Virus record (IMG/VR): IMGVR_UViG_3300047455_000186
Location: 1 to 56,264 of that record
Source of the DNA: a virus
Lineage: Duplodnaviria; Caudoviricetes
Reading direction: 5' to 3' (one strand)
Length of the DNA: 56,264 bases
The stretch's first letter is position 1; every line of letters begins with the position of its first letter. Positions 1 through 56,264 of the stretch are shown here, piece by piece. The translations under genes were made by a program, and so were the position numbers. The notes below the pieces were generated by a model. The model saw nothing but the letters and a program-made list of their open reading frames with translations. It did not search any database and was not told the origin of the DNA.

Positions 1-1655
1 CACAAGTAGGGACCGTGAGTTTTACAATAAATGAAGTTGTAGAATTTCCTGCATTTAAAATATCAAATGGGTTGGGCAATAACTGTGGTGCTGATGATGT
101 TGCTCCTTTATATACAGGAACAGCTGGCGGAAGTTACGTATGGGAAGGACACTATTGTGATCCAGATCATGCTGCAACGGATGTGACCATTACTACTTTT
201 TATGATGTAGGGGGAGCATGGGTTGCTGGGTTGCCCGCTAACTGGGCGTTTGCCAAAGATGACGTAAGTGGAGTAGCGGTAGATTATAGGTTTACACTAG
301 AATCATCAAACGTCGCTTCCGGCTTAACTAGAATAAAATTAGAAATAGAAGATGCCGGCGGAAATGTTGGAACGCCTTATATATTAGAAATTGGCGCTGC
401 ATTTGATACGCTGACTAAAACAGAGGTATTATTAGATTATTCTGGATCAGCACCAAACGCTACAGGTGGCGACTGGATATATCCTGGCGTTACATACGAT
501 AATATATGGGACGGTAAGAAATTTGAAAATTTAAGTACCGATACATATAACGGCCACACAACAACTGAAACTGCCACTGCAACTAGTGTTTCCCCCAGCG
601 GCGGTACTTTTGCGGCATTATACCCCTCAGCTACTTTTAGAATAGAAAAAACTACCTTCACCGACCCTTTAGAATTCTATTATAATTTAGAGCTTGACAG
701 CGGTGCTTTAACACCTACCTCTAATAATATAGACCCTGGGTTGACAATAGAATTTGACGCGGCTACTTTAAATTCTGCTTTTTCAAAAACAGGAACTGGT
801 GATCTTATATGGACACTAGAAGTTGAAGATATATTAAGAGCTCCTCTTGCGACTGGCAATATTACCAATATATCACCCAACGTAACCGGAGCTGGCCACA
901 CTTGTAATGATGGAGGAATGGCTCTAATAGCTTGGGGTTACGACACCGCTGGTACATATCACTCTTTCTTACTAAGAAGATTTGATATTGCAAACAACGG
1001 CGGCAGGCCTATCCAACACCAAACGCCCAACGTAGGTAGTCAGTTTTTTGCATCCAAATCATGGCAAGCGCCGTATGCGTACATATCAACACCGGCAGCA
1101 GTTGCAGGGCAATGTACTACTCCTGGCGCAACCTCGACATGGTGGCAAAGAGGCGGCAGTGGATGGCAGCTTGATGACACTGATGTAGATGAAACTAATG
1201 CTGGAGCAATATGGGATAAAAATAACATTCTTGCTAATTTACCAAATCAATCAGGTACAGGGCAAAATAATTACTCCTATATACCCGCCCTTCAAAACGC
1301 GAATTACCAAGCCAACAATTCTGTTGCTGGTTTATATAGGATGGATAACGCTACAGCAGCAACTATAGCGTCTACTATAACAAGCGGAAAAATAAACTTT
1401 ATGGTTGTTGGTCTTGGGTTTGCTAATGGCCCGCAATCTGGCGGAACCCCTGCTACCTGTGATCCAACAAAAGAGTACCAAGCTTGGTTGCATGGTGACG
1501 CGTGTCAAATGAGAATATTTACAGAAAACGCTGCCAGTACAAATCAAATAGAAATAAAAGACGGAGCTAATAGCTTCCAAGCAGGGGACGGTAAGTATGT
1601 TGAAATAGACGTATATGCAACTCCTGGATCAAACGCAACAGTATTTTCATTTTAA
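1..1655 (+). CDS. Virion structural/tail-associated protein, probably 5'-truncated by the window edge
   Basis: Frame is open from position 3 to the GTG at 15. Thr/Gly/Ser/Asn-rich, beta-type composition; first gene of the tail-fibre cluster. C-terminal part resembles the C-terminus of 23804..29584. Confidence 0.6.
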   Translation, partial: QVGTVSFTINEVVEFPAFKISNGLGNNCGADDVAPLYTGTAGGSYVWEGHYCDPDHAATDVTITTFYDVGGAWVAGLPANWAFAKDDVSGVAVDYRFTLESSNVASGLTRIKLEIEDAGGNVGTPYILEIGAAFDTLTKTEVLLDYSGSAPNATGGDWIYPGVTYDNIWDGKKFENLSTDTYNGHTTTETATATSVSPSGGTFAALYPSATFRIEKTTFTDPLEFYYNLELDSGALTPTSNNIDPGLTIEFDAATLNSAFSKTGTGDLIWTLEVEDILRAPLATGNITNISPNVTGAGHTCNDGGMALIAWGYDTAGTYHSFLLRRFDIANNGGRPIQHQTPNVGSQFFASKSWQAPYAYISTPAAVAGQCTTPGATSTWWQRGGSGWQLDDTDVDETNAGAIWDKNNILANLPNQSGTGQNNYSYIPALQNANYQANNSVAGLYRMDNATAATIASTITSGKINFMVVGLGFANGPQSGGTPATCDPTKEYQAWLHGDACQMRIFTENAASTNQIEIKDGANSFQAGDGKYVEIDVYATPGSNATVFSF

Positions 1656-1658
1656 TAT

Positions 1659-2369
1659 ATGGCAAGAATAAGTACCTATGCACTTGATGCAAAGCCTGAG
1701 ATTAATGATAAGGTTATAGGAACAGACAACGGAATCGGGGAAGCTCAGAGAACAAAAAATTATTCTTTAAGAGAGGTAATGGCTTTGTTTAATGAGCGAA
1801 ACCTTGTTGCTGTTGCAGATCAAGTTATATTTAAATTTCAAGATGATATAACAGAGGGGCGCGAAACTGGTACAATTAGCTTTGAGGCTGGAGGTGGCGA
1901 TGGAGCGACCATGTCTAGCTTTTCAGATATAATAGTTAGCTACAAAAACAGCGGAGATATACTTATTTCAGATTATATAAAAACATTTTTAGACAGGGAT
2001 ATTATTATAGCAGAGATGGGTAACATAAACAACTTTGTTACATGCAAGCTTGTTGATATTGAAGAAGACTTTGAAACTGGTTTTTTTAAGTTTTCTTTTT
2101 TTATACGAGAAAGCAATGGTAATATAAATGCTGAAAAACATTATATAATAAGTGAATACTCCAAAGGCGGAGACAAGTTCTTTGAGTACAGCCAAGAGCA
2201 AGCTAGTACGCTTTGGACGATACAACACGATTTAAACAAAAAACCTTCAGTTACAGTTTCAGCGCCCTTTTCAGATGAGGAAGTGGTGGGTAAAGTAAAA
2301 TACGAAGATAACAACAAATTAACAATAACTTTTAACGCCGCATTTTCCGGCAAAGCTTACTTAAACTAA
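1659..2369 (+). CDS. Tail-associated structural protein
   Basis: 236 aa within the fibre cluster; C-terminal 'WTIQHDLNKKPSVTV...LTITFNAAFSGKAYLN' module typical of phage tail proteins. Confidence 0.6.
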   Translation: MARISTYALDAKPEINDKVIGTDNGIGEAQRTKNYSLREVMALFNERNLVAVADQVIFKFQDDITEGRETGTISFEAGGGDGATMSSFSDIIVSYKNSGDILISDYIKTFLDRDIIIAEMGNINNFVTCKLVDIEEDFETGFFKFSFFIRESNGNINAEKHYIISEYSKGGDKFFEYSQEQASTLWTIQHDLNKKPSVTVSAPFSDEEVVGKVKYEDNNKLTITFNAAFSGKAYLN

Positions 2370-2373
2370 CAAC

Positions 2374-4164
2374 ATGGCAGATATTAAATACTTAGTCGGA
2401 TTAGATGTAGATGGGAACATTAATCTTAACACAAAAGAATTGCAGTTCGCATCAATACACCCCCTTGCTGCAAACCCAGCTTCCCCATCTCCTTCAATTG
2501 GTCAAACCTATTGGAATACCGTTAACGACGAACTAAGGGTGTATAACGGATCCGTTTGGATTGCTGTTGGGGCAGATACAAATTATGGCCAATGGCAAAT
2601 CACTGACGGGACTCAAACAGATGACGTAACAACTGATCAAATTGTTAAGTTTGCCGCGGGAGCAGCCGGAACAGCAGGAGCGGGACTATCGGGGAGCGGA
2701 ACAGCTCTTGACCCTTACGTGATTACTTACAGATTTCCAAACGACTTTTTAACAGGCCTTAGCTTTGACGATACTAACGGTATACTTACCGCTACTGTTT
2801 CTAATCAAACAAACGTTACTGTAGATCTTGACGGGAGATATGCACTAGCAAGCGATATTCCTACTAATATAGTAGAAACAATAACAACTACAGACGGTAC
2901 GTATATAAATTTAACGCCAAATTCTCCCACCGATGGTGCGGTAACAGTTACGGCTGAGTTATCAGGGGTTGACGGTATTGCGGCAGAAACATCAGCAGGA
3001 AACGGCGTAAGATATTTATCAAAAAACAATAAGTGGGCTGAAATATCTTCTATACCTGGAACTTATGAGTGGGAAATACAAGGTGACACAGGTGGTCCAA
3101 CAGCTGTAGCTTCAGGTGATGCTATTGATTTTGCAGGAGGAACTAATGTTACAACTGCTTTTTCGGGTACTACGCTGACTATTAACTCTACAGATCAGTT
3201 CCAAGGAACGCTTACTGGTATAACAGAGGGACCTGGTATTACAGTAACCGCATCATCTACTTCGCCTACTGTGGCGGTAGATTACTTAGGCGTTGACAAC
3301 TATATATTAGAGCCCAACTCCCAAGTAATCGCAGATGCTGATGATATAATAAACTTCAGCGATGACACTGACAATAATGTAAAGAAAACCGCTTTAGGTG
3401 ACATACCGATTGCAGCTTTGACAGAAGTTAAAACTTATATTGATAACTCTGTTGCGGGTGGGCTTATTTATCAAGGGGGCTATAATGCAGCAACTAATAC
3501 GCCGGATCTAGATGTTTCGCCAAGTTCATCAATTGAAAAAGGTTGGACATATACCGTAACGGCTGACGGTAGCTTCTTTACAGAGCAAGTTAGAGTTGGT
3601 GATTTACTTATTGCGGAAATAGACTCGCCTACATCTCTGAGTGATTGGACAACAGTTCAGAACAATATTGACTTAGCTAGTTCGACGCAGATTGGTATTG
3701 GCAATGTCGCGGCCTCCACATCCGACTCTTTACTGGGCGTAAATGTAAGTTATTCATCAGGTACAGCGAGTGTTGGGTTAGATATAGACGGCCTGCCAAA
3801 CTTTGGTAGTCTTATAGGCACAGACACAGCTTCTATAAAAATACCAGTATTTGACGGGGACCAAGACGACCGAAACGAGAGTATAGAACTTGAGCAACTT
3901 TTTAGTTCCAGATCAACAAGTGTATTAATCGGTAATGGTTCTGCAACTGGTATTCAAATCAAAAACTCTGGTGCTTCGGGCGCAAATAAAAATCATGGGC
4001 TAGGGACTAATTCAAATGGTTTTTTAGTTCAGCTTGTTGATACTTCAACTGGAGAGACGGTTTATGCCGATGTTCAGAGGGGTGCTTCGGGTGTTATTAA
4101 TATTACTTTCAATACAGCCCCCGCAAGTAATGGAATACGAGTGCTAATACAAAATGTAAACTAG
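2374..4164 (+). CDS. Tail fibre-like protein
   Basis: 596 aa, T/G/S/D-rich, with 'YWNT...LRVYNGSVW', 'TVDLDGRY' and 'YQGGYNAATNTP' segments seen in phage fibres. Confidence 0.7.
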   Translation: MADIKYLVGLDVDGNINLNTKELQFASIHPLAANPASPSPSIGQTYWNTVNDELRVYNGSVWIAVGADTNYGQWQITDGTQTDDVTTDQIVKFAAGAAGTAGAGLSGSGTALDPYVITYRFPNDFLTGLSFDDTNGILTATVSNQTNVTVDLDGRYALASDIPTNIVETITTTDGTYINLTPNSPTDGAVTVTAELSGVDGIAAETSAGNGVRYLSKNNKWAEISSIPGTYEWEIQGDTGGPTAVASGDAIDFAGGTNVTTAFSGTTLTINSTDQFQGTLTGITEGPGITVTASSTSPTVAVDYLGVDNYILEPNSQVIADADDIINFSDDTDNNVKKTALGDIPIAALTEVKTYIDNSVAGGLIYQGGYNAATNTPDLDVSPSSSIEKGWTYTVTADGSFFTEQVRVGDLLIAEIDSPTSLSDWTTVQNNIDLASSTQIGIGNVAASTSDSLLGVNVSYSSGTASVGLDIDGLPNFGSLIGTDTASIKIPVFDGDQDDRNESIELEQLFSSRSTSVLIGNGSATGIQIKNSGASGANKNHGLGTNSNGFLVQLVDTSTGETVYADVQRGASGVINITFNTAPASNGIRVLIQNVN

Positions 4165-4191
4165 CATAATAAATATAATAAAATTTAGTAT

Positions 4192-6879
4192 ATGGCTAAT
4201 CGTTTTTTAAATAACATAACGATTAATGATGAGTACACTCTGCCAAGTGCAGATGGTACAATAAATCAGATAATCACAACAAATGGAGCGGGGCAACTCA
4301 GCTTTGTAGACCAAAGCACCGTCGCTGCGGGAACTGCAACTTACGCGACCACCGCAGGCACCGCTACATACGCAACCAGCTCGGGAAGTTCAGATACCGC
4401 TAAATCATTGATTATATCTGTTAAAAATTCTACAGGTACTACAATCCCGGCTGGGTCAGTTGTGTGTTTTGATAACTCTGTTGCTACGCCTTCCGGAAAT
4501 GTTATACCTGTAAAACTAGCAGATAGTAATGGCACTGATTCGATGCCTGGTGTAGGTATTACAACCGGCGCGATATTAGATACCTCTACGGGTCAAGCGA
4601 TAATGTTTGGCCATGTCTCAGGGTTTGACACTTCTTCTTATTCTACTGGGGATACTTTATATGTTAGCGATGTACCTGGTGAGTTCACGACTTCAAGACC
4701 GCGTAATGTAAGATATATTCAAAAAATTGGTATAGTAGTAAAAGTACACGCTTCTAATGGATCATTAGAAATATTTGGAGCAGGTCGTGTAAATGATGTG
4801 CCAACACCTTTATATATAGACCACCCTAACCAAAGAGTTGGTATTGGTGCTTCTTTCCCGTCTGAAATATTAGATATAGAAGGAGCAGATCCCTCGGTAT
4901 TAATAAAAAATACTACGTTTGGCTCAGGAGAATCTTCTTTAGTTTTTAAAACAGCAATGGGAGCTACTAATTCTTTTGCCTTAGATTCGACTAATGATTT
5001 AAATTACAAAAACACCCTGGGTGCATCAATTTTTACAATAGAGAACGGCGGCTTCGTTGGGGTTGGAACTACAGACCCAAGATGTCCTTTGCAAGTGTCT
5101 TCAGACGAAATTGATACTGATTTTTTAATAGAATCGGGTAACACACAAGCCAGGATGTCGATAAACAATACTTCGACGGGTGACTCGCAAATTAATTTTC
5201 AGCTGGGTAACACTAGTAGATTTACTATGGGTGTGGACAATTCCGATAGTGATAAGTTTAAAATATCAGGGGGCGCAGCCTTGGGGAGCAGTGATATGAT
5301 AGTTTTAGATTCCACGGGCAACGTGGGGATTGGGACAACTAGTCCTAGTGAAAAACTTCACGTTGTTGGCTCAGCTCTTATTGAGGGCTCAAGTACAGAA
5401 TTAAAAGTAAAAGGAAGCGGGAGCTACGACACAGCTAATATTGTTATGGGTAACGCTGCTCATGATAGCTTTTCAATAGATACTCGAAACGATCCAGGCG
5501 ATAATAAAACAACTCTCAGTTTTGATTCTTATCTGACAACGGGTACATCAGCAATAACGCTTGGCGATAATTATGTAAATTTAAGTACAGCCGGCTCAAC
5601 CCGGTTGGTGATCAATTCTTCGGGCAATGTCGGGATCGGGACGGGTAGTCCTGATACAAAACTTGATGTTGCAGGCAGAGCTGTTATAGGAACTGGTAAT
5701 ACACTTACTAACGCAACTAACGCTACCGTAATAGGTAATAGCAATAACCTTACAAGCGATACTATTGTCGATAACTACACAAATTTGGTTCTTGGGGATT
5801 ATGGCGCGGGTCGTTATGCCAATACTGTAATTAGCGATAGAACATTAAGATTGGGTAGAGCAGATATTATTTCTAATTCTTCTTCCAACACAACTGGTAT
5901 ATTAAATTTTAATGATTCTGCAGAGGCTAACGCTGCTTACTCTAACGTAGGTGGGTTCGTAGGCTACTTCCCGCCGCCTACAACTACAAATGGGTATTAC
6001 TTTTTCAGCGCCTTCAGCGAAAACGTACAAGGTAGTGCTTTCCAGGCCGGAGGAAGTCCAACAGCTTCCAGAATGAACATGTCAATGGATCCTAACTTAG
6101 ATTGCGTTGGCTATAAATTTGATTCTAATACTAGTAGCGGAGGCGGTGTTTATTACACTGCAAGTCAAAACAACGCTAACGCTTCTTCTAGAGGTATTGT
6201 AACTTTTGATTGTAGACATCAAAACCAAAACTACGAAGCGCCAGACGGGCACAGCTTATTTGAAATAACTTCTGGTTATGGCAGAACTAAATTCATTGTA
6301 AAGCAAGCGAATGGCCAATCTAATGTTGGAATTGGAACTTCGAGCCCTCAGGCGCAGCTGCATATAGGTGATTCACAAAGTAATGATTCGGGACTGAGGT
6401 TTACAACAATAAACGGAGGTAATAACGATGCGGTTAACATGCACTTCTTAGGAACTCAGCCATTTTCTCCTTTTTATATATCTAGGAAAAATACAGGTGG
6501 AGCTGAAATACAACTCCAGTATGACGGGGATATAATATTAAATGGCAATAACGGCGATAATGTTGGGATTGGCACAACCCAACCACAACAGCAACTTCAC
6601 GTAGCTGGTACATCTTTATTTGGTGGTAATATTTATTTTGGAACAGGCACGTCTAATTATATAAATGGAACCGGGGGTGGTTTTAATGTTTACGCTAATA
6701 GCAATTTAAAATTCGCTGTTAAATACGGAGGACACACAGAGGTGTATGACGATTTAGAAGTGGACGGGGACATGCTCTGCGAGGTTGTTGGTAAAGGCTT
6801 AGTGTTAAAATCGCCAAATGGAACAAGATATAGAATAAAAGTAGACAATAGCGGTAATTTATCAACAGAAACATATTAA
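4192..6879 (+). CDS. Tail fibre / receptor-binding protein with GNVGIGT repeats
   Basis: 895 aa; six xVG[IV]Gxxxp repeats (RVGIGASFP, GFVGVGTTDP, GNVGIGTTSP, GNVGIGTGSP, SNVGIGTSSP, DNVGIGTTQP); C-terminal LKSPNGTRYRIKVDNSGNL. Confidence 0.8.
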   Translation: MANRFLNNITINDEYTLPSADGTINQIITTNGAGQLSFVDQSTVAAGTATYATTAGTATYATSSGSSDTAKSLIISVKNSTGTTIPAGSVVCFDNSVATPSGNVIPVKLADSNGTDSMPGVGITTGAILDTSTGQAIMFGHVSGFDTSSYSTGDTLYVSDVPGEFTTSRPRNVRYIQKIGIVVKVHASNGSLEIFGAGRVNDVPTPLYIDHPNQRVGIGASFPSEILDIEGADPSVLIKNTTFGSGESSLVFKTAMGATNSFALDSTNDLNYKNTLGASIFTIENGGFVGVGTTDPRCPLQVSSDEIDTDFLIESGNTQARMSINNTSTGDSQINFQLGNTSRFTMGVDNSDSDKFKISGGAALGSSDMIVLDSTGNVGIGTTSPSEKLHVVGSALIEGSSTELKVKGSGSYDTANIVMGNAAHDSFSIDTRNDPGDNKTTLSFDSYLTTGTSAITLGDNYVNLSTAGSTRLVINSSGNVGIGTGSPDTKLDVAGRAVIGTGNTLTNATNATVIGNSNNLTSDTIVDNYTNLVLGDYGAGRYANTVISDRTLRLGRADIISNSSSNTTGILNFNDSAEANAAYSNVGGFVGYFPPPTTTNGYYFFSAFSENVQGSAFQAGGSPTASRMNMSMDPNLDCVGYKFDSNTSSGGGVYYTASQNNANASSRGIVTFDCRHQNQNYEAPDGHSLFEITSGYGRTKFIVKQANGQSNVGIGTSSPQAQLHIGDSQSNDSGLRFTTINGGNNDAVNMHFLGTQPFSPFYISRKNTGGAEIQLQYDGDIILNGNNGDNVGIGTTQPQQQLHVAGTSLFGGNIYFGTGTSNYINGTGGGFNVYANSNLKFAVKYGGHTEVYDDLEVDGDMLCEVVGKGLVLKSPNGTRYRIKVDNSGNLSTETY

Positions 6880-6888
6880 ATAAAAGAA

Positions 6889-7233
6889 ATGGCAATAGTA
6901 TATAATTGGAATTGTAAAACAGTAGATGTACACCCTCAAGAAGAGGGAGAAATAAATGTGGTATATAATGTGCATTGGATTTTAACCGGCACCTCAGACA
7001 GGCTCGACCCAGAGGGTAACCCGTATCAAGCAACAACTATTGGCACACAAGTTGTACCTTTAAACCATGACACTGAATTTATACCTTTTGAAGATTTAAC
7101 AAATGAAATAATAGTTGATTGGACTAAAGAATCTATGGGAGAAGAAATGGTGGCTGATATAGAATCTGGCGTACAACAAATAGTTAATTTAAAAATAAAT
7201 CCAATTTCTGTAACTATGACGATAGGGGGTTAA
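6889..7233 (+). CDS. Small acidic tail-fibre-associated protein
   Basis: 114 aa directly after the fibre gene; 'VVYNVHW...FIPFEDLT...W' pattern common next to fibres in aquatic phages. Confidence 0.55.
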   Translation: MAIVYNWNCKTVDVHPQEEGEINVVYNVHWILTGTSDRLDPEGNPYQATTIGTQVVPLNHDTEFIPFEDLTNEIIVDWTKESMGEEMVADIESGVQQIVNLKINPISVTMTIGG

Positions 7234-7251
7234 GTAAGAAACACTAAAACT

Positions 7252-7270
7252 ACGTAATATATAAAGTATA
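7252..7270 (+). promoter_or_regulatory. Candidate phage promoter GTAAT-N8-TATA (copy 1)
   Basis: ACGTAATATATAAAGTATA, intergenic, upstream of the 7319/groEL gene run; same spacing recurs at 31719 and 53324. Confidence 0.5.
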
Positions 7271-7318
7271 CCCGGCACGGGAAAGTGCAAACCAATAATA
7301 ACATAAAAACCAAAACCA

Positions 7319-7609
7319 ATGACGTTTTATTACGAGACTAATTCGTGGACTAGTCAACCACAACAAGACGAAAACCGAATTAAACTGTGGAACCATATAG
7401 CCGACAAAGTAAATTGGCGCATAGTTCAACTACCAAACGGTTATTACCAAACAGAATACCAAGATCTTCGGAATGAAGAAACCTGGAAGGATGTTACGCG
7501 GCGCGAAACAATGGAGGCCGCTGAAACTTCAATAGATAAAACTATTGAACACTACAAAAAGAAAGTTGAATTTTTGAACGGACCCAAAGTAGTTAAGACC
7601 TTTAAATAA
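7319..7609 (+). CDS. Hypothetical protein
   Basis: 96 aa ORF with A-rich leader, immediately upstream of groEL. Confidence 0.7.
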   Translation: MTFYYETNSWTSQPQQDENRIKLWNHIADKVNWRIVQLPNGYYQTEYQDLRNEETWKDVTRRETMEAAETSIDKTIEHYKKKVEFLNGPKVVKTFK

Positions 7610-7651
7610 GTACGCTGCTAGCAAAGAGTTAATTAAATTAAATTAAATTAA

Positions 7652-9205
7652 ATGGAATACAATAATCCGAGCGAAATAGTAAAAACGCTCACTTTCGGCA
7701 GTGATGCTAAAAAACAAATTATCCAAGGCGTTGAAAAATTATCAAATGCTGTAAAGAGCACATTAGGCGCTTCAGGTAAATGTGTAATATATGAAGATGC
7801 CCTTGGTAGGCCGGTGATAACAAAAGACGGTGTAACCGTTGCAGAAAGCGTAGTCTTATTACATCCGGTTGAAAACATAGGGGCAACCTTAATAAAGGAA
7901 GCTGCTAGTAACACTGTAAAAGAAGCTGGAGACGGCACAACAACATCAACTGTGTTAGCACATTCGTTGTTAAAAATTGCAAACAAAAAATTAGATGAAG
8001 AAGAAGTTAGAGAACTTAAAGCAGGCATTATTAGTGGCGCTAACAAAGTTAAAGTATATCTTGATAAGTCCAGTACTCAAGTTGAAGGCGAAATGCTTAA
8101 AAATGTTGCTATCATTAGCTGCAATAACGACGAAGAGCTTGGAACCAAAATTGGCAAAGCTTATGAAAAAGTTGGAAAAAATGGCGTCGTATTAATGGAG
8201 GAATCCGATACAAACGAAACTTATGTTGAGTTTGTTGACGGAGCACAATTTGACAGCGGGTTAAAAACAACACATTTAGCTACTGATAAAAATAAAGGGA
8301 TAGCTGTATTAGAAAATCCTTTTGTACTTATAGTATCTTCACCGATACCGAATATTAGAAGAATACAGAATGTGCTTGAGCACACTATAAAACAAAAAAG
8401 AAGCTTACTAATTGTAGCTGACGTAGAGCAGCAGCCTTATGCAACTCTTTTAGCAAATAAAGTTAAAGGTAATATAAAGGTAAATATAGTAGATCCGCCG
8501 GGGTTTGGGCCAACCAAGCAGCAGACGTTAGAAGACTTAGCGATGTTGACGGGGGCGAAGATCATAAATGAGGAGTTAGGAGACGATTTAGATTTAATAG
8601 ACCCTAATGTACTAGGCAATGCGTTTAAAGCTGTTACGGACGATAAAAACACTGTTTTACAAGTAGAAGAGATTAACGAAGAAATTGCTTTGCGCATAAT
8701 TGACGTTGAAAAACAAATAGAAGAAGAATCTAACCCGTTTTTTAAGAAAAAATTAGAACAAAGATTGTCAATGCTCACTGGCCAAGTCGGTATTGTATAT
8801 GTTGGGGCAGATTCTAAGGTAGAGTTAAAAGAAAAGAAAGACAGGGTCGAAGACGCAATACACGCTACTAAAGCAGCTTACAAAGAAGGTATAGTTGCTG
8901 GTGGAGGTGTAGCTTTATTAAACGCCTCTACATTATTAAAAGCTAAAAATAAAGGCGAAGAGATATTGCTAGAAGCAATAAGATCACCATACGAGACTAT
9001 ATTAGAAAATGCCAATATACCTATTGCATATCCTCAAATTAAAAATAGAGGTATAGATGTTAAAACAGGTAAAGATGTTAATATGATTAAGGCTGGAATT
9101 ATAGACCCTGTATTAGTTACTAAGTCAGCATTGAAAAACGCTGTAAGTGTAGTAACGACTATAATATCTGCGGATTGTGTAATCAGTAATAAAAGGTTGG
9201 CATGA
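7652..9205 (+). CDS. groEL: Phage-encoded group I chaperonin GroEL
   Basis: ITKDGVTVA, AGDGTTT, PGFG, ELKEKKDRVEDA, GIVAGGG and GIIDP motifs; no C-terminal GGM tail. Confidence 0.97.
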   Translation: MEYNNPSEIVKTLTFGSDAKKQIIQGVEKLSNAVKSTLGASGKCVIYEDALGRPVITKDGVTVAESVVLLHPVENIGATLIKEAASNTVKEAGDGTTTSTVLAHSLLKIANKKLDEEEVRELKAGIISGANKVKVYLDKSSTQVEGEMLKNVAIISCNNDEELGTKIGKAYEKVGKNGVVLMEESDTNETYVEFVDGAQFDSGLKTTHLATDKNKGIAVLENPFVLIVSSPIPNIRRIQNVLEHTIKQKRSLLIVADVEQQPYATLLANKVKGNIKVNIVDPPGFGPTKQQTLEDLAMLTGAKIINEELGDDLDLIDPNVLGNAFKAVTDDKNTVLQVEEINEEIALRIIDVEKQIEEESNPFFKKKLEQRLSMLTGQVGIVYVGADSKVELKEKKDRVEDAIHATKAAYKEGIVAGGGVALLNASTLLKAKNKGEEILLEAIRSPYETILENANIPIAYPQIKNRGIDVKTGKDVNMIKAGIIDPVLVTKSALKNAVSVVTTIISADCVISNKRLA

Positions 9206-9459
9206 AAGCGATAAATCACTTTGTAATTGTAGATAAGATAAAAGAAGCGCCGTCAAAAGTAGGCGGACTAGAACTTACTGAAAAACAAAATAAAGATGTA
9301 CGTTACATTAAAGGCAGGGTTATTAGCGTAGGCGACCAGATAGACATGCTCCAAGATGGAGACTTGGTTAGGTATGATCGACACGCAGGGCATGGCATTG
9401 AATGGAAAGATCATTTGTATTATGTTTTAAAAATTTCAGATATAGTACTTATAGAATGA
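9202..9459 (+). CDS. groES: Co-chaperonin GroES
   Basis: 85 aa, ATGA-coupled to groEL; 'GGLEL...GRVISVG...GDLVRY...DIV' Cpn10 pattern. Confidence 0.9.
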   Translation: MKAINHFVIVDKIKEAPSKVGGLELTEKQNKDVRYIKGRVISVGDQIDMLQDGDLVRYDRHAGHGIEWKDHLYYVLKISDIVLIE

Positions 9460-9896
9460 GGCTAAGCGGGCAAGACTTGCAAGATATGAATTTATTAAAG
9501 TATTACAGGCTTATCAGAAGATGGGCCTGTAAAACTTACAATTTAAAAGATGCTGATTTGGAGCTGCTTATTTATTTAGATTGCAAAAAGCTTTTTACAC
9601 GTAATGATTTTATTAATGGCGTATACACTTATAGCTGGGATAAAAACAGATGGGAGCGGCTGCGCAGAGAAGGGTGGATTGATGTTTTTAAAGAGCGCAA
9701 TAGAACAACCTCAAAATACGCGGCGTATAAAACGTCAAACAAGTGTAAATTACTTATTAAAAGAATATATAGAATAATGTTGGCCGAAGAAGATTTGCCA
9801 ACGTCTGAAAGAAGTGCATTTTATAAAAACAAAACATATACTGATAAAGTCTTTAACAAGGCTATTGAAGATATGATTAACGATAAAGAACGATAG
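9456..9896 (+). CDS. Hypothetical protein, possibly winged-helix DNA-binding
   Basis: Start reassigned to the ATG at 9456 (ATGA overlap with the groES stop); basic and helical. Confidence 0.6.
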   Translation: MRLSGQDLQDMNLLKYYRLIRRWACKTYNLKDADLELLIYLDCKKLFTRNDFINGVYTYSWDKNRWERLRREGWIDVFKERNRTTSKYAAYKTSNKCKLLIKRIYRIMLAEEDLPTSERSAFYKNKTYTDKVFNKAIEDMINDKER

Positions 9897-9897
9897 C

Positions 9898-10047
9898 ATG
9901 AAAAAAGGAATAGGACCAAACAATTTAGGAGCGCCAAAATCTCCTACAAAAATATTAGGTGCAATTGCTGGAGCAGTAGCGCCGGCATTAATTAAAGGCG
10001 CGGCGGGTGCGTTGGCTGGAAAATTAATGGGCGGTAAAAAAGAGTAA
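9898..10047 (+). CDS. 49-aa Gly/Ala-rich amphipathic microprotein (not in ORF track)
   Basis: MKKGIGPNNLGAPKSPTKILGAIAGAVAPALIKGAAGALAGKLMGGKKE; fills the gap, and its TAA overlaps the next ATG. Confidence 0.7.
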   Translation: MKKGIGPNNLGAPKSPTKILGAIAGAVAPALIKGAAGALAGKLMGGKKE

Positions 10048-10424
10048 TGGCATTTAAGTTAAAGTCTAAAGGCGAAATATTCGGCATCAACGAAGAGTTA
10101 TCTGAGTTTGGTAGACCAGTGTTTGAAAAATCTTTGGACAATGGCGTTATAGCTGAAGCGAATAGAGACGGCACTACTTTTATAAACAAAAATGTCTCTG
10201 CTCAACAAAAAAAAGAAGCGGTAGATCACGAAAACGTACACCACGATCAAATGCTTCAAAATAGATTGCAATATAGCAATGAGGAAGTGATTTGGAAAAA
10301 AGACACTAGATCTCCTGCTAGAAAATACGAAAGAGTTGGAGGAGCGCTTTTTAGCGCGGGCCAAAAGCTACAAGAAGGACACGCTTCATTTGAGTGGGAA
10401 GATGAAGCTTATAAAAACGATTAA
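10047..10424 (+). CDS. Small zincin-like (HExxH) metallopeptidase
   Basis: 'TTFINK...AVDHENVH' plus a downstream 'WEDEAY' candidate third-ligand Glu. Confidence 0.65.
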   Translation: MAFKLKSKGEIFGINEELSEFGRPVFEKSLDNGVIAEANRDGTTFINKNVSAQQKKEAVDHENVHHDQMLQNRLQYSNEEVIWKKDTRSPARKYERVGGALFSAGQKLQEGHASFEWEDEAYKND

Positions 10425-10425
10425 A

Positions 10426-10731
10426 ATGAAAGCAACACCTATAACGCAAAAATGTAAAAGTTCACCAATGAAGATGAACATGGCTTTGGTAGAAGGAAAC
10501 GCCCAAACTTTAGATAGATTTGAAGATTCTATAGGAGGTATGGTCAGCACAGCTCTAGATAAAGATAAAAAGACTCAGCAAGTAGCTCCAGAAAAAGCAG
10601 CTACAGCCGAGCCACCAAAAGTGGACTATACTAAAAAATTTAAAGAAATGGGGGAAGATCTATCTAAAAAAGATTTTAATATAGAGATACCCGATATGTC
10701 AACAGCAATAAAAAACCTATCCGGATTTTAA
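10426..10731 (+). CDS. Hypothetical protein with PIT and SPxK motifs
   Basis: Likely start at ATG 10426 (MKATPITQKCKSSPMK), just after the previous stop. Confidence 0.65.
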   Translation: MKATPITQKCKSSPMKMNMALVEGNAQTLDRFEDSIGGMVSTALDKDKKTQQVAPEKAATAEPPKVDYTKKFKEMGEDLSKKDFNIEIPDMSTAIKNLSGF

Positions 10732-10742
10732 AAACTAACAAA

Positions 10743-11714
10743 ATGAATAAACCAATCACATCAAGAGTGCAGCACGCTACTGATAAAGGCATGGTTCGCC
10801 AACCGCTTTTAAACATGGGCTCCCCTGTAAAACAAAAAGTAAAGCTTGAAAACAAAGCTAAAGAAACTATAGAGCAAACGGATTCTTACCAAGGCGGCAA
10901 ACTAGGCGTTCAAACATCAAAAACTACAGTTAAGCCGGATAAACTTGTAAAGGGTAAAGAAATAATGAAAACTGTTAACACGGATACTTACGACGGGTCC
11001 GGTGGATACGCTTCTGATAAGGATTGGAATGCGTTCTTAAAAACGCCTAAAGGAAAAGCGTATTTAGAGAAAAACACTAAGCAGGTTGGCACAGGAACAT
11101 ACGAGCCTGATACTTATACCCCAGGCACTACAACCAAAACTACAGATTTTAATTCATACAAAGTAGCTGTTAAAGGCGACGCTAAGCGCCCATGGCAAAG
11201 ACGATTTGACAACAGAGGTATCAAGATTGGTGGAAGAGAGACTAGACAAGCTGGAAATAAAATTGATAAGACAAATAGAAAGCTTAGTGAATACGCTAAA
11301 TTTGATACAAACAAAGACGGTAAATTTAGCGCAGCGGAAAAAAGTGTTATGGGTAAAGGCGGATTTTTAGGTTTAGGAAAATCACAAAAGAAGTTTGAAA
11401 AGCTTGGGCGAAAGCTTGCCGAAAATAAAGCGGAATATGAAGGATTTAAGGGTGGTAGAGATGCTGCTATTGCTCAATCTATACAATCAGTTAAAATGGG
11501 TAACAAGATTGATCTAGGAGAAAGAGATGCGCGTTTAAGCGACGCAGGTGGTTTTGATAAGCAAAGAGAAGCTTTATCAAACTCTTCAAGCTCAAAAATG
11601 AAAAGTAGTCCATATAAGATGATGCCAAAAAGCCCAGCTATGAAAGCTTTAATTGGTAATCAAAAAAATTTACCTGACGCTTTAAAACAAAAAATCTTAA
11701 ATTCAAAAGGATAA
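10743..11714 (+). CDS. Lys-rich protein with SPxK motifs and an EF-hand-like loop, possibly internal virion protein
   Basis: 323 aa; KPIT, GSPVK, SSPYK and KSPAMK motifs; DTNKDGKFSAAE loop. Confidence 0.6.
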   Translation: MNKPITSRVQHATDKGMVRQPLLNMGSPVKQKVKLENKAKETIEQTDSYQGGKLGVQTSKTTVKPDKLVKGKEIMKTVNTDTYDGSGGYASDKDWNAFLKTPKGKAYLEKNTKQVGTGTYEPDTYTPGTTTKTTDFNSYKVAVKGDAKRPWQRRFDNRGIKIGGRETRQAGNKIDKTNRKLSEYAKFDTNKDGKFSAAEKSVMGKGGFLGLGKSQKKFEKLGRKLAENKAEYEGFKGGRDAAIAQSIQSVKMGNKIDLGERDARLSDAGGFDKQREALSNSSSSKMKSSPYKMMPKSPAMKALIGNQKNLPDALKQKILNSKG

Positions 11715-11718
11715 TATT

Positions 11719-12015
11719 ATGGCTTATATTCAAAACTCCCCGTTTAAAAAAAGCGGGGCTTGGGCCAGAAAAGAAGGCCAATCAGAAACTGGAGGGCTTA
11801 ACCAAAAGGGTGTTGATGCTTACAGAAGAGAAAACCCGGGGTCTAAATTAAAAACAGCAGTAACAACTAAACCTTCCAAATTAAAACCGGGTAGCAAAGC
11901 CGCTAAGCGTAGAAAATCATTTTGCGCTAGAATGAGTGGTGTAAAAGGTCCAATGAAAAAACCAAACGGTAAACCAACAAGAAAGGCTTTAGCGTTAAGA
12001 AAATGGAATTGCTAA
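11719..12015 (+). CDS. Basic DUF6321-like phage protein
   Basis: AWARKEG...GGLNQKG...RRKSFCARM...ALRKWNC signature. Confidence 0.7.
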   Translation: MAYIQNSPFKKSGAWARKEGQSETGGLNQKGVDAYRRENPGSKLKTAVTTKPSKLKPGSKAAKRRKSFCARMSGVKGPMKKPNGKPTRKALALRKWNC

Positions 12016-12155
12016 TGGAGATAAAAGGATTAGGGGATACCATAGAAAAATTTACAAAAGCAACTGGAATAAAAAAGCTAGCCGATAAAATCCCTGGCGG
12101 GTGCGGTTGTAATAAAAGAAAAGAAAAGTTAAATAAAATGTTTCCATACAAATGA
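12015..12155 (+). CDS. 46-aa phage protein with GLGD...CGC motif (not in ORF track)
   Basis: MEIKGLGDTIEKFTKATGIKKLADKIPGGCGCNKRKEKLNKMFPYK; translationally coupled on both sides. Confidence 0.75.
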   Translation: MEIKGLGDTIEKFTKATGIKKLADKIPGGCGCNKRKEKLNKMFPYK

Positions 12156-12550
12156 AAAAAATTTGGGAATGGCTTACCGGTAATGTTATAAAAGAAGTTG
12201 GTGATGTCATTGATAAATTAACCACAACTAAAGAAGAAAAATTAGAAGCTCAGCGGTTAATAACTGAGATTCTTGAAAAAGCAGATAAAGAAGCACAAGA
12301 GCAAGTAACAGCAAGATGGCAAGCGGATATGAATTCAGATTCGTTTTTATCTAAAAACATAAGGCCCATGGTTCTTATATATTTAACTGTTATCTTTACA
12401 GCACTATGTTTTTTTGATGGCAATATAGGAGAGTTTAAAATAGCAGAAGACTATATACCAATTTTTCAATCTTTATTAATAACAGTTTACGGGGCGTATT
12501 TTGTTGGGCGTACCTGGGAAAAAGCAAAAAAATCCAGCAATAACAATTAA
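12152..12550 (+). CDS. Holin, GTA 3TM-holin-like
   Basis: 'RWQADM.SD.FLSKNIRP' followed by hydrophobic helices and 'AYFVGRTWEK'. Confidence 0.75.
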   Translation: MKKIWEWLTGNVIKEVGDVIDKLTTTKEEKLEAQRLITEILEKADKEAQEQVTARWQADMNSDSFLSKNIRPMVLIYLTVIFTALCFFDGNIGEFKIAEDYIPIFQSLLITVYGAYFVGRTWEKAKKSSNNN

Positions 12551-12560
12551 ATTAAATAAA

Positions 12561-12821
12561 ATGAGTAAAGTAAAAGATTTAGTATCAAAAATAGAAAACG
12601 ACGAATTATCAGATTTGCAAGAGCTTGTAAAAAACATTAACCAATACCAATTACAAATTGGTGGTTTTGAAGCACAGAAGCATGACTTATTACATCAATT
12701 AGTTGGTATTAAGCAAAGCTTAAATGACTTACAAAAAAACCTTGAGGATAAATACGGGAATGTTTCTATAGATATCCAAAGCGGGGAAATCAAAGAAAAT
12801 GACTCTCCTAAGAAAGATTAG
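12561..12821 (+). CDS. Hypothetical coiled-coil protein
   Basis: Likely start at ATG 12561 after an AATTAAATTAAATAAA leader; heptad Leu/Gln pattern. Confidence 0.65.
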   Translation: MSKVKDLVSKIENDELSDLQELVKNINQYQLQIGGFEAQKHDLLHQLVGIKQSLNDLQKNLEDKYGNVSIDIQSGEIKENDSPKKD

Positions 12822-13017
12822 TATAGGTAAAGACTATAAAAATGACGCCATGCACTACTCTGTTGGACAGGAAGTGTATGGTGGTCATACTATAGTTAAC
12901 ATTATAGAGGAAGAAGAAAAGTACTCTGTCTATATACAAAAAGGCAATGATGTTATACCCTGGAAAGATTTTAATAAAAATATGGCAATAGCCATTGAAT
13001 ATAATATTGAATACTAA
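12799..13017 (+). CDS. Hypothetical protein
   Basis: 72 aa; overlaps the previous gene and is coupled (TAATG) to the next. Confidence 0.65.
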   Translation: MTLLRKISIGKDYKNDAMHYSVGQEVYGGHTIVNIIEEEEKYSVYIQKGNDVIPWKDFNKNMAIAIEYNIEY

Positions 13018-13607
13018 TGAATGGGGTTTTTGATTTTATTATAAAACCAGTTAGCAAAAGATACAATAATTCTAAAACAATTGATAATACAGAGCTAATA
13101 TTAAATACCGATTTACAGGATCATAATTTTGTTTCAAGGATAGGTGTTGTAATGGGTTTACCTATAAATAACCAAACAGGTATATGCTTAGGCGATGAAG
13201 TTATTGTGCATCATAATGTTTTTAGAAGATACAGAGATATTAGAGGTATTGAAAAAAATAGCAGAAGCTATTATAAAGATGATTTATATTTTGTAAATGA
13301 AATGCAAATATACGCTTATAAGCATATAATTAAATGGATACCATTAACGGGATATAACTTCGTTGCCCCTATAAAAGAAGACAAAATGTTTTCTATTGAT
13401 TTTGAAAAACCTTTAAAAGGCATATTGAAATATAAAGATCCAGCTTTAAAAAGTATAGAGCCTGGGGATATAGTCGGTTTCCGACCTGGTATGGAATATG
13501 AGTTTATTATTAATAAACAAAAATTGTATCGCATACCAACCAATCAAATTACAATTAAATATGAATATCAAGGAAACGAAGAAGAATATAATCCAAGCTG
13601 GGCATAA
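13017..13607 (+). CDS. Tandem GroES-like domain protein
   Basis: Two Cpn10-like halves: 'FIIKP...GVVMGLP...GDEVIV' and 'PLTGYNFVAP...GILKY...IEPGDIVGF...KLYRI'. Confidence 0.55.
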   Translation: MNGVFDFIIKPVSKRYNNSKTIDNTELILNTDLQDHNFVSRIGVVMGLPINNQTGICLGDEVIVHHNVFRRYRDIRGIEKNSRSYYKDDLYFVNEMQIYAYKHIIKWIPLTGYNFVAPIKEDKMFSIDFEKPLKGILKYKDPALKSIEPGDIVGFRPGMEYEFIINKQKLYRIPTNQITIKYEYQGNEEEYNPSWA

Positions 13608-13836
13608 AGCAGTTGAAGAATTAATTAAAGTAGCTAAAGAGGCTATAGTCGATTCAGATGATGATATATCTGCTGACAGGCTTAAGAACGCAGCTGCTAC
13701 AAAAAAGTTAGCTATATTTGACGCTTTCGAGATATTATCTCGTATACAAGATGAAGAAGCTATATTAGAAAATAAACCTAAAGAAGAAGAGAAAGCAAAA
13801 ACTTTTTCAGGGTTTGCAGAAAGAAGATCTAAATAA
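13561..13836 (+). CDS. Putative terminase small subunit
   Basis: Helical 91-aa ORF (start 13561) coupled by TAATG to the large terminase; positional inference. Confidence 0.45.
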   Translation: MNIKETKKNIIQAGHKAVEELIKVAKEAIVDSDDDISADRLKNAAATKKLAIFDAFEILSRIQDEEAILENKPKEEEKAKTFSGFAERRSK

Positions 13837-16046
13837 TGTACGAGCAAAATTTATATAGAGTAGATACTCCTATAAAAGCTAATACAATAGCTAGATTAAA
13901 TAAATCAAAAAAGTGGAAGTACGGTTATAACAAAGAACACGATGTTGTAGTTATAAGTAAGACTGGGCAAATCGGTGAAATATATAATATTCAAAATTTA
14001 AGAATTGCATTACCAAAAACTCCCGCTAAAATAGACAAGTCACAGGATAAATGGGCTGCAGATGAGTACCCTAGCGAATTAAAAAGAATACAAAGCGTTT
14101 TTGATTGGCGAGAATATCCGGAAGACTTCAAAGAAAAATGGGAACCATATATAGATGAACAATTCAAACGCAGAGAAGAAGGCCATTGGTTCAATAATAA
14201 AGGCATGGCTACTTACATTACTGGCACTCACTTTATGTACTTGCAGTGGAGCAAGATTGACGTTGGGAAGCCAGACTTTAGGGAAGCAAACAGACTATTC
14301 TTTATATTCTGGGAAGCTAGTAAAGCAGACCCACGATGTTATGGAATGTGCTATCTTAAAAACCGTCGTTCAGGATTTTCATTTATGTCTTCAGCAGAAA
14401 CCGTTAACCTGGCGACAATTACGTCAGATGCACGGTATGGTATCTTGTCTAAGTCTGGAGCGGATGCTAAGAAAATGTTCACAGACAAGGTTGTACCAAT
14501 ATCCGTCAACTACCCGTTCTTTTTCAAGCCAATCCAGGACGGTATGGACAGACCCAAAACCGAACTTGCCTATAGAATACCAGCCAGTAGACTCACTAGA
14601 AAATCCATACAAAATAAACAAGACCAGGAATTATTGGAGGGGCTCGACACCACAATCGACTGGAAGAACACAGGCGACAACTCATATGATGGAGAGAAAC
14701 TTAAACTCCTCGTCCACGATGAATCGGGTAAATGGGAAAGGCCGGACAACATCCTCAACAACTGGAGGGTTACGAAAACAACATTAAGGTTAGGTAGTAG
14801 AGTTATAGGTAAATGTATGATGGGGTCGACATCTAACGCTTTAGATAAGGGAGGTGAAAACTTTAAAAAACTTTACAATGACTCGGACGTTACAAAAAGA
14901 AACCGCAATGGACAAACTAAGTCAGGATTATATTCTTTGTTCATTCCTATGGAATGGAATTACGAAGGATTCATTGACAATTATGGAATGCCTATATTCG
15001 AAGACCCACCAGCAGATTGCGTTGGCCCACACGGAGACGCTATCGAAGTCGGGGTTATTGAACATTGGAACAATGAGGTAGAAGGATTAAGAGGCGACCA
15101 GGATGCTTTAAATGAGTTTTATAGGCAGTTTCCGCGCACAGAAGAGCATGCGTTTAGAGATGAAACTAAAAATAGTATATTTAATTTAGTAAAAATATAC
15201 GAGCAAATAGATTATAACGAAGATCTGTCAAGCACTAATGTAGTAAATATTGGTAGCTTTTCGTGGGAAAATGGAATAAAAGATACTAAGGTTAAATTTA
15301 CACCAAACCCTAACGGTAGGTTTAAAATAACTTGGGTCCCTAATTATGAATTGCAAAATAAGCAATACACAAAAAACGGTTTTAAATTTCCAGGGAATGA
15401 ACATATTGGCGCTTTCGGGTGTGATAGTTATGACATATCAGGGACAGTTGATGGCAAAGGGTCTAAGGGAGCATTGCATGGGCTAACTAAGTTTAGTATG
15501 GAAAATGCCCCACCAAATTCATTTTTTTTAGAATACATTGCAAGACCTCAAACTTCTGAAATGTTTTTTGAAGATGTGCTTATGGCTTGTGTATTTTATG
15601 GAATGCCCATATTGGCTGAAAATAACAAACCTAGGTTGTTGTACTACTTTAAAAGAAGAGGATACAGAGGCTACTCAATGAATAGACCAGATAAGATATG
15701 GAATAAGTTATCGGTAGCCGAAAAAGAAATAGGCGGAATTCCAAACTCAAGTGAGGATATTAAACAAGCCCACGCAGCCGCTATAGAGGCTTATATAGAT
15801 AAATATGTAGGCTTAAAAGCAGATGGGCAATATGGGGACATGTATTTTAACACCACCCTAAACGATTGGGCAAAATTTGATATAAATAAAAGAACAAAGT
15901 TTGATGCGGCTATAAGTTCAGGGCTTGCTATAATGGCTTGTAATAGACATTTATATAGACCAGTTGCTCCTGTTCAAAAACAAAAGTTAAATTTAAATAT
16001 TGCTAAATATAAAAATAGCGGTACAATATCGAAAATAATAAAATAA
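13836..16046 (+). CDS. terL: Terminase large subunit
   Basis: Walker A variant LKNRRSGFS, Walker B LLVHDESGKW, GSTSN coupling motif, RNase H-like 'GCDSYD', 'AENN' and 'FDAAIS'. Confidence 0.92.
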   Translation: MYEQNLYRVDTPIKANTIARLNKSKKWKYGYNKEHDVVVISKTGQIGEIYNIQNLRIALPKTPAKIDKSQDKWAADEYPSELKRIQSVFDWREYPEDFKEKWEPYIDEQFKRREEGHWFNNKGMATYITGTHFMYLQWSKIDVGKPDFREANRLFFIFWEASKADPRCYGMCYLKNRRSGFSFMSSAETVNLATITSDARYGILSKSGADAKKMFTDKVVPISVNYPFFFKPIQDGMDRPKTELAYRIPASRLTRKSIQNKQDQELLEGLDTTIDWKNTGDNSYDGEKLKLLVHDESGKWERPDNILNNWRVTKTTLRLGSRVIGKCMMGSTSNALDKGGENFKKLYNDSDVTKRNRNGQTKSGLYSLFIPMEWNYEGFIDNYGMPIFEDPPADCVGPHGDAIEVGVIEHWNNEVEGLRGDQDALNEFYRQFPRTEEHAFRDETKNSIFNLVKIYEQIDYNEDLSSTNVVNIGSFSWENGIKDTKVKFTPNPNGRFKITWVPNYELQNKQYTKNGFKFPGNEHIGAFGCDSYDISGTVDGKGSKGALHGLTKFSMENAPPNSFFLEYIARPQTSEMFFEDVLMACVFYGMPILAENNKPRLLYYFKRRGYRGYSMNRPDKIWNKLSVAEKEIGGIPNSSEDIKQAHAAAIEAYIDKYVGLKADGQYGDMYFNTTLNDWAKFDINKRTKFDAAISSGLAIMACNRHLYRPVAPVQKQKLNLNIAKYKNSGTISKIIK

Positions 16047-16049
16047 CGT

Positions 16050-18476
16050 ATGGCTGAGTCAGTTGTAAAAAGTTTTTTTCCTAGCCAAGTTGCTAGTGAC
16101 GAAGAAAAAATGTCATCAGAGTATGGCCTTCGGGTAGGTAGAGCTATTCAGGACGAGTGGTTTAAATCAGACTCCGGCACTTCGAGATATAGAAGCAATC
16201 AAAATACATTCCATAATTTAAGGCTATATGCTAGAGGTGAACAACCAATACAAAAGTATAAAGATGAATTATCAATAAACGGTGATCTATCTTATTTAAA
16301 TTTAGATTGGAAACCCGTTCCTATTATATCAAAGTTTGTTGATATATTAGTTAACGGTATAGCTGAAAGAGCTTTTGATATAAAGGCATATTCACAAGAT
16401 CCTTACGGGGTGAGCAAACGAACAGCTTACATGGAATCTATCATACGTGATATGCAAACGAAAGAGCTAAATGAATTTGCGGAAGCTGAATTTGGTATTA
16501 ATCTTTTTGAAAATGATCCAGAGCTTTTACCTGACAGCCAGGAGGAGTTAGAGCTGCATATGCAACTGACATATAAGCAAGCTGTTGAATTAGCGGAAGA
16601 GCAGGCAATACAAACTTTGTTAAACGGTAATAATTATGATTTAACAAAGAAAAGAGTTATATACGACCTATCTGTTATAGGTATTGGAGCTGTAAAAAAT
16701 AGATTTAGCAAATCCGAGGGTGTCGTTGTTGATTATGTTGACCCCGCTAATTTAGTTTATTCGTACACTGAATCACCGTATTTTGATGATATATACTATT
16801 GCGGTGAAGTTAAAAGCATACCTTTAAATGAATTAAAAAAGCAATTTCCTGATTTAACGCAAGAAGATCTTGAGCAAATATCCAAGCAAGGCTTTCAAAA
16901 TAACGGCTTTTACGATAGAACAATAAGAAATTACGATCAGTCTGATAGCAATACGGTACAAGTATTGTACTTTAATTTTAAAACTTACATGAACGAAGTT
17001 TACAAAGTTAAAGAAACAGCTACAGGCGCAAGTAAAATACTTGTTAGAGATGATCAATTTGATCCACCCATAGAGGAGCTTGAAAAGAATTTTGGTAAGT
17101 TATCTAGATCTTTAGAAGTTTTATATGAGGGCGTTTTAGTTTTAGGCACTAATTATTTGCTTAAATGGGATATGGCAAAAAATATGATGCGACCAAAAAG
17201 CGATCATACTAAGGTGCTTATGAACTACAGCATTGTAGCTCCAAGAATGTATAAAGGTAAAATAGAATCTATAGTCAGCCGCATAACAGGGTTTGCCGAT
17301 ATGATACAGCTGACGCATCTTAAATTACAGCAAGTAATGTCAAGAATGATACCTGACGGCGTTTATCTTGATGCAGATGGTTTGGCTGAAATAGATTTAG
17401 GTAATGGAACAAACTACAACCCGCAGGAGGCATTAAACATGTTTTTCCAAACAGGTTCGGTTATAGGTAGGTCTATGACCCAAGAGGGAGACATGAATCC
17501 TGGCAAAGTCCCTGTGCAAGAAATAGCAAGCGGGTCTGGCGGTCAAAAATTGCAGTCTTTAATATCTACGTATAACTATTATTTACAAATGATACGTGAC
17601 GTAACGGGACTTAATGAAGCTAGAGATGGTAGTGCCCCAGACTCAAGAGCTCTTGTTGGCATTCAAAAAATGGCAGCGGCAAATTCTAATACAGCAACAA
17701 GACATATATTAGATGCTGGTCTTTTTATAACCGCTCAAATTGCAGAATGTTTGTCATTAAGAATATCAGATATATTAGAGTATTCACCATCAAGAGACGC
17801 GTTTATACAAAAAATAGGTGGTCATAATGTTGCTACATTAAAAGAAATGTCTGATTTGCATCTTTACGATTTTGGTATATTTTTAGAATTAGCTCCAGAT
17901 GACGAAGAGCGTTCTATGCTGGAGAACAACATACAAACCGCATTATCCGCGGGACTTATAGATTTGTCAGACGCTATTGATATAAGAGAAATAAAAAATC
18001 TTAAACTAGCAAACCAAGTTTTAAAAATACGCAGGAAGCGTAAGCAGGAACAAGATCAATTAATCCAGCAAGAAAATATTCAAGCACAAGCACAAGCAAA
18101 CGCCCAAGCGCAAGAGGTAGCTGCCGCCGCTGAAGTACAAAAGAATCAAGCTTTAACTTCTCAAAAAGCTCAGCTATTACAAATGGAAAATAATTTTGAA
18201 TTGCAAAAAATGCAAGCTGAAGTTGCAGCTAAAAAAGAGTTGATGGCTCAGGAATTTCAATATAATATGCAGTTAAAAGGTGTCGAGACATCAGGTCAAG
18301 CACAGAAAGAAACGCAAAAAGAAGACAGAAAAGACGAAAGAACTAAGCTGCAAGCAACGCAGCAAAGTCAACTTATAGAACAAAGAAAAAACAATACACC
18401 TCCACAAAACTTTGAATCCAGCGGAAACGACATTATTGGCGGAGGATTTGACTTAGGTTCTTTCGAGCCTAGGTAA
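16050..18476 (+). CDS. Portal protein
   Basis: 808 aa directly after TerL; 'VTGLNEARDG' segment and Gln-rich C-terminal coiled-coil barrel as in podovirus portals. Confidence 0.85.
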   Translation: MAESVVKSFFPSQVASDEEKMSSEYGLRVGRAIQDEWFKSDSGTSRYRSNQNTFHNLRLYARGEQPIQKYKDELSINGDLSYLNLDWKPVPIISKFVDILVNGIAERAFDIKAYSQDPYGVSKRTAYMESIIRDMQTKELNEFAEAEFGINLFENDPELLPDSQEELELHMQLTYKQAVELAEEQAIQTLLNGNNYDLTKKRVIYDLSVIGIGAVKNRFSKSEGVVVDYVDPANLVYSYTESPYFDDIYYCGEVKSIPLNELKKQFPDLTQEDLEQISKQGFQNNGFYDRTIRNYDQSDSNTVQVLYFNFKTYMNEVYKVKETATGASKILVRDDQFDPPIEELEKNFGKLSRSLEVLYEGVLVLGTNYLLKWDMAKNMMRPKSDHTKVLMNYSIVAPRMYKGKIESIVSRITGFADMIQLTHLKLQQVMSRMIPDGVYLDADGLAEIDLGNGTNYNPQEALNMFFQTGSVIGRSMTQEGDMNPGKVPVQEIASGSGGQKLQSLISTYNYYLQMIRDVTGLNEARDGSAPDSRALVGIQKMAAANSNTATRHILDAGLFITAQIAECLSLRISDILEYSPSRDAFIQKIGGHNVATLKEMSDLHLYDFGIFLELAPDDEERSMLENNIQTALSAGLIDLSDAIDIREIKNLKLANQVLKIRRKRKQEQDQLIQQENIQAQAQANAQAQEVAAAAEVQKNQALTSQKAQLLQMENNFELQKMQAEVAAKKELMAQEFQYNMQLKGVETSGQAQKETQKEDRKDERTKLQATQQSQLIEQRKNNTPPQNFESSGNDIIGGGFDLGSFEPR

Positions 18477-18508
18477 TAATAATAGTAATAATTATATAAT
18501 ATTTTATC

Positions 18509-19711
18509 ATGTTAGAAAACCAAGAAGAGGTTCTTGACTCCCAAGAAGAAGTCCAAGAGCAGCCTGCTGCTGAAAATAAAGCACCAGAGCAAAATGCAGA
18601 TTCACCTGTATCCCAGGATGATGAAGGCACAATAAAAGTAGATTTTACTAAACTCAATAAAGAAGAAGATGCCGTTCAAGAGCAAAGCGCAGATGACAGC
18701 GATGCTGTTGTCGGAGAACCCCAAGACAGTAGCAACAGCGAAGAAGTGGTTGAAGAATTACGGGAGCCCGAACAAGAAGAATCAACTGTTCTCGAAGAAG
18801 TAACTGAAGAAGAAGTTGTTGAACAAGTAGAGGAGCTCACTGAGCAAGTTGAACAAGCTATAGTCCAAGCCGACGCTGGCGTTGATTTGCCAGAAAATAT
18901 TCAAAAAGTTGTTGACTTTATGAATGACACGGGTGGAAGTTTAGAAGACTATGTAAAGCTTAATACCGATTATTCTGCATTAAACGAAGCGCAGCTTATT
19001 AAAGAATATTATGAAACCACTAAACCTCACTTAGACAAAGAAGACATAGAGCTTCTTATGGAAGACTTTTCATATGACGAAGAGTTAGATGAACCAAAAG
19101 AAATACGTAAAGCTAAAATTGCTTTTAAAGAAGAAGCTGCTAAAGCAAAGCAACATCTTGAAAAACTTAAAAACAATTATTACGAAGAAATTAAAGCTGG
19201 GTCAAAATTAAATCCAGAACAACAAAAAGCCGTTGACTTTTTTAATAGGTACAATAAAGAACAAGAAACCGTTAAAAAGGAAAACGAACAACAAGCAAAA
19301 ATATTTTTACAGCAAACTGATACTGTTTTTAGTGAGAATTTCAAAGGTTTTGATTATTCTGTTGGAGACAAAAGGTATAGGTTTAAAGTTAAAGATACCA
19401 CAGAGGTTAAAGACACCCAAAGCGACATCAATAATTTCGTCAAGAAGTTCTTGAACGACAAAAATGAAATGATAGACGCTAAGGGGTATCACAAATCTCT
19501 ATTTACAGCAATGAATGCTGATGCTATTGCTAATCACTTTTACGAACAAGGTAAAGCTGATGCAATGAAAAGCAGTATTGAAAAATCTAAAAACGTAGAC
19601 ATGGATCCGAGAGGGACTCATGAAAAGGTAACTACGGCAAATGGTTGGCAAATACGCGCAGTTCCAAACAATAGTGTTAGTGGTTCAAAGTTGAAAATTA
19701 AAAAAAGATAA
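18509..19711 (+). CDS. Capsid scaffolding protein
   Basis: Very acidic, low-complexity N-terminus and helical C-terminus; lies between portal and capsid genes. Confidence 0.7.
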   Translation: MLENQEEVLDSQEEVQEQPAAENKAPEQNADSPVSQDDEGTIKVDFTKLNKEEDAVQEQSADDSDAVVGEPQDSSNSEEVVEELREPEQEESTVLEEVTEEEVVEQVEELTEQVEQAIVQADAGVDLPENIQKVVDFMNDTGGSLEDYVKLNTDYSALNEAQLIKEYYETTKPHLDKEDIELLMEDFSYDEELDEPKEIRKAKIAFKEEAAKAKQHLEKLKNNYYEEIKAGSKLNPEQQKAVDFFNRYNKEQETVKKENEQQAKIFLQQTDTVFSENFKGFDYSVGDKRYRFKVKDTTEVKDTQSDINNFVKKFLNDKNEMIDAKGYHKSLFTAMNADAIANHFYEQGKADAMKSSIEKSKNVDMDPRGTHEKVTTANGWQIRAVPNNSVSGSKLKIKKR

Positions 19712-19733
19712 TTAACCATTAAAAAATAATAAA

Positions 19734-21170
19734 ATGGCATTTGCAACTACGCCAACCACGTTGGCAAACTTAAGTCACTTAACCCCACGCCCTATTAAAG
19801 GGTTGTTTGGTGACAACTATCTTTCTGTAGGAGAGATGGATTTTACACAACAATTTCTACCTGAAGTATACGAAAAAGAAGTAGAGAGATACGGTAATCG
19901 TACTATCTCTGGATTTTTACGTATGGTTGGGGCAGAAATGCCTATGGCTTCTGACCAAGTAGTATGGTCTGAGCAAGGGCGTTTACACATCGCTTATGAT
20001 GACGTAGAAGTAGTAGACACAACTAATTTAACTTTCCCAGCTGGTCACTTGATTGGTCCAGGAATGACAATCGTTGTATCTAAAGGATTTACAACTCAAA
20101 AAGCATATGTGAAGGCTGTAACAGGGCAGAATGTAGAAGTAGACACTTACGGTGAAGTATCAGGTATTACAGTTACCGGTACTGATGTAAAAGTATTTGT
20201 TTACGGTTCTGAGTATTCTAAAGGAACTTCACAAGCTGGTAATTCAGTTGACGCTTCTTTCACAACTTTCAACAACAAGCCAATTATTCTTAGAGATAAG
20301 TATAATGTGAATGGTTCTGATGTTGCTCAAATTGGTTGGGTAGAAGTAACTACTGAAGCTGGAACTTCTGGATACCTATGGTACTTAAAGTCTGAGCACG
20401 AAGCTCGTATCCGTTTCGAAGATCAACTTGAAATGGCTATGGTTGAGGCAGAGAAATCATTAAATATCGATGGGACTACAAGAGATATCGCGCAAGCTGC
20501 TGGATTCGGTGGCGGTGGTACAATAACTGGTTCTGACGGTTTATTTTCTGTACTTGAAACTCGTGGTCTTGTATACAATGATGCTAATTTTGGAGAGGTT
20601 CCACCAGCAGGTGGTGGTGCACCAAGCCCAGGTTTAGCTGAATTTGACACTATATTAGCTGAGCTTGACAAGCAGGGAGCAATTGAAGAAAACATGCTTT
20701 TCTTAGACCGAGCTACTTCTTTATCAATTGATAATATGCTTGCACAGCAAAATACTTATGGAGCTGGCGGTACATCTTACGGTGTATTTGACAACTCTGC
20801 AGATATGGCATTAAACTTAGGTTTCTCTGGATTCCGTAGAGGTTCTTATGACTTCTATAAAACTGACTGGAAATATCTAAACGATTCTACTACTCGTGGA
20901 TTAGTTGCTGATGTGGATGGCGTTTTGGTACCAGCTGGAACTTCAACAGTTTATGATCAACAATTAGGGAAAAATATCTCACGACCATTCCTACACATCC
21001 GCTACAGAGCTTCTGAAGCTGATGACCGTAGATTAAAGTCTTGGGTAACTGGTTCAGTTGGTGGTAACTTCACAAGCGACGCGGATGAAATGAATGTTCA
21101 TTTCTTATCTGAAAGAGCGCTATGTGTACAAGCTGCTAATAACTTCGTATTGTTGAAATCAACAGTCTAG
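19734..21170 (+). CDS. Major capsid protein
   Basis: 478 aa after the scaffold gene, followed by a strong terminator; 'WSEQGRLH' and 'GFRRGSYDFYK' segments; biased codon usage. Confidence 0.85.
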   Translation: MAFATTPTTLANLSHLTPRPIKGLFGDNYLSVGEMDFTQQFLPEVYEKEVERYGNRTISGFLRMVGAEMPMASDQVVWSEQGRLHIAYDDVEVVDTTNLTFPAGHLIGPGMTIVVSKGFTTQKAYVKAVTGQNVEVDTYGEVSGITVTGTDVKVFVYGSEYSKGTSQAGNSVDASFTTFNNKPIILRDKYNVNGSDVAQIGWVEVTTEAGTSGYLWYLKSEHEARIRFEDQLEMAMVEAEKSLNIDGTTRDIAQAAGFGGGGTITGSDGLFSVLETRGLVYNDANFGEVPPAGGGAPSPGLAEFDTILAELDKQGAIEENMLFLDRATSLSIDNMLAQQNTYGAGGTSYGVFDNSADMALNLGFSGFRRGSYDFYKTDWKYLNDSTTRGLVADVDGVLVPAGTSTVYDQQLGKNISRPFLHIRYRASEADDRRLKSWVTGSVGGNFTSDADEMNVHFLSERALCVQAANNFVLLKSTV

Positions 21171-21182
21171 TATTACTTTAAT

Positions 21183-21230
21183 GTAGTAATTACCCTCGTT
21201 GAATCTACGGGGGTAGTTATTACTTTTATT
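21183..21230 (+). terminator. Rho-independent terminator after the capsid gene
   Basis: 17-bp stem GTAGTAATTACCCTCGT / ACGGGGGTAGTTATTAC (with G-U pairs) followed by a T-rich run. Confidence 0.8.
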
Positions 21231-21252
21231 AACATTTTTATTATATTATATT

Positions 21253-22074
21253 ATGGCTAAGAAAGCTAAAGCAGAAGAAACAATTGAGGTTGCACCTCAG
21301 CCAGTTGTTGCAAAAAAAGCAGTAACTCAACCAACTGAACCTAGTTGGGAAATTAAAGATAGATTATACACGTTAAAAAGCAATAAGCGACCTTTAGTAT
21401 TTACAATACCTTCACGGCATACGGCTAAGCGACCATTACTTTGGTTTGACAAAGAACAAGGGTATCAAAGAGAGCTAAAATACGCTACCAATCAAAGGTC
21501 TCCATTTGTTGATGAACAAAAAGGGGTATCTACACTTGGCAGAATTGTAATGAGAGACGGTGCGCTGCGTGTACCAAAAGAAAACCAAGTTTTACAAAAA
21601 TTACTTTCTTTATATCATCCATTTAGAGATGAGGTTTACGAAGAATACAAACCCGTACAACAAGCGGCTAGTCAGTTAGATTGGATTGAAGCAGAAATAG
21701 CGGCTTTAAACTTAGCTAAATCACTTAGCATTGATGAGCTAGAAGCTGTATTAAGAGTTGAGTTTGGCAATAAAGTAAACGAGCTGTCTAGCAGCGAATT
21801 AAAAAGAGATGGATTAATTTTTGCTAAAAGAAAGCCATTGTTATTTACAGAGCTAGCGCAAGACGATAATGTGCAGCTAAGAAACTTTGGTATTAAAGCG
21901 GTTGAAGCTAGGATTATTCAGCTGTCCGCAGATCAAAGAACATTTACATATGGCGATGCCAAAAGAAAACTTTTAACTATACCATTTGATGAAAACCCAT
22001 ACTCGGCATTAGCCGCTTGGTTTAAGACAGATGATGGTGTTGAAGTTTACAAGGCAATTGAAAAACGACTTTAA
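21253..22074 (+). CDS. Hypothetical head-module protein
   Basis: 273 aa immediately downstream of the capsid gene. Confidence 0.6.
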   Translation: MAKKAKAEETIEVAPQPVVAKKAVTQPTEPSWEIKDRLYTLKSNKRPLVFTIPSRHTAKRPLLWFDKEQGYQRELKYATNQRSPFVDEQKGVSTLGRIVMRDGALRVPKENQVLQKLLSLYHPFRDEVYEEYKPVQQAASQLDWIEAEIAALNLAKSLSIDELEAVLRVEFGNKVNELSSSELKRDGLIFAKRKPLLFTELAQDDNVQLRNFGIKAVEARIIQLSADQRTFTYGDAKRKLLTIPFDENPYSALAAWFKTDDGVEVYKAIEKRL

Positions 22075-22083
22075 TAGTCACTC

Positions 22084-22122
22084 ATAGTGGTTAGGCCATC
22101 TTTGAGGTGGCTTAATTACTAT
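22084..22122 (+). terminator. Intergenic hairpin (terminator or RNA processing site)
   Basis: ATAGTGGTTAGGCCATC-TTTGA-GGTGGCTTAATTACTAT; long stem with G-U pairs on the + strand, no U-tract. Confidence 0.55.
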
Positions 22123-22134
22123 AAATAATAAAAT

Positions 22135-22893
22135 ATGGCTGTAAGCATAGATACTGTTTATCAAAGGGTATTATCAATACTTAATAAAGAACAACGAGGG
22201 TATGTTACGCCTCAGGAATTTAATTTATTTGCAAATCAAGCACAATTAGATTTATTCGAACAATACTTTTACGATATAAATCAATTTGGTAGATTACCAG
22301 GTAATGACACTGAGTATTCAGACATGTTGAAATTACTTGATGAAAAAATAGCTATATTCGAAACACGTGACAATCTTGTGTATTCAATAGCGGATAATTC
22401 ATTTACTCTCCCGCAAGATATGTACCGTCTTGGTACTGTGATATACAAAAACTCTACAACAAAACTAATATTAGATCCAGCTTTAGGGCCAGAAACACCT
22501 CAAACAACGATAGAGGAGGTTACTGTAGAAAGGATTAATGCAAACGAGTTTTTATATATAAACTCTTCTCCACTTACAAAACCTAAAAACGTTAGACCTA
22601 TATATGTAGCCGACAACAAAGGACTCAAAGTATATGGAGATCAAGAAATACAATTGGATGTAGATCTAACTTATATAAAGCAACCCGCTAAGGTTGAATG
22701 GAAATACCAAATGGTATTAGGTGAAGCATTATATGATTCAACCTACTCTGTGGATTTCGAGTTGCATGCTTCTGAAGAAACTGAATTGGTTATAAAAATA
22801 CTTGAGCTAGCAAGTTTGGCATCAAAGGAATTAGCTGTTACTCAAATAGCTACACAAGAAGAGGTTAGAAATACACAACAAGAAAAATCATAA
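22135..22893 (+). CDS. Tail adaptor / ring protein
   Basis: 'LNKEQRGYVTPQEFNLFANQAQ...YIKQP' pattern, size and position of podovirus tail tubular proteins. Confidence 0.65.
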   Translation: MAVSIDTVYQRVLSILNKEQRGYVTPQEFNLFANQAQLDLFEQYFYDINQFGRLPGNDTEYSDMLKLLDEKIAIFETRDNLVYSIADNSFTLPQDMYRLGTVIYKNSTTKLILDPALGPETPQTTIEEVTVERINANEFLYINSSPLTKPKNVRPIYVADNKGLKVYGDQEIQLDVDLTYIKQPAKVEWKYQMVLGEALYDSTYSVDFELHASEETELVIKILELASLASKELAVTQIATQEEVRNTQQEKS

Positions 22894-22896
22894 TAA

Positions 22897-23802
22897 ATGG
22901 GATTACTTACTCAAAACAACGAACAATATTACCTCGGCGCAGATGGCCAGTGGAACAGCTGGGATGAGAATTATGGGGATTACCAATTTACTACGATAAA
23001 AGATGTTATTAACAACTTTATAATTTCTTATGTTGGCGAAGGTAAAATAATTAGCAAAATAAAAAGAACCGATGTTTTGTTTCACGCGATGCGGGGAATA
23101 CAGGAATTTAACTTTGACATCTTACCTTCTAACAAGGCTGTTGAAATAGAAGTTGGACCACAACTATACTTTGTCTTACCGCAGGATTATGTAAATTACG
23201 TAAAATTAACCTGGAATGACAACGGGGTTGAGCGCATTATATATCCCACATCTAAAACAAGTAACCCTTTACCAATACTTCAAGATCACAATTACGAATA
23301 TTTATTTGATCAGCAAAACAGAGAAATTCTGGAATCTCAAGAGTCTAACACATGGCATGATTTTAGGCAGCGCGGTAATGGCGCTGGTAATGACCTAAGC
23401 GAGCGCGAATTAGATTTAATTAAAAGAGGTAACATTGGGCAAAGATACGGCTTAGACCCGCAATATATGCAATCTAATGGCGTGTTTTTTATAGACCCAA
23501 TACAAGGGTTGATTAGATTTAGCTCAGATATGTGCAACCGCATAGTTACTTTAAAATATGTTTCCGATGGATTAGCTACGGATGAAGAAATGGTAATTCA
23601 TAAGTTAGCGGAAGAAGCTTTATATAAGTATATTGCTTACGCTATTTTATCCGTTAGGCCAAACATACCAGAATATGTTGTGCAAAGATTTAAAAAAGAA
23701 TCTTCAGCAGCTAAAAGAAACGCTAAATTAAGATTATCAAATATAAAATTAGAAGAGATTACTCAAATAATGAGAGGTAAATCTAAGCAAATAAAACATT
23801 AA
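22897..23802 (+). CDS. Second tail ring / tubular protein
   Basis: 'LPQDYVNYVK...LKYVSDG...EALYKYI'; shares an LPQD motif with the preceding ring protein. Confidence 0.65.
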   Translation: MGLLTQNNEQYYLGADGQWNSWDENYGDYQFTTIKDVINNFIISYVGEGKIISKIKRTDVLFHAMRGIQEFNFDILPSNKAVEIEVGPQLYFVLPQDYVNYVKLTWNDNGVERIIYPTSKTSNPLPILQDHNYEYLFDQQNREILESQESNTWHDFRQRGNGAGNDLSERELDLIKRGNIGQRYGLDPQYMQSNGVFFIDPIQGLIRFSSDMCNRIVTLKYVSDGLATDEEMVIHKLAEEALYKYIAYAILSVRPNIPEYVVQRFKKESSAAKRNAKLRLSNIKLEEITQIMRGKSKQIKH

Positions 23803-23803
23803 T

Positions 23804-26800
23804 ATGGCAGAATTCTTGCACACCTTTCGTGGCGGTAAAATGAACAAAGACCAAGACGAAAGATTAATACCAGAAGGCCAGTATAGAGATGCTTTAAATT
23901 TAGAGATATCCACATCTGAAGGATCGGATACGGGTGCTTTACAAAATATAAAAGGTAATACTGAGGTTTTAAATAAATTATATAATCCAACCACGAATTC
24001 TTTTATAGAATGGGGAAGTGATTATATTAATAGTTTAACTAACGCCATATGTATAGGTAGCTTTGTAGACACGTTGACTAATAAAATATATTGGTTTATA
24101 TCCTCTAATGAAGTTAGTGTTATTGCGCAATTTTCAGATTCAGATAAAATCGTTTCGCCACTCTTAGTTGAAGACAAAACAATATCAAACTTTTTAAACT
24201 TTAGAAAAGAAAACTTAATAACAGGTGTAAGTGTTATAGATAATGTTTTATATTGGACAGACGATCAGACTGAGCCTAAAAGGTTAAACATTGATGACTT
24301 TCAAAATTCTACACCAAACTTTACAACTCATTCTAAAATATATACCAGAGACTTCGTAGAAGAAGATATTGCTGTAATAAAAAAATCCCCATTAACCTCC
24401 CCTAATATAGCAATGTTTGCCAGCGTTATTGGCGGCCCGGGTACAGGTATAACTCCTGTAACTTCTGAATACACTGTAACAGATCAAGAAAACTTTACAT
24501 TTATACCAGCTAACGCTGATCCAGAAGACTACATTTCTATGCCCACTTATGCCGAGGCGCAAGAAAATCCGGCTAATTATCCCGCTGGGATTACAGGGCA
24601 AGTAACTATAACTACCAGCGCCGCCCCAACTTGGGCCGCGGGAAGTATAGTAAATTTAGTGGGTAGTCGCATAAACGACTCAAACGAAATAAACGAGTTT
24701 GGCATTAGAGCGGAAGTTGTATCCGGGTCAGGAACCACTTCTATTACTATAAATATTTTATCCATATCTCAAGATATAATTAAAGCCTATGATGATCTTG
24801 GTAATATAGAGCCAATTGTTTGGGAAATTCTATTAGAGGAAGACATGCCTATGTTTGAGTTTAGGTTTGTACGTTTTGCATATAGATGGAAATATAAAGA
24901 TAATCAGTATTCTACTTTTTCACCTTGGACAGAGCCAGCGTTTTTAGGTAATGAATTTAAATATGTATCGTCTGATGCTTACAATATTGGTATGACCAAT
25001 AATATAAGAAAGCTAGATATATTAGATTTAACGTGGGGTAACGACGACGTCAAAGAAATTGAGATTTTATATAAAGAGTCTATATCTAATGCTGTTTATC
25101 TGGTCGATACAATTGACGATAAATCAATAACTTCTTTTAGTATAAAATCTGAAATTATTGGCGCGGTCATTGATTCTAATCAAATAATAAGACCATGGGA
25201 CAACGTGCCTCGTAAAGCTAAGGCGCTAGAGATAACGAAGAATAGAATAGTATACGGTAACTATTTGCAAAGCTACAATGTGCCCGCTGTAATAGATATC
25301 AGTGTAGACAAGCAAGCGCTAACGCATCCCAGCGCTAATGACGAGGATTTGTTAAGAATGCCTTACGATTCTATAAAGTCACTAAGAACGTACCAAGCCG
25401 GCCTTTTGTATCTAGATGAGTACGGCAGAGAAACACCTGTGTTTACAAATAATAACGCGTCTATAGCGATACCTAAGTCAGATGCCTCATCCGTAGTTAG
25501 CTTGAAATTTCTAGCTAATCACGCACCTCCTTCGTGGGCAACTCATTTTAAATATTTTATAAAAGAAACATCAAACGAATATTACAATTTAGCACTAGAT
25601 CGCTATTACGATGCTGAAGACGGTAATGTTTGGTTAAGCTTTCCTTCTTCGGAAAGAAATAAAATAACAGAAGAATCTTACCTAGTATTAAAAAAACAGC
25701 ACGACACAGATGTATATGTTGCAGAAGAAGCAAGGTATAAGGTTTTAGCTATAGAGCCTGAAGCTCCGGATTTTATTGCAACATTTAATAGATCTGTAGC
25801 TTTTGCCAGAGTGCAAATTGAGACGGGGTTTGAACCAGATTTTATTAGGCTAGAATTTAATGGGCCATCGGGTGTAAACAACCTCCCGTTCCAAGAAGCC
25901 TTTACATCAGAGCATTTGCTTGTAATAAGATTTGGCGGATCAAGAACAGCAGAATACAGAATAGCAAGTGGAGGCCCAACCGGGGCAGGCAGTCTTTACG
26001 AAGTTTTAATAGACGAACCACTAGGAGAAGATGCGAACTTTTTAAGTAATTTAGCGCAGGGCGCAACGGTTTCAATAAATGTTTTTAAAGAAGTTAAGGA
26101 AAACAAACCAGAATTTGAAGGTAGATTTTTTGTAAAAATCAATAAAGATTTTGCGTTTCAGGAAAATATAATTAAACCTTTTGACGCTATGCAAAAAGTG
26201 TACGGCGTTCTTGGCGAGCAGCGTATAAACGTATTTCTACAAAGCAGCAATACAGAAGGTAATGGAAATAGATTTGGGTGGAATTATCAAGATCCAGGAG
26301 AAGATGATGACCCCTGGTTTGAACTTTGTGGAGATGATTTTGCTAAGGAAAAAGTCATGGGCTTTGGAGCTTGGGGAGGCAATGGCTCCAACAAAAGTGA
26401 GAATACGAGAGAATGGTATAACCCACCAACAAACGGGGAATCATCGTTTGGATTTGGATGTGCTGGAGTTGGGGGTAGTGATTATTTAGGCCCTTTAGCT
26501 GGTGATATTGGCCAAAGCAACGGGCTATTGCAGCCGGGTGTTATGGTAAGATTTATAGACAGCAGAAACGGCGACAAAAGCAACGTGTATGGGGTTGAAG
26601 ATGTAGAGGCTTATAGATCAAGAAGAGGCAAGAAGATTAACGTTGGAATATTTAATTGCAAACCAGATCCTGACGATGGTAACCACATGTATACTTTAGC
26701 TGTCAAGCTAGAAGAGCCACTCGGTCCTAATGGAAATATAGACTTCTTTGCAAAATTTCAGGGAGATAGAAATTCATTAGATAAAGATAGAGGCGGTTCT

Positions 26801-29584
26801 CTCCCTCACGTACAAGTTCTAGAAGAGGTTATTGGAGCGGGCAACAGAACTTTAACATCAACCAACCCGGCTATTTTTGAAACAGAGCCTAGAGAGGCAG
26901 TCGATTTAGATTTATATTATCAAGCCTCTGATGCGTTCCCAATAAATGAGCATGGAGTAGAGAAGACTTTGGATTGGCATAACTGTTATTCTTACGGTAA
27001 CGGAGTCGAGTCAAATCGCATAAGAGATGATTATAATCAACCTGTAATAGACAAAGGACCAATAGTTTCCGCTCCACTGGATGAGCCTTACGGAGAAGAA
27101 AGAAAGCCTAACGGTCTTATTTACTCGGGCATATATAACTCTAACTCTAACATAAATAATTTAAATCAATTTATACAAGGGTTACAAATAACCAAGGATC
27201 TTAATCCTATATACGGCGGCATTAAAAAATTACATACAAGAGATACTGATCTTGTTACTTTTTGTGAGGATAAAGTATTAAAAATACTAGCTAATAAAGA
27301 CGCGTTATTTAATGCTGATGGTAATACTAATCTTACTGGCACAAATAATGTACTGGGACAATCTGTTCCATTTGCCGGAGAGTTTGGTATATCAAATCAT
27401 CCAGAGTCTTTTGCTAAGTTTGGATATAGAGTTTACTTTACGGATCAAGCCAGGGGCGCTGTTTTAAGGTTATCAAGAGATGGTATAGAGGAAGTTTCTA
27501 GATATGGAATGGGCGATTTCTTTAGTGACAACCTAATAACTAATAATAAATTAATAGGTTCTTACGATGTTACCTCAGGCGAGTACAACTTAACCCTCTC
27601 TAATTTAACCACAGAGTGGCAAGATAAATTATCTGTAAAGGTTTTTGACAGATTAAACCAAGATCCAGATTGCCCAACTCCTACTCAAAAGTTACCGACT
27701 ACTAAAACTACAATATCTTTCGCTGAAAACATAAATGGCTGGTCTAGTAGAAAAAGTTTTATACCTGAAAGCGGTGCTTATTTAAATGATAATTATTATA
27801 CATTTAAATCAGGAGCTATTTGGCAACATAAAAGTAATGAAAATTATAATAGTTTCTACGGTATTGGCCCGCAAAGCAAAAACGGCAAATACTACGAAAG
27901 CTCTGTTGATTTAATAATAAACGACGCTTCCCCTGTAGTTAAAGGTTTTAAAACATTAAACTACACCGGTACTGAGTCTTTAGAATACGTTTATTCTGTC
28001 GTCGATGGAGCAAATGACCTAAAAGAATTCTCTATAGCTGAAATTGTAGCACAAGGGTTAATACCAACTGGAGTTACAACTACTCCAGGATGGTATGCTA
28101 ATTCAGTGTATACTGATTTACAAGAAGGGCAAGTTAAAGAATTTATAACAAAAGAAGGTAAGCACTTTAATTACATAAAAGGGTTATCAACGTTTTTCAA
28201 CGACAACTGTGATACAAATGTTAGCTCACCTGAGTTTTCTGTGCAAGGTATAGGGAGAGCGGATCAGCTGACTGGTGACACAGAGCCTACTGCTTTTTAT
28301 ATAAATGTATGCATAGATCCTACATGTTATGTTGAAGAAGAGCTGCCTAATGTTGTAGATCAATTTTACGAAGGCACAGAAGATATCCCTTTAAACATAC
28401 AGTTGCAAGGGCCTACTAATTGTTCACAAAGCGTTACATATAGCTTAGTATTGGACTCTACCTCTGGAGGTAATTTAACATTAAACTCAAATGGCTCTTT
28501 TATATTTAACCCTGATTTAAATTTCTTTGGATACGCAGGAACGTTTGTTGTTGAGGCATGTTGTGGCACTATATGTAATAATTTTACAGTAACTTTAGAA
28601 TTTATTGAAGTGCCTGAGTCGCCTTATTTTGTAAGCACAGCTCCTTCTCCAAATTTATTACCAGGAGATTGCTTTACATATAATCCTATAATATTAGCAG
28701 ACCCAGATCATGAACCACCAGTTTTATTTATTCAAAGACCTGTTCCTAATTTACCAGCATGGATGGCACAGCCTGAACCGCTAAATGATGGTACGGGTAA
28801 TTGGTATATACCAGATAGTTGTGTGCCAGAAGGGCAGCAACCAGGGGTTATAGATTTTACTATGACAGTAGAAGACCCCGACGGAAACACAGGTACGCAA
28901 CAAGTTGTGGGTGATACCCTCGCGGCTGCTGTAGCTAATTTAGAGTTTTTAATAACAACAAGGTTAGCTCAAACAAGTAGAACTTGGGTTGATCCAAACG
29001 CAATTGATCCCGTTCCTGTTCCAATGGCTGCCGTAGCTGGCAGTAATCACGGATGTGGCAGAGGTACCTATATGTTAACCGGTAATGGCGTGACATTTGC
29101 TAGGGTTTATGTTGGTAATACATTTAATGACTTAACACCTCAAGGGGACCATTGTTTTGATTCATTTACTACAGACTCTAATGGCAATCCGAATAGCCCA
29201 ACTGGAGATGTATTATGGACTGGTACAATACCCTCTGCTGTTGCGCAAGGTATTACAGATACTGATTTAAGGCACCAACCACCATTTCAAAAATATATTA
29301 CCGCAAATGACACGTTTGACGACACCAGAGACAGATACAATTTAGTAACTATAGATATTGAAACAGCGCAGCAAATAATAGCTAACTCTCCTGATCCTAA
29401 TAATCCAAGCTATATTGTTTTCGGATTAGTCCCAGATACTTATGTTGCAAACGGGGTGTTAAACACACACGGAGACGGCGTTACAATGCAAATATTTAAA
29501 GAAGAACAAGAAGTTTATTCCGCTGTGCAACCAAATAACTCTGCACTTACATTGGATGTTTTAACTGGAGATATAATACCTTAA
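23804..29584 (+). CDS. Tail nozzle / stabilization protein with C-terminal Ig-like extension
   Basis: N-terminal 'F.GGKMNKD.DERL.P.GQYRDALN', beta-propeller-type 'YWTD', 'FAYRWKY' and 'YFTD..RGAVLRL'; cadherin-like repeats near 28350-28900. Confidence 0.75.
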   Translation: MAEFLHTFRGGKMNKDQDERLIPEGQYRDALNLEISTSEGSDTGALQNIKGNTEVLNKLYNPTTNSFIEWGSDYINSLTNAICIGSFVDTLTNKIYWFISSNEVSVIAQFSDSDKIVSPLLVEDKTISNFLNFRKENLITGVSVIDNVLYWTDDQTEPKRLNIDDFQNSTPNFTTHSKIYTRDFVEEDIAVIKKSPLTSPNIAMFASVIGGPGTGITPVTSEYTVTDQENFTFIPANADPEDYISMPTYAEAQENPANYPAGITGQVTITTSAAPTWAAGSIVNLVGSRINDSNEINEFGIRAEVVSGSGTTSITINILSISQDIIKAYDDLGNIEPIVWEILLEEDMPMFEFRFVRFAYRWKYKDNQYSTFSPWTEPAFLGNEFKYVSSDAYNIGMTNNIRKLDILDLTWGNDDVKEIEILYKESISNAVYLVDTIDDKSITSFSIKSEIIGAVIDSNQIIRPWDNVPRKAKALEITKNRIVYGNYLQSYNVPAVIDISVDKQALTHPSANDEDLLRMPYDSIKSLRTYQAGLLYLDEYGRETPVFTNNNASIAIPKSDASSVVSLKFLANHAPPSWATHFKYFIKETSNEYYNLALDRYYDAEDGNVWLSFPSSERNKITEESYLVLKKQHDTDVYVAEEARYKVLAIEPEAPDFIATFNRSVAFARVQIETGFEPDFIRLEFNGPSGVNNLPFQEAFTSEHLLVIRFGGSRTAEYRIASGGPTGAGSLYEVLIDEPLGEDANFLSNLAQGATVSINVFKEVKENKPEFEGRFFVKINKDFAFQENIIKPFDAMQKVYGVLGEQRINVFLQSSNTEGNGNRFGWNYQDPGEDDDPWFELCGDDFAKEKVMGFGAWGGNGSNKSENTREWYNPPTNGESSFGFGCAGVGGSDYLGPLAGDIGQSNGLLQPGVMVRFIDSRNGDKSNVYGVEDVEAYRSRRGKKINVGIFNCKPDPDDGNHMYTLAVKLEEPLGPNGNIDFFAKFQGDRNSLDKDRGGSLPHVQVLEEVIGAGNRTLTSTNPAIFETEPREAVDLDLYYQASDAFPINEHGVEKTLDWHNCYSYGNGVESNRIRDDYNQPVIDKGPIVSAPLDEPYGEERKPNGLIYSGIYNSNSNINNLNQFIQGLQITKDLNPIYGGIKKLHTRDTDLVTFCEDKVLKILANKDALFNADGNTNLTGTNNVLGQSVPFAGEFGISNHPESFAKFGYRVYFTDQARGAVLRLSRDGIEEVSRYGMGDFFSDNLITNNKLIGSYDVTSGEYNLTLSNLTTEWQDKLSVKVFDRLNQDPDCPTPTQKLPTTKTTISFAENINGWSSRKSFIPESGAYLNDNYYTFKSGAIWQHKSNENYNSFYGIGPQSKNGKYYESSVDLIINDASPVVKGFKTLNYTGTESLEYVYSVVDGANDLKEFSIAEIVAQGLIPTGVTTTPGWYANSVYTDLQEGQVKEFITKEGKHFNYIKGLSTFFNDNCDTNVSSPEFSVQGIGRADQLTGDTEPTAFYINVCIDPTCYVEEELPNVVDQFYEGTEDIPLNIQLQGPTNCSQSVTYSLVLDSTSGGNLTLNSNGSFIFNPDLNFFGYAGTFVVEACCGTICNNFTVTLEFIEVPESPYFVSTAPSPNLLPGDCFTYNPIILADPDHEPPVLFIQRPVPNLPAWMAQPEPLNDGTGNWYIPDSCVPEGQQPGVIDFTMTVEDPDGNTGTQQVVGDTLAAAVANLEFLITTRLAQTSRTWVDPNAIDPVPVPMAAVAGSNHGCGRGTYMLTGNGVTFARVYVGNTFNDLTPQGDHCFDSFTTDSNGNPNSPTGDVLWTGTIPSAVAQGITDTDLRHQPPFQKYITANDTFDDTRDRYNLVTIDIETAQQIIANSPDPNNPSYIVFGLVPDTYVANGVLNTHGDGVTMQIFKEEQEVYSAVQPNNSALTLDVLTGDIIP

Positions 29585-29585
29585 T

Positions 29586-31382
29586 ATGAGTAATACAGTA
29601 AACGTAGGAAATTTTTCAGTAGAATGTTTTCATTCTCTAGATTTTATAAGAGTAGGCGAGCCGCTAGACGATTACCAGCAGGTAATACTCACGTTAGTGC
29701 CTGATGCGGGATATTCTATAGACGCAAATAATTTTAGCGTAATATTACCATATCCCAATTATGTTTCTTCTGTGGCGTTTACGCAAAGCAATATAAACCC
29801 CGCAAATGTTATATGCACTGTAATATTACAGCAGGGAGCGGTTATGCCTAACCACGATATAATAATAGACTTATGTGTAAAAGGAATAGCTACTACAGCC
29901 GAAACGACAGTATCAGGGACAGTAACGTACGCACAAGCTATAAATGTATTACCCGCAACCTTGAACGCCTCATATTCGTCGCCTGGTAACTTTGGTCAAA
30001 CAAAAAACGTGTTTACTCAAGTGATATCAGCTGAGCCTGGTACTTATTTCGTCAATACCCCTGTTATAGCTATAACAAGTGGTAATATGGCTGACTACAG
30101 TGTATCGTATTCACACTCTACAAACGCCCAAAACCAAGTAATAAGCACGACTATAGAAGTATTTTATACTTTTGGGAACTCAAGTATTGCTGGAGATTCG
30201 TGGGAAATAGCAGCGGTAGCCTTTGCCCCGTCGTTAAAAATAAACTCTTACTCTTTTGATTCTTCAACGCTGCCACAAGCGGGTGATACAAGGGCGTATA
30301 CCGTATCGGGTGATATTGGCGCTGAATACATATTGACATCCAATAAACCTATATTTTCCGGTAACACTATATACAATGGAACAATACAATCTACCGGTAG
30401 CGATATTGTTATGGCAACATTCCCAGCTGTAACAAATAATGAGGTGTATAGCATAACAATTGACGGTATATTTTCCGGAAGCTTTAGCCAGCAAACTACT
30501 GTCAGTTTAAATCAATATATTTCTATAAGCGTAACATATAACACGTTTACAGCTAGATCTATAAGTGTTTCTCCTGCTAATTATATTTCAACTGGACTAT
30601 CAAAACAGCCCGGAACACCTCTTAGTCTTTCTTTTAATATAACCAATAACACGGGGAATACGTTAATTGCACTGTCCCCTATAACTGATGCTTATATTAT
30701 AAATCTACCGGAATATCCTATAACTTTCGACGGTGGTGGATCCAGCGATGTCCAAAAAGTAACAGACGTAACCGGCATAACAGCTGGAATGAGCTTTTAT
30801 GATACTAATTTGCCAGACGGGGTAACAGTATTGACTGTAGATGCAGTTTCAAAAGAAATAACCTTTAGCGACACAATAACAGTTGTAAATAATTCCACCG
30901 CGACGTTGAGCTTAGCTAATAACAATCAAGTTTTCCTAACTAATATAGATATGGAAAATGACCCTGGAGATCCCAATAACTGGACATTAACCAGCGAGGT
31001 ATATACTCAGGCTTATGGATGGGATGACGTAACGTTTACATTTGACCTAGACGCTATACTGGTAGTTCCTGATCCTTCTCCTAGTGTAACTACGCAACCA
31101 GGAACAGTCGGCGCAGATCCGATAACTGGCTCCCCTGTTCTAATTGCAGGCGGGACAAATATAAATGCAAATGGCGGAACAATACAAGTGAAAGGAATAC
31201 AAGCTAAAGACACCACTGCTGGCACGGAATATCAATTTTATAATTGCAATTGCAGCAGAGATACAAGCGACTTTACAGCTGAATTCCCCTTGCTCTCAGG
31301 CCATAGCTATGAATATAATGCGTATGTATCTAATATAGGTAGCGTTGGAGTAGGGGCAACATTAACATATACACACCCTTAA
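29586..31382 (+). CDS. Beta-rich virion structural protein
   Basis: 598 aa, T/S/V/I-rich, very low in Lys/Arg; within the tail gene run. Confidence 0.6.
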   Translation: MSNTVNVGNFSVECFHSLDFIRVGEPLDDYQQVILTLVPDAGYSIDANNFSVILPYPNYVSSVAFTQSNINPANVICTVILQQGAVMPNHDIIIDLCVKGIATTAETTVSGTVTYAQAINVLPATLNASYSSPGNFGQTKNVFTQVISAEPGTYFVNTPVIAITSGNMADYSVSYSHSTNAQNQVISTTIEVFYTFGNSSIAGDSWEIAAVAFAPSLKINSYSFDSSTLPQAGDTRAYTVSGDIGAEYILTSNKPIFSGNTIYNGTIQSTGSDIVMATFPAVTNNEVYSITIDGIFSGSFSQQTTVSLNQYISISVTYNTFTARSISVSPANYISTGLSKQPGTPLSLSFNITNNTGNTLIALSPITDAYIINLPEYPITFDGGGSSDVQKVTDVTGITAGMSFYDTNLPDGVTVLTVDAVSKEITFSDTITVVNNSTATLSLANNNQVFLTNIDMENDPGDPNNWTLTSEVYTQAYGWDDVTFTFDLDAILVVPDPSPSVTTQPGTVGADPITGSPVLIAGGTNINANGGTIQVKGIQAKDTTAGTEYQFYNCNCSRDTSDFTAEFPLLSGHSYEYNAYVSNIGSVGVGATLTYTHP

Positions 31383-31384
31383 TT

Positions 31385-31717
31385 ATGGATGAAATAACAC
31401 TAATATTCCCAGAGCCTATACAAGTTTCGGTTCAAATAGGAGATACCGCTTATTATACAAATGATCCAAATGGTGAAACAATAAATAAAATTGGTATTGT
31501 AACAGCAATAGATTACTCTAATAATGCTATTACATGCGAAATACAACCCGCCGCACAAAGACCATCACTTACTAGCTTTATATTGTTCAGTAAAACAAAC
31601 TCAACAAATATAAATTCACTTACAGGCTACTATTTAAACGCCCAATTTAAAAACAATTCTTTAAATAGTGTAGAAATGTTTTCTGTGGGGACAGAGATTT
31701 TTGAGAGTAGTAAATAA
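31385..31717 (+). CDS. Small tail-associated protein
   Basis: 110 aa; last gene before the promoter motif at 31719. Confidence 0.55.
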   Translation: MDEITLIFPEPIQVSVQIGDTAYYTNDPNGETINKIGIVTAIDYSNNAITCEIQPAAQRPSLTSFILFSKTNSTNINSLTGYYLNAQFKNNSLNSVEMFSVGTEIFESSK

Positions 31718-31718
31718 C

Positions 31719-31737
31719 ACGTAATAATAAAACTATA
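31719..31737 (+). promoter_or_regulatory. Candidate phage promoter GTAAT-N8-TATA (copy 2)
   Basis: ACGTAATAATAAAACTATA upstream of the ejection-protein genes. Confidence 0.5.
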
Positions 31738-31750
31738 AATAAATAAAGAT

Positions 31751-32410
31751 ATGTTACCAATATTAGGAGCTGTCAAGGGGCTCGCTGGAATTGCCGGCGG
31801 CATAATTGGTAGCGGTAAAAGAAAAAGAGAATTACGGGATGCTCAAACAGCATACAACAGGCAGATGGCTAATTTTAAAAATTTAGATACATCTAACGCG
31901 TATGCTAACATGGAAAATACCATGGAAGACTTAACTGTAAATCAAGGCCAAGCGCAATTTGCAGCAGAACAGCAACAGCAAGCCTTGGCGAATACCATGT
32001 CTGGTTTGCAGGGAGCAGCTGGCGGATCTGGAATTGCAGCATTAGCACAATCGTTAGCAGGCCAACAATCTCAAAATTTAAGAACTGCATCTGTTAGCAT
32101 AGGTCAGCAAGAGCAGGCAAACCAAATGGCAGAACGCAACATGGCAAGCCAGCTTGATATGCAAGAGCGCGCGGGTGAATTGCAATCTAGGCAAGCTAAA
32201 AAATCTCAAACAGAAACGTTGTTGGGCATGTCTCAGCAAAGACTTGGTGCGGCAAAGGCAGCAAAAGCAGCAGCTACAAAGTCAATAATAGGTGGGGTTA
32301 CTGGTTTAGCAGGAGCCGTATTACCGTCAATACCAGGCTTGGCCGAAATGGGTGGCGGAAGTGGAGACTTTGGCTTTATGGAAAATATGATGGGCGCACA
32401 GTCAGGATAA
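31751..32410 (+). CDS. DNA ejection / internal virion protein
   Basis: Gly/Ala-rich hydrophobic termini flanking a Gln/Ala coiled coil; first of a small-medium-large trio. Confidence 0.7.
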   Translation: MLPILGAVKGLAGIAGGIIGSGKRKRELRDAQTAYNRQMANFKNLDTSNAYANMENTMEDLTVNQGQAQFAAEQQQQALANTMSGLQGAAGGSGIAALAQSLAGQQSQNLRTASVSIGQQEQANQMAERNMASQLDMQERAGELQSRQAKKSQTETLLGMSQQRLGAAKAAKAAATKSIIGGVTGLAGAVLPSIPGLAEMGGGSGDFGFMENMMGAQSG

Positions 32411-32420
32411 AAAAAAATAT

Positions 32421-33671
32421 ATGGCAAATCAACAATTAATACAAGGAGAATTATTTGCTGCAACTGGGGGGCTTAAAGATGGAGGCTTTTTAGATGTGGG
32501 TGGTATTGTAGGCGCTGAGCTTGAAAAAGCTAATAAAGGTATACAGGCAGGTAGAGAAAGAGCAAGGCGACTTATAAAAGAACAAGAAGTCAAAGCTAAA
32601 GCTGTAGATAAGCAAATAGCGGGGTATGTTAATAAAATGAAATCAAATGTTGATTTAACAGGCGTTTCACCAGAACAACAAAAAGCTATTCAAAGCTATT
32701 TAGTTAACCAAAAAAATGAATACGTAAAAGCTGCTAATGAAATAGTTAACTATTCTGCTAGTGACCCAGAGTACATGCAATACGCTGATATAATGAATTC
32801 GGTAAATAATTCTTTTGTCAACCTGTCTAATACATTAAAAACGTATAAAGCAAATCAAGCAGAATTTGTTGACGACTTTCAAAACAATAGGTTATCCAAT
32901 GGTGACTTAGTGCGCAAAAAGCAAGCGGGAGAAATATATGACCCAAAAACAATCTTTAGTATAGAAAATGGGGATTTTGTTTTTAACACTTCAGATGGCA
33001 ATAAAGTTAATTTTAGAGATTTTAAAAATCCATCCGAAAAAGCTTTTAAGACAGCAACGTCTATAGCAAACATCGCTAACACAGTATATAAAGCAGGAGC
33101 AAAGCTTAATCCAACGCAAGCATCAAGTATAAGACTGCAGCTTGAAGAGGCATTTAATACAAATCCCGACGCCCTGCGCTCTATAGCGGCTGACGGTTTT
33201 TTCAATGGTCAACCCATGGCTATTAATCAAGAAGCCTTAAATAATGTTGAAAACACGGATGAACTCCAAGCAATAGTTATAGATCAATTAATGGAGGGCA
33301 TTTCATCAAGCGCGTTACAGGGCTATAATGACAAACAAGCTAAAATTAATAGAGGAAGCGGGTCAAGCACATCGGGTTATAAATCTCCAGAAACAAAGTA
33401 TTTAACATCTGCAGAATCGCCAACTGGTAAGGCTGGTAACTTTGCTATTTATTTGCCTAAAGATCCAAATGGTAAAATTAAATATGTGCCTATTGGAGGA
33501 ACCAACAATACTAACAATACGTCGACAACCACCACCACACCTACACCTACAATAGATGTAGATATATATGGAGAAGCAGAGAAGTTTATTAAAAAAACAT
33601 ATCCTAATCTTAAAGAAGGAAGCCAAGAGTTTGCAGACAAAGTGATGGAAAAATATAATTCATTGAAATAA
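32421..33671 (+). CDS. Internal virion (ejection) protein
   Basis: 416 aa, helical; second of the trio. Confidence 0.55.
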   Translation: MANQQLIQGELFAATGGLKDGGFLDVGGIVGAELEKANKGIQAGRERARRLIKEQEVKAKAVDKQIAGYVNKMKSNVDLTGVSPEQQKAIQSYLVNQKNEYVKAANEIVNYSASDPEYMQYADIMNSVNNSFVNLSNTLKTYKANQAEFVDDFQNNRLSNGDLVRKKQAGEIYDPKTIFSIENGDFVFNTSDGNKVNFRDFKNPSEKAFKTATSIANIANTVYKAGAKLNPTQASSIRLQLEEAFNTNPDALRSIAADGFFNGQPMAINQEALNNVENTDELQAIVIDQLMEGISSSALQGYNDKQAKINRGSGSSTSGYKSPETKYLTSAESPTGKAGNFAIYLPKDPNGKIKYVPIGGTNNTNNTSTTTTTPTPTIDVDIYGEAEKFIKKTYPNLKEGSQEFADKVMEKYNSLK

Positions 33672-33673
33672 TT

Positions 33674-36600
33674 ATGTCAAAATATAAATTAGCAAGCGGA
33701 GAAGTTGTTGATACTAAGGACTATACTGAAAATCAACTTACTTACTTTAAATACAAAAATCCTGACGCAGGCATTGTGGAGGATTTTCAAAACGGAGCTG
33801 TGGGGACGGATGCGCCTGCAACTCCAGTAATGCCAAGTCGAGCATCCATAATTGCGGGTGCTCCTCCTGCAAACGAACCCCCAAAAAAAGATGGGGATTA
33901 CAATTTTCTACTTGGTTCTGTGGAATCAGTAGAGAATCGTAGTAATGGAATAGTAGCACCTAACTCATATTTAATTGAAAACCCTGAAGAACGATTAGTT
34001 TTAGAGGAGTACACAAATAAAAGAGGAAGAAAAGTAAAGAAATACGCTGAGCCATCTCAGGAAGAAATACTTAGGGAAACCATAGATAACTTAGATGAAC
34101 CTGAATTTATTAGTAATTCAAGGGGTAGAAAAGTAAATAATCCTAAATACGTAAAGCCAGAAAATAGACCTTCACTAGAGGTTCAGACCCAGGCTTATAT
34201 AAAAGACAACGATTTAGACATTGAGTTTACCAATAATTATTTTAATCCTAAAGGCGAAACTTGGTTTGTAGATAAGTACTTTGGTAAAAAAGAGCTTGCC
34301 AAAGCTGGTTTAACAGAACTTGAGATGCAGGACTTCCAGGGTATGTTAATGCGGGATGATTTTATTGATGGTTTCGAAGAAGATGTTGCTGATGGTGTAT
34401 ATGGCGAGCTTGGCGGTATGATATATACAGGAGACGATAAAAAAGTTATACAAGTAACTAAAGAAAGAACTTTAGCTAGGAAGCTTAGCCAATACATGGC
34501 AGACCGGGACGACAGGCTAAACAATAAAATGCTTGTCAATAATATACTTGAAAACCCGGGTGACTTTGATCAAAGCATGTCGTTAGACGAAGTTAGAGAA
34601 GAAGCTTACAAAAATAGCAATATTGGCTATACAGGGTATGATCAAGAGGCTGTAAAAGCATACTTAGGCCAAAATTTTCCAGCATTAATGGAAAAAAATG
34701 CAAAAAATCAAGAAAAGAAAAACGAAGCTTACTTAAAAAGACGAGCTTGGAACGCAAGCACAAACACAGCTGACCAAGGGGTGGCTAATTTAGGTGAGTT
34801 TATTAAAGGTTTAGGCACTGGTTTTTATAAAAAGCTAGACGAAACCGCAATATGGATAGACGATACTATAGGTATATTTGGCGGCAACGAAAGGGCCAAG
34901 CAAATGCGTTTATTGAATATAGAAGATGAAATAGCGGACACTGATTCGCTAGAATACTTTTATGCTAGTGGTAAAGGCACGACTATTGGTAGCGACACAT
35001 ATATTAAAGACGAAAGAGGCAATATATATAACACAACAGAAGGCGTAAATGTAAGTCAAATATTAACTCCATTAGAGCTAAAATCTATTTCACAAACAAT
35101 TGACGCCGAAGGCAAACCAATGGACGACTTTAGTTTTCGTGGTGGTGCTATTATGGGTGGTGAAGTAACTGGCGGTATTGTTTTTGATGTAATAGGCACA
35201 AAAGGCTTGGGTACCGCTAGGGTAGCGGCATCAGCTGGTTACTTATCAAAAGCAAATAAATTAAGGTCAGCCAAAGGTTTAAAAGACATAAGCACAAGAG
35301 CGAGAGGAGCTAAAGGTAGGTTTATAAGTACCAAAGAAACTTTCGGAATGAAATTGCCATTTAATGCGCAAATGGTTGACGCTAGCATGTACTACTCCTT
35401 TGTAGGTGCTGTTACTGGGTATGAAAACACCATGAAAGCAGCTATGCAGGCAGGCCTCTCTAATGAAGTTGCTGAAAAATTAGCAGACGAAGCTCAGTTG
35501 TCAATGATGGCTCTTTACGGGGTTACAACTCCTATTAACCCAAGAATTGCTTTTGTAAACAAACTTGATGATATACTTATAAAAAACAAAGTTTTTGCAA
35601 CTGCTGTAAATGAGTATAAAAAAACAGGTAGTCAATTATCCTTTATCGAAAGTATTAAAAATCAAATTAAACAAACAGGCTTAACAACCACAGGTAAAGG
35701 AGTTGCGTTTGTTAAAGAAGGAACCAAAGAGTTTATTCAAGAAAACGTACAACAATTTGGGGAGGTCGAACTTGTTAATGAAAAAATAAACGAATCGGCT
35801 GGTATGGAATTAATGACCGCTGATTATAGCAAAGATGATTTTATTAACACATCTATATTATCTTTTGCAGCAGGCGGATTATTAGGCGGCTTAAGCGCCC
35901 CAGGATCACGTGTTAATTCTAATAAAAGATTACAAAATTTATATATACTTTCCCGCGATTTAAAAGGCACAAAAAAACGCTTTGACAGAATGATTGACGC
36001 TGGCAGATTGTCACAAGAAGATGCAGACGGTATACTAGAGCAGGCCAAAGCGGTTGGGAATTCAAGCAATAAGTTTCCTGCTTGGATGTTAAAGACTCCA
36101 GATGCCCTTATAGAAGCTGCGGTTGTGCAATCTAAAATAGAGGCAGCTACTAACGAAAGATCTCAGCTGGCGCCTCCTATGCGCACCGATGTTGATGCTC
36201 GCTTAGAAGGATTAAACAACGAATTGTTAGCTATAAGAAATAAAGCCGCTGATGAGTTAGTTGTTAAAGAAACCGAAACTATACAAGGTATTGTTGGTAA
36301 AGAAAATGTAACAGTTTATAATTCTAAAGCAGAAATGGAAGCTGCTGGATTATCAGACCTGGATATGAATTCAGATGGGTTTATTGAGGTTGATGGCAAA
36401 ATAATTATAAACAGAGAGCAAGCGGCTAATGCGCAAGCTATATCGGTCGCTTCACATGAGTTACTGCATAAAGTATTAAAGTCTGAATTTAAAAATAATC
36501 CTGAAATGAAAAGGGTTGTTGATGAATTTAAGCAAATACTAAAAAATAAAGGTGTATTTCAGCAAATTGAAACGCGAGCAGAGATGTATCGCCAGGAGGG

Positions 36601-39600
36601 AATAGGAGATGTAGATGGCGCCGATATGGACGAGTATTTTACATTCTTTTCTGATGCTATATCCAAAAACGAAATACCTTTCCAGGCGTTAGAAGAGTCA
36701 CAATGGGTTAAAATAGGTAAAGCTATAGCCAATTTGTTTAACACTAGATTTGGAACTAAGAACTTAAAGTTCAATAGCGGACAACAAGTATTTGATTTTA
36801 TTAAAGACTACCAAGCTGGTATTGAAAAAGGCAAACTTACGGGTCAAGCTAAAAAGAAATTAAAGGCAGGCGCTGAAGTTGAAGGCACAAATAAAAAATC
36901 TGTTAGTGACGCTGCTAAAAAAAGCAACGCTAAACTTGATGCGGTACCCAAAGACAAGGTTACAGGCGCTGTAGCGCAAAACACTATAGCTACTGAGTTA
37001 CCTAAAATGGTAAAAGCACAAATAGCCAAAAGGTTTAATTTACCGCCGAGTCAATTAAATGAATTTACCGATGATGTTATATTTAAAATGTACGCAGGCC
37101 AAGAAACCACTAAGTATGACGGAAGAGGAACATTAAGTGGATTTTTAGGAGGCAGAATAAAGTTTAGAATTGAAGACGTTGTAAGAGAGGAATATAAAAG
37201 ACCACAACAAGAAAGATTATATTTAGGTACTGTTGATAATTTGCAGGCATCAGATCAAAAAGATCTTGAAGGTAAAAAAACAGCAAAACAAACAGTGCAA
37301 AAACCTGAATTTGTAAACTTAGTTGAAAGCAAAGTATTGCCAGATGAAATGGCTGCTAAAGTAAAGCAAAAAGTTGTATCTACAACTCGTGTACTTAGAT
37401 CTAGAATTGATGCTGCCGTTTCCTTAAATAGAACAGTAACTCCTTTAATAGCTGAAATTAAAAAAGAAATTGGTAAGCAAGCAGACATTGAATTTAAGAA
37501 AATGCTTGGAGCTAAAAAGAATAATGAGCTTAGGGATAATTTACTTAAACTTAAAAAACCCATTCTTGAAAACCTTACAACTACATTTTTAATGCAAGCC
37601 ATGCCGTTTGCAATACAAAAACAAGTTGATGGTAGATTTACTTCTGATTGGCAAGGGCAAAAAATTGATAGAGAAAGCGTAGAGACTGATAAAGCGGGTA
37701 GGACTTCAGGTGCAGAAATTGTAAGAAGAATACCTAACCCGGTAAACAATGTAAGCGATCAGGATTTCTTAGGTTACATGTTCAAAGGTGAAGAAGTTAT
37801 TCGTGGCCGTAAGGAAGCTTTAGCAAAAGCGTTAGCAGAAGAATACGCTTTTGATTTATACAACCAAGAGTTGAAAAATGAAGATAGCGAAATTCGTCAA
37901 GCGTTTGAAGCTAATCAAACAAGGCTCGGTGTTGAATTATCTGAAAATCTAGCACAAGAATTTTCAAGGCAATCCGAAAGAGGCAATGTAAAAAGATCAG
38001 TATCTAGGCTAAGCAAAGAAGATGCTATAAAGTGGGAAGCTGGTAAAGATAAATTCTTTGTGGATATCAAAGCATTACTTAATTCTAATGGCGCCATTAA
38101 AGAAAACGCTATAAAGAAAGCGCATAAAAATAATTATCCTGATTTTACAGAAGCTCAACATAAGGCCATATCTAAGCAATTTTTTAGATTACTTAAGCCA
38201 TTAAAAGGTATAGATGTTGAAACTTCACTCAAAGAAGAGGGGAAAACATTTGAAGAATATTTAGTAGATATAGCTAAAGATATAGATACCAATGAAACAA
38301 TAGCTAAAATGACTGGCGTTGAAGGATCTATTGCTTCTTTGTTTGAAAATTACAATAATGTAATGGACGCACAAACGGCGATTGAAGATGTATTAAAAAC
38401 TTTAACTATACAGGAAGCGGTTGCTTTTACAAGTACCTCATTTGCTAATTCAGGTAGAATTGGATTATGGGTTGATGGGGAATTGGATTTTAGCAAGACG
38501 CATCGCTCCGATTTATACTCAGGCAAAGAGCAAGTTATAGAGGCACTTAACAGAGCAGGCTTTAAAATTAAAAGCATATCCAATGCTGAAATAACGCTAC
38601 AAGACGGTACTGTATTAAAAAGAGAGTACTCGGCAACAGGCAATGTTCTTAAGGGACATCTAACCGGTAAATTTGACGCGGAAGCTGACAAGGCTAACGC
38701 AAATGCGGCTTGGAAGTACACAACCGCAATGATTAAAGGTATTAAAAATTCGACTCCAGAGGTTCAAGCTATGGTTATGGCTTCGCTAAATTCAGGTACA
38801 AATACAGCTTTAAGAGCGGCCGCGCCTGTTACATATAGAAGTTCAGTGTTGCCTTCTCAAATAACAAAAGACTATAGGTATGAGCATGGAGTTCCAGCAA
38901 GAGTGGTACTTGCTCATTTGTATCAATCAATAGTAAATGGTGATACTAGCATAGATATAAAAGCTTTAAAGGCAGATTATCAAGTAGCTATTATCCCAGT
39001 TGAGATGGATAAAGTTATAGGCAAATCAGGTTATCAGCAAGTTATGATAGCAGGGTATAAGCCAGGCGAAACGCCTTGGTGGAAAAGATATTATAACTTT
39101 GCAACAAGAGGCAAAATACAATACGCGTTAGAATCATTAGAAGACGGGTCTATTATCGGACAACAATATGCTGACTACTTTAATCAAAAAGGTGTTAAGC
39201 CTGAGGTTAAAGCAAACGCTGAGGCTGAGGTTAAAAAAATAACTACCCAGCAAAAAGCTATTAACAACGCTCGCAAGCGTTCTTATACTAAAAATCCTAA
39301 AGGTATTAGTGTATACGATTTTGATGACACACTTGCATTTAGCAAAAGTCAAGTTATAGTTATAATGCCTGCTGAAAAATCCATGCTTGATATCGCAGCA
39401 AGAAGATTATTTGGAGAAACAGCTCTTAAAAACAAACCAGGCTTTTTGAAAACGTTCGACAGCCTTAATGAAGAGCAACAAGCAAAAGTTTTAAAAGACG
39501 TACCCGGAGCAACAAAGAGAATTACGCCTGCTGAATTTGCTAAGAAGGGAGAAGAGCTAACGGCACAAGGAGCTAAATTTGATTTTAGTGAATTTAACAA

Positions 39601-42151
39601 AGTAGTCGAAGGAACACCGGGTCCATTAGCACCGAGGCTTAAAAAAGCAATTGAAAAATTTGGTAATAAAAATATATTTGTATTAACAGCGAGACCGCAA
39701 GAATCGGCAGTTGCTATACACGCATTTTTAAAAGGCCTAGGTTTAGAAATACCGCTTGAAAATATAACTGGACTGGCTAATGGTGCTCCAGCTGCAAAGG
39801 CTGCTTGGATGGTGACAAAAGTAGCTGATGGCTTTAATGACTTTTATTTTGTTGATGACCATCTTGGTAATGTTAAAGCAGTTAAAGATATTCTTAATAC
39901 TTTTGATGTAAAAGGCAAAGTACAACAAGCCAGAGTAAAAAGATCAGTAACATTAAGCAAAGAGCTTAACGATATGGTTGAGCGTAACAAAGGCGCTAAA
40001 TCAGAAGCTATTTACTCTAAAATAAAAGCTAGAAAAGACGGAGCTAAAAAAGGCAGGTTTAAATTCTTTGTTCCTTATGGCGCTGAAGACTTTAGGGGTT
40101 TAACATCATATACATTAGCTGGCAAAGGCAAGCAAGGGGAAGCTGATCAAAAATTCTTTGAAGACAATTTAGTAGTGCCGTACATGAGAGGTATATCTGC
40201 TATGGAAAAAGCTAGGCGAGCTCTTAAAAATGATTTCGCTATGTTATTAAAAATGTTTCCTGGAATGAAAAAACGTTTAGGTAAACAAATTGGCGATACA
40301 GATTACACTGTCGATCAAGCGGTGCGTGTGTATTTATGGACACAGCAAGGGCAGGAAGTCCCTGGTATATCTAAAAGAGACCAAAAGAAATTAAATAGCC
40401 TTGTGGCAAATGATCCTGATTTATCAGCGTTTGCCGACGGCCTTCAAACAATATCAAAGCAAGAACAATGGCCAACCCCCGCAGAATACTGGGCAGCAGG
40501 GTCTGTGTTAAAAGATATTAATCAAATAAACGAGGTTGGAACAAGATCTGAATACTTACAAGAATTTAACAATAATGTAGATATTATATTTGACGAAAAC
40601 AATTTAACAAAGCTGGAAGCTACATATGGCACTCGTTATGTAAACGCCTTAAAGAATTCTATAGCTCGAATGAAGTCCGGTCGCAACAGACCAGCGCAGC
40701 CTGGCGCTTACGAACAGCAATGGTTGAACTGGGTTAATAACTCTGTAGGTACTATAATGTTCTTTAACCGCAGATCAGCAGCAATGCAGATGTTGTCATT
40801 TGCTAACTTTGTAAACTGGAGCGATAACAATCCATTAAAAGCTGGTATTGCATTTGCAAATCAACCGGCATATTGGAGCGCATGGTCAAAAATATTTAAT
40901 TCCGACAAACTTAAAGAACGTCGCGGTGGTTTAAAATCTGATGTACAAGAGCAAGAAATTGCTAACCAAGCTAAAAATAGTAAAGACAAAGCAAGCGCTG
41001 TGATTGCATACTTATTAAAAATAGGTTTTACGCCTACGCAAATTGCGGATAGTTTTGCTATTGCAACAGGAGGAGCTACATTCTTAATTAACAGAACAAA
41101 AACTTATAAAAAGCAAGGTTTATCAAAGGCGGAAGCGGAAGCAAAAGCATTTGAAGACTTTAGTGCCATCTCCGATGAGACACAACAATCAGGTGATCCT
41201 ATGTTGGTATCTGCACAACAGTCGAGCCATTTAGGACGTCTTATATTGGCTTTCCAAAACACGCCGATGCAATACACTAGATTGATGAAAAAAGCTGGCC
41301 AGGACCTTATAAACGGTCGTGGAGATGCTAAGACTAATATTAGCAAGATAGTCTATTACGGGTTTATACAAAACCTTATATTTAGTGCGCTGCAAAATTC
41401 ATTATTCGCTATGTTACCAGGATTTGATGATGAAGAAGAAGACGATGAACAATACGAAAAAACTATTAATACAAAGACTGAAAGAATTGTTAATTCTATG
41501 GTAGACACTATTCTTAGAGGATCTGGATTAACAGGGGCGGTAGTATCAACATTAAAAAATGTTATTAATAGATATTATAAAGAAGAGAAAAAAGGATTTA
41601 CAGCAGATCATGCTTACACATTATTAGAGTTAGCAAACGTATCTCCACCTATAGGATCTAAAATGAGAAAAGTATACGGGGCAATTCAAACTAAAAAGTT
41701 TGATAAAGACGTTATAGCCGCGCAGGGTTGGGATGTTACATTACACGGTAGATTTAATATATCTCCTAATTACGAAATATTAGCATCACTTTCATCCGCT
41801 GGATTAAACTTGCCACTAGATAGAGCGTTAGCCGAAATAGACGGTATATCTGAAGCCCTTGATGCTAGGAATACATCTTATCAAAGATTAGCTTTAGGAT
41901 TAGGATGGAGAACATGGGATGTAAAAGCCAACAAGGAAGAGGAAGAACTAGTAAAAGCTGTAGCAAAAATTAAAAGAAAAAAAGCTGGTATAGAAAAAGC
42001 CAAAGCTACAAGAGCACAAAAGAAAAAAGAAGAGCAAGGGAGAGTGGCTAACATGACTGAAAAAGAATACAACGAATACATGGACGCCAAGATATTAAAA
42101 AGAAGAGAGGCCGCTAGAAAAGCCGCTGAAACTAGACGACAAAATAAATAA
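33674..42151 (+). CDS. Giant multidomain internal virion protein (polyvalent-protein-like)
   Basis: 2825 aa; HELLH at about 36455; HAD motifs DFDDTL (39317), LTAR (about 39686) and FVDD (about 39854); Gly/Ala-rich segments typical of large ejection proteins. Confidence 0.75.
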   Translation: MSKYKLASGEVVDTKDYTENQLTYFKYKNPDAGIVEDFQNGAVGTDAPATPVMPSRASIIAGAPPANEPPKKDGDYNFLLGSVESVENRSNGIVAPNSYLIENPEERLVLEEYTNKRGRKVKKYAEPSQEEILRETIDNLDEPEFISNSRGRKVNNPKYVKPENRPSLEVQTQAYIKDNDLDIEFTNNYFNPKGETWFVDKYFGKKELAKAGLTELEMQDFQGMLMRDDFIDGFEEDVADGVYGELGGMIYTGDDKKVIQVTKERTLARKLSQYMADRDDRLNNKMLVNNILENPGDFDQSMSLDEVREEAYKNSNIGYTGYDQEAVKAYLGQNFPALMEKNAKNQEKKNEAYLKRRAWNASTNTADQGVANLGEFIKGLGTGFYKKLDETAIWIDDTIGIFGGNERAKQMRLLNIEDEIADTDSLEYFYASGKGTTIGSDTYIKDERGNIYNTTEGVNVSQILTPLELKSISQTIDAEGKPMDDFSFRGGAIMGGEVTGGIVFDVIGTKGLGTARVAASAGYLSKANKLRSAKGLKDISTRARGAKGRFISTKETFGMKLPFNAQMVDASMYYSFVGAVTGYENTMKAAMQAGLSNEVAEKLADEAQLSMMALYGVTTPINPRIAFVNKLDDILIKNKVFATAVNEYKKTGSQLSFIESIKNQIKQTGLTTTGKGVAFVKEGTKEFIQENVQQFGEVELVNEKINESAGMELMTADYSKDDFINTSILSFAAGGLLGGLSAPGSRVNSNKRLQNLYILSRDLKGTKKRFDRMIDAGRLSQEDADGILEQAKAVGNSSNKFPAWMLKTPDALIEAAVVQSKIEAATNERSQLAPPMRTDVDARLEGLNNELLAIRNKAADELVVKETETIQGIVGKENVTVYNSKAEMEAAGLSDLDMNSDGFIEVDGKIIINREQAANAQAISVASHELLHKVLKSEFKNNPEMKRVVDEFKQILKNKGVFQQIETRAEMYRQEGIGDVDGADMDEYFTFFSDAISKNEIPFQALEESQWVKIGKAIANLFNTRFGTKNLKFNSGQQVFDFIKDYQAGIEKGKLTGQAKKKLKAGAEVEGTNKKSVSDAAKKSNAKLDAVPKDKVTGAVAQNTIATELPKMVKAQIAKRFNLPPSQLNEFTDDVIFKMYAGQETTKYDGRGTLSGFLGGRIKFRIEDVVREEYKRPQQERLYLGTVDNLQASDQKDLEGKKTAKQTVQKPEFVNLVESKVLPDEMAAKVKQKVVSTTRVLRSRIDAAVSLNRTVTPLIAEIKKEIGKQADIEFKKMLGAKKNNELRDNLLKLKKPILENLTTTFLMQAMPFAIQKQVDGRFTSDWQGQKIDRESVETDKAGRTSGAEIVRRIPNPVNNVSDQDFLGYMFKGEEVIRGRKEALAKALAEEYAFDLYNQELKNEDSEIRQAFEANQTRLGVELSENLAQEFSRQSERGNVKRSVSRLSKEDAIKWEAGKDKFFVDIKALLNSNGAIKENAIKKAHKNNYPDFTEAQHKAISKQFFRLLKPLKGIDVETSLKEEGKTFEEYLVDIAKDIDTNETIAKMTGVEGSIASLFENYNNVMDAQTAIEDVLKTLTIQEAVAFTSTSFANSGRIGLWVDGELDFSKTHRSDLYSGKEQVIEALNRAGFKIKSISNAEITLQDGTVLKREYSATGNVLKGHLTGKFDAEADKANANAAWKYTTAMIKGIKNSTPEVQAMVMASLNSGTNTALRAAAPVTYRSSVLPSQITKDYRYEHGVPARVVLAHLYQSIVNGDTSIDIKALKADYQVAIIPVEMDKVIGKSGYQQVMIAGYKPGETPWWKRYYNFATRGKIQYALESLEDGSIIGQQYADYFNQKGVKPEVKANAEAEVKKITTQQKAINNARKRSYTKNPKGISVYDFDDTLAFSKSQVIVIMPAEKSMLDIAARRLFGETALKNKPGFLKTFDSLNEEQQAKVLKDVPGATKRITPAEFAKKGEELTAQGAKFDFSEFNKVVEGTPGPLAPRLKKAIEKFGNKNIFVLTARPQESAVAIHAFLKGLGLEIPLENITGLANGAPAAKAAWMVTKVADGFNDFYFVDDHLGNVKAVKDILNTFDVKGKVQQARVKRSVTLSKELNDMVERNKGAKSEAIYSKIKARKDGAKKGRFKFFVPYGAEDFRGLTSYTLAGKGKQGEADQKFFEDNLVVPYMRGISAMEKARRALKNDFAMLLKMFPGMKKRLGKQIGDTDYTVDQAVRVYLWTQQGQEVPGISKRDQKKLNSLVANDPDLSAFADGLQTISKQEQWPTPAEYWAAGSVLKDINQINEVGTRSEYLQEFNNNVDIIFDENNLTKLEATYGTRYVNALKNSIARMKSGRNRPAQPGAYEQQWLNWVNNSVGTIMFFNRRSAAMQMLSFANFVNWSDNNPLKAGIAFANQPAYWSAWSKIFNSDKLKERRGGLKSDVQEQEIANQAKNSKDKASAVIAYLLKIGFTPTQIADSFAIATGGATFLINRTKTYKKQGLSKAEAEAKAFEDFSAISDETQQSGDPMLVSAQQSSHLGRLILAFQNTPMQYTRLMKKAGQDLINGRGDAKTNISKIVYYGFIQNLIFSALQNSLFAMLPGFDDEEEDDEQYEKTINTKTERIVNSMVDTILRGSGLTGAVVSTLKNVINRYYKEEKKGFTADHAYTLLELANVSPPIGSKMRKVYGAIQTKKFDKDVIAAQGWDVTLHGRFNISPNYEILASLSSAGLNLPLDRALAEIDGISEALDARNTSYQRLALGLGWRTWDVKANKEEEELVKAVAKIKRKKAGIEKAKATRAQKKKEEQGRVANMTEKEYNEYMDAKILKRREAARKAAETRRQNK

Positions 42152-42153
42152 CT

Positions 42154-42375
42154 ATGTATACACCTATAACTAAAAAAGCAAAATGCAAAAGCATTTATAA
42201 AGACTCTATGGACATTTCTATGAATGCTGACGGTTCAGGCGGTGCCTTTAAGTCCCCTATTAAATTAAAAGACGCATGCTATCGTAAAGCCAAGGCTAAG
42301 TACGACAAGTTTCCCTCGGCTTATGCTTCTGGTTATATAGCTAAATGCAGAAAAAGAAAGGGTAACATAAAATGA
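42154..42375 (+). CDS. Small basic protein with PSAYASG motif
   Basis: DACYRKAKAKYDKFPSAYASGYIAKCRK preceded by a TPIT...SPIK leader. Confidence 0.7.
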   Translation: MYTPITKKAKCKSIYKDSMDISMNADGSGGAFKSPIKLKDACYRKAKAKYDKFPSAYASGYIAKCRKRKGNIK

Positions 42376-42533
42376 TAGAAGCTTTGCGACATGCACTTGG
42401 TTTATGTGGTGAGCATTGGCATCCTAATGTATTCACGGCCGTTGCATCTATTCCTTTTGTAACCACTGCTGTTTATTACATAAAATGTAAATGCGGCGTA
42501 TGGTTTAAACATGATAAAAGTTGTAATAAATAA
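42372..42533 (+). CDS. 53-aa His/Cys-rich membrane microprotein (not in ORF track)
   Basis: MIEALRHALGLCGEHWHPNVFTAVASIPFVTTAVYYIKCKCGVWFKHDKSCNK; ATGA-coupled and fills the gap. Confidence 0.65.
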   Translation: MIEALRHALGLCGEHWHPNVFTAVASIPFVTTAVYYIKCKCGVWFKHDKSCNK

Positions 42534-42535
42534 TT

Positions 42536-42799
42536 ATGGGATTTCAAATGAAAGGATCTCCGTTTAAAGTACGAAAAACGGAAAAAGGCTTAGCCCTTAA
42601 GCGTTGGTTTAAGGAGGAGTGGAAAACACCTAAAGGCAATGAAGATTATACCAAAGGCGAAAACACATTTCGCCCAACCAAAAAAATATCCAAGGATACA
42701 CCGTCTACATGGAGCGAACTAACTCCTGCTGAAAAAGCTCGTGGTCAAAAAGAAAAAAATACCAAGGGAAGAGTAAGCAGATATAAAAAGAAAAAATGA
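42536..42799 (+). CDS. Small basic protein, DUF5872-like
   Basis: 'LKRWFKEEW...FRPTKKISKDTP.T.SEL' after an MGFQMKGSPFK leader. Confidence 0.65.
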   Translation: MGFQMKGSPFKVRKTEKGLALKRWFKEEWKTPKGNEDYTKGENTFRPTKKISKDTPSTWSELTPAEKARGQKEKNTKGRVSRYKKKK

Positions 42800-42951
42800 G
42801 CTTGCAAGAAATAAAATTATACGCTATAAACGGCAGCACATTAGGTGTAACAACTTTTACTCAAATAGAAGATGGTTTAAAAATAATGCTATTGCTGGTT
42901 ACTATAGGATATACTATAGCAAAATGGAAAGACATTAAAAAGAAAAAGTAA
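42796..42951 (+). CDS. 51-aa putative holin (not in ORF track)
   Basis: MSLQEIKLYAINGSTLGVTTFTQIEDGLKIMLLLVTIGYTIAKWKDIKKKK; hydrophobic helix with basic tail, coupled to the endolysin gene. Confidence 0.6.
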   Translation: MSLQEIKLYAINGSTLGVTTFTQIEDGLKIMLLLVTIGYTIAKWKDIKKKK

Positions 42952-43307
42952 TGATGAAATATTTTAATTATTCGGAATTTGATAGCCCTGATGTGCAGGG
43001 TTCTGGCCAGATGATGGATAAAGATTTTTTAGAAATACTGGATCAAGCTAGAGATCGCTTTGATAAACCCATTAATATTAATTCTGGCTTCCGTACACCA
43101 CAGCATAACCAAGATATTGGAGGGGTAGAATCGTCCTCACATTTAAAAGGTTTAGCAGCGGATATTGATTGTCGCAAATCAAAAGATAGATTTGAACTTA
43201 TTGATATATTTTTAGACTTAGGTATAAACAGGATCGGCGTTGCAGATACTTTTATCCACATTGATGTCGACCCTGATAAATCACCTAATGTAATTTGGAC
43301 ATATTAA
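42951..43307 (+). CDS. Endolysin, peptidase M15A family
   Basis: SGFR...HN...SSHLKGLAADI...FIHID zinc-peptidase motifs. Confidence 0.9.
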   Translation: MMKYFNYSEFDSPDVQGSGQMMDKDFLEILDQARDRFDKPININSGFRTPQHNQDIGGVESSSHLKGLAADIDCRKSKDRFELIDIFLDLGINRIGVADTFIHIDVDPDKSPNVIWTY

Positions 43308-43308
43308 C

Positions 43309-43734
43309 TTAGTCGCAAGATTCGTCTAAACGAATAAACCATTCGTCTATTATAGGCAAAAAATACCATTCTTCATTACAATAATTTCCTTCATTTCCTA
43401 TTATAATTTCATCCTGCCCATAAAATCCACCGGACACTGTTAATATTCTTTGCTCATTAATAGTTTCTATAAACCAATCATATTCTGCAGTAGCATCATC
43501 AATAGACCAATTAAATTCATTAGCAGCGTTGATTGGTATAGAGTACATACTGCCCTGGTTTGAGAACTCCCCTGTTCCTTGATTAACAATCCAAGCCCAA
43601 CTTCTAAATGATTTTTGAATCCAAGTCCCTTCGAATATAAATTCTTCTTGTGTTTGTGAAGGCGATTGTAAAATAAGGCTTTCTTCTGTACAAGAAATTG
43701 TAAATACTAATAATAATAATAATAATTTTTTCAT
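43309..43734 (-). CDS. Lipoprotein
   Basis: MKKLLLLLLVFTIS-C signal peptide II followed by acidic TEES; 'FEGTW' lipocalin-like start. Confidence 0.75.
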   Translation of the reverse strand: MKKLLLLLLVFTISCTEESLILQSPSQTQEEFIFEGTWIQKSFRSWAWIVNQGTGEFSNQGSMYSIPINAANEFNWSIDDATAEYDWFIETINEQRILTVSGGFYGQDEIIIGNEGNYCNEEWYFLPIIDEWFIRLDESCD

Positions 43735-43747
43735 AATTTAATAAAAT

Positions 43748-43776
43748 AAAAAAAGGAGCGCCACCACAGCGCCCCT
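43748..43776 (-). terminator. Rho-independent terminator after nrdA
   Basis: Minus strand AGGGGCGC-TGTGGTG-GCGCTCCT followed by a T run. Confidence 0.8.
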
Positions 43777-43793
43777 AATTAACAACTAACTAA

Positions 43794-45512
43794 CTAACCA
43801 TCACACGCAAGGCAATCTTCACTCATCGCTTGCTGTGCAATATCTCCACGAAGAACACTCTCTGTTCTCGTATAATACAAAGTCTTTATTCCGTTCTTCC
43901 ATGCTTGCATGTGCACCTGGTTAATCCATTTTGGTGTAGCAACGCTTGGAAACGCGAGATTCAAACTAACCGACTGATCTATGTACTGCTGGCGAATGCC
44001 TGCTTGATTTACTAGCTCTAGTTGGTTTATTTCTTTAAAGGTTTTAAATACTTCTTTGGCTGGTATATCATGAGCTAACACTATATCGTCTAGCTCTTTA
44101 ATATCTTGTACACTACCGCCATCAGCAAGTATCTTATCCCATATTTCATTTGTATTTAACTTATGCTTTCTTAAAAGCTTTAAGAGCGTGGGGTTCTTCC
44201 TAATGAACGTACCCTTCGCACTTTGTTCCGTGAAAACATTAGCGGCCCAAGGCTCAATACCAGGACTAACGTTACCGCTAAGCTTACTATTAGACACAGT
44301 AGGAGCAACAGCCCTAAGATGGGTGTTACGATAACCAGTGCCAGCACACCAAAGAGGTTCGCCGTAAATTTCCGCAAGGTCCATAGATGCTCGTTCGCTT
44401 TCGATTTTGATTTGCGAAAATATTTTCCTAGTTTCAAATTGAGCAAGTAAACCTTCAAAAGGAATTCCCTTTTCTTGGAGATACGTGTGCCATCCGAGCA
44501 CACCCAATCCAAGCGCTCGTCCCTTTGAAGCAGAACGAACGGCATTTTCAAAACCTCTAAGTCCTTTGGCCCTTTGAATAAATTCCTCCATAACGCCGTC
44601 AAGAAACCACGTGGCGTCGTATATAAGGTTAGTACCTTTCCATTCTTCATATTTAGCTAAATTTAATGATGATAAGCAACAAACAAAGCTATGACTCTCA
44701 TCTGTGTGTAATGTTATCTCACTACAGATATTTGTCATATGTACTTTTAATCCGTTTTCTTTATATGCTTTTGGATTTGCCTTGTTAGTGTTTCCTTTAA
44801 ACATGATATACGGTTCTCCAGTTGCCTTTCGCTTTCTAAGTAGTTTACTCCATCTATTTCTAGCATTCGCATCTCCTTGTTCAAGCTTACGCATAAACTT
44901 ATCGCCAACAACTGCGCACTGATGTAGATTAAGCGATTGTCTGTTAACATCGCCTTTAGGTTCTCTGATTTCCAACCACTCCTCGAAGTCCTCGTGGTCA
45001 ATGTTGATATTAACACTGGCAGCTCCCCTTCTGACTGATCCTTGATTAGTTGCAAGAATTGTTGAGTCGTATATTTTGCAAAAGGGGACAACCCCGTCTG
45101 ATGTTCCATTACCTGTAATTGTTGCGCCAGCGGGTCTGATTTGATTTACGCCAATGCCAACTCCACCGCCGTGCTTAGCGAGTAGCATCATCTCTAAATT
45201 CTTTTGCCCTATATCTTGTATTGAGTCAGCAACATCAATACCAAAGCAACTAATAGGCAGACCGCGATCGGTGCCAGTATTACTAAGAACCGGTGAAGCC
45301 AAGCATAGCCAGCCGTTCCAGATATATTCAAAAAAAGTTTCCGCCATTTCTGGCTTATATAATCTGCGAGCAACTGTCTTAGCAACCCGCATGTAAGCGT
45401 CTCTCGGTGATTCGTCGTACAATAAATATCCCCCGGATATAGTCTTCTTGTATACGTCGTTATTACCCCATGCCGGGTAATCCTCACCTTTTTTCCAGTT
45501 TTCATTCCACAT
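43794..45512 (-). CDS. nrdA: Class I ribonucleotide reductase alpha subunit
   Basis: ISCF, GGGVG, TNICSEI, CCLSS, APTVSNS, KTLYY and C-terminal CLAC; likely start at 45512 (MWNENW); no ATP cone. Confidence 0.95.
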   Translation of the reverse strand: MWNENWKKGEDYPAWGNNDVYKKTISGGYLLYDESPRDAYMRVAKTVARRLYKPEMAETFFEYIWNGWLCLASPVLSNTGTDRGLPISCFGIDVADSIQDIGQKNLEMMLLAKHGGGVGIGVNQIRPAGATITGNGTSDGVVPFCKIYDSTILATNQGSVRRGAASVNINIDHEDFEEWLEIREPKGDVNRQSLNLHQCAVVGDKFMRKLEQGDANARNRWSKLLRKRKATGEPYIMFKGNTNKANPKAYKENGLKVHMTNICSEITLHTDESHSFVCCLSSLNLAKYEEWKGTNLIYDATWFLDGVMEEFIQRAKGLRGFENAVRSASKGRALGLGVLGWHTYLQEKGIPFEGLLAQFETRKIFSQIKIESERASMDLAEIYGEPLWCAGTGYRNTHLRAVAPTVSNSKLSGNVSPGIEPWAANVFTEQSAKGTFIRKNPTLLKLLRKHKLNTNEIWDKILADGGSVQDIKELDDIVLAHDIPAKEVFKTFKEINQLELVNQAGIRQQYIDQSVSLNLAFPSVATPKWINQVHMQAWKNGIKTLYYTRTESVLRGDIAQQAMSEDCLACDG

Positions 45513-45784
45513 TATGTAAAGTATAGTATTGTGTAAGCTATTGCTACGTTTAAATTGACTGCCACTAAGTTCCATTGCTTTGCAACAAATACTTGTGGTA
45601 TTGATATTATGCCGGCAATAATATATACAACTATGCCGGTCGGATCTGGCAGGAGGTGGGGAGCTGTCATCATAAATCCAGTCCCCATATATCCTAACCT
45701 ATTTGCTATCCTCTCGTGAGGCTTTAATCTTCTTTGTCTTACAAGCGCTTTTAATAAACTACGCTTAGTTGTAGAGGTCTTCAT
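45512..45784 (-). CDS. Small membrane protein between nrdB and nrdA
   Basis: 90 aa; basic N-terminus and about three hydrophobic segments; stop overlaps the nrdA start. Confidence 0.65.
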   Translation of the reverse strand: MKTSTTKRSLLKALVRQRRLKPHERIANRLGYMGTGFMMTAPHLLPDPTGIVVYIIAGIISIPQVFVAKQWNLVAVNLNVAIAYTILYFT

Positions 45785-45807
45785 ATATTTCTTCTTCGGT
45801 TATTAAA

Positions 45808-46776
45808 TTACCAAATGTTCTCGAAGTCTTCACCTTCACCAGCTTTCGAATAGTCCGTCGGCCGAACCGCGAAAAAATCAGTATGAGTGACCCCGCCGGT
45901 AAGATGATAGAACCAATCAAGATTAGCCGCTGCATCTTTGTCATATGCGAAGTACGAGCCAAGATCAACATAACCAAGTTCCACCAGTTTTTCATTTGTT
46001 CTTTTCTTTATAAAGTGTTTTAAATCATTTGACTTAATGCCTTCAATGTCACCCATTTCAAACATCTTATCTATATACTTGCATTCAAGTTTTACCATTG
46101 TTTCGGCAGCGGCAATGATATCTTCTCGACATAAATTCAATAATTGATTATTTTCACTGCACATATCGCGAAACAACTTACAGCCCATTTTACTGTGCAA
46201 AGATTCATCTCTTACGCTCCACTTCATTTGCTGCCCTATACCTTTTAATAAATTCCTTAATTGAAAAGAATAGAGAACAGCAAAAGCAGAATATAAACTA
46301 ACCCCCTCAGCAAAAGCGCTAAAAACAGCAAGAGACTTGCCAATACCAACAGAGCTTGTCCCGCCATAAGCAACCAGGTTATCAAACCTTTCAGCAGTTG
46401 CAGGCTCATGGAGAAAGGCTTCATAATTTTCAAGACCAAGTGTTTCATTTAAATAACTATAGGCTACAGCATGTATTGTTTCTTGTGATCCGAACATCAT
46501 AGCCATTTGCTGTATTTCGTGTTTAGGAAACCATGATACCACTTTTTGTGTCCAGTAATCTGAAACAGCACATTCGGTTTGTGCAAAACCTAATAGTATA
46601 TTGCCTACTAGATTCTTTTCTTCTGGTGTTAATTTTTCTTTCCAATCTTTTATATCGCCTTGCATTGGTATTTCAGTATGTAACCAGAATGCTTGTGCTT
46701 GTTTTAACCAACCTTCCGTATAATAGTCAGGATATTCAAATGGTTTGTACGCTACGCGCTCATCAAACAATCCCAT
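45808..46776 (-). CDS. nrdB: Class I ribonucleotide reductase beta subunit
   Basis: FWLHTEI, QETIHAVAY, AEGV.LYSAF, RDESLH and DFF motifs. Confidence 0.95.
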   Translation of the reverse strand: MGLFDERVAYKPFEYPDYYTEGWLKQAQAFWLHTEIPMQGDIKDWKEKLTPEEKNLVGNILLGFAQTECAVSDYWTQKVVSWFPKHEIQQMAMMFGSQETIHAVAYSYLNETLGLENYEAFLHEPATAERFDNLVAYGGTSSVGIGKSLAVFSAFAEGVSLYSAFAVLYSFQLRNLLKGIGQQMKWSVRDESLHSKMGCKLFRDMCSENNQLLNLCREDIIAAAETMVKLECKYIDKMFEMGDIEGIKSNDLKHFIKKRTNEKLVELGYVDLGSYFAYDKDAAANLDWFYHLTGGVTHTDFFAVRPTDYSKAGEGEDFENIW

Positions 46777-46925
46777 TATTTATATATTTCAATTGCTAAA
46801 TCTATAAACGGCAAATAAAACACATGCGTTGTTTGATTATCCTCTTCATAACTTCTTGCGCCAAATAATATACCTGGATAAAATCCAAATGATACTGCCC
46901 AGGCCGGGTTTTTTTCTTTATCCAT
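46776..46925 (-). CDS. 49-aa hypothetical protein (not in ORF track)
   Basis: MDKEKNPAWAVSFGFYPGILFGARSYEEDNQTTHVFYLPFIDLAIEIYK; stop overlaps the nrdB start. Confidence 0.65.
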   Translation of the reverse strand: MDKEKNPAWAVSFGFYPGILFGARSYEEDNQTTHVFYLPFIDLAIEIYK

Positions 46926-47091
46926 ATACTTTTATATTGTATTTATCCATTATTTCTACTAATTCTTTGTATTTTACTTTACCTCGTACGTCCCAGCTCC
47001 ATTTAATAAACTTATCAATTTGACGCTCAGCATACTTTTGTCTTGCTAACCGTTTCGCTTCGAAAGGATTATGCTTATTGTCTCGTCGCAT
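46918..47091 (-). CDS. 57-aa hypothetical basic protein (not in ORF track)
   Basis: MRRDNKHNPFEAKRLARQKYAERQIDKFIKWSWDVRGKVKYKELVEIMDKYNIKVYG; fills the gap in the gene run. Confidence 0.55.
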   Translation of the reverse strand: MRRDNKHNPFEAKRLARQKYAERQIDKFIKWSWDVRGKVKYKELVEIMDKYNIKVYG

Positions 47092-47507
47092 TCTTTTTGA
47101 TTTTGTGGTTTGTACAATGTTACATTAGGGAATTGACTCATAACTAATCTTTTAAACAACTTCCAACGCATTGGGAAAGATTCATTAGCTCTGCCTTTTG
47201 TTTCAATTATAAAATCTTCGCCAATAAAATCAGGTGTGTACTTAATAGGTAATATGCGTTTGCATCCTCTGTTCTTATAATCTCCTTTGCCATTAGCTTG
47301 CCTTTCATACACTTCATTATCAAAATGAAAACCAGCAAGCAAAACAAATGTTTCACCTTCGTATTTGGCTTTAACTTTTGCTTTTTTTAAGGCCATATAC
47401 ATATAACGCTCAAGACCTGAAGCAAAGTTGATACCATCATATGATACCTTCTTTGCTTGTACCGGGCCACGCTTTTTGCTTTTTCTTTTATAGGGTTGTC
47501 TCCTCAT
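47046..47507 (-). CDS. T7 endonuclease I-like Holliday junction resolvase
   Basis: FASGLE...YTPDF...IIETKG PD-(D/E)xK signature. Confidence 0.85.
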   Translation of the reverse strand: MRRQPYKRKSKKRGPVQAKKVSYDGINFASGLERYMYMALKKAKVKAKYEGETFVLLAGFHFDNEVYERQANGKGDYKNRGCKRILPIKYTPDFIGEDFIIETKGRANESFPMRWKLFKRLVMSQFPNVTLYKPQNQKECDETISIILSKRNG

Positions 47508-47751
47508 GGATTTCTATATTTCTTAATAATGCTTCCTGCATTTCTTCCGTGCTTGATTCTTTTAATTTTTGCATGTATAGCACAGCATCCATTAATTCTT
47601 CTTGCAAGTGATTAATCCAAGCAAACAAATTTGATTTGTCATCGTTAAGCGTTACGCCGTACTTTGCAAAGCCTACGTCTGATCTTGATACAAATTTATT
47701 TACAACACGTTCTACAACGGGATCTCTAAACTCTATTTCTTTTTTAGTCAT
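47488..47751 (-). CDS. Small all-alpha NTP-pyrophosphatase-like protein
   Basis: 'RS.VG.AKYGVTL...HLQEELMDAVLY' with EExxD motif. Confidence 0.6.
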   Translation of the reverse strand: MTKKEIEFRDPVVERVVNKFVSRSDVGFAKYGVTLNDDKSNLFAWINHLQEELMDAVLYMQKLKESSTEEMQEALLRNIEIHEETTL

Positions 47752-48569
47752 AACATTTCTTTTAATAAATCAGTAGCTTGGTCAGCAGTTATTCCTGTTT
47801 TAACAAATGTACCATTGTGCATTACGCCAGTTCTATTTGCTATTTCAACATAAGCGCCATCAATACAGTCTTCTATATTGTAACCCTCTTGAAAAGCTAA
47901 ATTAGTTAATACAACAACCATATCACCTATAGCGTCTTGTATTTCAGGCTTGTCATTGACAAGTAACGCAGCTGCCAGCTCGCCAGCTTCTTCTATAAGT
48001 TTAACATATTGCGTATGTGAATTGCCATTTTCATATATACCTCTTTCAGCAGCCCACGATCGTATTAAATCGAATCTTTCGCAGCCCGTGTCGTTGCTTA
48101 TACATTTTTCTTTTGGAGTATGCTCTAGATTAAAAAAGGCCTCATAGAAAGCCTTATTGTAAATATAGCTTCGATCATCATTGTACATCGAGGTTCTTGC
48201 ATTTTGCATTATCCAGGTTATATGTTCTTTTTTTAGTTTAAACTTATAATCTGGAGTTTCCCATTCTAATCCTATGTTATCCATAAGATTTCCTTTAAGC
48301 TTATTTATAGGAACAGGGAATGTTGTTGTTTGTTCTGTTGGATTTACTCTCATATTTGATTTAAATAAATTTTTATATAATGTTCTGTCTTTTCTGTAGC
48401 CATAAGACTGTTGAAGTTCTATCTCTTTGTTAGATATTAAATTAATATCATCACTTGTAAATAAAACTTCGTATTCGCCTGGCGCATAACCTTGTTGCTC
48501 CGTAACTCTCTTATTAAGATTACGTGTAACTCCGATTTTTTTACCAGGAATGTGATAAATGTTGTACAT
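47748..48569 (-). CDS. MazG-like NTP pyrophosphohydrolase with N-terminal GIY-YIG-like domain
   Basis: C-terminal KLIEEAGEL...DAIGDMVVVL; N-terminal IYHIPGKKIGVTRNLNKR; likely start at 48569. Confidence 0.75.
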   Translation of the reverse strand: MYNIYHIPGKKIGVTRNLNKRVTEQQGYAPGEYEVLFTSDDINLISNKEIELQQSYGYRKDRTLYKNLFKSNMRVNPTEQTTTFPVPINKLKGNLMDNIGLEWETPDYKFKLKKEHITWIMQNARTSMYNDDRSYIYNKAFYEAFFNLEHTPKEKCISNDTGCERFDLIRSWAAERGIYENGNSHTQYVKLIEEAGELAAALLVNDKPEIQDAIGDMVVVLTNLAFQEGYNIEDCIDGAYVEIANRTGVMHNGTFVKTGITADQATDLLKEML

Positions 48570-48576
48570 ATTTTTG

Positions 48577-49398
48577 TTAGTTACCAACACTTAAATCTGC
48601 TTTTATTGCAGGTAAAGGATTGTATTTAATTAGTTTAATATCTTCGGCCTCTGGAATATATAAGTGATTGTTATTGTTAAACAAACCTTTGCGTAATTCT
48701 AATTTAGGCAATACTCTTTTTGGTCTATCTAAATATACTTTAGCTTGTTCTAAATGATTATTATATAAATGGCAATCGCCAAGTTGACCAATAAGTTTAC
48801 CAGCTTTTAAGTTAGCTCCTTTAGCTAACATTTCCAGTAGTAAACCGTACATTGTAATATCGTATGGTAAACCTAAAAATACATCAGCTGATCTTTGCTG
48901 CCACATAAGATCTATAACACCATTGTTTATATAAACTTGAAAAGCATAATGGCAAGGAGGCAATACCATATCATTCATCTCGTGTGGAGCCCATGCGCTA
49001 ACCATAAGACGTCTAGAGTCTGGATTAGTATTGATGCTATACACAAGATTTTTAAGCTGATCTACGCCATTAAAATCACGCCATTGTTTTCCATATACAG
49101 GGCCAAGAGTTTCATCTGTTCTGCCTGAGCGTTCATAATCTGGTCTCCAGTATTTAACACCGTTATCTTCTAAATACTTAAGATCAGTTCTACCCTGTAA
49201 TATCCAAAGCAATTCTGTTCTTGCCGCATTAAAACTTATTCTTTTTCCTGTAAGTATAGGGAACCCAAGTGACATATCATGCTTAATCGTTCTTCCGAAG
49301 ACAGACTTCGTCCCAGTCCCTGTTCTATCCGCCTTGTCAGATCCTCCGTAGAGAATTCCTGCCATAAGTCCTCTATATTCATTTTCTATATTTATCAT
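48577..49398 (-). CDS. thyA: Thymidylate synthase
   Basis: DRTGTGT, LGPVYGKQWR, DSRR, LPPCH, QRSADVFLGLP and HLYNNH. Confidence 0.97.
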   Translation of the reverse strand: MINIENEYRGLMAGILYGGSDKADRTGTGTKSVFGRTIKHDMSLGFPILTGKRISFNAARTELLWILQGRTDLKYLEDNGVKYWRPDYERSGRTDETLGPVYGKQWRDFNGVDQLKNLVYSINTNPDSRRLMVSAWAPHEMNDMVLPPCHYAFQVYINNGVIDLMWQQRSADVFLGLPYDITMYGLLLEMLAKGANLKAGKLIGQLGDCHLYNNHLEQAKVYLDRPKRVLPKLELRKGLFNNNNHLYIPEAEDIKLIKYNPLPAIKADLSVGN

Positions 49399-49654
49399 AA
49401 TAATATTTACACATTTTGTAGTATTCTACCCATATTGTTTTTCTACAATACTTGCTTGGCGATATATTTGGTTTTTCCCATTTTTGATATGGGCCTAAGC
49501 TAATAGCTATATGCCAGTGATCAGTATCGTTTTGTATACCATAAGGCGATATTCTTATGTTGTTTTTAACGCAATATCTATATGCTTTCCATTCTACGTC
49601 GCTAGCTGTATAAGGAGGCATTGGTTTCGCCCGTTTGCCATATAAACTTGGCAT
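49379..49654 (-). CDS. Hypothetical protein
   Basis: 91 aa, coupled between the primase-helicase and thyA genes. Confidence 0.65.
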   Translation of the reverse strand: MPSLYGKRAKPMPPYTASDVEWKAYRYCVKNNIRISPYGIQNDTDHWHIAISLGPYQKWEKPNISPSKYCRKTIWVEYYKMCKYYYDKYRK

Positions 49655-51375
49655 TATTCCCAGGGCATTTTCTCGCCAGCAAGATTAACTTGCTCGTGAG
49701 GAATAAAACAACCGGACTTTGGTTCCCATTTAAAATGAGCTTCAGCTCCATTCTCGCCTAAGTTTTGAAACTTAACTTTAAGTACTTTAGCCTTAACAGT
49801 TTTAGCTTCATAATCTCTGTGAACTAATAACCCATGATAACTAGCATCGTACCATTCACCGCCACCTTTAATATTATACATTGACGGCTCTTCAATTTTG
49901 CCATTGCCATCTTTGTACATCTTAGTTGGGTGCGCTACAATAAAAACTAGCACATCATACTTCTTAGCAAAGATTTCAATCTTAGTTAAGTATTCCATAG
50001 TATAACGATTAACGTCTTCTGTTTTACAATCAACGTCTCTAACCTTATTATATGGATCAATAACCAAACATTTAATACCTTTACGTTTAACAAGCTCAGC
50101 ACCTTTCTTCAATACAGATTCTAACGTGTAGCGTTCCATATCTATATGGAAGTAATTAGTATTACAATGATCTGCTACTTGATTCCATCGATCAGTACCA
50201 ATATCATCTCTACTCGGCATGCCTTGCCAAGTTTTACGCATTAGCTTATGAGCGTGTAAATATGTTGGAACATTTTCTGGCGAAGCGAATGCCGTTTTCC
50301 AACCGTAATTAGCGTTATACCCAACAACCATTTGGTCGACAAAGTCACTCTTCCCGGAGCTAGGGATACCAGTGACAGTAATAAATTGACCAGTGTAAGT
50401 TGAGAATATGTCATCAAAATTTTGTAAGCCAATTTGGAATCCTGGTTTAAAGCCATTACGAACAAAGTCGGTAACTTCGTCTTCAATATCCCTGAACGTT
50501 GTAACATTCTCCAGCGGTACTGGCTTGCTTCGCGAAATACGCTCTGCCAATTTTTCTTTTCCATGCTTTATTAAATATTCGTTAGCGTCTTTGCAATCAT
50601 CAAATGTCGCTATATAACATACCTCAGAGCCTAATCTACGTATTAACTCTGTTTGCAAGGCTTGACCAGCTTCGTCTGAATCTACGGCCAATATAACCTT
50701 CTCTTTGTCTTCGAAATAATCTATACAATTGTCTAAGTAATCTAAGTTGTTAGTATTAAGTGTTGCGCCATTAGGAACAGATATTGCATTTGTTATACCA
50801 GCTTCATGTAACGCTAAGACGTCCATTTCACCTTCAACAATAATACAATATTCCCACCCTACAATGCTATCTATATTGTAGAATACTTTTTCAGCACCCT
50901 TATATAATTTAAAGTTCTTTCTTCCATCACGGTATTTAACATTAGTTAATTCGCCGCCCATAAAATAATTGAACTTTATTACATTCTCGGTTTTACCGGT
51001 CTGAGGCATATATTCAGGGCCCTCCTCAATCTTTAGATCGAAGAGAGTTTCCTGAGATATACCACGAGTTTTAAACCATTCAATTACTTTATCACTTACA
51101 AATTCAGGCCTATCTGGATCTGTTTTAATTTCAGGCTTAACATATATTTTTTCAGCTTTGCCTTTACGTTGATAAGTATGCAATTGAAATGATTTATTAC
51201 AATTATGACAAGTACCGAGACCCCGTTCCCAATCGTAAGAAGCGCATTTTGCTTTTTGATTCTTGGGTTTTCTATCGTGGGAGCACACAGGACATATGCC
51301 CTGCGCCTTACCCTCTTCAAGCTTATGTATATTGAACTGGTCAATAACAAATCCATTGATCTCTGTTGTCTGCAT
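49654..51375 (-). CDS. Primase-helicase (T7 gp4 / Twinkle-like)
   Basis: Zn finger CPVC...CHNC; TOPRIM EGEMD and DSDEAG; Walker A GIPSSGKS; LVIDP and AHP helicase motifs. Confidence 0.95.
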   Translation of the reverse strand: MQTTEINGFVIDQFNIHKLEEGKAQGICPVCSHDRKPKNQKAKCASYDWERGLGTCHNCNKSFQLHTYQRKGKAEKIYVKPEIKTDPDRPEFVSDKVIEWFKTRGISQETLFDLKIEEGPEYMPQTGKTENVIKFNYFMGGELTNVKYRDGRKNFKLYKGAEKVFYNIDSIVGWEYCIIVEGEMDVLALHEAGITNAISVPNGATLNTNNLDYLDNCIDYFEDKEKVILAVDSDEAGQALQTELIRRLGSEVCYIATFDDCKDANEYLIKHGKEKLAERISRSKPVPLENVTTFRDIEDEVTDFVRNGFKPGFQIGLQNFDDIFSTYTGQFITVTGIPSSGKSDFVDQMVVGYNANYGWKTAFASPENVPTYLHAHKLMRKTWQGMPSRDDIGTDRWNQVADHCNTNYFHIDMERYTLESVLKKGAELVKRKGIKCLVIDPYNKVRDVDCKTEDVNRYTMEYLTKIEIFAKKYDVLVFIVAHPTKMYKDGNGKIEEPSMYNIKGGGEWYDASYHGLLVHRDYEAKTVKAKVLKVKFQNLGENGAEAHFKWEPKSGCFIPHEQVNLAGEKMPWE

Positions 51376-51384
51376 TTAATTTAA

Positions 51385-51468
51385 TTAATCTTCTATTAGT
51401 GTTACATTACCATTACTGTCTTTAGTTATACTAATGTAATCGTTTTCGTCTACCATTCTTCTCTGCAT
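51385..51468 (-). CDS. 27-aa hypothetical microprotein
   Basis: MQRRMVDENDYISITKDSNGNVTLIED; fills the gap before the primase gene. Confidence 0.35.
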   Translation of the reverse strand: MQRRMVDENDYISITKDSNGNVTLIED

Positions 51469-51542
51469 TTGGGACATATGTCGCAGAAGTCATGCTCCTC
51501 TTCGGACATTTCTTCCATACATATCTCGCATGTGTATAGCAT
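51450..51542 (-). CDS. 30-aa zinc-finger microprotein (not in ORF track)
   Basis: MLYTCEICMEEMSEEEHDFCDICPKCREEW; CxxC...CxxC; start overlaps the SSB stop. Confidence 0.6.
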   Translation of the reverse strand: MLYTCEICMEEMSEEEHDFCDICPKCREEW

Positions 51543-51856
51543 TAAAAAGGTAGATCATCTGCAGGTGCCGCTTGCCCCACTGGAGCAGCTTGCATTGGCT
51601 GGTCTTGTCTTGGTGCGGCGGCAACGTTATCGCCGTTAGTCCAAACAACTTGAACATTACCTAAGTAAATTTTCTTTTGTTTAGCTTCGCGCTCCTCTTT
51701 TGATTGTGCCACAACTATCGGACCTTGATTATTGAATTGATCAAGCTCGTCATTAATAGTAATTGTTACAGGTAAATACTTACCCTTCTTACCAGTAATG
51801 ATTTTGTCTGCCGGTATTTCCGATAAATTGATACTCGCTTTAATTATACTTGCCAT
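51542..51856 (-). CDS. Single-stranded DNA-binding protein
   Basis: OB-like N-terminus, P/A/Q linker and acidic DDLPF tail. Confidence 0.75.
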   Translation of the reverse strand: MASIIKASINLSEIPADKIITGKKGKYLPVTITINDELDQFNNQGPIVVAQSKEEREAKQKKIYLGNVQVVWTNGDNVAAAPRQDQPMQAAPVGQAAPADDLPF

Positions 51857-52035
51857 TATGTATATTGATTTAACTGATTAAACATTCTTTGCAACTGATC
51901 TTTTGTTGCGCCGCTATTCCGCCTTAAGTTATCTACGGCTTTTACATGGTTCTGGTTGGTGTAAAAATTATTTACACTTGTTTCCATTCCTGTTACTGTG
52001 CATACTTTTGTTTGGTTTTTTCTGGTTCTTGCCAT
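51856..52035 (-). CDS. 59-aa hypothetical protein (not in ORF track)
   Basis: MARTRKNQTKVCTVTGMETSVNNFY...NQYT; fills the gap, and its stop overlaps the SSB start. Confidence 0.6.
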   Translation of the reverse strand: MARTRKNQTKVCTVTGMETSVNNFYTNQNHVKAVDNLRRNSGATKDQLQRMFNQLNQYT

Positions 52036-52037
52036 TT

Positions 52038-52769
52038 TTAAAGGGTTTTATTAATAAAATGATTTGTTGGATCGAAGTCCGGGTTTTGGTAAAACAATTT
52101 ATATTGTTCTGCCGCTTGTTGAACTTTGTCTGCACCTCTTGAATAAAATTCAGGAGAGCAATCAAATATTCCTATTTGGTGTGTATTCTTGTCTATAACT
52201 ATAAACAACATTTCGTAGCCAAATAGTTTACTATAAATGTAAGCTTGCGAGTCGTAATTATACTTTGAGGCGGACCAGCGAAACTTTTCAATGTCACCCG
52301 TCGTTTTCAGATCAATAACTAATCCTTCTTCGTGGTTAACAATATCCGCTTTGCCTTTCCATTGTAATCCTTCTAACTCTGTAATTCCAGGCTGTTCATA
52401 TATTACATCTTTGCCACGAATCAAACCACGACAGACATCGTTCTCCAACATTATGTCTGTCATTAATTCTATTTGATCCACTTCTTTTTGTAATAAACAC
52501 AGCTCACCACCTGAAATCTCTTTATACGCTTTAGTATTCCGTGTTGAACTTTCCACTATCTTATACTTCTTAAGCTTGTCCGGCTCTAGTATTGCAGTGT
52601 GAAAGTAACCGCCAACCAAAAATGCAGATGACGGTTTTAATGGAGTGCCAAGCGCTAAAGGGTTTGTAAGTAAGGTGCTAATGTCGCTATTAGACAAGTA
52701 TTGTTTACCAAACTTGCCATAATAGTTTTCATCGTCTCTTAACTTTTCAATAGCTGCTTTGTTTTTCAT
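52038..52769 (-). CDS. RecE / exonuclease VIII-like PD-(D/E)xK nuclease
   Basis: LSNS...G.YFHTAILEP...KGKADI...IDLKTT...YDSQAYIY. Confidence 0.85.
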   Translation of the reverse strand: MKNKAAIEKLRDDENYYGKFGKQYLSNSDISTLLTNPLALGTPLKPSSAFLVGGYFHTAILEPDKLKKYKIVESSTRNTKAYKEISGGELCLLQKEVDQIELMTDIMLENDVCRGLIRGKDVIYEQPGITELEGLQWKGKADIVNHEEGLVIDLKTTGDIEKFRWSASKYNYDSQAYIYSKLFGYEMLFIVIDKNTHQIGIFDCSPEFYSRGADKVQQAAEQYKLFYQNPDFDPTNHFINKTL

Positions 52770-53306
52770 TTAAAGTGTTGTTAACGCTTTTTCAACTTCA
52801 GCGCTTAGTTTGTACTTCTTTTTAATTGCATCAAGCTTTCCGCCTTTTTGCACATAATCCTTTGCTTTAGCAAATGCTGGATCTTTAGTTGATGTTAATG
52901 TTGCACCCGCGCCTTTGCCGTGGTTATTAGTAGCATCGCTATCTTGGGTGTCATCTATTAGGAATAAATTACCTAACGCATACTTCTTTCCATAACTCGA
53001 CGCACTACCAAACTGCTGAGGTGTTTGCATACCTTTTTGATTAATGTCGACACCAACTAAAGCCGTAGCGTGTATAGCATTTTCGCCATCAGATACAGTT
53101 GCCGTTGTTTGCATTATAGGCATATTGTGGTTGTCGATTAGTTCTTCATTAATCGTTACTGATACTCCTAACTCTAATAGAAAGGGTTTTGTTGCTTCGA
53201 GAATGTCTTCGGCTGATCTGAAGTAGTATTTGCCGAATGAATTAAATCTTGATTTTTTAGATTTAAATTTTGTCTGGATCGTTGCCAGTTTTTCATTTAT
53301 GGTCAT
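52770..53306 (-). CDS. ERF-family ssDNA annealing protein
   Basis: 'NSFGKYYFRSAEDI' and 'QQFGSASSYGKKYAL..LF.I.D..D.D'. Confidence 0.88.
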   Translation of the reverse strand: MTINEKLATIQTKFKSKKSRFNSFGKYYFRSAEDILEATKPFLLELGVSVTINEELIDNHNMPIMQTTATVSDGENAIHATALVGVDINQKGMQTPQQFGSASSYGKKYALGNLFLIDDTQDSDATNNHGKGAGATLTSTKDPAFAKAKDYVQKGGKLDAIKKKYKLSAEVEKALTTL

Positions 53307-53323
53307 AGGGTTTTCTTATTTGG

Positions 53324-53342
53324 TATATTAATATAATTACAC
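53324..53342 (-). promoter_or_regulatory. Candidate phage promoter GTAAT-N8-TATA (copy 3)
   Basis: Minus strand GTGTAATTATATTAATATA, between the sigma gene and the replication genes. Confidence 0.45.
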
Positions 53343-53369
53343 ATTTTTATTTGTATTTAAGTTCATAAC

Positions 53370-54122
53370 TTACAGATAATCAATCACTTGGTTTGCGTCA
53401 GTGTTAGCGATAAGTTTATTTATAGCCTCCCTTTTTATCTGTGAAACACGTACATTTGCAGTGTTTACATTTATATTTAATTTGCCCGCTATATAATTAG
53501 CGGAGTGCTTGTCGCAATCCAAACCATATGATAATCTCAATACTTCATATTCAATACCTGTTAAGTGTTGTTTCATTAAACTTAACAAATAAGCATTGAG
53601 TAAATTTATATTGTATGGCTCAGAATTATCTGGTATTTGAAACAATGGGTTTTCTTCCTCTGTATTATAATTGGCATCTATACTAGAGAATATAGAATTA
53701 AAAAACATAGTAACGATTTTTTCGTCTTTAGGATTTTTACGTATTTCATTTAACTTGTGTTCAGGAATACGTATATCGCCCCGGTTAATATCAATTGCAC
53801 GTCTTATAGCCCCTTTAATTCTTTTGCTAAAAAAGCTTTTTAAAGTTTTTTCAATATCTTCAGAATCAATGAGCTTATCCCATTCTAATTTATCTACCGC
53901 TAACGTTAAACCCTTGTTGCCCTCTTGTATTAAATCATTTATACTTAATACACCAGAGGCTTGGTCAGAGGTCGCAAACTTACGGGCTAAGTTTTCCACA
54001 AGAGGCATGAACTTTATAATCATTTCATTTCTTGTGTAGTAATCATAAAACTTATTTTCAGGCATAGACCGTTTAAGATCTTCTTTGTACCTTATATAGT
54101 TTTGTACATTGTACTTTTTCAT
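53370..54122 (-). CDS. Phage sigma70-family RNA polymerase sigma factor
   Basis: Region 2 'LVENLARKF...DLIQEG..GL..AVDK...IKGAIRRAI', then IRIP, and region 4 'VLRLSYGL...RVSQIKREAINKL'. Confidence 0.9.
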   Translation of the reverse strand: MKKYNVQNYIRYKEDLKRSMPENKFYDYYTRNEMIIKFMPLVENLARKFATSDQASGVLSINDLIQEGNKGLTLAVDKLEWDKLIDSEDIEKTLKSFFSKRIKGAIRRAIDINRGDIRIPEHKLNEIRKNPKDEKIVTMFFNSIFSSIDANYNTEEENPLFQIPDNSEPYNINLLNAYLLSLMKQHLTGIEYEVLRLSYGLDCDKHSANYIAGKLNINVNTANVRVSQIKREAINKLIANTDANQVIDYL

Positions 54123-54739
54123 AGTTGTTGATTAAGTAATTCTTTTTCTTTTTTAAGTTCGTTACTCATATTACGATATATAGTTCTTGTAGAACACTTA
54201 AGCGCGTCAGCAAGTCTTGCAACTGTTATTTTAATTTGACTATCATTTGTAAGTAGCATTGCATCATATATTTCGCTTTCAGATATTTTAGATCTACCAA
54301 CCAACTTGCCTACTATAGATAGCTTTTGTCGCATATCTAAGCCAGTAAAATCTTTGAATATAACTTTACGTAGTTTATTAGGCGGCGGTGTATCTAATTC
54401 CATTAATGAAACATCGTATATCATGCTTTCTCTAAGCTGATCTGAAACATTGAATGTTACAAACCCTGTGCGCTTATTACATATGTATTTAACAAGCCCT
54501 GCAAAGGCTTCTTGATCCAGTTGAGGATTAAGATACCATAACACATACAAATGCCATTTAAGGCTCTTATAGGTGTTTATTTTAGCCCGTGAATTAAAGA
54601 GTGTATAGCATTGATGCGTGCCACTCTCGTAATACCAGCCCCAGTCAAACGATTCGGTTGGTTCATCTGTTGTTGGATTTTGCCGGTATATAATACGATG
54701 CTGGTTTAGGTATTTGGTATTTCGGTCGTAGTATGACAT
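54119..54739 (-). CDS. Protein with C-terminal helix-turn-helix, possibly replication initiator or regulator
   Basis: C-terminal 'TVARLADALKCSTRTIYRNM' HTH. Confidence 0.65.
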   Translation of the reverse strand: MSYYDRNTKYLNQHRIIYRQNPTTDEPTESFDWGWYYESGTHQCYTLFNSRAKINTYKSLKWHLYVLWYLNPQLDQEAFAGLVKYICNKRTGFVTFNVSDQLRESMIYDVSLMELDTPPPNKLRKVIFKDFTGLDMRQKLSIVGKLVGRSKISESEIYDAMLLTNDSQIKITVARLADALKCSTRTIYRNMSNELKKEKELLNQQL

Positions 54740-54778
54740 TAGGTTCTTACTATTAATTATATATTAGCTATCGTCGCA

Positions 54779-55000
54779 CTAGTAGATTAAAATCTTTAAT
54801 CTTCTGTTGTACTTCTTTAAAAGCTTTGCTTTATTTTCTATATTGCCACCAAAAATAGTTATGTTTTTATTAAAACTATATTCGCTTTGAAAAGCTGCTT
54901 TCACTATCTCGTTATGCAAGATAGATATTCTATTTTCTAGAAACCTTACGTGTTCCGCTTTTCTTCGTTGCCTTTTTAATTTTTGTATTAATGTTCGCAT
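54779..55000 (-). CDS. Hypothetical basic protein
   Basis: 73 aa ORF within the minus-strand gene run. Confidence 0.55.
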   Translation of the reverse strand: MRTLIQKLKRQRRKAEHVRFLENRISILHNEIVKAAFQSEYSFNKNITIFGGNIENKAKLLKKYNRRLKILIY

Positions 55001-55479
55001 AATTCGTTGATATAATGTGGTCGTATAATTTTTTGCTCATTTTTATTTTTTACTTTATGTTTATCTTGTTCATAATAATTCCAGTATGCAGCTAAGCTAC
55101 TAGGCTCTTTGTATTCGTCAGGCATACATTGAGGTGGTTGGATAAATCCATTATCGGGCATACCTGAAGGCGGGTACATTAAAGCTTCACGACACTTAGC
55201 AATACTAAGGTGATGCTTATTGTATCTAGCTGTATACTCTTTACCTAGTGCAAGCATGTGATCGTACAGCCAATTGTAGTGGTGTATGCTATCACGTACC
55301 CATATAGTACTTGGATGATTAAGGTGTGCTTTCTTGTATGGCACGTTGTCGCCGTTGTTGTATACATGATGTGCAGTGCATAACATTTGCGCCGACTCCA
55401 GAATCATTTTAACCTTATGCTTGTCGTAAAAGAAGCTAGCTGCTTTAGCTGGGTCTGGGTGTAAATAAAATATATTCAT
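54988..55479 (-). CDS. Pyrimidine-dimer DNA glycosylase (DenV)-like protein
   Basis: MNIFYL...DKH..KMILESAQML...HLNHPSTIW...EY..RY.K.H...PQCMP. Confidence 0.7.
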   Translation of the reverse strand: MNIFYLHPDPAKAASFFYDKHKVKMILESAQMLCTAHHVYNNGDNVPYKKAHLNHPSTIWVRDSIHHYNWLYDHMLALGKEYTARYNKHHLSIAKCREALMYPPSGMPDNGFIQPPQCMPDEYKEPSSLAAYWNYYEQDKHKVKNKNEQKIIRPHYINELCEH

Positions 55480-55586
55480 TAAAACCTTTTGTTGTTAACT
55501 CTATTATAATGTTTGTCTAATAATAGGTGAGCGACTTCCTCGCTTATCATATTTTCGTTGTATAGTTGCCATATTAATTTACTCAT
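55479..55586 (-). CDS. 35-aa hypothetical protein (not in ORF track)
   Basis: MSKLIWQLYNENMISEEVAHLLLDKHYNRVNNKRF; overlaps both neighbours. Confidence 0.5.
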   Translation of the reverse strand: MSKLIWQLYNENMISEEVAHLLLDKHYNRVNNKRF

Positions 55587-56264
55587 AGTTACGTAGTGTT
55601 TTATACAGAGGATGACGATAGCTACCAGCTTTTGTACGTTCAAAGTATGTAAACGTAGCGCGCTTGCCTATATAATCATGTACATTGTCTAGAATGTATC
55701 GACGATCATCAAAGTTGTAGCCTTTGCCGATAGGGCAGCCAAACTCAACGCCATCGTCATCTTGCATAAGAAACTTACCGATTAGACCGGTAAATTTACC
55801 TTTGCCCGCTTCGTAGCCAACAATAGTAGCTTCGGTGTCGTGAAAGTCTTTAAACTTTTGAAGGTTGTAAGAACGTTTGCATTCATACGGTTTGTCAAGA
55901 CGCAGTATAGAACCCTCGTAGCCATTAGCTAAGAAAGCATCGTTGTGCATGTTTAAAGCCTCTTCGTATTTATCAACTAGGTATGTGTTAGTAAATTTAA
56001 CACAATAGCTTTCCGGCAATTCATTTTTAAGCCACGTAATTCGGCTAGAAAATTTAGCACGGCGTAGCGCAGGACCAGGAATGTAGTCGTAGCAATGAAA
56101 CTGCACATAGCCGGCAGACTCAACTCGATCGCCCTCGGAGGGTTTAGTCTTACGAACAAGTGAAATGATTTTTTCGAAATCATCTTTTAGGTCGTGGTTG
56201 TATAGTTCGCCGTCAAGTATCACGTCAGGATACGTTTCGAAGAACGGTTCGAGGTTTGCGGTAA
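55579..56264 (-). CDS. ATP-dependent DNA ligase, 5'-truncated by the window edge
   Basis: LDGELY, FHCYD, GYEGSILR, KRS..LQKFK and OB-fold 'YRHP'. Confidence 0.9.
   Translation of the reverse strand, partial: TANLEPFFETYPDVILDGELYNHDLKDDFEKIISLVRKTKPSEGDRVESAGYVQFHCYDYIPGPALRRAKFSSRITWLKNELPESYCVKFTNTYLVDKYEEALNMHNDAFLANGYEGSILRLDKPYECKRSYNLQKFKDFHDTEATIVGYEAGKGKFTGLIGKFLMQDDDGVEFGCPIGKGYNFDDRRYILDNVHDYIGKRATFTYFERTKAGSYRHPLYKTLRNYE

Follow-up and report, generated by a model that had tools for sequence, protein, structure and literature searches.

The giant gene and its genomic setting

The window, by which we mean the whole stretch of 56,264 nucleotides analysed here, carries on its plus strand a giant open reading frame (ORF) whose product has 2825 aa. 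Homologues of terminase, portal, capsid-like and muzzle proteins lie upstream of it in that order, which is the crAss-type gene location, with the crAss muzzle-protein homologue at 23804–29584 (PF25731, E 2.2e-10). In crAss001, the matching place downstream of the muzzle is occupied by the cargo proteins gp45–gp50, according to excerpts of PMC10172136. The best reading is that the source is an uncultured marine crAss-like podophage and that the ORF, from its position downstream of the muzzle homologue, encodes a candidate polyvalent internal virion (cargo/ejection) protein. The phage also encodes GroEL- and GroES-like proteins, and CheckV puts the completeness of the record at about 88%.

The giant protein has 1235 database homologues, and its C-terminal body (C-body), the most conserved part of the family, has 2293 representatives (50% identity) at E ≤ 1e-3. 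Searches by tblastn with the whole protein and the C-body found no cultured relative among 50,697 phage records. Sequence searches of solved structures, crAss proteins included, gave nothing below E 0.1 with either the single sequence or a 58-sequence family profile, a PHROGs search of the giant protein returned no family, and no Pfam LPD or MPTase model matched it at E up to 1. An Atlas feature search provided leads only for the C-body, namely clusters with LPD39 in 28% of members (score 0.93) and LPD38 in 88% (0.92). Homologues of the C-body were found on three MAG contigs labelled with three different phyla, so no host can be inferred. Database homologues of 400–1500 aa start at an internal Met of conserved sequence or lie on short contigs; they look like fragments and speak neither for nor against stand-alone modules.

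Modules and junction motifs of the giant protein

Structure prediction resolved the protein into a zincin-like core, two more folded modules, a HAD domain and the C-body, with low-confidence linkers between them. The four pentapeptides on which the first-pass annotation had built its proposal of a polyprotein all lie in frame within this one ORF, in the following arrangement.

33674–42151, plus strand: giant ORF, candidate polyvalent internal virion (cargo/ejection) protein
33674–36295, plus strand: N-terminal region, aa 1–874, mostly helical (model m8916ded938c9), variable among homologues
36296–36865, plus strand: zincin-like metallopeptidase core, aa 875–1064, from invariant residues and predicted topology
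36893–36907, plus strand: junction motif 1, KKSVS, aa 1074–1078, in a pLDDT <50 stretch (1065–1077), with a helix from 1079
36908–37990, plus strand: module 2, aa 1079–1439, helical (model m9ec3d1e0ed2d, residues 37–395)
37991–38005, plus strand: junction motif 2, KRSVS, aa 1440–1444, overlapping a pLDDT <50 stretch (model 396–402) between helices 386–394 and 408–430
38006–39274, plus strand: module 3, the 'EHGVP' module, aa 1445–1867, well-folded alpha/beta (pLDDT 80–95, model 520–790)
39275–39289, plus strand: junction motif 3, KRSYT, aa 1868–1872, pLDDT ~74, between helix 1849–1866 and the first HAD strand
39290–39937, plus strand: module 4, HAD-superfamily phosphatase, aa 1873–2088, closest to the 3'-phosphatase domain of polynucleotide kinase-phosphatase (Foldseek, VIA)
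39938–39952, plus strand: junction motif 4, KRSVT, aa 2089–2093, at the start of a pLDDT <50 stretch (model 1047–1087), directly after the last HAD strand
39953–42148, plus strand: C-body, aa 2094–2825

Many homologues align to the window protein only from q800–1050 on. The zincin-like core carries HELLH at aa 928–932 (nt 36455–36469, plus strand); an alignment of 58 sequences shows no variation at H928, E929, H932, Y972 or E987, and HExxH is present in 119 of 120 homologues. The predicted topology consists of strands at 879–882, 903–906 and 909–913, the HELLH helix at 925–941, a Glu helix and further helices to 1064. It agrees with the earlier description of an N-terminal part ending in a HELLH zincin, since the predicted core ends about 10 residues before site 1. 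Pfam peptidase models gave no match to the zincin region, and a Foldseek search of the PDB with the full 1110-aa N-terminal model produced no hit at E ≤ 0.001 and listed no peptidase.

The label 'sigma-like', which module 2 had been given at first, did not hold up: no sigma Pfam model matched aa 1079–1439 at E up to 5, and aligning the family profile with the sigma-like ORF of the phage itself gave an hhalign probability of 0.3% (E 0.2). On sequence grounds there is still room for a distant sigma kinship. Module 3 has EHGVP at aa 1737 and enzyme-like invariant residues (E1737, H1738, Y1769, P1775, D1779, R1805 and Y1806; model numbering + 1040). Searched as separate segments, modules 2 and 3 matched no Pfam family; their Atlas scores of 0.85 are leads only, and whole-model fold searches returned lists filled by matches to the HAD domain.

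For the HAD module, Foldseek on the model returned many HAD hydrolases (probability 0.9–0.99), and VIA placed the fold at aa ~1872–2093 (model residues 832/834 to 1053), in line with the first-pass description of a HAD domain set between the last two motifs; the fold begins just after KRSYT (1868–1872) and runs into KRSVT (2089–2093). The predicted module most resembles the 3'-phosphatase domains of T4 polynucleotide kinase-phosphatase and bacterial Pnkp1 (PDB 5uj0, 1ltq, 4xrp). The T4 Pnkp phosphatase 5uj0_B was the best VIA match (Z 10.2, rmsd 2.9, 124 aligned), followed by 4xrp_A (Z 9.9) and 1ltq_A (Z 9.4); these scores are only slightly above those of other HAD hydrolases, of which 46 chains reached Z of at least 8, and the substrate of the module therefore cannot be inferred. 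HAD motif I, DxDx[TV], is DFDDT at aa 1882–1886, at the end of strand E837–842 of the model. T2005, K2049 and D2056, conserved in at least 90% of 45 sequences, are candidates by sequence for motifs II–IV. As in Pnkp, the phosphatase is joined in relatives by a P-loop kinase of the AAA_33 type; unlike in Pnkp, where the kinase is N-terminal, the kinase of these relatives is nested inside the HAD domain.

In all of the best 150 matches, the C-body forms the C terminus of the protein as listed. Within it, aa 2116–2209 gave a borderline match to Pfam T6SS_Tgi2PP (27 bits, cut-off 27).

We asked how often the junction motif would be met by chance. The pattern K[KR]S[VY][ST], set after the sites were seen, matched four times against 0.023 expected per shuffled protein; among 5000 shuffles, none had three or more matches and one had two or more. 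The motif definition was later widened, again after the data had been seen, which counts against the processing reading proposed below. With the relaxed pattern K[KR]S[VLIYAFM][STG], the six-frame ORFs of at least 80 aa in the window contained four matches, all in the giant ORF, and in five related loci of 21–29 kb the class-adapted patterns matched solely within the giant ORF. A chance origin is ruled out by the shuffles, the window scan and the positions in homologues given below. The placement of the motifs in linkers, as first described, stood for sites 1, 2 and 4, where structured elements flank stretches of pLDDT <50. It did not hold for site 3, which has a pLDDT of ~74 and lies outside any predicted linker, a point against processing.

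Conservation, concerted variation and module exchange

In 120 family members the relaxed motif recurred at the same four alignment positions, bearing out the expectation that it would persist at module boundaries. KRS-type motifs clustered at reference positions 1072–75 (n=60), 1440 (n=55), 1868 (n=32) and 2085–91 (n=56), with one weak additional cluster at 1019 (15 proteins). KFS-type motifs clustered in the same alignment at 1440 (n=36), 2089 (n=36), 1851–75 (about 30, KFS/KYS-type) and 1078–81 (n=7). Lys and Ser are the invariant motif positions, and K1440 at site 2 is invariant in 45 sequences. K-[KR]-S-[VY]-[ST] does mark module boundaries as the first-pass annotation had it, but the pattern is the form taken in one clade by a broader signal, h-K-[R/K or F/Y]-S; family-wide, the junction signal is best read as a hydrophobic/small residue, K, R/K or F/Y, S and two more residues.

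The variants change in concert within a protein. At motif position 2, sites 2 and 4 agreed in 96 of 98 proteins (R/K at both in 65, F/Y at both in 31, mixed in 2). On the C-body tree there were seven independent contrasts, five or six of them concordant and none opposite (sign test p ~0.03), and positions 4 and 5 showed a similar trend. Among 219 full-length proteins, 45 had at least three KRS-type motifs, and 31 of these 45 lacked any KFS-type motif. Two counts go against a role in processing: neither motif class was found in 31 of the 219 full-length members, and K-x-S before the C-body was missing, by the pattern used, from 50 of 137 further representatives, many of which still have x-[FY]-S-K.

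The homology of family members with the window protein is interrupted at sites 2, 3 and 4. Among 119 homologues, similarity was lost at q1440–1456 in 56 (as HSP ends) and regained at q1845–1862 in 45 and at q2070–2095 in 17. The anticipated swapping of intervening domains was accordingly found for the modules between sites 2 and 4, but it does not extend to site 1, where HSPs end in just 3 of 119 homologues, a count that also goes against processing. Both middle modules were kept in 22 of the 105 homologues that have sites 2 and 4; the first was replaced in 66, both were replaced in 13 and the HAD module was missing in 4. Slot A is filled by three alternative BLAST module families (70 proteins; coverage-filtered clustering), of which module 3 is one, and slot B by a HAD phosphatase in some members and a P-loop kinase in others. 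In protein P0100 a P-loop kinase (aa 1940–2085) takes the place of the window HAD between motifs at 1931 and 2131, whereas in P0049 and P0089 the kinase is nested within the HAD module and has no motif at its borders.

The coincidence of homology breakpoints with sites 2–4, together with the concerted variants, could suggest that the motif is a recombination joint, that is, border DNA microhomology homogenised by gene conversion and encoding a peptide of no function. In the window the five codons of site 2 are identical to those of site 4, which speaks for this explanation (P ~0.007 from the codon usage of the ORF, uncorrected and post hoc), but the codons of site 3 differ from both. Across homologues, both TCN and AGY codons are used for the invariant Ser at the same site, and the neighbouring codons vary synonymously; selection therefore acts on the protein. 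Fifteen nucleotides are, moreover, short for homologous exchange, and the motif-free nested kinases of P0049 and P0089 mean that not every insertion leaves a motif. We consider a recombination joint very unlikely.

The sequence-level findings that the first-pass annotation had named as telling against cleavage, namely motifs inside folded domains or a motif that is not conserved in homologues, were not what we observed.

Proposed processing and its significance

We favour, tentatively and at a little short of even confidence, the reading that the pentapeptides are processing sites between the modules of a polyvalent virion protein and that the zincin is most likely the protease. The protein would be a polyprotein of independently folding modules with signals in exposed linkers. 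Endoproteolytic cutting at the signals, at scissile bonds that we infer, would give five pieces: the N-terminal part with the zincin, modules 2 and 3, the Pnkp-like HAD phosphatase and the conserved C-body. The embedded zincin would cut in cis or between copies, and the presumed timing is either while the protein is packed in the capsid or after ejection. Because the same signal bounds every module, modules could be recombined without loss of processing.

The proposal has precedents. Iyer, Burroughs, Anand, de Souza and Aravind (2017) proposed that zincin MPTase domains release the modules of polyvalent proteins autoproteolytically (PMC5512222, main text). The window protein resembles those described there in being one huge phage polypeptide that combines a zincin (HExxH...E) with unrelated enzymatic and uncharacterised modules. 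It differs in having a defined junction motif with concerted variants; the main text of PMC5512222 gives no cleavage site, has that term only in a reference title and does not contain the word 'linker'. The same main text describes a virion RNA polymerase, that of phage N4, which has an MPTase domain yet is packaged uncleaved, and this counts against processing. In excerpts of Drobysheva et al. (bioRxiv 10.1101/2020.03.07.982082), fused gp65–gp66–gp67 polyproteins of crAss-like phages are described as 'likely cleaved into individual components'; in Cellulophaga phage phi14:2 these are a zincin (gp65), the virion RNA polymerase (gp66) and gp67. Our protein shares with them, as far as those excerpts go, a crAss-like origin, a place among large virion-packaged proteins after the tail/muzzle genes and a zincin-like domain. 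It differs in its middle modules, which are a HAD phosphatase and unknown folds rather than an RNA polymerase. The polymerase motif D[FY]DxD is absent from all six-frame ORFs of at least 80 aa in the window, the giant protein having a lone DxDxD at aa 178 and, at 1882, the DFDDT of HAD motif I.

Within the window the zincin is, as far as sequence can tell, the only recognisable peptidase candidate, but tests of a tie between it and the motif gave no support. The HExxH subtype showed no association with motif class, HELLH occurring with both R and F classes. In trees of five regions, the motif-class changes needed at sites 2 and 4 were 7 and 6 for the zincin, 7 and 6 for module 2, 7 and 7 for the C-body, 6 and 5 for the N-terminus and 4 and 3 for the HAD module; that the zincin tree tracks motif class no better than other modules counts against it as the protease. 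A column-wise information scan gave some of its highest ranks to columns of the HAD module and to column 981 of the zincin, a result confounded by descent. A predicted complex of the zincin (aa 870–1066) with junction 2 (aa 1418–1467) scored 0.00 against a mark of 0.32, without controls, and speaks neither for nor against.

This failure of zincin subtype and zincin tree to follow motif class would be expected if another protease cut the motifs and the zincin were instead an effector, with the cell wall or host proteins as possible targets. The cutting enzyme could be a maturation protease of the phage that escaped recognition, or a protease of the host encountered once the protein has been ejected. 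With Ser as a small residue after the specificity residue, the motif may resemble the sites of capsid maturation proteases. Maturation proteases are often encoded between portal and capsid genes, and the ORF at 18509–19711 in that place has no family match (Pfam/PHROGs). Yet no other peptidase or prohead protease was found among the 32 other ORFs scanned (Pfam and/or PHROGs, with several ORFs left without assignment), a negative to be read with the ~88% completeness of the record, so that a protease gene could be missing. Maturation proteases also usually cut several substrates, and the motif occurs in no other ORF of the window, capsid and portal included. Some MPTase domains may be effectors according to Iyer et al. 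(PMC5512222, main text). Excerpts on giant phages describe ejection-bound internal virion proteins, of the type of Salmonella phage SPN3US gp245, whose maturation involves cleavage at short consensus sites (PMC10052503, PMC7411985). Those phages encode a distinct, recognisable prohead protease with further head proteins among its substrates, unlike the window, in which no such gene was recognised and a single protein contains the motif. Weighing these points, we think cutting by another protease unlikely.

The motif might instead not be cut at all, and serve in each linker as a docking or modification site that organises packaging, unfolding or refolding module by module. It may, for instance, offer a Ser for phosphorylation downstream of basic residues, or make contact with the capsid interior, the portal or the phage chaperonin. 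The invariance of Ser and Lys, the GroEL- and GroES-like proteins of the phage and the HAD-region tree, which tracks motif class best (4 and 3 changes against 6–7), fit such a role, as do the P-loop kinases of some relatives and the N4 polymerase, ejected uncleaved according to the main text of PMC5512222. However, the HAD module resembles polynucleotide 3'-phosphatases, the kinases found in relatives belong to the AAA_33/Zeta type, which acts on small molecules or polynucleotides, and are not protein kinases, K-F-S variants are unfit as basophilic phosphorylation sites, and the signal has no identified partner. An uncut signal therefore seems quite unlikely to us.

Returning to processing by the zincin, a broader version would see a family of more than 2000 proteins that mark their cleavage points with a co-evolving code of their own, K-R-S in one lineage and K-F-S in most of the rest. 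With this code on either side of every cargo module, the phages could swap ejected effector enzymes as cassettes, and the zincin of the polyprotein would still release each of them in the host. Those cassettes would include, for example, an RNA-end-healing phosphatase/kinase and unknown enzymes. We regard this version as conceivable and on balance doubtful.

That a zincin processes such polyproteins has already been published; within the literature searched, the novelty lies in a defined junction code and its concerted variants. That literature gave no cleavage site for polyvalent or crAss-like polyproteins, and the self-processing idea has therefore been hard to test since 2017. A position-conserved, concerted junction motif supplies the exact residues to mutate and the exact neo-termini to seek in marine viral metaproteomes. 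Were the motif uncut, a shared linker signal with concerted change would still demand explanation. It is in any case a practical module delimiter in a large unannotated family of 2293 representatives and would allow a catalogue of the effector enzymes delivered by these marine phages, which are abundant. If the co-evolving code is real, polyvalent virion proteins would gain their first defined processing code, and the relatives of crAss phages would include a lineage whose ejected cargo is effector enzymes in place of a virion RNA polymerase.

Junction motif in the giant protein and its relatives

The first-pass annotation had proposed that the giant protein (2825 aa) carries a K-[KR]-S-[VY]-[ST] linker at each domain boundary. 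All four pentapeptides are present where it had placed them, in the following arrangement (residue numbers):

875-1064: zincin-like core
1074: KKSVS (site 1)
1079-1439: module 2
1440: KRSVS (site 2)
1445-1867 (window 38006-39274, plus strand): module 3
1868: KRSYT (site 3)
1873-2088 (window 39290-39937, plus strand): HAD module
2089: KRSVT (site 4)
2094-2825: C-terminal body

Shuffling the giant protein gave 0.023 expected pattern matches, with at least three matches in 0 of 5000 shuffles. Because the pattern had been formulated after the sites were seen, we sought independent support. Among six-frame ORFs of at least 80 aa from the whole window, a relaxed pattern matched four times, always inside the giant ORF, and class-adapted patterns matched only the giant ORF in five related loci (21-29 kb each).

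The giant protein as query recovered 1235 database relatives of similar length, its C-terminal body alone 2293 representatives of 50%-identity clusters, and a search of 50,697 GenBank phage records no relative of the giant protein. A single giant open frame is present in 24/24 viral loci fetched, at 2486-3112 aa in 23 and at 2093 aa in L007, where the contig ends it. Homologues of the C-terminal body (42-44% identity) also occur on three MAG contigs of 12-16 kb (L026, L027 and L028), whose labels, Crocinitomicaceae, Maricaulis and Thiothrix, belong to three different phyla. Most likely phage contigs were binned here together with bacterial ones, so the labels do not give the host.

We aligned the best 120 relatives, numbering positions on the window protein. 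The relaxed K-R-S-type pattern (R or K at position 2) clusters at sites 1-4, in 60, 55, 32 and 56 proteins, and otherwise forms only one weak cluster, at reference position 1019 (15 proteins). Members lacking this type carry K-F-S or K-Y-S at the four sites in 7, 36, ~30 and 36 proteins; overall, K-x-S is found at site 2 in ~91/120 and at site 4 in ~92/120. Among 137 more distant representatives, the C-terminal body is directly preceded by KFS (54), KYS (10) or another K-x-S (23); of the 50 in which K-x-S was not matched, many have x-[FY]-S-K. The proposed pattern thus describes the linker of the window's subclade but not the full signal, which takes the wider form h-K-[R/K or F/Y]-S, since relatives carry K-F-S or K-Y-S at matching positions. 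Fourteen relatives with a different N-terminal module have N-F-Q-K-Y-S-[KR]-x at about reference position 636 of the alignment, which may be a fifth junction that the window protein lacks.

Module exchange and predicted folds

Compared by BLASTP with 119 relatives, the window protein gave 110 internal HSP ends. An HSP ends at or directly past site 2 (query 1440-1456) in 56/119 relatives, and similarity resumes ~15 residues ahead of site 3 (1845-1862) in 45, at site 4 (2070-2095) in 17 and near 1949 in 10. Modules swap at sites 2, 3 and 4, where the motif persists. At site 1 only 3/119 relatives have an HSP end, and on this criterion no swapping occurs there.

Among 105 relatives with recognizable sites 2 and 4, both middle modules are retained in 22, the first is replaced in 66, both are replaced in 13 and HAD is missing in 4. 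Three BLAST families of 350-450 aa occupy the slot between sites 2 and 3 (44, 21 and 5 of 70 scorable proteins), the two larger being found with both the K-R-S and the K-F-S class (F or Y at position 2). In the relative P0100, an AAA_33/Zeta-type P-loop kinase (aa 1940-2085) takes HAD's place between motifs at 1931 and 2131; the HAD modules of P0049 and P0089 have a similar kinase inserted in them, and its borders bear no motif. Consequently, the motif delimits exchangeable units but not every domain border.

Two AlphaFold2 models, of aa 1041-2240 (pLDDT 73) and aa 1-1110 (pLDDT 71), place three sites in predicted linkers with pLDDT < 50: site 1 within 1065-1077 immediately ahead of a helix, site 2 between two helices, and site 4 at the start of such a stretch, directly after the final HAD strand. 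Site 3, however, is modelled at pLDDT ~74; it follows a conserved helix (1849-1866) and precedes the first strand of the HAD fold, and the closest low-confidence linker is 1840-1846.

The models bear out the HAD assignment between KRSYT and KRSVT, with a predicted HAD fold over about aa 1872-2093. It agrees best with the 3'-phosphatase domains found in T4 Pnkp (Z 10.2) and Pnkp1 (Z 9.9), many other HAD hydrolases scoring only slightly lower. Since P0049, P0089 and P0100 add or substitute a kinase, the module and these relatives suggest an ejected nucleic-acid end-healing enzyme, perhaps directed against host anticodon or RNA nucleases. We read the N-terminal core as a putative zincin on the basis of invariant H928, E929, H932, Y972 and E987, HExxH in 119/120 relatives and a compatible predicted topology; a fold search with the whole N-terminal model recovered no peptidase. 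The earlier description of module 2 as sigma-like found no support. Module 3 is predicted to fold confidently (pLDDT 80-95), and its invariant residues (E1737, H1738, Y1769, P1775, D1779, R1805 and Y1806 in 45 sequences) resemble the active site of an enzyme. A borderline Pfam match to Tgi2PP, a T6SS immunity protein (27.0 bits, cut-off 27), covers aa 2116-2209 (40019-40300, plus strand), in the first part of the C-terminal body, where invariant residues are frequent.

Concerted variation and possible processing

The sites of one protein carry matching motif variants. At position 2, sites 2 and 4 agree on R/K in 65 proteins and on F/Y in 31, whereas 2 proteins combine the two classes. The C-terminal-body tree shows 7 class switches at each of these sites, and 7 independent contrasts comprise 5-6 concordant and 0 opposite (sign test, p ~0.03). 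Positions 4 and 5 follow a concordant trend, with contrasts too few for significance, and in some subgroups position 5 is Gly or Ala at several of the sites. The two classes are almost mutually exclusive in 219 full-length proteins: 45 have at least three K-R-S-type motifs, 31 of these without the K-F-S type, while 31/219 have neither.

The motif might be a pure recombination joint. At one given site, however, the Ser codon is TCN or AGY in different genomes and surrounding codons vary synonymously; selection therefore acts on the peptide, and we regard a pure joint as very unlikely. The V-K-R-S-V codons at junctions 2 (37988-38002) and 4 (39935-39949), plus strand, are the same 15 nt (chance of five shared codons ~0.007 from ORF codon usage, post hoc and uncorrected for the several pairs examined).

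A short peptide repeated in exposed linkers bordering exchangeable units, conserved as protein and changing in step across all borders of one protein, would be expected if a single factor of drifting specificity reads the sites. The simplest such factor would be a protease, and processing at the motifs, by whichever protease, appears probable to us; that the junctions carry a non-proteolytic signal seems quite improbable. The embedded zincin, the only recognizable peptidase, would be the candidate enzyme, a tentative assignment to which we give slightly less than an even chance. Against the zincin, its subtype and tree track motif class no better than other modules, the HAD region tracking it best. 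Cutting by another protease we consider unlikely; no peptidase family was recognized in the 32 other ORFs scanned.

Genome context and known systems

The giant ORF is last in the plus-strand structural module as listed here:

13836-16046, plus strand: large terminase
16050-18476, plus strand: portal
19734-21170, plus strand: capsid-like protein
23804-29584, plus strand: crAss-type muzzle protein (PF25731, E 2.2e-10)
between muzzle gene and giant ORF, plus strand: four smaller ORFs
33674-42151, plus strand: giant ORF, 2825 aa

Because genes past the muzzle gene of crAss001 encode virion-packaged cargo ejected into the host (PMC10172136), the giant ORF is, by position alone, a candidate cargo or ejection protein. 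It occupies the locale of the zincin, polymerase and cargo genes of crAss-like phages. Every crAss-like phage is reported in bioRxiv 10.1101/2020.03.07.982082 to encode a large virion protein bearing a DFDxD motif; a scan of all frames of the window found no D[FY]DxD. An ORF that matches an RNA polymerase sigma-factor PHROG lies at 53370-54122, minus strand (phrog_351, E 1.6e-18). Given both, phages of this crAss-related lineage may work by redirecting the host's polymerase rather than by injecting their own, as judged from an IMG/VR record (56,264 bp, the whole window) that is ~88% complete by CheckV.

A GroEL-type chaperonin (7652-9205, plus strand; PF00118, E 7.7e-48) and a GroES-like co-chaperonin (13017-13607, plus strand; phrog_13932) might help the giant protein or the capsid to fold. 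The minus-strand block at 43794-51375 (ribonucleotide reductase large and small subunits, resolvase-like nuclease, MazG-like pyrophosphatase, thymidylate synthase and primase/helicase) is a replication and nucleotide module of the usual phage kind.

By its architecture the giant protein is one of the polyvalent virion proteins that Iyer et al. described, and it is predicted to work as they do. Unlike crAss-like polymerase proteins it has no polymerase motif, and it matched no named Pfam model of polyvalent or crAss-like polymerase families. Zincin cutting of such proteins is an already published idea: PMC5512222 hypothesizes that polyvalent proteins are cut by their zincin, and the cleavage hypothesis for crAss polyproteins, as set out in bioRxiv 10.1101/2020.03.07.982082, likewise fits. 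Neither a junction motif nor a concerted class switch was found in the literature searched and consulted, supplements excluded. The junction motif makes the old processing hypothesis directly testable.
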